Shown: positions 1-38,830 of the stretch, in pieces
Layout of the letters: every line of letters begins with the position of its first letter
Numbering within the stretch: the first letter of the stretch is position 1
DNA from: Guillardia theta CCMP2712
Lineage: Eukaryota; Protista; Cryptophyta
NCBI RefSeq assembly: GCF_000315625.1
Contig: NW_005434611.1
Coordinates: 425,649 to 464,478, forward strand
DNA: 38,830 bases
Direction of reading: 5' to 3'
Notes under the pieces: model-generated
Databases searched by the model: none
Told to the model about the DNA's origin: nothing
What the model saw: only the letters and a program-made list of their open reading frames with translations
Program-made: the position numbers and the translations under genes

Positions 1-232
1 TGATCCGACAGCAAGGCGTGCCTGTCCTTGTACAGGTTCTGTGCACTGGCACAGACGCTACCCACGAAAGGTCGGCTGGCGCTATCTGGAAGTCATGTGT
101 GAACGACCAGTCAATCAGGGAGGGAGGGAGAGGGAAAGGGAGGCCTGGGAGTGAGTTTGTCGGTGTAACAGTGCAGGAAGGATGAGGGTCTGACTACAAT
201 AGTTTGAGCAGGTTCGGACTGTTGGCAAGAGA

Positions 233-3200
233 ATGAAGGATATGGAGCCAGTCCCTCCCTCAAAGCTGAGCAGAGCAGAGAAGCTGAGGAGACCAGAATG
301 TGTTACGAGGGTGCGAGGGAGGAGGGAGGAGGGAGTATGGGACTTTGGGAATGTCTGGGCAGCCATACAAGAAGTTGAGGAGAGCGCAAATAGCGAGTCA
401 GTCAGCTCGCTCAAGGAAGCGTTAAAGGAACAGGAGGCCTTCGGCTTTCAGCTCCGACACATCCTGGAGGCTGCCAGGTTCTCGGCAGAGAAGCGGGCCG
501 GACGGTATGCGGTCGAACTCAGACATCTCGGCAAGGACGAGGCAGAGCAGCAGGAACATCAGCAGCAGCAGCAGCAGCAGCGAGCCACGCTACTGAAAGC
601 ATTGAATCGCTTGCTGAAACGACGGCAGCGGGAGGATGAGGAGGGAGAAGTGCGGGAGTGCTTGAGGAGCTGGCACAAAATGCATGAGCAGGCAGCCATG
701 GAACAAGAGCTGAAGAAGATGGAGAAGGATTGGGCGACCTCCGTCCAAGTCCTGCTCAAAGAGGTCTCCTCCCTCTCCTTGTCTTCACCCTCCTCGCCCT
801 CCTCCTTCCCTCTGCTTCCTGCACCAGCTCTCTCCGCCATGTTCGTGCATGGCTCTGGTCGCATGCTGACGAAGTTGCGGGGGCAGGTGAAGGTCGAGTC
901 TCGCTGGAAGCTTCAGGCCCTCAGCACTTGGGGGGCAGCGAGGAGGAGGAGCGACTTCCTTGGGCTGTGCGCGAGAAAAATCTCACGGAGGAGAAGGAGA
1001 GTGCTGTGTGTGCGATGCCTCGTGTGCTGGTGGAGTCTCAAGGAGGAGAAGGGGAGGAGGAAGAGGAAAGAAGCTTTGGCCCTCGATCGCCTCCATCGGA
1101 GGATCTGCAGGAGATGGAGGTTGGCGGCAGAGCTGGAGAGGCAGGAGAAGTTGGTGATGATGAGACTGGAGGCGGAGAGGCGGAGAAGAACAAGAGCAAG
1201 AGCGTGGGAGATGCTCTGCTGTTTCACGCGGAAGCAGAAGATGATGAGTAGGCGAATGACAGCGGTGACGAGAGGAGGGAGGAGGAGGAGACTGCTGTGG
1301 TCCGTGCGAATGTGGGAGGGGGCGATGAAGAGGAGGAGAAGAGCGAGAAACGCAAGAGGAAAAGAGGAGCAGAGGAGAGTGCGATGCGTACGGAAGGCGT
1401 TGGAGGAGTGGAATAGAAGGAAGCAGCAGAGGAAGGGGGTAAGTAAAGAAGAGGAGGTGCTCGAGGATGACCATGGTGCAGGCACGAAGAAGACGTCAAG
1501 GTCAAGAGCGACGGATGCTCGAGCGCTCGCTATCAGCTCTGACAGGTTGGATGGAGCGGAAGAAGTTTGAAGCAGCGAGGCAGACGAGGATGAGGATGCG
1601 GAGGACGCGGCTGATCCTGACTTGCTGGGGGAAGTCACCGCCAACTGCTGGAGCACAAGGAAGTGCGTTGAGAGCCAAGGGGAGCAGGAGGAGGCGGCAA
1701 GCATGATCTCAAGGGCGAGGATGCTGATGACGAGGAGAGAGAGCAGGAGATGGAAGCGGCTGGTGTTGCACGAGCTGTTTCACGTCCTGTGCCACCAGCG
1801 AACCAGCAGGCGAGGCAACGCGATGCTCCTCTCTCGCCAGCGACGATGGGCGGAAAGAAGAATCTTGTACTGTTTTGAGGAGGAGACGGGGAGGAGGAGA
1901 AGGAGGAGGCAGGTGGTGCAGCGAGTGAGGGAGGGACAAGCGAGGGCATGTCAGGAGAGAGCGCTGTGGGTCTGGATGGAATGGGGCGCGGGGAGATGGA
2001 GGGTGAAGCAGGAGGCGACGGCTCAGCGGTTGGAGAGGCTGGAGGAGGCAATGCGGGAGTGGAAGATGCTGGGGAGGATGCAGAGGTTTTGCCGGACGCA
2101 AACGATGCAGGTGGCGGAGGCGTTGGGGGAGAAGATGAGGGAGGAGGAGGTGAGGGGGCAGGAGACGCGGCAGAGGCTGGTGCAGCTGACAGTGCGAAAA
2201 TGGCTGATGAGAGGAAGCAGAAAGTTGCTGCTCAGCTTCGCCTCCTCCTGTAGGCGCATGAGACGAGCAAGAGCCTTGGTGGAGGGCAAAGTCGGGAGAA
2301 GAGAGCGCCTTCTCCTCTCCTCCCTCCTCTGTCTCTGGTGGGAGGCAGTGGGGGCAGCAGCAGCAGCTCAAGGAAGGAGTGAGAGGCTGAGAGAGCGAAG
2401 GTGGAGGGAGGAGGGCAAGGACCAGTTCATCGTGTGGAAGGAGCAAACTCAGTTGTCGTTGGAGAGAAGGCGACTGCTGGCGATGAAGAGAGAATGGACA
2501 AGAATGCGACGAGCTACGAGGGGAGGAGGAGGAGGAGGAGAGCGAGTGATATGGGCAGACCAACTTGTGAGGCTGTTGGAGCAGAGCAGCAGGAAGACGC
2601 AGCAGCTTATCTTGTCCAGCTGGAGAAGAGCTGCTTTCTGCCTCTCCGTCGCGAGCTCGCGTGCTCTGCGTCGCCTCGTCTCCTCGTCGTTCGCTCAGTT
2701 CGCGTTCGCTGCTCGTCATGTCGCGAGGTTGAGGAGGCGTCTGAGCACCTTGGCTGGTCGGCGACGCAGAAAAGTCTTGGAGTACGCGATCCGAGCGCTT
2801 GCGGCTGCGCAAGACGCAAGTCAAGGAAGTCAAGGATGCCAGGAGGAGGTGGAGGAGGAAGTAAGAGGTGAGAAGGCAGAGACAAAGAAAGAGAACAGAG
2901 AAGATGGAGAGGGGCAGCAGGAGCAGGAGCAGCAGGAGCAGCAGGAGCAGGAGAAGCAGAAGGAGGAGGAGAGGATTGACTCCTTGCTTGTCTTTGCCGA
3001 GTGTGTGCTTGCTTGCTTCGAGAATGTAGTCAGTCACTTCAGGGCGTTAGGAGAGGAGGAGGTCAGGAAGGAGCGACACAGAGAGCCGACAAGAGCGAGA
3101 GAAAGTCTGCAGGGACAAGCGGGCGGCGAGGAGGAGGCGAGAGGAGGGAAGCAGAAAGCTTCTGTGACGAGGACGCGGCTGAAGGAGAATGGCAAAGGAG

Positions 3201-4071
3201 GAGGAGGAGCCAGGCAGAAGCATCTCAAGGAGCATATGACGTTGAAGACAGAGGAGGACGAGGAGGAGCTTCATGTCTCGCATGCTTCGCTCCCTCAGTG
3301 GGGCAGAGAAGCAGCTGCCTGCTCGCTCCTCTCGCAGGGTCGACGGACTTTCCTCCTCCTCTGCTGCTTCTTCGCGGCTTGGAGCAAGGTCGCGTCGGAG
3401 CTCTTCCAGCTGAGGACTGGCTTGAGGATGATGGAGGAGAGGGAGAGGAGGAGGAAGATGCGCCATTGCCTCTTCTCCTGGCAGGTTCGAACCATCGACG
3501 AGCTGCTGCTCACCGACAAGTGGCTGCACAAGTCACCCGTCCTGAAGAAGCTACAAGGATTAAAGTTTACCTTGAGGAGGAGGAGGTGGAGGAGGAGGAG
3601 GAGAAGGCCTGCGAGCAGATTCCTTCACGTCCTCGCTCGTCAACCACCAGGTGATTTACAGGCGCAGCTCTGCCTCCTCCTCCTCCTCCTCCTCTCATGG
3701 TCACTCGCAGCTGCTTCGTCACCTCAGATGCTCGGACAGCATCCGACGACGAAGATTCTTTCGCTGAGAGCCGGGAAGGCATCGATTTCTCCTCGCGCTT
3801 CCTCTCCTCCTCTCCCTTCCTTCCCTCCTGCTCGCTCTCGCCCACCAAGAGTTTCCAACCTTCGTCGCTCGAGCACTCTGGTAACGAGCTCGCCTGTCCC
3901 TCCTTCCATCCTGCTTCTTTCCTTTTCTCCTCGATCCTCCTTCACTTCTTCTCCCCCGCTCCTAGAATTTCTCCTCCCCCCCCCCTTTCCTCTTCTTACT
4001 TGTTTGCAGAAGTTCTTCCGGCAAAAGGGCCGCTCACTCCTTCCACCCCCGACCACCCGCAAGCCCTCTGA
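233..4071 (+). CDS. Sfi1-like Trp-repeat helical (centrin-binding) protein, multi-exon; ends uncertain
   Basis: Long Arg-rich helical ORFs (233-1570, 1622-4186) with recurring [LF]xxW motifs (RECLRSW, KALEEW, EAMREW, LILSSW, CFFAAW, HCLFSW). Joined in frame by GT-AG introns 1439-1481, 1501-1545 and 1634-1713. The 3' exons are tentative. Confidence 0.6.
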
Positions 4072-4154
4072 CCCCAGCAAACCAAGTCAAGGAACAAACC
4101 GAGGAGGAGGAGGAGGTAAAAGCTTCGGCAGACGGAGATCAAGTTTCAACACGT

Positions 4155-4950
4155 TTAATAAAATTGTCTTTCCTCTATCAGCTTGAGGATATTTCTCTGC
4201 GCATCTCTGAAACCCTTCCTCACTGCCTGCTCGTCCTCTAACAGCTTCATTTTCCTCCCCTGTCCCTCTCCCTTACTCTGCACCCCCCTCGAACTCTCTT
4301 CCCCTCCCTCTCCGTCTCCGTCTCCCTTTTCCTTCCCCCTCCCTCCCCCTCCCCCACTAGCTCCTATCACTATCACCCCCTCTCGCCCCCCCTCCATTCC
4401 CCTCGTCCTCGAGCTTGACTCTGCATCAAGCATCCAGCTCGCCTCCTCCCTTCCTCGTAGGGAATTTTTGTCACTTCGCGCCTTCGCAGCCGGAAATAGC
4501 ATCTTCAGCGCTTCTTCAAAGATGTCCAATGAGTCTGGCAATGCTGTGAGCTCCTCCTCCTCCTCCTCCTCCTCCTCCTCCTCCTCCTCCTCCTCCTCCT
4601 CCTCCTCCTCCTCCCTCTCCTCCTCTCCTCCTCTCCCGTTCCCTCACCACCATCCCCACCTCCTGCTCCCCCCTCTTCTTCGTACCTGCTTCCTCTTTGG
4701 TGAGATCGCTCTTGTTGCATCTCTCCACGAGCACGAGGTCAGCGACTATGCTGAACTCTTGACTTGCGAATTCCCTGCCAGAACTCATGCTGGTCGACCA
4801 GAACCCAGTCATGCTCGACGAGTTCTTCCTGGCAGACGTCGTCGGTTTCATCCCTCGTCGATATTTCCTCCCTCCATTCCTCGTTCTCGTCCTCCTCGTG
4901 CCATGCGCTGGCGCTGCAAGAAACGAGTAGCAGGACATGTAGCAGACCTG
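4155..4950 (-). CDS. Hypothetical multi-exon protein
   Basis: Non-repetitive segments (LLHVLLLVSCSASAWHEEDENEEW; PDSLDIFEEALKMLFPAAK; KMKLLEDEQAVRKGF...QFY*) are separated by microsatellite introns. No family recognised and no start found. Confidence 0.35.
4552..4612. repeat. (CCT)n microsatellite, probably intronic
   Basis: Direct reading. Similar (GGA)n tracts occur near 10737-10786 and 11550-11600. Confidence 0.95.
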
Positions 4951-4987
4951 CGAGCGAATGGCGTGAGGATGACACCCAAGAGACTAA

Positions 4988-5308
<321 letters not shown>

Positions 5309-5562
5309 TGACGGCAGGCGCATCAACGGCAGGATGTGCCAGGGGGTGGGGGTGGGGGACTTACCAAGTCCGCCTCGGAGGTTTATCCCTAACCGGTCCG
5401 CCTCAGATTTTAATCTTTCCAGATACCCCCACCCCACCTATGTACTGCAAAGGCCCACCAGGGGTAGTGGGCCGCTTCCCAGCAAGCAGTCGACCCCAAA
5501 CACCCCTCCCTTCCTCAAGAATGTGACAGTCACAAACATGGTGGGTAGTACAGCGAAAATTT

Positions 5563-6276
5563 ATGATGGAGGGCGAGGATGGGAGCGACACAAGTGACAT
5601 GTACAGATGTACGAAGATGGCAAGCGACATAAGAAGAAGTTCTATCTTTGCTTGGGGCTTCATCGATCTGGCTGAGATCATCAGGAACCTCACTAATCGA
5701 CATATTGTTCTCCTCAATCTCTCATGCAAAAGCATCAACAAAGCGATTCAGGACGACACCCAGTGCTCTGAAACTGTCAAGTCTCGCCTGGACGCATGCC
5801 GAGCATCTCATTGCAAGATGATCAAACGAATGAAGTTGAATTGGAATGGACTGCAGTGGGTAAACCCGCCCCCGCTTACAGACATGTGCCTTCTATCCTT
5901 GTACTCCTTTGCTGGTTGTACCATGTGTGTGGCGAAGCGCTTCGACAAATCAGTTGAGGTTGTGTTCGAGGGGTTTGGCAGCAGGCTTTGCAAAGATTGT
6001 TACATGTCTGAGACTGTAGGAGAGTTTGTCATCGAGCGAGTGTACAATTTGAGCCTGCAAGATTGCCGACATCTGCCTCACAGGATCATCGAATGTCAGT
6101 TTAACAAGTCGAGAAGAAGAGAGCAGCGAAGATTTCTGAAACGCGACATCGAGAAGATGGCTGGAAAACATTTGAGCCCTGATGAGATCGAGATGGAGGC
6201 TTTTGCCGCCAACGTAACGAAAAATATTGTCTGCCTCGGAAAATCGCTAGGACGAGAGGAATTGGCGAGAAGATGA
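5563..6276 (+). CDS. Intronless protein with F-box-like N-terminus and XPA-like C4 zinc finger/helical domain
   Basis: 237-aa non-repetitive ORF. LAEIIRNLTNRHIVLLNLSCKSINKAI is F-box-like. CTMC...LCKDC followed by YNLSLQDCRHLPH and RRFLKRDIEK resembles the XPA/Rad14 DNA-binding core. Confidence 0.6.
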   Translation: MMEGEDGSDTSDMYRCTKMASDIRRSSIFAWGFIDLAEIIRNLTNRHIVLLNLSCKSINKAIQDDTQCSETVKSRLDACRASHCKMIKRMKLNWNGLQWVNPPPLTDMCLLSLYSFAGCTMCVAKRFDKSVEVVFEGFGSRLCKDCYMSETVGEFVIERVYNLSLQDCRHLPHRIIECQFNKSRRREQRRFLKRDIEKMAGKHLSPDEIEMEAFAANVTKNIVCLGKSLGREELARR

Positions 6277-6823
6277 AGAAGAGTGACACCTGAGTCGCCA
6301 TGAAGCTTGTGCGCATCTTGAAAGTTCATGGTTGAGGATCTCGTGAGATGATGGCCCTCCTTACATGGTGTGTTGATTGATCGCTCACTCGTTGCTTCCT
6401 CTCCCCTCGTAGATCAAATTTGCGTATGAAAGTGTGAGATAATCTATCGTGCCTGCTGTAAAGCCTTCAAGTATGTCTTGTCATGTTTCAGATCAGCGAA
6501 ATTACATGGAGCGAAAGGATGTCCTCGAAGAAAGTCTTGCTGTGCTCGCAGTCTTGGTCTCTATCGTGACTCTCTCATGGACTTGTCGGAGGAAGTCTGG
6601 TGACGAGACTTGAACAGTGAGGTCGCAAGAGCATCTCGACGTCTGTCGCAGTGACCGTGATCATACTCTTCCTCTTCCTCTTCCTCTTCCTCTTCCTCCT
6701 TCTCGTCCTCATCTTCACTCAGTCACCTGTACTGCTGTTCACCAACCGACCGACCACCTACCCCTCCCATACCATTTCCCTTTCAAACCACCGGTACGAA
6801 GAGGCACCCGATAGAATGGAGGG

Positions 6824-7800
6824 ATGAGGCAGGTGAGGGCAGGAGGGGGGAGAAGGGAAAGATGGGAGGAGAGAGGAGGAGAGAGGAGGAGAGAGGAGGA
6901 GAGAGGAGGAGAGAGGAGGAGAGAGGAGGAGAGAGGAGTGGGAACGGGAATAAGGAGGTGCTGTTCCACTGACTGGGCGTCAGGCGAGGAGCGAGCAACA
7001 ACATGCAGGCGGAGGTCTCCTGATGGAGAGGAAGGCAGCAAGTCACGAGCTACTTCTCTGCCTCTGACGGGTGGAGCTGGTGGGATGGGTGCGGGTAGAT
7101 CCGTGCAGAGGGTCGCAGCGGTGGAGGCGGAGGATAGCGGGGGCGCGAGGGAGCGGAAGGCAGAGAAGGTGAAGGAGAAGAAGAGCAGGAGCAGAGCCCG
7201 ACAGACGTACGTGGACGTGGAGGTGAGGGTCCTGTGCTCCTAGAGACAAGTCTGACTCAGAACCAGGACGACCATGTCGCCCTCCCCCAGCACCTCGTCC
7301 TCGGGCAGGTCAACCTCCTCCTCCTCTCCTCCTCCTCTCCTCCGCGTTCCCTCGCGGCCAGCTGGTCTGACAAGGGGAGGGCAGGACATGGACGAGCGAG
7401 GCCGCTTCATCAAGATGACGAGACGTCCGCTCATGTCGCTCATCAGCAGTGGGCGAGGAGGAGCTTCTTTGCTGCGACGCTGACGAGCTGCAGGTGAGGG
7501 GAGCAGCCTTCCTGGTCTGCCTGCTGGACTGCGGACGGATGGCTTCTACTTCCAGCCACATCTGCCTGCAGGCAGGTCCTCTGTCCTCCTCCTCCTCCTC
7601 CTGATCCTCGTCTTGTGTAGCAGGGGAGGAGGAAGAGAAGGAGGCAGGCGGCGGCTCGGGGTCGGAGAGGTGAGGAGGACGGAGGGGTGCAGGGCTGAGG
7701 GTGGAGCAGGAGAGTTCAGGTTGTGAAGCCACTTGGAGGAGGAGGCGAGCGAGTGTACTACGTCATCGAGAAACCCTCGAGTCCTCAAGGAGACCCGTAG
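6824..7800 (+). CDS. Hypothetical multi-exon protein
   Basis: Short exons bounded by GT-AG (...RARQTYVDVE / DDHVALPQHLVLGQ / DMDERGRFIKMTRRPLMSLIS / VVKPLGGGGERVYYVIEKPSSPQGDP*). No family recognised. Confidence 0.35.
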
Positions 7801-8168
7801 AGGACAAGAAGGGCCAGGCGGCTCCTCCCTCCTCTTTGCTCCCTCACGCTCCTTCATCCTGCTCCTTTCTTCTTTCTGCTTCCTCCCTCTTCAATGTCTG
7901 CGGGTCAACTCCCAGCCTGAGAGCAAAAAGTCAGGGAGGGGGGCGAGCGGAGGTCAGGAGGAGAGGAGAAGCTCGTGATCGCTTGTCCGCACCTCTCGCT
8001 CTCAGCATCGCCTTCCTTCATAGTGAATACTACTGTCCAGTAGCCCATGGACCCTCCTGCGTCTCTCTTGCTCTGCATTGTAGCTACTTTATATCTATCT
8101 AGCTGACCATGAAAGGTAGTGGAAAGGGTGGTGGAAATGAGGACGAGGAGGGGATGGGGAGGAGGGCG

Positions 8169-10082
8169 TTAGCTAGAGGGAGCAGCAGGAGCGCGGAGGA
8201 ACTTGAGGGAGGAGCTGACGCGACGAAGACTGACAGGAGGCCCAAGCAGAGCGAAGATGTCTGAAGAAGAACGTGAGAAGATGCGGAGGAGAAGATGCGG
8301 AGGAGAAGAGGGGGAGGGGAGCTAGGAGGAGGAGTCACCAGTGAGGGACGGGCCGCCGTCCTTTCCTGTCAGTGCGAGGCGAACAAATTTCATCATCGCT
8401 CCCTTGCTCATAGCCTTCGCTCCTGCTGCCTTCGCTGCCTTCCTCGCTTCCTCTATCAGCACGTCCAGTCCTCCTCCTTCCCTCCTCTCGGCTTGCTTCT
8501 GCAGCTCCTGCTCGAAGTTCTCTAGGTGTGCGATGACTTGCTCGCGAGCCTCGGCTGCCGTATGAGAAGCGAGGGCCTGAAGATAATGAGGCGGATTCTG
8601 AGGAGGGGGAGGAGGAGGAGGAGGAGGAGGGTAGAAGAGGATGAGAGAGAGGAGGGAGGATGGTAGGAGAGGGAGCAAGGAGAGGGAGTGGAAGCATCGG
8701 CACCTCAGGATCAGGGTCTGTCCAGAAGTAGAGAAATTGCGACAGTATCTCGCTCCTCCGCTCGACTCGCTCCACCACCGTCTTCACCACCTCCTCGAAG
8801 TACTTGTCGTCCTCCACCCGGTCGGCGAGGATCGGCTGGCCCGAGACCTTGACGAGCTCGCGCAGGCGAGGACCGAGCTCGAGCCACAAGCCTCTCCTGC
8901 CCTCCGAGTCCTGGCACATCCCCCGCAGCACCGACGTCTGGATGGAGCTGAACTTGCCGATGTCTACTCGCGTCCCATGCTTGTGTACCTGCAACAACCT
9001 CAGGTTCTTACTTTGCAAACCCCTCCCTTCCTTCTCCTGCTGCTCCTGCTCATGCCCCTAGTCCACCTGCTCCTCCTCTTCTTTTCCTCACCTTGGATAG
9101 ATCGAACTCTTCTATCAGTTCCTTGACAGTCATGATCTCCTTGGAGGGAGTGAAGCCCATGCTCGCCGTGTAGCTCAAGATCTGCTGAGGGTCAACGATA
9201 AAGCCTCTCCCTCCTCCTCTCCCTCACCGCCTTCATCTCGAAGCCCTGGCGCACGAAACTCTCAACGGTCCCATGCTCGTGCCTGCAGGAGCATCAGACT
9301 GCAGGAGCTCTCCTCGCCTCGACCTCTTGGAGAGTTTCCCGCCGTCAGGGTTGAGCAGGAGGGGCAGGTGAGCGAATGGAGGGGGAGGGTGTCCAAGGGC
9401 CCTGTGGAGGAGGATGTGCTTGGGAGCGGAGGAGAGCCACTCCTCGCCTCGGATGACGTGCGAGATGCCCATGTTCTGGTCGTCCACCACGCTTGCCAGG
9501 TGATAAGTCGGCAGCCCGTCAGACTTGACGAGGATGGCATCATCCACCTTGCTTGGGGATCACAACTCGCCCTCGCACCAGGTCCTCCACCTCAGCCTCT
9601 CCCAGCTGCTGCAGCGCTCGCTCAGCATCTAGCCGGATCACTCCTCCTCCTCTTCTTCCTGCTCCTCCCAGGAGATCCTCAGCTGCTCGCCTCCGGAAGA
9701 CGAAGCTGCCAACGCGCGCTTCCTCTTCCTTCCGGTACCTCTCCACCTCCGCATCGTCATAGCTGCAGCGGTACGCCAACCCTGCCTGCTCCAGTCTTGC
9801 TGCTGCTGCTGCATAAAGCTCCTTCCTCTCTGACTGCACGTAGGGACCGTGATCGCCGCCTACTCCGTACCCCTCGTCGGGGCCTATGCCGGCATCTTGT
9901 AGCATACGGAGGAGGAGGGAGGCTGAGCCAGGGACAGTCCGTGCTGTGTCCGTGTCTTCAATGCGGAGGATGAAACGACCGCCATGCTTGCGCGCGAAGA
10001 GAAAGTTGTAGAGAGCCGTCCGCAGCCCTCCCAGGTGAAGCAAACCAGTAGGTGATGGCGCGAAGCGAACCCTCACCGTCAT
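8169..10082 (-). CDS. gltX: Glutamyl-tRNA synthetase, bacterial/organellar type (multi-exon; frame break near 9548)
   Basis: [28 protein letters not shown] (HIGH-like), [60 protein letters not shown] (KMSKS-like), and the anticodon-domain motif [14 protein letters not shown]. Confidence 0.93.
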
Positions 10083-10609
10083 GGCAGGGGATGAAGGGGA
10101 GGAGGAGACGTAGACACAGTGAGAGAAGTAAGGCGAGGGAGATGGAGGATGGTAAGGTAGACGCAGGGAGGGGGAGGAAGGGAGTGGAGGGAGGAAAGGA
10201 GAAATTGATGAGGGAATTGTGTGTACCAGAAAGCTGGGAGACCTCGTCAGGTTTTGAGTTCAGCTTGCCAGGTTGCCTTTCAGTTTTGCGGCCGGGCCGG
10301 GCAGGTGACCGCCGCGGCGGGTCCGGGCCCCGGGTCCGGATGATTATGAAGTTCGGAAGCGGATTGATAGGGCGGCAGGGCCGGGCCGCTCGGTAGTAGA
10401 GGCGATGGGAACTCAGAAGAAGAGCCGCCGGGTTTACTCAGTCGGACTCCCCGCAATCGAAGTCCTCAGGCTCGACTAAGTTGAGCGGTCGGTATCATGG
10501 GTGACCGTCGGACTCTCCGGGCCGCTGAGGCCCGGCAGTGAGGGCCCGGCCGGCTCCTCCTCAGTCTTGACTTATCCTCCTCCTCCTGACTTCTCTTCCT
10601 CTCGTTCCT

Positions 10610-13600
10610 TCAGGGAGGTCGCGGGAGATGCACCTGATAGTGGTTGGTCCGCACGTTGAGGATGCGGACGAATCTCGAGCCCTGCTCCTGCTGGGAGTGA
10701 GCTGGGGGACAAGCAGCAGAGCGAAGAGTAAAGCGGGGAGGAGGAGGAGGAGGAGGAGGAGGAGGAGGAGGAGGAGGAGGAGGAGGCAGGAGGATGAAGA
10801 TGAGGGTGAGGAAAAGGCAGGAGGAGGGAGAGGAGGACAAGTCTCACTCGGTTTCTGTCGTAGATGAATTCAGGGCGGATGGTTCGAGGATCGACAAGTC
10901 GCGTGAGATCACCTGCTCACCCCCTTCAGCTCCTCCTCGTGCTCCTGTATCTTCCTCCTCCACCTCCTCCACCAACACCACCACTTCCTTCCCCCGCTCC
11001 TCCTCCTCCTCCTCCTCCTCCTCTCCTCCTCCTCCTCCTCCTCCTCTCTTCTCGTCTCCTCTTCAGGTTCACCTTTCTTCGCCAAGAAGTCCTGGAGCTC
11101 TCGACGAGCTGCTGGGATCCAGCTGGGGATTTCCTTCATGACGAACGTGTCCTCGTCATTCACCGTCTCTCTGGTGAACCCAACGCTACAGCCAGAATAA
11201 GCCAGAGNNNNNNNNNNNNNNNNNNNNNNNNNNNNNNNNNNNNNNNNNNNNNNNNNNNNNNNNNNNNNNNNNNNNNNNNNNNNNNNNNNNNNNNNNNNNN
11301 NNNNNNNAGGAGGAGGAGGAGGAGGAGGAGGAGGAGGAGGAGGAGGAGGAGCACTTGCACCTTGCCATCAGGTCGCAACCTCCCTCCTTCTTCCCCACTC
11401 GCCGCTGAAAACCAGCGTTCCCTGCTCGAATGCTGCGAAACTTGTGGTCGTCCCGACTGCACATGCGTCAGCCGAGTAAACGATGGGTAGGCAGAGGAAG
11501 TCGAGGATGAGAAGTATGGACGAGGGAGGGAGGGAGTGAGTGAGAAAAGGGAGGAGGAGGAGGAGGAGGAGGAGGAGGAGGAGGAGGAGGAGGAGGAGGA
11601 TGAGGATGAGGAGGAGGATGAGGAGGGGGGGGGGGGGGAGGGGGGGGGTTAGAGCCAGCAGGTCTTGACCTGTCTAGGATATTGTTCAAGTACAGGAGGA
11701 CGGTGTCCACTGCCTCCCGAGCATCTTCCGAGCAAGAGCTCTTCTCCTCCAGCTCCTTGAGAGCTGGGGCCACGCTCCTGCCCCTGCATCAGTCTCCTCC
11801 TGCCCCTCCTCCTCGTTCAACCTCTTCACGTGCTCCTCGTCTTCCGGGCTCACGTCCTGCATCCTCCTTGAGCCTTCAGCGATGAGCTCCAGCGATTCAG
11901 TCTTGATGACCTGCCGTGCGATTTAGCTCAACGAGCTCTTCTTTACATGCTCCCCCTGCCGTCCCCTCACCCACCCGCTTCCTCCTCCTCCCTCTCCTTT
12001 CTCTTCTCCTCTCCTCGTCTCCAAGCTCATCTAGTCTTCCGCGATCTCTATCCCCCCTCCTTACTCCCTCCCCTCCATCCTCCCTGCTGCAGCTCACCTG
12101 CAGTCGGATCTTGTAGATGCGGCAGAGGGCATCGAGTTCGAGCTCGCCGAGGGGCATGAAGAACTTTTTCCCGCTGTCCTCCTGCTCCTCGAGCAGCGAC
12201 TTCATGTAGAGCTCAACCAGCTCCTCGTAGTCCACCAGCGACGGGTCTGCTCCCCCTAGCTGGACCTGTTGGTTCAGATCCACCACGACGCTCTGGAGGG
12301 AGGGAGGGAGGACGAAGAAATCCTCCAGCCCGAAGAGCAGGTCACAGTCGACGCTCAGCCAGAGCTGTAGCTGATTGAGCACGGCCTCACGGTACCCGCC
12401 ATCCTTCCTCATCAGCTCCACCGCGTCTCGCCTGAACTCCCCGGCACTCGCTGCCAGCGCAGGCTCCTCGTCCACCTGAGGAGGGAAGGATGGATGGAAG
12501 ATTCTTCTCGTCAGCAGAGGAGGCTACAAGAGGTTGAGGGTACGAGAGGAGGAGGAGGGTACGCGGAGGAGTTCACAGGAGGAGGACACAGATGGAGTAG
12601 GGTGCGGGAGGAGGAGGTGGTGGAGGGTACAGGAGGAGGAGGGTACAGGAGGAGGAGGGTACAGGAGGAGGAGCATACAGGAGGGTGAAGGGCGAGGGTT
12701 CACCTTCAAGCTCGGGTAGTACTTGAGTAGGGAGCTGAGCCCCAACCAAACAGCGTGCATCATGCAGTTGCCGTCGTCAGGTACGTCGGTGAAGAAGCTC
12801 CGCCATTTCACCCCCGTCGAGGCCTCGAAGTCTGCGGGAGCCACTGGCTCCTTGATCGACTCGATGTGCTGCTTCCTCGCCTCTTCCTTCTTCGCCTTCT
12901 CCTCCTCGTCCTGGTGCCTTCTAAGGCGTTCGGCTCGCTCGCACCCTCCCCATCCTCCGTTGAGGGCGAACAAAGTGTCATTCCCCCGGTACGCGACAAC
13001 TCCCACCGCCCAGTCCGTGAAGAGCAGGCGAGCGTTGAAGGGGAGGAGCTGGCGGAACTGGAAGGAGGCCTGGCAGGAGCTGACCTGGTCGGCCGAGGAG
13101 GAGTAGAGGTGCGCGTTCCACTTGTCCAGGTAGAGAGGAGAACGGGGAGGATCGACCACGAGGAAGAAGTTCGACAGACTGCTGAGGCTCTCTGGCTGCC
13201 CGTCCCCGAAGCTGACGGAGGCGAGGGGGGAGGGGGCGACCTGCCACTGCCTGAGGCTCCCGTCCTTGTCGAAGCAGGAGGTCTCGATGACAACCTCCGA
13301 GGGAGTCGAGGAGGCCAGCAGGAGGAGGTCAGCTGGGAAGTGCTGCATCTTGTTCACCCTCACGATGTCCCCGCAGCGGAGCTCTCGTCGCCCCTTCCGC
13401 TCCCAGACGTTCTTGCTGGTGTCCAACACCTCCACCTCCTCGTCCTTGTTCACATCGCGCTTGTCCTCCTCCTCCCCCCCCCCCTCCTCCTCCTGATCTT
13501 TCGGCTTCAGCATGTCAATCCTCTTCTTCTCTCCCAATCCCAGCACGCGCTTCAGCTGCTCGAGAGCTGCTCCGAAGAGCAACTTCATCCTCTCCAGCCC

Positions 13601-14503
13601 CTTCGAGTCCTCAGCTCCTCCCAGCCCCACGTCGCTAGGCCTGGCTGACGTCAGCTCAGCCAAGCACACACCATCCTTGTCTCCTTCCTTCAGTACCATC
13701 CTGTTCAACGAGAGCACTTCCCCACCGTCCTCGAGCACAGCCCACATGACCACCCCGGACTCGTAGTCACCGAACAGCAGGCGGCAGGCCAACTTCGTCC
13801 CGTCCTTGCTCTGCATCGTCTGAGTCGCCCAGGCCCAAGCAGGGACTCGCGCGTTGGAGGTGACGAGGAAGGTTCGGAGAGCGTCTGTCTCCATCTCCTC
13901 GTCGTACGTCTCGTTGAGGTAAGAGAGCTGAGGGCACAGGGAGTGAAGGCTCAGAGGGCAGAGCAGCTTCCACACCATCTCCTTGCTCGCCTTCAGCGTC
14001 TCACTCAACTGAAGGATCCCCGGGCGTGTCGCCATCCAGTCCTCGTCGCACAGAACAAACTTCACATCCCCCGGCCCAGGGCATGCCAGGTAGCCCCGGA
14101 CATTCCCCCTGACTTCGTCTAGGTGTTTGAACATCAAACTGCACCCGTCCTCTTGCGCAGCAGTCTCTCGCTTGTTGCCCGTCTCGTGCTTCTGGACCTG
14201 ACTGGATCCCTTCAAGAGAGACGCCTCATCCTCCTCCGTCGCTGCTGCCTCCATTCCCCCTCTCAAAACCAGTCTCGCTCTTCCCTCAAAAGACCATCCC
14301 CTGCCTCTCATCAACGGCCAACTTACTCCCTTCAGGCCTCCTCCACCCATCAACCATCCTTGCCCCCCTGCTCTCCCTACCCCTCCTACCCCTCCTACCC
14401 CTCCTACCCCTCCTGCTCCTCCTGCTCCTCCTGCTCCTCCTGCTCCTCGCCCCTCTCCCACCATCGCCATCAACAGAACGGCCGCCGGGATTCCACACCT
14501 CAT
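10610..14503 (-). CDS. OTU-family deubiquitinase with inserted PUB domain, degenerate P4-ATPase actuator domain and leader ending LVLRGG
   Basis: OTU motifs: DVPDDGNCMMHAV (Cys 12764-12766), FRRDAVELM, LGELELDALCRIYKIRLQV, RILNVRTNHY (His 10640-10642). PUB motifs: AVDTVLLYLNNIL, KFRSIRAGNAGFQRRV, GGCDLMASVGF. Actuator motifs: RCGDIVRV..FPADLLLLASS..WAVGVVAYRG. The exons join in frame through GT-AG introns; one intron spans an N gap. Confidence 0.75.
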
Positions 14504-14531
14504 CGCATTCGCCACCAAAAACTGCCCTCAT

Positions 14532-14615
14532 CCCCTCTATGACCTCTGGCCTCACCGTGGCACCCGGCCCCGGCCCCTCTATGACCTCTGGCCTCACCGT
14601 GGCACCCGGCCCCGG
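14532..14615. repeat. Perfect 42-bp tandem duplication upstream of the OTU gene
   Basis: CCCCTCTATGACCTCTGGCCTCACCGTGGCACCCGGCCCCGG x2. Confidence 0.9.
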
Positions 14616-15062
14616 CGGCGGCAGCGGCCCGCCGGGCCCGGGGTGGACTCAGCTCCACTGGCCGCGGGCGGCCGGTGGAGCTCACCGGTGCCGCAGTGCC
14701 CGGCTCAGCGGCTCGGAGCTACGCCGGACGGTGGGACCGTGGACATGGTGGAGCAGGGAGGGCCGGTGGAGTCGGACTCGGTGGCTGCACTGACAGGCTG
14801 CACGCGGCGGCACTCCGGCGGCCCGGGCAGTCCGTACGGTCCGACAGTGTGATCGGATCGGCCCGGCCCGGCGTCCGACCCGGCGCAGTCACCGGGCCGC
14901 GGCCCGCGCCGGGCCGGGGGCGGTCCCGGAGTCCGAGCCGACGGCGGACTCCGGGAAGCGGCGCCGGCGGCCGCGCCCGCCCCCCGCCCCCGGGCCCGGC
15001 GGCTGCGCCGGGCCCCGGCCCGCGGCGGCAGGCTCGGAACCGTCAGTGACTCGCGGTCGCAC
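14616..15062. repeat. GC-rich intergenic island rich in CCGG/GGCC/GACTC/GTCAC words
   Basis: The same composition recurs at about 10285-10560, 15620-15880, 17140-17710, 17940-18145, 24470-24830 and 32815-33130. Confidence 0.6.
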
Positions 15063-16013
15063 ACCGATTTTTCCGGGTGACCGTCTGAAAGAGCAAGGAT
15101 AGAGTTGTTAATGCCATGATGGCATCGTATCTTTTCTTCACCGTCAATCATGATAGTCACTAGGCCAGTATGTGAGAGCCTGTTGAAGCACCTGATAGGA
15201 GGAAGCTTCACCTCAGACAATGCCCGGCCAAGTAATCGACGTGGCTCAAGTGCACAGATGCTTAGAGCCTCGGAATGCATCCCTGGAGAGGACAGCAACA
15301 GCTACAATAAGGACGACGTAGGAGAATCATGAAGAAGACAGCAAGAACTTAGGAATGAAGTCGTGGATGGCAGCAGGAGATAAGCGAGACAGCTTATATC
15401 AGTCCACGACAGGACAGCAGATGACACCGTCACGGTGGCAGAATACGGCTACGCTCAAGGGGAGATTGGAAGTATCACCCCTGAAGTCATGGACATGGGA
15501 GAACAAGGGGTCTGATCAAAGAAGTCACCCGGCGGCCGCGCAGGTGTCCGAGGCAGGGTTAACTTAAAAGCCTCCTCGACTGATTGTCCTCGTACTGATT
15601 TTTTAACTTAACTTTGAGTAAAGCGATCCGAGACTCCGATCCGATTGGATCAGCCACTCAGTGGCGGCCGCCAGGCTCCGAGACTCCGACGGCACCATCT
15701 GCGAGACGGTTGATTTCGAACTGTATCGCGTCGGATCGGATGCTATCGGTAAGTTCACAAGTTGACGGGCGTTCCCGGCACACTGACTCGGATGCCGAGT
15801 CAGACTTCCAGCACCATGAACGGGCGCAGCCGCTGCTGAGGCCACTCACTCACCCACTCACAGTGATCGGGACTCGAACTTCACTTGCACGATTCTGAAG
15901 TTCATTACAAAAATGAATGAACACCGATTTGACAGACACAAAATAAGGACACACATAACGACAGAGCAGCAAGCTTGCACTATTCAGCTCCTTGCTTTCC
16001 TTTCTAGTTTTCT

Positions 16014-16439
16014 TCACGCATCATCATAAAATGTGAGGGTATCGTCAGAGCTCTCCATGTACATCTTGATCCATTCTTGGGTAAGGGGTAGTGCGCTTTC
16101 AACCCAAGAAGTTTCCGACGTTCTCCTGCGCTGCTTCGTAGAGCTGAGCTTGGTCTCCCTTGAATCCTCCCGTGTTCGTTTGATTTTCTTTGCTCTGCTT
16201 CTCTTGGGACGGCGATATGGCCAGCGATCGATTCCGAGCTTGCGACAGCTGTGCTTGAGTGCAGTGAGAGATATACCCAGCGCCCGTGCTGCTTTGAATT
16301 GCGGAATCGAGAAAAGTTTCTGCAACGTTGGCATGTCTACAGCTAGAGGACGTCTACCTTTGTAAACAATATGCCCTTGTCCTGACTTTCTTCGCGGGAA
16401 CAAGAGCACGTTCGGAGAGGAAGCAACAGAATCTGTCAT
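16014..16439 (-). CDS. RWP-RK transcription factor (141 aa)
   Basis: LQKLFSIPQFKAARALGISLTALKHSCRKLGIDRWPYRR, preceded by LLFPRRKSGQ. The ATG at 16439 was chosen because the longer ORF runs through a repeat. Confidence 0.9.
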   Translation of the reverse strand: MTDSVASSPNVLLFPRRKSGQGHIVYKGRRPLAVDMPTLQKLFSIPQFKAARALGISLTALKHSCRKLGIDRWPYRRPKRSRAKKIKRTREDSRETKLSSTKQRRRTSETSWVESALPLTQEWIKMYMESSDDTLTFYDDA

Positions 16440-16504
16440 GATGGCGCGGACTGAGTCTGAGTTTGAGGGCCCTTGCAAGGCTGCCTCGGGGAGAACTTGG
16501 AAAA

Positions 16505-16720
16505 GAGGAGGGGAGGATGTAGGATGAAGAGGAGGGGAGGATGTAGGATGAAGAGGGGGGAGGATGTAGGATGAAGAAGAAGGGAGGATGTAGGGTGAAG
16601 AGGAGGAGGGGAGGAGGGAGGATGAAGAGGAGGGGAGGAGGGGAGGATGTAGGGTGAAGTGGAGGAGGATGTAGGAAGAGGAGTAGGAGGAGGATGTAGG
16701 ATGAAGAGGAGGAGGAGGAG
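16505..16720. repeat. Degenerate ~24-bp minisatellite (GAGGATGTAGGATGAAGAGGAGGG)
   Basis: Several imperfect tandem copies upstream of the RWP-RK start. Confidence 0.8.
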
Positions 16721-18146
16721 GAGGGAGGGAGGGGAGCAGGCGAGAGCTGCCAGGTTCAAGGAGCTGATCTCCGAGGGAGGGGATTGGGTTTTTAAAAACG
16801 ATTGTTTTACAGCACACCCTTCATCTCGAAACGACGAGATACCACGAGATTTCAAGAACCTCATGTTCCCGATTTCAAGTTGACTAATATAAACAGTACT
16901 GCAGGGGACGTTAGCTTGATTTGTTTTTAACGGTTGTCACGTTCGCGTCTGTGCGGTGACTAGGGCAGCAACTCTCATATAGGAGCTCCACTAGGCGTCC
17001 TAGCCTGCTGCCCTTATCATTAGGTATTTTACCACAGGACGGCCTCCACTGCCGACGTGACCGAAACTCAGACCGTGACTCGGAAATCTCTTTGTTTTTT
17101 TTTCACATTGACTGTCAACTAAAGAATTTACTCATCTCCCAGCTGGCTGCTCCTGGACCGTCCGGTGAGGCTGCTCAGTCACGGCACAGTCTGACCACAT
17201 GACGGCGACTGCAATCAGTCACGCTCACACCGACTGGTCTCACCGGGTCACAATGAGTCACGGCCGGGCCCGGCGTCCTGACTGTCAGTGTGATGGCTCA
17301 GGGCCCGGGGCGGCCGCTAGTAGCTACGCGGCGGCCCGGCGTCACGTCCCGAGTCCCGGAGTCCGCGGCGCCCGGCCAGGCCTAGTAGGGGGCACCCCGG
17401 GCCGGGCCGGGTCCCGAGCGCGGCGGCCCGGCCCCGGCGGCGGCCGCAAGCGGCCCGGCGGGCCCAGCCCTCAGTCAGGCGTCACTGGCCGTCAGGCTGC
17501 TACCGTCGGACTCCGGCGAAAGTCTGGCCTGCGGCAGGTAGTACGGAAGTACAGTTTGACTTAGGCCGAGAGTCCCTGCTCGCCGATGATCGGATGTACG
17601 CGTGCCCGGCCGGCGGGGTACGGTACTGACTGGCACTCAGGGCGCCGGTCGGATCCGACATTCAAGCCTGGCGTTGTCACGTGACTCTGTGCCATGATGC
17701 CACCGTGACAGAGTACTACAATCTTGATTTGTTAGATCGGACTTGTATTATGCCAAACGGTAACTTGAATGCAGACACTGGCAGTTGACCTCAGCTGCAA
17801 CAACTTGTGACAGTTTTTGCTGGAGTTTGATGCACACGAAACTAGGATCATTCCTGTTGAGGAGCACATGAGAGTTAGCCTTGTGACTGTATGCTAGGAT
17901 GTGCAACCCAAGCAAATATCTGACTGGAACGGCTGGCATCACCGAGCCGCAGTGAGCTGCTGGAGGCGGCCTGATACCGCCCACCGTGACAGAGCCCGGA
18001 GTCAAGTTGCCGAGACGGGCCGCGCCGTCACACTACGAGTATTCGCCGGCGCCGGCCATGACTGTACAGTGACTGGACACTAGGAGTCGATACGATCCAT
18101 CACGAGTATGAGCTTCTTCGAGTGGCGCGGCAGCCCGGGAACTGAG

Positions 18147-20769
18147 TCATCGTTGAACGTGAGCAAGGGCAGTCGCCTTGAAGTCAGTCACGAACGCGAG
18201 AGCCTGGAGAAGGAGTGAGGAGAGAGGAGAGAGGAGAGAGGAGAGAGGAGAGATGTCAAGAAGGGAAAGCAGGAACCGAGCAGACGTGCGAGGAGAAGCG
18301 ATCAACGTTTCAGTCCTTGCTCACCTTGCTGCTCGCACTCGCTGCAAGCTCTTCGTGCTCCTCCAGCTTCAGCGGAGGTCCCAAGGCCTGCGACAGCTGA
18401 GGACGGTGCAGGGCAAGTTCAGTCGCACGTTGACAGCAAGCAGCTCGTCCCGCAAGAGCTTCCTCGCGTATCCTCCGAAAGCTGCTCCCACGACGGCCTC
18501 CTTTCCAGCAGATAACTGATGGATAGGAGTGATGAGCGCGAGCAGGGAAGGTGGAAGAGGGACGGGAGGGGATGAGGGCGGGGGAGGGGAGGGGAAGGTG
18601 AGCAGGTAAGGGAGCGAGGGAGCGAAGGGAATGAAGGAGGGAGAGGGGAGGAACTTCGCCGGGCCTCCTGCCTGTGATTTGAAGAGCTCATTCCTTGCCA
18701 GCAACGTCGCCGTGTAGTCGTTGGTTCCTCCAGCCAGCTACCCCACGAGTGAGGCAGTAGGGGAGGAGCAGCGAGCTCTGACCTGTACGCCTCCTCGCAA
18801 GCGAGCTTCTCTCCGACACTGAAGCACTCGCTGTTGCGCAAGTCAGATCACTTGGCTCCTCTTCATCCCTCACCTGAGCCAGGGCGATCGATGCTCGCGC
18901 GGTCCCATGCCCCACGTCTCCGCTCATCGGCCTCCCATCAGTCTGCCACAACTTGAAGCCAGTGAATCAGAAGCTTCGGTTGCATTGAAGGGCATGAGGA
19001 GGATGAGGAGGAGGAGGAGGAAGGAGGAGGAGGAGGAGTGAGGGGGAGGAGGAGGGGCGAGGGAGGAGGGAGTGGANNNNNNNNNNNNNNNNNNNNNNNN
19101 NNNNNNNNNNNNNNNNNNNNNNNNNNNNNNNNNNNNNNNNNNNNNNNNNNNNNNNNNNNNNNNNNNNNNNNNNNNNAGAGAGGGAGGGGAGGATGGGGAG
19201 GAGGAGAACCATCTCGACATTGTCCGGCAGGTTCAGCGTATGAGAGACGAACAGCATGAAATCCAATAGAGTTTCTCCCTGCCGATCCGTTACAGATCTC
19301 ACCAACCTCTCGCTCCACTCGCTCCTCTCCTCCTTCCGACGCTGCCTCTGGTGCCTCTTAGTAAGCCTTCCACAGTCACCTGATCAGGAAAGCTGACGGA
19401 GACAAGCTTCAAGCTGCTAGCCCATCCCTCGATCCCACCGCTCTCTCCGTTTCGTCCCTGCCATAGCTCGCGGAAGGAGTCGCGGGTCGAGCCGCTCGTG
19501 TGGATCTCAATAGCATCTACTCTGATCAGAAGGTCAGGGAGCTGGCTGCGAGGTGAAGAGGAGGGTACGGGCTGCCTCTCAGGGAGGCGATGAGTTCCTG
19601 CGTGCTGAATGAGATCGAACGAGGGCAGGGGAAGGGGCGGCGGAGGGTGGAGAGGTGAAGTACTTGAGGGGTCCTGACGTAGTTGTTGGCGTGGATGAGC
19701 TGGAGAGGGCAGGAGGAGAGGCATCGCCCACACCCGTAGCATTTCTTCTCGTCCTGCCACCTCCCGTCAGCTGCACGAGGCCCTGACGAGGGTCAGGCGC
19801 ACACCACGCCGCTTTGACTGATGGCGAGGACTGGGCATGTCGCTTCGCAGGGGCGGGGGCAGTCGGCTGGACACAAGCTGGGCCCGACCAAGGCGTCAGG
19901 AGCACGTCCCCGGTCCCTGAGCTGGGCCTCACCTGGGGTCGAAGGCTGCCTTGCGGAAGTGAGGGTCCGCATCATCGTTGATGGATACCATGATCCAGGG
20001 GCGCGCCGGCTGCAGCCATGAGCGCGCCTGCTCCGTCGTCAGCCCATTTCTCGCCAGCCTGAAGCGCCTCGACTCACAGAGGAGTACTCTTGCGCAGCTC
20101 GGATCCCCTCGTCCACCTGTGGGCGTCGATGAGGATGAGCGTGAGAGGTACAAGTTCCCTACGGCAGAGACGATGGAAGGATCAGCTGCACCTGTCAAAG
20201 TGTTGGTTCCAGAGCTCCTCCTGACTGTCCGACATCGTCTTCTCCACCGCCTCTTCTCTTCTGTCCTCCTCCTCCCCTCTTCCCTCTCCATTCCCCCTCC
20301 CTTCCCCAGACTTACAATCAATGCAGTCGACTCCTGCTAAAGTGTACGCAAAGGCCTGAGGGTACAACGTCAGCCTTAGGGCCCTTCTCCTCTCCCATTG
20401 CTCACGATGTTTCTGATCTGAGGGATGTCCTCATTGCTCGCTCCACAGATCAGCTTGATCCACGAGCCCTCCTCCAACCTAACACTCATGTCAACCTGCA
20501 GCGCCGGTCCCTTCTTGAACTAACGCAAGTTGGGGAGGCGAAGCAGCGAAGGGGGAAGGCAAACGTGCGCCATCAGGGATAGCTGTGCTGCATTTTGGTG
20601 CTGTCTTTGGGGTCTTCGTTGAGACTTTGCCAGCACACGTCCTCGTGAGCATTGAGCGGAGGCGACAACATGGTGAAACGCCCAACAACACTTTCTGAAC
20701 CGGGTAGCAACCTGAAAATGAGTCCACGAGGGCGAGGAGGAGAGCAAAGATGATGCAGAGAAGTTTCAT
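18147..20769 (-). CDS. ldpA: LdpA-like 4Fe-4S protein, plastid-targeted, multi-exon
   Basis: WIKLICGASNEDIPQIRNI, AFAYTLAGVDCID, AADPSIV, PWIMVSINDDADPHFRKAAFDP, CPADCPRPCEATCP, CYGCGRC, DAIEIHT, WQTDGRPMSGDVG, AFGGYARKL. Leader is MKLLCIIFALLLALVDS|F. Confidence 0.88.
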
Positions 20770-23659
20770 ATTGCCTGTCATCAACCTCTCAGACACAGTG
20801 TGATGTGAATGATCTTGCGCTCTACTACTGGCTGTATAGCTCCCCACTGCCTGCTACGCCGGGTGCCCTACCGTCTACTAATCTCTCTTTACACAGCATC
20901 CTCAGGGTTCCTCGCTTTCTCTTGATCTATGTCATACCCTCCTCTGTTCATCTCACCTTCCTCACTCCTTCCTCTTCCTATGTTGGCAAACCGACTCTAT
21001 TCTTCGACGAGCTCGCTCCACCAGTCTCCTCCTCACCTTGACCCGCCATTTGCACCGCCCACAACAGTCGCTTCGTTTTTTTTGTGCTTTCTTTCTTTCT
21101 TTTTATCGTAAAACTCCAGGCCGGCCGGGCCTGGACGGTAGTTACTTTACTGAAAGGAAGACTGCCGGGAACTGCCGGGTGCTGCTAGCTAGCAGAACAG
21201 GAGCAACACCAGCATCACAAAACGCAACCAATAAAACACTTTTTAAAAAAAAGTCTTTAGGAACAATAATAAAAGTAATTTAATTCATTACCGCTGCCTT
21301 TGCCCATGTTTGGAGACAGTATCATAGGATAACTAAAACTAATATAGAACTGACATTTCATTACCAAGAATCATACAAATATTTGTAAACCCTTTTGAGC
21401 TTTCTGAGTTACCCGGGGCTGGTACACAACAAACTGGGGGAACAGAAGCGGACCATATGTGAAAGTAACTTATTTCAGATCCTGGCTTCGTAGTAAACTT
21501 GGGGAACAGCCCCTGCAGGAGGCCAGGGGTTGACTTGAGCTTTATAGTGAAGAAACACGGGGAATAATCATAACCCCTACCTCTTTCTGACACACTTGAT
21601 TGGACCCGTGATTGAAGCTTGATACCCTGACTTGACTATATCAGTTCCTAAAACCTTTTGTAAATTCCTCCACCCTACCCCGGCTGTCTGTGCTGATGCT
21701 TTTCTATCACCCCCTTTGGCCACTGTTTTCCCCCAGTTGACCCCCCACCCCCCTCAAAATCATCATGACCCTACCGCCTGTCTGTACCACCCACTTTCTC
21801 AAACAATCTTATACCTCTTTCTACCTTGTGTACAGAAACGCATACTTTCTAAGTGATAACACTATGATAAAATCAATACCCTTCAAACATTCTGTTCACA
21901 CCTCCCCCACTCCCCACAATCTTCACATGCTCGTCGCTCTCTCTCTCAGGGTACCACCCAGGGACCAACGAAAATGTCCCTGGAGGGCAGCTCTGTTATT
22001 CCTCCTATACTACCCCCTACCCCCCTAAAATGAAGTAGTACGGATTCGAAATGACCCCCTTATTTGAGTCAAACTGAACCCTACCCACTGGGAGGAGTCT
22101 GCGCTTACAGCCAGTGCTCCTCTTCCCCAATTGGGACCAAAACATATAAAACTTTGTTTTTCATAATTCCGCTACAGGTTGGCTGGCGTTGTAGGGGCCC
22201 TCAAAGCCCAAGCAGACATCCTTGAGGATTGTATATGTAAACTTAAAGAAAATTGGGCTATCATTGAAGCTTTGGATCAATTGCAGCGCCTTCCTACCAT
22301 CGGACACGCTATTGATAACTTCGTCACAAACCAACTCACATATACCCCTGCATATAAAATTCTGATCATCCTACAAGTGTTTTGAAACGTATATGTATTA
22401 TTCAATGCTACTGAATTGGTTCACAGAGAGTAGGGAAACGTTTTTTAATGAATATTAAAAAATATAGTTTTTCAATAACTTTCTCCAACAAAGCTTTGTA
22501 CCGTCTCTGAAATCTTAAAACGTGGAAGCGTTTTATAGACTGTACCTAAGTTTTCTGATTCCCAAAAGACTGTTTCTGATCCCTATCACTTTGAAGTGTG
22601 CGGTACAAACTAAACCAATTTTGTATGGAGACTTTGGTACTGTGTTCCCAACGATTGACCTTCATAAAACAAATTTAAGTAATCGGAGGGTTGTAACTTG
22701 CCATAAAGGATCTCGAGCACCCACCCCTGATTGTTTGCGATCTGGGGACGGGTACGGAAACTCCTCTGCACACCTCGATTGTGGCAAGTGCTTAAAGTTT
22801 TGTTGTTTTCAATGTTTAGTACCCGTCATCATCTAACCACAATTGATACAAAAGCATGGTGGGGTAGTACAAGACTTTCACAACTTTGAATGTCAATGTG
22901 TCCCAGGCCAAACTTTCAACACGAGGGATAAAAAAATCGATGGGGCATAGCCCACGACCACCCTACCCATTTCATTCATTCTTCGGTACCCACCATTAAC
23001 TTGGACACTGATCTCATGGAAAATAGTTGGGTAGCTAAATACCCACCCTGGTATTTAGCAACTGTGATGAGACTACCCCACCTATCCATTACCACTGGGA
23101 TACAGGGGGGTTAACTGACTGGTCTCATTGCAAACCGACGTCCAAGGGGGTGACGGCACCACCCACCCTCCAATACGCCATTAGGTATTGGAAACACTAC
23201 GGGATCCGACCGCCTGGCCGACCCCCTGAATACGTAAGTCCTGCTGAATCTTAAACAATTGCTTTTATAATCTGCTACAAAATGGAATATAAAAGACAAT
23301 ATAAAGAATTTATATGTAATATAAATGTTTTTCCATGTTTTTTGAAGCTCCTGAGATATTTTCATTGGGCCTGGTAACGGGTGTCAGAAGACTTTTAGGT
23401 TGTAAAACTATTTTATCTCTACAATCCAAGTTTTTGAGAACTCCTTATTCACCCTGACCTCTCCCCCCCTCCGTCACCCTCTACTCTTACCCCGTTTGCA
23501 TCCACGCGCACCACCTGTCCTTGGTCTCCTCTTTCTTGTTTTGCTTTGGCTTTCCCTCCCTCCCTCCGTCTCTTTTGCCTTGTCCTTGTCTTTGTTCATA
23601 TTCCTGTTTCGAGAAATCTACCCTGTTCAATTTATTCCATTCCATCACCGAACGACGAA

Positions 23660-24310
23660 ATGAAAATCTTTGCACTGGCGGTGTTGTTTGCCTTGGCCAT
23701 GCCTGTGACTGCGTTGAACTACCAGAGCGTGCAGCCGGCATACACAGCGCAGGCTTCTGCATACGATATGAATCAGATCCATTCTCTCCCAGTGCCAAAG
23801 AACATGGAGCAGGATTATCGTGAAATGCGCATTGGTACCCCCTACGATGAGGAAGAAATGTACCACGTTGCCCGTGTTGCCTCCATTCGTGGTGGTATGG
23901 GTGAGATTGAAGACTTTGAGAGCGAATACAAGAGCATGAGAATGGGCAATGTCTTCGAGGACAACGAGATGTTTTCAGCTCCACGCGTGGAATCAATGCG
24001 CGGTGGGGCGGCTCCCCACCACACTTCTTCGTTTTACGAGAACCAGTACTCGCAGTATAGAATTGGCTCTGTATTCGAAGATGAGCTTCCTGCTCCCGCA
24101 CCGGCTGGCTTCAAGAGAAGCCTTTCACTCCGTGGAGGAGGAGCTGATGACTTCGAGAAGGAATACCGGGAGATGAGGATGGGCTCCTTGTTCGATGAGA
24201 ACGAGATGGAGGCTCCTCGCATCGATTCTCTCCGTGGTGGTGGTGAGGTCAATTCAAAGGATGTTGAGAAGAGCTATTCGGAACTGCGCATCGGCTCTGT
24301 CTTTGATTAA
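23660..24310 (+). CDS. Signal-peptide repeat polyprotein (216 aa): five YxxxR[IM]Gxx[FY][DE] modules separated by four S[ILM]RGG motifs
   Basis: Intronless ORF from ATG 23660. MKIFALAVLFALAMPVTA is signal-peptide-like. The repeats are conserved as protein but diverged as DNA. Confidence 0.85.
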   Translation: MKIFALAVLFALAMPVTALNYQSVQPAYTAQASAYDMNQIHSLPVPKNMEQDYREMRIGTPYDEEEMYHVARVASIRGGMGEIEDFESEYKSMRMGNVFEDNEMFSAPRVESMRGGAAPHHTSSFYENQYSQYRIGSVFEDELPAPAPAGFKRSLSLRGGGADDFEKEYREMRMGSLFDENEMEAPRIDSLRGGGEVNSKDVEKSYSELRIGSVFD

Positions 24311-27300
24311 TTAGTTACCGCGTGTGATGATTTACATTTCTTTCTTATAATGTTATTGTGTATAGTTAGTAAAACTTGGAAATCAGCCTGCAGAGTATGA
24401 GGTTACAGCGGCTGCGTTCGAGCATCTCAGATTCACGATAGTAACACATTGAGCCACGTATCGAGGATCGGACCGTCCGAGGTTGCGTTCGAGCATGGCA
24501 CTGCGGCACGATCATGATCCTGAGTACTGTGACACACTGGGCCTCGGAGTACGGTCGTGGCAAACTTTCAGTATCGAGGATCGGATCGGACCGTCCTCAC
24601 TGTCATGTTCATTAGGTTTGGTTCTCGCTGTCTCTTCTCGCCGTTTGGCCAGTGCGACAGTGTCAGGGTCAAGCCTCCTCGAAAGTTCCGAGCCCAGTGG
24701 AACTGGGACTCCCGGACTGGCGGGTCCCGAACCGCCGGACCCAGCCCGGCCCGATCACCACACTGACAGCCAGTGACGGTGAGACGCATACCCGGCGTGG
24801 AATCCCCGGGAGCCCGGTTTGTAGCCCCCGGTTTTTCGAAGCCTCGTTTACCGTTTGCGGTAGGGGTGGGGCCGAGCCAGGTCAGGGGTGGGCGGCCAGG
24901 GGGTGGGGCGAAAGTGCGAAGTTTGAGGGGGGATGAGGGGATCCGACCAACAAAGGAGAATTGGTTCGCTTATGAAGGGGGGTAGGGTGGTGATTTGGGG
25001 GTGGGGTACAAACAAAGATTTCAATGCCACCTGGCGAGGGTGCAACTGGTATCAAATTACTACTACCTCTGTCCTGGTATGTCATCGACCCTGGGAAGGG
25101 GTGGGGGCCTTGTTGCCGCCAACGATGGGTGGGGTGGTGCAAGTTTGCCCTGGGGTGGGTGGGGGTAGTCACGGGGGCATGCGGTGAGGGGGACTGGGGG
25201 AAGGGTAGCAAAGGGGATTACACTACCCCCACCCCACTTTTGTTTCACATAACCCCATGAAATGATGGATAAATCACCCGTACTTACCTATGTGATACCA
25301 ACCCCCACTCCTATTAGTACCCCTGCTTCAGGATAAGTCTGTATCCAAGCTTTCGACGCTCATCAGGACCCTACCCCCTAGGCTTACTACAGCCCCACCC
25401 CACTCTACCTTTACCCCACCCCTCCGAGACTTCACTACCTTTCCTCCCAAAGCGTCGCCTTGGAGGACCCCAAGTTTGCCTTCAAGTCAACTCGAAAGAC
25501 CCCTCCGTTTATCACCCCCACCCCTGGATATGGCTCCACTATCCTACCGCTATAAACTATCAGTTCTGTATTCTCTGCAATCAACCCCACCCCCCTCAAC
25601 GACCACCCCTCTTTTGTAATATACACCCCTCCTTTCCCCCTTTTGTACCCCGTCATATCTCGTATCTCAAGAAATTGTACACTACCCACCCATACTTTTG
25701 GTATCCCAACCCCTGAAAGGAGGACCCCACCTCCTAGTGGTGTGACTTGCTATGGCTGCAGGGAAGGAGTGGGAGGGCAACATGCCTCGTCCCCTGCCTC
25801 TTCCTCCTCCCCTCCCTTCCTCTCATCCCCTTGGAGCCAAGGACTATCCTTACAGCTGAACGCCCGACGCCTCTCTTCCTCCCCATCCGAGACTCTCACC
25901 CCTACAGAATCATTTCCTTGCCCCCTTCACCTTACTCCTCGTCGAGCTTTACCTCCATACTTTGTTTCGAACCATCTATCTCTTCTGGTTCCCTTGCGTT
26001 TGTGCTCATCTTGATTAGACTGCTACCTCTCGTTGAGCCTCTTCTACAACAAACTTCAAACACTCGATCTTCGCTTAAATTCAAGAAAGCCAGATACAGA
26101 ACCATTGTTTTATTTCCGGTCAAGTGAAGCGCCTCGCCGCCAGTTCCTTTGGCCGCCATCTCATTTATCTTTTATTGGTTCAAAGATTCAGTTGATTCCT
26201 GGTCAAGTGATCTTGGAGCTTGGAAAGCTGATTGTTTTGTGCTTTTCCGAGATTTTGGTAGATTCTTATCAATGCAGGTATAATCAGCATGCTTGAGGAA
26301 TGTTTGCATGCATGAAAATTGTAGCAGTTTTTGCATCATGTTTGATGTCTTCCTCCAATGCTCTTCTGTTCCTCATCATCTCTGCAGGATGCAAACACTG
26401 GGTTCTTCCAACAATAAGACATAGCGAAGGATCCGGATAACCTGAAGATGGAAATATCCGGGGAAAAACGAAAGCAAGACGCTCCTATGAGCGCTCATGA
26501 CTCAAACATGGAGAGATCTCCTTTTTCACCGGCAAACCGAGATGTACCTTGGCAAACAATCAAGGTGCCAAGGAAGAAAGGCTCGTCAAAGAGTATCATG
26601 TCAGTCACAATCACTCTGGTTGTGCACTCGATAGTTGATACTCTGCAGTGACGAGCTTTACTCCATTCCTGCGGGTGTAGTATCTGCAGCTCCGCCGATT
26701 CAACAGGTCCTCTTGCACCTTGATCTCCTTTTCATGATGTCAGTCATGGCAGGGTTTCGAAACTTCTTCACTCCCCCTCCAAATGAATTTCACCAACGGC
26801 AAAGACTCTCACCTAACCAGTCAGAATGGTGGTGTGAGTGTAGATCTCTTGAACAGGTGGGCTGTGAAGTAGGTTATGATCACATTTCACTAAAACCTGC
26901 TTGTATCAGATACAATGTAAACCAACAAACAATCCAGTCACAAGTAAGATCGTGTCGCCTCTTTTCAGACTTGAGACAGAATAATTTGCGTTGTGTAGAT
27001 GTACATACTTTCGCAATTGGCAGCATATCAGGCTAGTCAGCAGCATCAAGATCCTCTCGTTATGCCGGTACGTATCCCTTCGCTTATTTACCATGACGAT
27101 TGAGCGCTGAGTTGGTAGGGGTGGAACGCGCAGAATTTTCAGATGAATGAGAGAAATCTGAATTTCAATGCTCTTTATCAGGTGAAGAAGTTTGTCAGGA
27201 TTGTTTTTGTTCAGCTGACATGTTGTCATAGGGAGCAGGGAATACCTTAACTGCCACACAGGTCTGGATCTTGATATTTGTGTGTGGAACATTACAACAT

Positions 27301-27415
27301 GTCGCTGAACCTGATGCCTTTCAGAGCATGGGAGGAGTGAATAATGCTTGCAATGGAATGAGCAGCACTAGTCAGGTTGAAGATCTCCTTTTCATGTAGA
27401 GTTGATCCCTGAGCT

Positions 27416-29295
27416 TTGCTGCAGTCATTTGTAGGGATGCAACCTCCCTTCCTCAACCAGAATCTCAATGTAGGAAACTTCAAGCAAGTCTGGCATCAGA
27501 ATGACTCCGTGTGGAACTCATCAAATCAACGCAACCTCCCGATTTTCCCACCAGCCACGTTGAGCATGAATATGAACTTGAATGTCAACAGCGGGGGTTT
27601 GTGGAATGTTCCAATGAATGTGGGAGCCGGGATCAGATTCCATGATCACCAATCGCATCTTCAATCCCAGCCAGTATGTCAACAAGAGAGTCTTCACATC
27701 CCCTCGACATATTCCGAAGTTTGTTCTTCGAACCAGCCTTTGTGTCCTGTCCAGCATGCAAAGACCGGATTTTCGGCCTTCTCTAAGGTGACCAAGATGA
27801 AGAAGCAGAATGGACATCAACAATGTCAAGTTGGTGAGCGGGGAAGCAAGAAGTCAAAACCTCTGTTGAAGCTTACTCGACAGGTAAGAAAATGATTCTC
27901 AGCATGATGTGTCTGATACCTTGTTTTTCTTTTTGCTTCCGACTTCCCTTGCTTCCTTCCTTCCAACCTTCATCGTGCGCTTCATTACCAGTTGTTGCCT
28001 ACATACAAGGGGATCAACAGCAGGTATTTCGTAAGACAGAGCAAAATCCTTGGGCGCAAAAGAATCTACAATGAAGGCTTCGACGATGAGGCTGGCGATT
28101 ACATCGTTCGTGCAGGAGACATCATCAATGAGAGATATCAGATATCAGTGAAGCAAGGGTCAAAGACTCCTATCTTGGGAAAGGGATCGTTCGGTCAAGT
28201 TGTATATGCCTTGGACCTGATCGAAAACTTGGGGGTTGCACTGAAGATCATCAAGAACCAGAAGCATTTTCACGAGCAAGCCAAGACAGAGATCGAGCTG
28301 CTCAAGAAGTTTCTAAGAGTTCCTGTGCCAGACTCGATCCCAATCTCAGAGTCGATATACAACGGGGGAAGATACCTACCTTGCACAGAGTGGGTGGAAT
28401 ATGCAAATGTTGTTAGGATGTTAGATACTTTTATTTTTCGGAATCATCAGTGCCTGGTCTTCGAGCTGCTTCCGATGTCTCTCTACGACCTTTTGAAGTT
28501 GTCCAAGTTCAAGGGCTTCCCCTTGTCTCTCGTCCGGAAGTTCGCGAGGAACATCTTGCACAACCTGGAGGCTCTGCGGGCACCGGAGGTGGATGTTATC
28601 CACTGCGACCTGAAGCCAGAGAACGTGATGCTCATCAAAGCGAACGAGCACAGGATCAAGGTGATCGACTTCGGATCAAGCTGCTCCTCGGGTTACAGAC
28701 CGTTCACGTACATCCAGTCTCGATTCTACAGGTCTCCGGAAGTTCTTCTCTGCCGCTCCTACTCGTATGCAATCGACATGTGGTCATTAGGATGCATCAT
28801 GGTTGAGATGCACACTGGAAGCCCGTTATTCAATGGGAAGAACGAGTACGAGCAGATGCAAAAGGTTCGCTGCTGTTTCCTTCTCTCTCTCATTCCCCCC
28901 CTGTACCTCTCCTCCTTCCTCGTCCTTCTCACTCAGTTCCCTGTGCCAGCCCTGTTGCACTGGATTCCTCCTCACTTTTCTTCTGACAGATCTGCGAGAT
29001 GTTCGGGTTCCCTCCAGACCATATGCTGCAGCAGGCAGGTTCCAAGTCGAAGGTCAAGAACATGTTCCGCAAAGGGAGCAACGGAGGGTGGAGGATGTGT
29101 TGGCCGGGAGAGCGCGAGATTGTTACCAAGTCAAGGATCATGCGTGAGGTCATCAGGAAGCCGAACTCGACAGAGACGGAGCAGACGTACATGCTGCTGG
29201 AGGACTTGCTAGAGAAGATCTTGACTCTCGACCCGGAGGTTCGCTGCACGCCTACTGAGGCTCTGCGTCATCCTTTCTTCACTTCCAATCCGTAG
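27416..29295 (+). CDS. DYRK-family dual-specificity kinase; further 5' exons possibly from about 26448
   Basis: DH box NEGFDDEAGDY, LGKGSFGQVV, VALKIIKN, HCDLKPEN, IDFGSSC, FTYIQSRFYRSPEV, IDMWSLGCI. Intron about 28865-28990. Ends LTLDPEVRCTPTEALRHPFF. Confidence 0.92.
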
Positions 29296-29641
29296 ACGCC
29301 AGAGGGTAAATGAAGAAGGGCAGGGGAGAGGGAGAGGGAGAGGGAGAGGGAGCTCGCGTTGATCTTGAGATGGTTGTAGATACTGGGGACTGATTCCAGC
29401 GCCATTGATGGCGGACGGACAAGGGGGACGAGATGAGGACTTGAAGAGCTGAGGGAAGAGTGAATGGGAGGAGGATAGCTCATGAAGTCGATGTCAAATT
29501 ACAGCCAAAGAGTTGCTATCATTATTCAAAAGTACACCGTCGATTACTCAAGACAAAAAAAAAACAAGATTTTCACAAAATTTTCTTAATTCTGTTGTAA
29601 ATCCGACTCGTCTAGTATCTAACCATCGGCATCGTCTTCTT

Positions 29642-31400
<1,759 letters not shown>

Positions 31401-33153
31401 TGCTTCGGTGGTGTGACGCGGAGATTCGGGGGGTGGGGGTAGTAGCGAACGAAGGCCCGTCGGTGGGTACTCGTCAAATTTTGGAGGGGTGGGTGTGAGG
31501 CTTACAGGGGGTAGGGTAGAGAAAAGAAAGAGGGTGGTTCTCTACTTGTTGCTTGATCCGCGTGTAGAAAACTAGGTAGGGTGGTATAGATTACGATTAC
31601 TACCCGGTTGAACGAGTTCAACAAGGGGGTAGTCAAGTTTGATGGTCATGCTAAGAAAGGGTAGGTTATCACAGTTCCATTAGTGGGTGGATCGACTTGA
31701 ACTGTGGGGGTAGGGGTAGGAATTTGAGACTGGTGGAAGGGGGTGGGGTATGATGATACTTTGAGATCTCAGGTTGAGGTGGGGGGTGGTCGATGAGAGT
31801 TCAAGACTTTCGATCACATTGAGGGGTGGGGTGGTATGAGTCGGCTAGGTGGGACAGATGGGGTAGCATGGGGTAGTGGTGTAGTTTGATAGGGTGGGGT
31901 GGTGCAGAAAGGACATGGTTGGGTTTCCCAATGTACCCTACCGTTTCCACCTAGGCCCCACAATGACTACCCCACCCTCCTAGTGAAATTCGTTCATGAC
32001 CCCACAGAATGGTAGGGTGAACCCTACCCGTGTTCAGTTGTCATCCCATAGATACTATCTGTGACACGAGCTACCCCCTTCGATTGAATCAGTACCCTAC
32101 CCCCCTTTATCAAGCACCCCCACCCTCCTTCACTGCTTCCTACCTCTCATCACCCACATCCCCACTCCAGTACCCTTGTCTCCCTACCACCTATCAACTC
32201 CCCACCCCCCTTGAGGACGAAATTATGAGGTGTCCTCAGTACCCCACCCTATCTAAGATACGGATTGTGAGAGCCTTCCAGAGGGGGTACAATACATGAC
32301 CCACCGAGAAAAAGCCAGTGGTAGTGAGCTATAAAGGTAGGGTGGGGTGGTGATTTGAGTGAGTGGGCTGAATGTGAAGAATGGGGGTCAGTGACCCAGG
32401 GAGGAGGGGAAGGGGGGGGGGAGGGGTTCTTGGATGAGGATAATGACGGGTAGGGTAGGGTGCTCCTACATGTGGAGTATTCTGTACGGGTGGGGTAGCT
32501 TTTCAAATAAAAATAATTTACACATGTCGTAAAATAGAATCTGATGTTTTATACAGTACCGCTAACATTTGAATTTCAATTAATATGTTTTTGAGGAACA
32601 TCGTGGTACAGTTGATAAAGCCAATTAATGAAGGCGTACCAAAACAAATTTGTACCAATTAAATTATATGTACAGGAAATATTACCAGCACGAGACTTGA
32701 AGTACGGAAAGATTAACTACCAGTGCTCACAGTCAGTACTGCAGCAGAACCCTTGTTCCAACGAGAAGCTTCGAGAAGAGAAGCGCCGTCAGCAAAGCCT
32801 GGTCAGCAGTGGGGACGAGGGGCCGGACCCGCCCGGGACAGGCTTCTGAGTGTCCGTCACGGTCAGCCTGCCGCCTGATCATGCCGCAGTGCGGAACTCA
32901 GTGTCGGCCCCCGAACACAGCCCGGCGGGCCGCTGTGGAGCCGGGCCCCGGCGGCGTACTATCGCAGTGACCGACTCCGCCCAGTCGGCGAGACGCGCGG
33001 CCGCCGGGGCCCACCGTCCGATGGGCCACGCCGGGCCCGGGCTCGGGCCCGCCGGTCACTGACCGAGGTCACTAGCCCCGGCTGACTTGAACGGCACCGG
33101 CGGGCGGCGGCCCGGCGGTCAGTGACCCGAACAGATTCATGATGGGATCCAGC

Positions 33154-34516
33154 ATGACGGAGCGACTGTACCTCGAGGACAGCTACAGGTAGAGCAGAGA
33201 GAGGGGAGGGAGCAGAGCAGAGCAGAGCAGAGCAGAGCAGAGCAGAGCAGAGCAGAGCAGAGCAGAGCAGAGCAGAGCAGTGCAGACAGTTCAGTGGAGA
33301 CAGCAGATGCAAGATTTCAGCATAGATACGAGGTCCAGGAGGGAGAGGAGAGTTGGGTCAATGGNNNNNNNNNNNNNNNNNNNNNNNNNNNNNNNNNNNN
33401 NNNNNNNNNNNNNNNNNNNNNNNNNNNNNNNNNNNNNNNNNNNNNNNNNNNNNNNNNNNNNNNNNNNNNNNNNNNNNNNNNNNNNNNNNNNNNNNNNNNN
33501 NNNNNNNNNNNNNNNNNNNNNNNNNNNNNNNNNNNNNNNNNNNNNNNNNNNNNNNNNNNNNNNNNNNNNNNNNNNNNNNNNNNNNNNNNNNNNNNNNNNN
33601 NNNNNNNNNNNNNNNNNNNNNNNNNNNNNNNNNNNNNNNNNNNNNNNNNNNNNNNNNNNNNNNNNNNNNNNNNNNNNNNNNNNNNNNNNNNNNNNNNNNN
33701 NNNNNNNNNNNNNNNNNNNNNNNNNNNNNNNNNNNNNNNNNNNNNNNNNNNNNNNNNNNNNNNNNNNNNNNNNNNNNNNNNNNNNNNNNNNNNNNNNNNN
33801 NNNNNNNNNNNNNNNNNNNNNNNNNNNNNNNNNNNNNNNNNNNNNNNNNNNNNNNNNNNNNNNNNNNNNNNNNNCGTAACCCCTTCCCTCCTCCCCCTTC
33901 TCCTCCTCCTCCTCCTCCTCCTTCCCGTTCCTCTCTCTTCTTCCCTCTTTTTCCCCTTCTTCCCTTCCTCCCCCTCGCTACGCTAATCCTCCAAGCCTCA
34001 CCCCCTTCCCTCTCCCTCTCCCTCTCCCTCTCCCTCTCCCTCTCCCTCTCCCCTCTTCCCTTCCCCTTCCCCCTCCCTCTCCCCTTCCTCCTTTTCCGCC
34101 CTCTCCTTGCACGTCTCTGACTCCTCAAGCAGCGCCTTGTGTCGAGTACATCGGTCAGATCCCCCCGGAGGAGCGAGCTCTTGCCTGCGAGAGGGTCCAG
34201 CAGGAGTGTGCGCGGCTGATCCAGGAGGGTCATGAGGTCCAAGTGATGACTGTGGAGGACCCCTCCTCCCTCCCCGAACTCTGCGGGCCACTTGCTCCTC
34301 CTTCCACGGTGCTCGGAGGCGGCGAGGTGGGAAGAGGAGCTGACAGGGGTGCAGGAGCAGCGGGGCATGCGGCTGGTGAGGGTGGTGGGGAGCTACTGGT
34401 GGTGCCCGTGTGGAGGGACGCATGTGAAGGACGTGAGAGAGATCGGGGAGATCAAGGTGACAGCAATCAAGATCAAGCGAGGAGTTCTCAAGGTCTCCTA
34501 CAACCTCGGAGATTGA
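33154..34516 (+). CDS. alaX: Free-standing alanyl-tRNA editing protein (AlaX-M-like), middle lost in N gap
   Basis: N-terminal MTERLYLEDSY and C-terminal MRLVRVVGSYWWCPCGGTHVKDVREIGEIKVTAIKIKRGVLKVSY (CGGTH motif). The HxxxH motif is not visible and may lie in gap 33365-33874. Confidence 0.8.
33211..33280. repeat. (AGAGC)n microsatellite in AlaX intron 1
   Basis: Direct reading. Confidence 0.95.
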
Positions 34517-35004
34517 TAGCTTCCCGCCCTTCTCGCTCCTTCTTGTCCCCTGCTGTCAATCGCTCCATCCCATCTCCCCCTCCACCCCATCCTCCCCTCC
34601 TCGCCCTTCCCTCCTTTATCTCCTTCTCCCTCCCTCCCCTCCTCCTGTTCTGCTGGTTCCGCTAGAGCTGCTTCCTTGGTGTATCTCATGTTTCCCTTCC
34701 ATTTATTTTACAGCTCACGCGATTCTCTTGATGTCAAACCCTCGTTCCATCACGTACTGCCTGAGGACCTGACAGCTGAGGTCATCCCTCGCACAAGATG
34801 CTTGGGAGGGAGGCGATAAGTTGAGTGGGAGGGAGGGGAGGAGACAGAGCAGGAGCAGGGGCAGGGGCAGGGGCAGGGGCAGGGGCAGGGGCAGGGGCAG
34901 GGGCAGGGGCAGGGGCAGGGGCAGGGGCAGGAGGACTTTGGGGAAGTGTAGAGAACGCAGGCACGGGGCTGTGGCTTGAAGGCTACCTCCTTCCCCCCGG
35001 GTCG

Positions 35005-38830
<3,826 letters not shown>

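Follow-up and report, generated by a model that had tools for sequence, protein, structure and literature searches.

The window, i.e., the whole stretch of 38,830 nucleotides of Guillardia theta CCMP2712 that was analyzed, contains on its minus strand a gene for an unusual protein of the OTU type. Its predicted product starts with an 83-residue extension, referred to as the leader, that ends in LRGG and is followed by an acidic sequence. The features of this 5' part of the gene are as follows.

12524-14518, minus strand: open frame of the OTU gene; Met1 at 14501-14503 is the first ATG past an in-frame stop.
14456-14503, minus strand: Met1 to Gly16, the part of the leader that resembles the start of a signal peptide, with an in-frame stop just upstream and a hydrophobic core.
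14267-14455, minus strand: transit-peptide-like part, residues 17 to 79, basic, Gly-rich, and almost without acidic residues.
14367-14448, unstranded: 9-bp CCT-rich microsatellite, in frame, encoding the (GAG)n(GVG)n run of the leader.
14255-14266, minus strand: LRGG, codons 80 to 83, conserved leader end and putative processing site.
14252-14254, minus strand: Met84, adjoining LRGG, a possible alternative start that is not conserved.

On translation of positions 14252 to 14518 (minus strand), all elements described in an earlier note on this DNA were recovered, namely, a hydrophobic N terminus, a Gly/Arg-rich stretch, LRGG at codons 80 to 83, a Met residue, and the switch to acidic sequence. 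As judged by a hydrophobicity heuristic, the best 10-residue Kyte-Doolittle mean of the core is 2.48, compared to 2.6 to 3.1 for the leaders of orthologues and 2.0 to 2.7 for the signal peptides of cryptophyte LHC proteins. The 83 residues include 32 Gly, 9 K+R, and 2 D+E. Past the hydrophobic core, the sequence continues with G/E/G/R and is devoid of F, Y, W, and L, which makes its start non-aromatic. The end of the leader reads LVLRGG, Met84 follows, and 5 of the next 20 residues are acidic. The microsatellite behind the glycine-rich run has a period of 9, 9.1 copies, and 91% matches, and it is missing from the orthologues. When the leader was shuffled, [LIMV]RGG appeared anywhere in 27% of the sequences but at the very end in only 0.4%; given the rate of 27%, the motif in this leader is weak evidence if taken by itself. 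A ubiquitin-like domain was rejected as an identity of the leader, which is of low complexity, not conserved, and without a Pfam family or a beta-grasp fold; the tail motif alone is shared with ubiquitin.

The evidence that carries more weight comes from relatives of the protein. An exhaustive HMMER search with the region after the motif (12704-14254, minus strand) as the query resulted in 218 relatives. Four orthologue lineages (P0021/P0151, P0152, P0160/P0157, and P0164), located on metagenome contigs of uncultured eukaryotes that presumably are cryptophytes, align to the query from residue 2 on. Their N-terminal extensions comprise 64 to 71 residues, are particular to each lineage, and are unrelated to one another; in each, a distinct hydrophobic core is followed by basic sequence and by a G/S-L-R-G-G end, immediately before the conserved acidic start. 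In the alignment of G. theta with the four lineages, L80, R81, G82, and G83 are invariant across all five, and pairwise identity amounts to 26% in the leader ahead of the motif versus 45% in the domain behind it. The expectation of finding the motif after shuffling was only 1 to 4.5% for each orthologue's own leader. Because LRGG is conserved across the orthologue lineages, the motif goes beyond chance. The orthologues have Gly or Ser at the position of Met84, and, since this Met is not conserved, translation from it cannot be the general form; as the main form in G. theta, it appears unlikely from the sequences compared. The earlier note had named a translation start at the Met after LRGG as an outcome that would speak against a presequence, and the orthologues, with Gly or Ser at this site and the upstream signal peptide retained, speak against it as the main form. 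Its proposal of a genuine presequence, made up of a signal peptide plus a transit-peptide-like part, is in contrast supported by the retention of this layout and of LRGG, and the OTU leader is very likely to be translated. Leaderless homologues of the OTU protein do exist elsewhere in the family.

We then compared these data with other proteins of the periplastid compartment (PPC) and the nucleomorph. A single nucleus-encoded, nucleomorph-targeted H2A with a bipartite leader has been reported for G. theta (Onuma 2017, PMC5443833). The nucleomorph H2A is a divergent copy on contig C4 with a strong signal peptide, and its leader ends at residue 55 with LRLRGG, which is identical to the last six residues of ubiquitin. 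PPC predictions for G. theta aaRS copies are available from Gile et al. (PMC4494062), who predicted cytosolic, mitochondrial, and PPC copies of AspRS. The PPC-type AspRS copy (C19) has a signal peptide and a leader that ends with CLRGG, whereas copy C13 lacks a leader and copy C25 has a mitochondrial-type presequence. The nearest foreign orthologue of the PPC AspRS (P0174) carries an unrelated leader that again terminates in LVLRGG and is followed by acidic sequence. In the PPC-type copy of TrpRS (C28), a signal peptide and a 38-residue leader are present, and RLRGG is placed directly before the conserved TrpRS N terminus. For TyrRS on C32, an upstream ORF ending in KLRGG is probably its leader.

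Several sets of sequences served as controls. No such leader was found on cytosolic and mitochondrial AspRS, cytosolic AsnRS, the five other H2A genes, or other class-Ib aaRS loci, including the class-Ib synthetase loci examined on C48 and C8. Among 120 cryptophyte LHC proteins from the protein database, [LIMV]RGG occurred in none (0/120) at any position; for the subset of 52 precursors with a Met start and an ASAF-type signal peptide, it was thus missing from the first 110 residues in 52/52. The transit peptides of LHC proteins have a different end pattern, ...GPxMQ, and a Phe of the ASAF type at the start. In the G. theta DNA examined, signal-peptide-like ORFs with the motif were confined to the genes above plus one unknown ORF (L037) in a random stretch. 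In a 200-kb genome sample together with the window, 3 of 133 signal-peptide-like ORFs contained [LIMV]RGG, against 0 to 3 for permuted motifs, the sample being small. The suggestion in the earlier note that RGG-ended leaders are shared by a set of proteins thus holds for H2A, AspRS, TrpRS, and probably TyrRS, whereas the genome sample is too small to speak for enrichment. The sequences support the view that the LRGG end is not specific to the OTU protein but is an ending common to leaders of proteins with a predicted or published targeting to the PPC or the nucleomorph; the motif-positive set is small and comprises four to five protein families.

The sites that were compiled from these leaders have a number of properties in common. 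(i) The leaders are basic, with 4 to 11 K+R and 0 to 3 D+E in 9/11 cases, and the following 20 residues are acidic (4 to 6 D+E in 9/11). (ii) At 15 sites, not all of which are independent, R-G-G is invariant, P4 is Leu in 12/15, P6 is hydrophobic in 11/15, and P1' is small. (iii) The tail of ubiquitin is L71-x-L73-R-G-G, and P6 of the motif corresponds to L71. The leaders thus end with hydrophobic-x-L-R-G-G, which, at the level of sequence, is a copy of the ubiquitin tail. We consider LRGG to be most likely the place at which the leader would be removed after import, and the strict R-G-G together with the Leu at P4 would speak more for a ubiquitin-type cysteine protease than for a metallopeptidase dependent on Arg at -3 or for a signal that serves sorting alone. 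The literature searched (periplastid + LRGG) yielded no defined end motif for PPC leaders, and the papers on targeting prediction mention none; the search found no publication on N-terminal sequencing of cryptophyte PPC proteins either.

The gene, which is present as a single copy in the G. theta assembly, continues behind the motif with several domains. Each exon of the spliced gene model was searched separately; the features are as follows.

13658-14251, minus strand: acidic start and conserved N-terminal domain; no Pfam family; orthologues are 45% pairwise identical.
12911-13471, minus strand: module resembling the actuator (A) domain of P4-ATPases, based on a profile match to Dnf2 7ky5_A, Foldseek, and a weak match to PF00122.
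12704-12790, minus strand: start of the OTU domain with the catalytic Asp and Cys; DDGNC at 12764-12778; the exon ends at 12704 with a GT donor.
12098-12475, minus strand: exon 2, which encodes the helical portion of the OTU domain, with in-phase AG/GT borders and collinearity to P0001, P0010, and L052.
11341-11467, minus strand: PUB-domain fragment inserted in the OTU domain; PF09409, E value of 6e-4, 20.1 bits, 42 amino acids.
11204-11307, unstranded: assembly gap (N run) in the PUB region, which leaves the G. theta gene model incomplete.
10613-10690, minus strand: final exon, which encodes N-H-Y, the His motif of the OTU domain (His codon at 10640-10642); stop at 10610-10612; L052 ends alike.

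The actuator-like module covers residues from about 345 to 530. A profile of the family matched Dnf2 (7ky5_A) with an E value of 7.5e-22, profile positions 42 to 230 being aligned with Dnf2 residues 419 to 593, and Foldseek returned flippase A domains with an E value of 1e-10. The other P4-ATPase domains (membrane, phosphorylation, and nucleotide-binding) were found neither in the ORF nor in its homologues, and a full P4-type ATPase, i.e., a flippase, was excluded as an identity, since the match is limited to the actuator-like part.

The assignment of the catalytic part to the OTU fold is based on conserved residues and on a structural model. D-G-N-C does not vary across the family alignment (A3), and N-H-Y is almost invariant; by sequence, the protein thus possesses the arrangement that defines OTU enzymes (MEROPS C85), with Asp and Cys in D-x-x-C and a His near the C terminus. 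The Pfam OTU profile (PF02338) did not match the exons in the window, which is due in part to the split into exons and to the large insert, and the family member that comes closest, P0014, reached 17.9 bits at a cutoff of 23.3. PDB sequences, searched with a profile of the OTU part, gave no match either. The structure of the homologue P0001 (residues 205 to 490) was predicted with a pLDDT of 86 and a pTM of 0.82, and VIA-align of this model returned OTU domains in 50/50 listed rows, including OTUD1 (Z score of 9.7, root mean square deviation of 3.0 over 128 residues), OTUD3 (Z score of 9.6), OTUD2 (Z score of 7.7), and nairovirus OTUs (Z scores of 7.5 to 8.1). The best 50 Foldseek matches of the same model were all OTU domains as well, with weak E values (1.8e-3 at best). 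The window protein shares 36 to 51% identity with its homologues and, by homology to the P0001 model, has an OTU fold. The identity as an OTU-fold enzyme given in the earlier note is thus supported as far as the predicted model of the homologue and the presence of Asp, Cys, and His are concerned.

The PUB domain lies behind the helical part of the OTU domain and ahead of its His strand. The fragment in the window scores 20.1 bits at a Pfam cutoff of 34.3, the domain being split by introns and the assembly gap. In the collinear orthologue L052 (4204-5019), it is complete and exceeds the cutoff (51.1 bits, E value of 1.3e-13), so that the insert is present in at least two lineages, G. theta and L052. 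Other family members include P0005, with a UBA domain elsewhere in the protein, and P0006, with an OTU domain that encloses a RanBP2-type zinc finger; the occurrence of these domains in relatives would fit an enzyme of the ubiquitin system.

Comparison with known systems places the protein close to the OTU enzymes that act at Cdc48. Otu1, YOD1 (OTUD2), and Arabidopsis OTU1 have roles at Cdc48 in ERAD, as cited in PMC10795397. They resemble the window protein in the OTU fold, the Asp/Cys/His triad, and a dedicated module for Cdc48 binding, predicted in the window protein, beside the catalytic domain, and, by analogy, the expected job would be alike, i.e., stripping ubiquitin from substrates drawn through an ERAD-type channel. 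The module here is a PUB domain inside the OTU domain, whereas those enzymes have an N-terminal UBX-like domain. Unlike these enzymes, the protein also possesses the actuator-like domain and an N-terminal plastid-type presequence, and in sequence it is too far from known OTUs to reach the Pfam threshold. Among plastid-associated deubiquitinases (DUBs), diatom ptDUP is a USP of the Ubp15/UBP12 type that is missing from cryptophytes (PMC12412216), and Toxoplasma TgOTU7 and Plasmodium PfOTU are OTU enzymes (PMC10795397). What the window protein, a predicted DUB, has in common with these three is its plastid-type leader and its occurrence in an organism (alga or parasite) whose plastid imports via SELMA; as judged by description, TgOTU7 and PfOTU are not reported to have a PUB insert, an A-like domain, or a leader ending in RGG.

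The leader itself has two counterparts. It agrees with the bipartite PPC signals of cryptophytes (Gould/Gruber criterion) in the signal-peptide-like core, the basic stretch poor in acidic residues, and the non-aromatic start, a layout that has been published for PPC and nucleomorph proteins (PMC5443833 and PMC4494062); the defined C-terminal end motif is additional here and undescribed in the literature searched. The second counterpart, pointed out in the earlier note, is the junction of polyubiquitin and ubiquitin fusions (...LRLRGG|M). The likeness is real in that hydrophobic-x-L-R-G-G precedes the start of a new chain, with LVLRGG|M in the OTU leader and all six residues identical in the H2A leader. 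The leaders differ from polyubiquitin in being disordered, basic, and not conserved, without a ubiquitin fold ahead of the junction; only the tail is copied.

From these data, we consider it reasonably probable that the gene encodes a PPC presequence with a conserved, ubiquitin-tail-like end, which would be a probable processing site, on a protein that is probably a deubiquitinase associated with Cdc48 in SELMA, the import machinery derived from ERAD. According to this reading, the 83-residue extension would be translated as a bipartite presequence, in which a basic transit-peptide-like stretch comes after a signal peptide, and would direct the OTU-PUB protein to the PPC. There, the leader may be cut off after import at the GG of LRGG, the peptidase being putatively a cysteine protease of the ubiquitin type. 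The PUB insert would tie the OTU enzyme to the Cdc48 of SELMA. By analogy to the enzymes discussed above, the mature protein is most likely a SELMA deubiquitinase associated with Cdc48, for which both the activity and the Cdc48 binding are predicted. In a 2025 survey, cryptophytes were without ptDUP and without the PUB protein s_PUB (PMC12412216); an OTU-PUB protein with a PPC-type leader is therefore a concrete candidate for carrying out deubiquitination, the step that is missing in SELMA.

What is new here, as far as the sequences tell, is that leaders of a known targeting class bear a defined end motif of the ubiquitin-tail type, here on an unusual OTU-PUB enzyme. This bears on the manner in which PPC leaders are recognized and removed and on the features, beyond the first residue, by which they differ from the leaders of plastid-stroma proteins. 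The motif may also point to a ubiquitin-type protease as the processing enzyme. As a conserved and simple sequence mark for the PPC, it should improve the prediction of PPC proteins, the number of which is estimated at roughly 2,400 in G. theta (PMC4494062, citing Curtis 2012).

Other explanations were weighed against the favored one. The least probable of these, which we regard as very improbable, is that the main protein is made without the leader, with translation starting at Met84 or with the motif removed by splicing; the enzyme would be cytosolic, and LRGG would have arisen by chance in a Gly/Arg-rich microsatellite region. The adjoining Met, the frequency of the motif in shuffled leaders, and the microsatellite origin of the glycine-rich core agree with this possibility, as do the single gene copy and the leaderless homologues, in that a cytosolic form might be needed. 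In addition, there is a canonical GTAAGT at 14326, which, paired with in-frame AGs, would define an intron of 42 nt that keeps LRGG or an in-frame interval of 78 nt whose removal would eliminate it. The acceptor of the 78-nt interval is, however, poor and without a pyrimidine tract, the first ATG runs at once into the signal-peptide-like core, and the orthologues retain the signal peptide and LRGG but not the Met. A different possibility, rather doubtful in our view, is that the motif is real but is read by something other than a DUB, either a metallopeptidase of the MPP/SPP type that uses the Arg at -3 or, without any cleavage, a sorting or retention element of the PPC. Arg at -3 is a known class among mitochondrial processing sites, and the motif sets PPC-type leaders apart from LHC leaders with their ...GPxMQ end, as would be expected for a sorting signal. 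On the other hand, peptidases of the MPP/SPP type do not require two invariant glycines at -2 and -1, the likeness to ubiquitin extends to the Leu at P4 and the hydrophobic residue at P6, and the sharp charge switch at the motif and its place directly before conserved mature sequence resemble a junction.

It is also conceivable, but unlikely, that, as the earlier note suggested, the OTU protease itself is the presequence peptidase and cuts behind RGG in the PPC leaders, in a neighboring protein with four such sites, and in its own leader, because the leader end mimics the ubiquitin tail. Since its leader is of the same type, the enzyme is expected in the right compartment; it has an OTU fold with Asp, Cys, and His, and the invariant R-G-G with a small P1' would suit the tight channel in which ubiquitin-like proteases accommodate Gly-Gly. 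Polyprotein cleavage at xxGG and deubiquitination are combined in arterivirus PLP2, tymovirus PRO, and coronavirus PLpro, so that viral OTU-fold and papain-like proteases offer, by analogy, a precedent for an enzyme with a DUB fold that cuts a linear motif resembling the ubiquitin tail; these proteases act on their own polyproteins, and their relation to the window protein is a common fold alone. The absence of ptDUP from cryptophytes (PMC12412216) would leave room for such an enzyme. Several points argue against it. Cellular OTUs usually need the folded body of ubiquitin and act on isopeptide bonds, and the leaders are without a ubiquitin fold. Leaderless homologues exist in the same family, and the core job of the family is therefore not leader removal. 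There is another DUB candidate for the PPC, a Ufm1-peptidase-like protein that is nucleomorph encoded and conserved in cryptophytes (PMC6559170), and genomic proximity is no evidence in a eukaryote. That the OTU-PUB protein combines all these functions, as the missing SELMA deubiquitinase, the Cdc48 adaptor, and the presequence peptidase for PPC leaders including its own, appears quite improbable to us; if true, the removal of PPC leaders would have evolved by copying the tail of ubiquitin onto targeting peptides.

The neighboring protein with several sites deserves a separate comment, as its closeness to the OTU gene had been taken to hint at a functional pair. We rejected gene proximity as a sign of such a pair: the distance of 9 kb has no weight because other genes lie between the two and unlinked contigs carry the motif as well. 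The count given in the earlier note was reproduced, with [ILM]RGG occurring four times in the plus-strand ORF 23546-24310, at about 9 kb from the OTU gene. The corresponding feature of the window is the following.

23660-24310, plus strand: neighboring signal-peptide protein with four [ILM]RGG sites, functionally unlinked as far as shown.

RGG endings, that is, the [LIM]RGG close of periplastid-type leaders that resembles the ubiquitin tail and is a putative processing site, were also found on two further proteins of G. theta, encoded in the fetched stretches L010 and L037:

L010 430-600 (G000:C4 about 101180), plus strand, leader of nucleomorph histone H2A, a nucleus-encoded protein
L037 615-1148 (G000:C5:500615-501148), minus strand, ORF of 178 residues with a leader ending in RIRGG

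The H2A leader closes with LRLRGG, the same six residues with which ubiquitin ends, and in the gene this leader end is followed by an intron and then by the histone fold. The L037 ORF, located in a stretch picked at random, contains a signal-peptide-like core, the RIRGG leader end, and then acidic sequence; it matched no Pfam family and may be a further periplastid protein. In cryptophyte LHC precursors (P0293-P0412), the transit peptides have in common that they end, ahead of the mature protein, in a ...R-G-P-x-M-Q pattern, which may correspond on the plastid side to the RGG ending.

The following features concern the domains of the OTU protein and of L052, its metagenome orthologue:

window 12911-13471, minus strand, P4-type flippase actuator (A)-like domain (profile match to Dnf2, E 7.5e-22)
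window 12953-12967, minus strand, ALNGG, the G. theta counterpart of an internal [LI]RGG of homologues
L052 4204-5022, plus strand, complete PUB domain (PF09409, E 1.3e-13) in one exon

According to the profile match, the OTU protein carries the actuator domain of P4-type lipid flippases as a soluble copy, and it contains no ATPase domain besides this one. The fusion of the actuator-like and OTU domains is common to the entire family of relatives found with HMMER. In L052, the PUB domain interrupts the OTU domain after its helical part and before the His strand; since it is complete there, the insert is conserved and does not stem from a faulty assembly of the window.

In several leaderless homologues (P0005, P0012, P0013, P0038, and P0052), [LI]RGG closes the actuator-like domain and directly precedes a long helix that runs to the OTU domain. 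Such a second ubiquitin-tail-like motif, within a DUB, may be due to chance or may be an internal pseudo-substrate.

The surroundings of the OTU gene comprise:

window 14519-15050, 17199-17564, and 10400-10560, stretches of very high GC content (about 69%) that contain repeats of the CCGGCCC type
window 16014-16817, minus strand, ORF with an RWP-RK-like motif (…RWPYR…), read by eye
window 9540-10082, minus strand, glutamyl-tRNA synthetase (GluRS)-like first exon

The RWP-RK-like ORF separates the OTU gene from that of the four-site protein, and the two RGG genes are thus not neighbours. The GluRS-like exon begins straight at the catalytic core and lacks a signal peptide, consistent with the published absence of a periplastid GluRS. 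One GC-rich stretch adjoins the OTU gene upstream; since such stretches recur elsewhere in the window, they may represent a dispersed repeat. A perfect 42-bp tandem duplication is present at window 14532-16.

Follow-up and report, generated by a model that had tools for sequence, protein, structure and literature searches.

The window analysed here, the whole 38,830-nucleotide stretch of contig NW_005434611.1 of Guillardia theta CCMP2712, contains at 23660-24310 a strongly expressed orphan gene whose product carries two kinds of alternating short motif behind a putative signal peptide (Table 1). The protein is identical to the 216-aa product annotated on scaffold JH993027.1 of GCA_000315625.1. 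The transcript contigs that cover the gene (23477-24376, 23532-24386 and 23484-24324) match the genome with 0 mismatches and 0 gaps, and the raw RNA reads at 23477-24386 include loose poly(A) ends and no splice joints. The mature product has a pI of 4.6-4.7 and a net charge of about -15, with 0 Cys, 0 Trp and 0 N-x-S/T sequons; its sole dibasic pair, K152-R153 (KR), lies within the flank of octamer 3. A check of the protein sequence found no S-x-E phosphorylation sites, no N-glycosylation sites and no ER-retention tail.

Table 1. Coordinates of the 216-aa gene, its sequence elements and an open reading frame of a neighbouring gene, as positions in the window. Φ stands for I, L, M or V.
Feature	Position	Strand	Remarks
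mRNA, intronless and polyadenylated	23477-24386	+	Transcript contigs and raw RNA reads
5' UTR	23477-23659	+	183 nt, 74% pyrimidine, no upstream ATG
CDS	23660-24310	+	216 aa and stop; translation
Signal peptide MKIFALAVLFALAMPVTA, then L	23660-23713	+	aa 1-18; rule-based reading, layout kept in Hanusia phi
Post-signal segment, fast-evolving	23714-23803	+	aa 19-48; Leu at +1, 13% Ser+Thr
Extended core 1 MEQDYREMRIGTPYD	23804-23848	+	Regular expression, both species; low-confidence AF2 helix aa 49-57
Octamer 1 RVASIRGG, then Met	23873-23896	+	Invariant in H. phi
Extended core 2 FESEYKSMRMGNVFE	23915-23959	+	Regular expression; AF2 helix aa 83-94
Octamer 2 RVESMRGG	23984-24007	+	Invariant in H. 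phi
Extended core 3 YENQYSQYRIGSVFE	24035-24079	+	Regular expression
Octamer 3 RSLSLRGG	24116-24139	+	SLRGG identical to leader end of ugg-t, a starch-synthase-like PPC protein of G. theta
Extended core 4 FEKEYREMRMGSLFD	24152-24196	+	Regular expression; AF2 helix aa 162-175
Octamer 4 RIDSLRGG	24218-24241	+	R(-7)...Φ-R-G-G layout shared with PPC Ubc8 leader RLIPLRGG
Extended core 5 VEKSYSELRIGSVFD, then stop codon directly	24263-24307	+	Regular expression; AF2 helix aa 199-211
3' UTR		+	76 nt; poly(A) addition point 24385/24386
N-terminal ORF of neighbouring OTU/PUB gene	14252-14503	-	Hydrophobic start, Gly-rich stretch, RLVLRGG then Met

A signal peptide is recognised by rule in both G. theta and its relative Hanusia phi, with K2 followed by a 12-residue hydrophobic stretch (mean Kyte-Doolittle value 2.9) and a c-region that reads P-V-T-A then L, in which -3 and -1 are small; the H. 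phi peptide ends VSG then L. No further hydrophobic or transmembrane segment follows. Between the two species, 14 of the 30 positions of the post-signal segment have changed, compared with 23 of 168 in aa 49-216. Leaders of proteins bound for the periplastid compartment (PPC), a cytoplasmic remnant enclosed by plastid membranes 2 and 3, need no net positive charge, and the segment has none, with a net charge of 0 for G. theta and -1 for H. phi.

Five cores follow, YREMRIGTPYD (aa 53-63), YKSMRMGNVFE (90-100), YSQYRIGSVFE (130-140), YREMRMGSLFD (169-179) and YSELRIGSVFD (206-216), and between them stand four octamers of consensus R-x-x-S-[ILM]-R-G-G. A preliminary description of the gene had reported this layout of signal peptide, cores and octamers, together with a last module that stops at its core and has no RGG, and translation reproduces it exactly, the signal peptide being read by rule. 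The five 11-aa cores are present as given there; however, the conserved unit is longer, as a regular expression of 15 aa, Φ-x3-Y-x2-Φ-R-Φ-G-x2-[FY]-[DE], matches all five modules of both species. Among 200,000 shuffles of the mature sequence, 17 contained at least one octamer, and none contained at least four RGG or at least two half-cores. No tandem repeat was detected by TRF in the DNA of the gene, module-to-module identity is 38-62%, and the same residue is often encoded by different codons, the invariant core Arg of modules 1 to 5 being specified by CGC, AGA, AGA, AGG and CGC. As judged from these codons and identities, the repeats are old and maintained at the protein level. Cores and octamers have a Φ-R-x-G tetrad in common, which recurs every 15-24 aa. 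The possibility that both are diverged copies of a single unit was considered and rejected, as their similarity outside ΦRxG equals that of random windows (-12.7 vs -11.3 +/- 9.3). RNA binding through an RGG box was likewise dropped, given a lumenal or organellar chain and an RGG spacing of 35-44 aa, as were YxxΦ sorting signals and FFAT-like motifs, again given a lumenal or organellar chain.

Word-index and exhaustive phmmer searches recovered a single relative, the H. phi orthologue, at 78% identity. Substitutions between the two are absent from the octamers (0 of 32 positions) and affect 23 of 136 positions in the rest of the mature region (Fisher p = 0.008), such that the octamers are, in this comparison of two sequences, the best-conserved and most constrained element. 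The expectation that RGG would be conserved in homologues is thus borne out in the one orthologue found, and co-conservation of core and RGG is only weakly tested because that orthologue is single and close. The spacers are constrained as well, with 20% divergence from H. phi compared with 47-61% in the leader. In agreement with the preliminary description, which recognised no family, scans of the protein against Pfam and NCBIfam assigned none, the weak match to thiovarsolin (E 0.003) falling far below the cut-off of that family. A search of PDB sequences returned noise only (E at least 0.055), and of the 495 pattern matches obtained when metagenomes were scanned with the alignment of both species, 0 were confirmed. 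The ESM Atlas search yielded 0 feature matches, and all of its structural rows stood at TM < 0.4, on a model with a pLDDT of 0.39. That value and the AF2 pLDDT of 43.8 point to disorder, with short helices predicted only at the cores, about 37-40 aa apart, and 0 strands. Two repeat proteins were set aside as relatives. For a 3454-aa bacterial protein (P0003), the score was inflated by 16 repeated stretches and a reading of the sequence ruled out kinship. A 487-aa repeat ORF on a metagenome contig (P0004) was rejected as chance, at about 29 bits per single match; it has the pattern PHH-SFENQY-Q-R-GSV in common with core 3, in five copies, with neither RGG nor any other similarity. The protein can thus be described as small, acidic, lineage-restricted and, by prediction, disordered.

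The octamer ends recall the ends of PPC leaders. Among the G. theta proteins that GFP fusions place in the PPC (the set of Gould et al., 2006, as compiled in PMC12136025), 6 of 6 carry ΦRGG at the junction of leader and mature protein, namely ugg-t (RMSLRGG), EF-1alpha (MLRLRGG then GKEK), 14-3-3 (ALRLRGG), RRM1 (PLRLRGG), CyP (ALRLRGG) and Ubc8 (RLIPLRGG). This is an empirical feature of those six proteins and not a published criterion; no published description of the motif was found in a literature search that did not include the two Gould et al. 2006 papers. The motif also occurs in sCdc48 (CMRLRGG) and in PPC ubiquitin (CLRVRGG then MQVF), where the residue after GG is the Met with which ubiquitin begins, and in five Thalassiosira pseudonana PPC proteins (Der1-1, sSec14, TrxH, sCdc48-2 and sCdc48; supplement of PMC12136025). 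By chance, [ILMV]RGG is expected at about 2.3e-4 per codon position in the 38.8-kb window. In the 216-aa protein the first such site (IRGG, ending at aa 79) lies 61 aa past the signal cut, within the 15-64 aa of the reference PPC leaders. The leader of LdpA, encoded in the same window, is of the stromal type; it has Phe at +1, is basic and lacks RGG. PPC-type leaders tolerate acidic residues and crossing of the plastid envelope needs a net positive charge, and the uncharged or acidic post-signal segment thus fits PPC-type and not stromal-type leaders. The +1 residue points elsewhere: it is Leu in both species, the PPC training set has no F-like residue at that position, and ASAFind counts F, W, Y and L as plastid-type.

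Relative to the bipartite presequences of cryptophytes and diatoms that serve SELMA-dependent import into the PPC (PMC12136025), the 216-aa protein has the signal peptide, a non-basic linker of tens of residues and Φ-R-G-G in common. However, the motif stands there once, at the end of the leader, and here four times inside the protein, which moreover has Leu at +1 and continues into 15-aa core repeats instead of a recognisable cytosolic-type protein. Several other systems invite comparison.

In polyubiquitin and ubiquitin-fusion precursors, deubiquitinases cut after LRLRGG. Head-to-tail units, a ΦRGG tail between them and a Met after the first RGG are features of polyubiquitin and of the 216-aa protein alike; however, the latter, predicted to be disordered and without Pfam or NCBIfam match, lacks the beta-grasp fold, and canonical deubiquitinases require the ubiquitin fold. 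Only the last four residues of the ubiquitin tail L-R-L-R-G-G (Φ-R-G-G) are matched, -4 being Ser and not Arg. The analogy with ubiquitin tails proposed at the outset has some substance in the motif, often LRLRGG, at the PPC junctions and in the Met that follows it in PPC ubiquitin and in the putative OTU ORF; a ubiquitin fold ahead of the tails is lacking. Conjugation is not suggested, because the last unit has no GG tail. The plastid polyproteins of Euglena (RbcS, LHC) and dinoflagellates resemble the present case as products of nuclear genes in complex-plastid algae, with an ER-type signal and repeated units between which lies a short conserved linker, lost after import. Their units, however, are proteins of known identity, folded and about 15 kDa in size (RbcS, LHC, PCP), and their decapeptide linker is excised in the stroma, whereas the units here are orphans of 22-44 aa that match no family, and their separator is the end of a PPC leader. 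Multi-copy secreted precursors, such as yeast alpha-factor, fungal Kex2-processed repeat proteins and the silaffins and silacidins of diatoms, likewise combine a signal peptide and short repeated cores with one basic, conserved separator for each unit, the final copy ending at the stop codon. In the 216-aa protein, by contrast, the separator is RxxSΦRGG and not KR/RR or RxL, the cores have diverged to 38-62% identity and the spacers are conserved.

Taken together, these observations permit a model in which the 216-aa protein may well be a precursor that is routed to the PPC and cut at its four ΦRGG sites, a reading that is the most parsimonious one and is advanced tentatively, since we infer the location, the cleavage, the scissile bond and the enzyme alike. 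Upon entry into the ER, the signal peptide would be removed, and the remaining chain would consist of five amphipathic cores of about 15 aa and four R-x-x-S-Φ-R-G-G separators, acidic and disordered. The chain would then be routed to the PPC, its separators ending in the motif that closes PPC presequences. As the ΦRGG of PPC leader ends recurs four times in it, the protein may be a natural multi-site substrate of the leader-processing enzyme, such that the enzyme that trims PPC presequences at ΦRGG would also cleave the chain four times. This would yield a piece comprising the leader and core 1, and acidic peptides of 37, 44, 34 and 22 aa, with one core each. The scissile bond may follow GG, to which the junctions point, or else precede RGG or lie inside it, and the enzyme could be a DUB-like protease directed at ubiquitin-type tails. 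A DUB-type cut after GG is plausible. However, the one N-terminome entry found to cover an RGG, that of T. pseudonana protein 24761, places N-termini at R57 and G58 and not after GG, and the upstream RGG of Toxoplasma PUBL is reported to be dispensable and apparently uncut there; the T. pseudonana N-terminome holds 0 entries for the five diatom PPC proteins with RGG. Further counterpoints are that a conserved core lies inside the first "leader", unlike ordinary fast-evolving leaders, that the constraint on the spacers would equally suit an intact functional chain, and that Leu at +1 is absent from the PPC training set. The interpretation offered in the preliminary description is thus partly supported: the classical secretory route that it assumed gives way to a destination that looks more like the PPC, its cut after GG is called into question by protein 24761 and PUBL, and the pyrenoid linker that it mentioned as an alternative is weak.

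A candidate for a ΦRGG-directed enzyme may be encoded nearby. The putative OTU/PUB ORF possibly carries a PPC-type leader, because it has a hydrophobic start and a Gly-rich stretch, and then RLVLRGG followed by Met. This Met may have been the original start. No gene annotation covers 14252-14503, a Pfam scan of the same ORF gave no match, and a search for homologues of the OTU leader (aa 1-260) returned none, not even the ORF itself, as words from the Gly-rich stretch swamped the candidates.

Less probable than cleavage in the PPC, yet to be taken seriously, is that the chain acts uncut, as a multivalent ligand or scaffold whose nine spaced motifs (five cores and four octamers) bind partners; in one variant the octamers could occupy a factor that recognises ΦRGG leader ends, so that the protein would work, in the PPC or in a different compartment, as adaptor, buffer or competitor. 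The predicted disorder with short helices only at the cores, the regular recurrence of Φ-R-x-G, the constraint on the spacers and the reportedly intact upstream RGG of PUBL are all consistent with such a role, and the two-sticker layout recalls the alternation of KWSPRGGS and GTGYNP in the diatom pyrenoid linker PYCO1. However, an arrangement of five cores and four octamers with a core at both ends is what would be expected of separators, and in eight PPC proteins unrelated to one another ΦRGG falls exactly at the edge of the ancestral N-terminus, where it resembles a cut site more than a binding site. The resemblance to PYCO1 also bears on whether the protein is a cryptophyte pyrenoid (Rubisco) linker, a stromal sticker-spacer protein in which S-Φ-R-G-G would act on red-type Rubisco as S-P-R-G-G does in PYCO1. 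Disordered repeats of two alternating short motifs, one of them containing the S-x-R-G-G of the PYCO1 small-subunit sticker, are common to both proteins; the spacing of the predicted helices and the restriction to one lineage would suit a linker, diatoms accept Leu, among other residues, at +1 for stromal import, and cryptophytes go unmentioned in a 2026 review. PYCO1, however, has a pI of 10.03, repeats of about 80 aa and a Trp-dependent sticker in which W476 is essential (PMC10288592), and EPYC1 is likewise positive, whereas the present protein is acidic and devoid of Trp and its leader lacks the net positive charge required to cross the plastid envelope, so that a pyrenoid linker is very improbable.

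It is also unlikely, if clearly less so than a linker in the stroma, that the gene encodes an ordinary secretory product outside the PPC, either an acidic repeat protein that is secreted or carried in vesicles, or a precursor of several peptides, in the manner of fungal Kex2-processed repeat proteins, silaffins or silacidins, cut by an endoprotease directed at basic residues. The signal peptide in a chain with no transmembrane segment, ER-retention tail or glycosylation sequon would allow this, as would a modular design that terminates in a bare core; in addition, the post-signal segment is unlike known transit peptides because it is poor in Ser and Thr and has no net positive charge. As a general rule, proprotein convertases act where P6 and P1 are basic, and cleavage following the last Arg of R-x-x-x-x-R would be in keeping with this. 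However, neither dibasic sites nor other Kex2/furin separators (KR/RR or R-x-[KR]-R) occur at the module borders, a hydrophobic P2 with a non-basic P4 (A, E, L or D) makes a poor context for kexin or furin, and the separator coincides with the leader-end motif of PPC proteins.

Both the recognition of PPC-resident proteins and the trimming of their presequences are poorly understood, and only one discriminator is in wide use, namely that +1 is not aromatic. If the cleavage model is extended, periplastid import in red-lineage complex plastids could use ΦRGG as a general maturation code. At the end of PPC presequences the motif would mimic the ubiquitin tail, and a deubiquitinase-like protease associated with SELMA would cut it after GG. 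The OTU/PUB gene 9 kb upstream, with its putative signal peptide, would then encode the candidate enzyme, and the 216-aa protein would be its natural four-site substrate and the first PPC polyprotein, releasing small acidic peptides into the remnant cytoplasm around the nucleomorph. This extended proposal is speculative, and as a whole it is rather unlikely to hold. Should the chain prove to be uncut, it would still be a lineage-restricted, highly constrained disordered protein. Short, abundant, intronless and equipped with four ΦRGG sites, the protein offers a ready-made reporter for cleavage at this motif and a substrate for candidate enzymes such as ptDUP-like or OTU/PUB proteins.

The open reading frame at 23660-24310 of the forward strand is a real gene encoding 216 aa and a stop. 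Transcript contigs from three runs (23477-24376, 23532-24386 and 23484-24324) align over it with 0 mismatches and 0 gaps, poly(A) tails lie at 24385/24386 in raw RNA reads, no splice joint appears in the RNA data over the gene, and its 183-nt 5' UTR is free of ATG; the identical protein is annotated in GCA_000315625.1 (scaffold JH993027.1), the assembly of Guillardia theta CCMP2712, with which the 'Guith' identifiers of the ASAFind 2.0 supplement and the Hanusia phi orthologue agree. By a rule-based reading the protein begins with a signal peptide and has no later hydrophobic segment. The mature part has a pI of 4.6-4.7 and a net charge of about -15, with no Cys, Trp or N-glycosylation sequon and one dibasic pair, and the protein is predicted to be disordered. 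The five cores and four octamers (RVASIRGG, RVESMRGG, RSLSLRGG and RIDSLRGG) reported in the preliminary description lie exactly where it placed them, as do the RGG endpoints (23896, 24007, 24139 and 24241), and the last module indeed has no RGG, the stop codon directly following the fifth core. When the mature sequence was shuffled 200,000 times, no shuffle held at least four RGG or two half-cores, and 17 held one octamer. As the gene region contains no tandem repeat at the DNA level, shared residues often have differing codons (for the invariant core Arg of cores 1-5, CGC, AGA, AGA, AGG and CGC) and identity between modules is 38-62%, the modules are taken to be old duplications under protein-level selection. 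The conserved core extends to 15 aa (Φ-x3-Y-x2-Φ-R-Φ-G-x2-[FY]-[DE], Φ here hydrophobic), present five times in both G. theta and Hanusia phi, and is overlapped by the sole helices predicted by AlphaFold (aa 49-57, 83-94, 162-175 and 199-211), at low confidence (mean pLDDT 43.8). A Φ-R-x-G tetrad common to cores and octamers recurs every 15-24 aa; outside this tetrad, their likeness is that of random windows.

A word-index search matched only the protein itself and one 215-aa H. phi protein (EukProt, 78% identity). A phmmer search run exhaustively over 1.84 billion representatives gave just two extra matches, with repeat-inflated scores, which were dismissed on inspection as chance, and a metagenome scan for relatives returned none. 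The family had been described as unrecognised, and Pfam, NCBIfam, PDB and ESM Atlas give 0 matches; as far as can be seen, it is confined to Guillardia and Hanusia. Relative to the H. phi orthologue, differences occur at 11/18 positions of the signal peptide, 14/30 of aa 19-48, 16/81 of the spacers, 7/55 of the cores and 0/32 of the octamers, the octamers diverging less than the remaining mature region within this one orthologue pair (Fisher p=0.008). Constraint is thus strongest on the octamer, yet it extends to the entire mature chain.

Since ΦRGG (Φ = I, L, M or V) is expected by chance at ~2.3e-4 per codon position, an independent test was sought in proteins of the periplastid compartment (PPC), the remnant cytoplasm between plastid membranes 2 and 3, for which Appendices S2 and S3 of the ASAFind 2.0 supplement give complete sequences together with the evidence behind each entry (PMC12136025). 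In these sequences ΦRGG stands at the junction of leader and conserved mature part in 6/6 G. theta proteins whose PPC location was shown with GFP fusions, namely ugg-t (RMSLRGG, then AGSD), EF-1alpha (MLRLRGG, then GKEKHH), 14-3-3 (ALRLRGG, then VDGE), RRM1 (PLRLRGG, then FRGD), CyP (ALRLRGG, then GLPY) and Ubc8 (RLIPLRGG, then ANPT); among G. theta proteins placed in the PPC by homology, the junctions are CMRLRGG, then NV (sCdc48) and CLRVRGG, then MQVFVKTL (PPC ubiquitin). PPC proteins of Thalassiosira pseudonana are alike (Der1-1 FDLRGG, sSec14 FQIRGG, TrxH LSLRGG, sCdc48-2 DIGRGG and sCdc48 LSARGG). A comparison set of ~100 cryptophyte plastid proteins yielded only 11 ΦRGG strings, three of them at the leader end among the occurrences listed. 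Two of these three, the plastid-listed references XP_005839318 (ALRLRGG, then S) and XP_005842093 (TLRMRGG, then G), combine a leader-end ΦRGG with a non-aromatic +1 residue and, to judge from these leaders, may really be PPC proteins. Within the window, the LdpA leader offers a stromal contrast: it is textbook cryptophyte stromal (MKLLCIIFALLLALVDS, then F at +1, then a basic Ser/Thr/Lys-rich transit peptide) and without RGG. The ASAFind 2.0 text is silent on the motif (PMC12136025), the Toxoplasma PUBL paper treats RGG solely for the plastid ubiquitin-like protein itself, and no paper describing the motif was found in a search that did not extend to the two Gould et al. 2006 papers, so that an earlier description is possible.

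All four separators of the 216-aa protein terminate in this exact leader-end motif; SLRGG (modules 3 and 4) is the ugg-t leader end, and the R(-7)...ΦRGG layout is that of the Ubc8 leader. From signal cut to first RGG there are 61 aa, inside the 15-64 aa of the reference leaders, and the stretch after the signal peptide has no net charge or is acidic, as is tolerated in PPC import and not in stromal import. After GG, the Met of PPC ubiquitin is ubiquitin residue 1, Met likewise follows in the putative OTU ORF of the window, and the GKEK of EF-1alpha matches the usual Met-trimmed N-terminus of that protein; the junction residues look like those left by cleavage directly after GG. Because of these matches in leader-end motif, distance, charge and post-GG residue, the best reading, tentative and held at a little below an even chance, is that the protein would be routed to the PPC as a precursor, its four ΦRGG sites being cut by whichever enzyme matures PPC presequences. 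The earlier interpretation is retained in part: its separator role agrees with octamers ending in the PPC leader-end motif, and its ubiquitin-tail analogy with the six GFP-supported junctions and with PPC ubiquitin, where RGG precedes the ubiquitin Met.

The first ORF of the OTU/PUB gene starts with MRCGIPAAVLLMAMV and runs through a (GGx)n stretch to RLVLRGG, then MEAAATEEDE. Should this ORF be translated, the deubiquitinase, of the Cdc48-binding kind, would carry a PPC-type leader; the other possibility is that translation truly starts at the Met behind GG. The protein is a candidate SELMA-associated, ΦRGG-directed enzyme, and a PPC protein 'sPUB' is listed for diatoms (PMC12136025). The RWP-RK ORF, the protein kinase and the ubiquitin-conjugating enzyme are unremarkable neighbours that show no apparent connection with the 216-aa gene. 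At 24616-24682, 230 bp 3' of the poly(A) site, several high-depth short contigs extend into unrelated sequence, and a fixed A>T difference occurs at 24651 in three runs; this pattern suggests a dispersed repeat or an abundant small RNA. Direct repeats GCGTTCGAGCAT and ATCGAGGATCGGACCGTCC lie within 24400-24620, and GC is 56-61% in the left 20 kb (1-20000) versus 42-50% around the gene and rightward (20000-34000).

Neighbouring genes of the 216-aa gene in the window
Feature	Position	Strand	Detail
OTU/PUB gene	12524-14518	-	putative leader 14252-14503, first ORF
RWP-RK domain ORF	16017-16817	-	E 7e-16
LdpA-like Fe-S protein gene	~18147-20769	-	first exon in ORF 20491-20847; annotated Pfam LdpA_Fe-S-bd, LdpA_C
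Protein kinase	27992-29209	+	E 7e-39
Ubiquitin-conjugating enzyme	~29642-31400	-	147 aa, without leader; annotation

Counting against PPC routing with cleavage after GG, the putative first 'leader' would hold a conserved core. Leu at +1 of the 216-aa protein is atypical for PPC proteins and accepted in diatom stromal import. The N-termini observed for T. pseudonana protein 24761, RGGCKPDLYLVEDDSER (RGGCKPDL, position 57, 2 observations) and GGCKPDLYLVEDDSER (GGCKPDL, position 58, 4 observations), suggest cuts before or within RGG, and none after GG is listed for this protein in the N-terminome (PMC3774753). At diatom stromal cleavage sites, too, Leu is favoured at -2. The upstream RGG of Toxoplasma PUBL is apparently unprocessed, according to the PUBL paper. 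Canonical deubiquitinases require a ubiquitin fold, which the 216-aa protein does not have. Papain-like viral proteases cleave LxGG in extended chains, which shows that the chemistry is feasible, although this is no evidence for the 216-aa protein. The ΦRGG motifs could instead be bound, the chain serving as an intact multivalent ligand, which would account for both the spacer constraint and the regular motif spacing; this is the main rival and a real possibility, though less probable than the cleaved precursor.

An ordinary secretory precursor is disfavoured by the match of the separator to PPC leaders and appears improbable. The pyrenoid linker that the preliminary description also proposed has one point in its favour, the Rubisco sticker KWSPRGGS of the diatom pyrenoid linker PYCO1, whose S-P-R-G-G recalls the S-x-R-G-G of the octamers (PMC10288592), probably by coincidence; it fails on the charge of the protein, on the absence of the Trp that is essential in PYCO1 and on an unsuitable leader, and must be judged highly improbable. 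A PPC-routed precursor cut at ΦRGG would come closest in its working to the polyproteins of complex-plastid algae, among them those of Euglena, in which decapeptides link the RbcS or LHC units, and also recalls polyubiquitin processing. However, the 216-aa protein belongs to neither, as its units are orphan peptides, it has no ubiquitin fold and its separator is a PPC leader end. It provides a compact natural reporter for an unanswered question in periplastid protein import.
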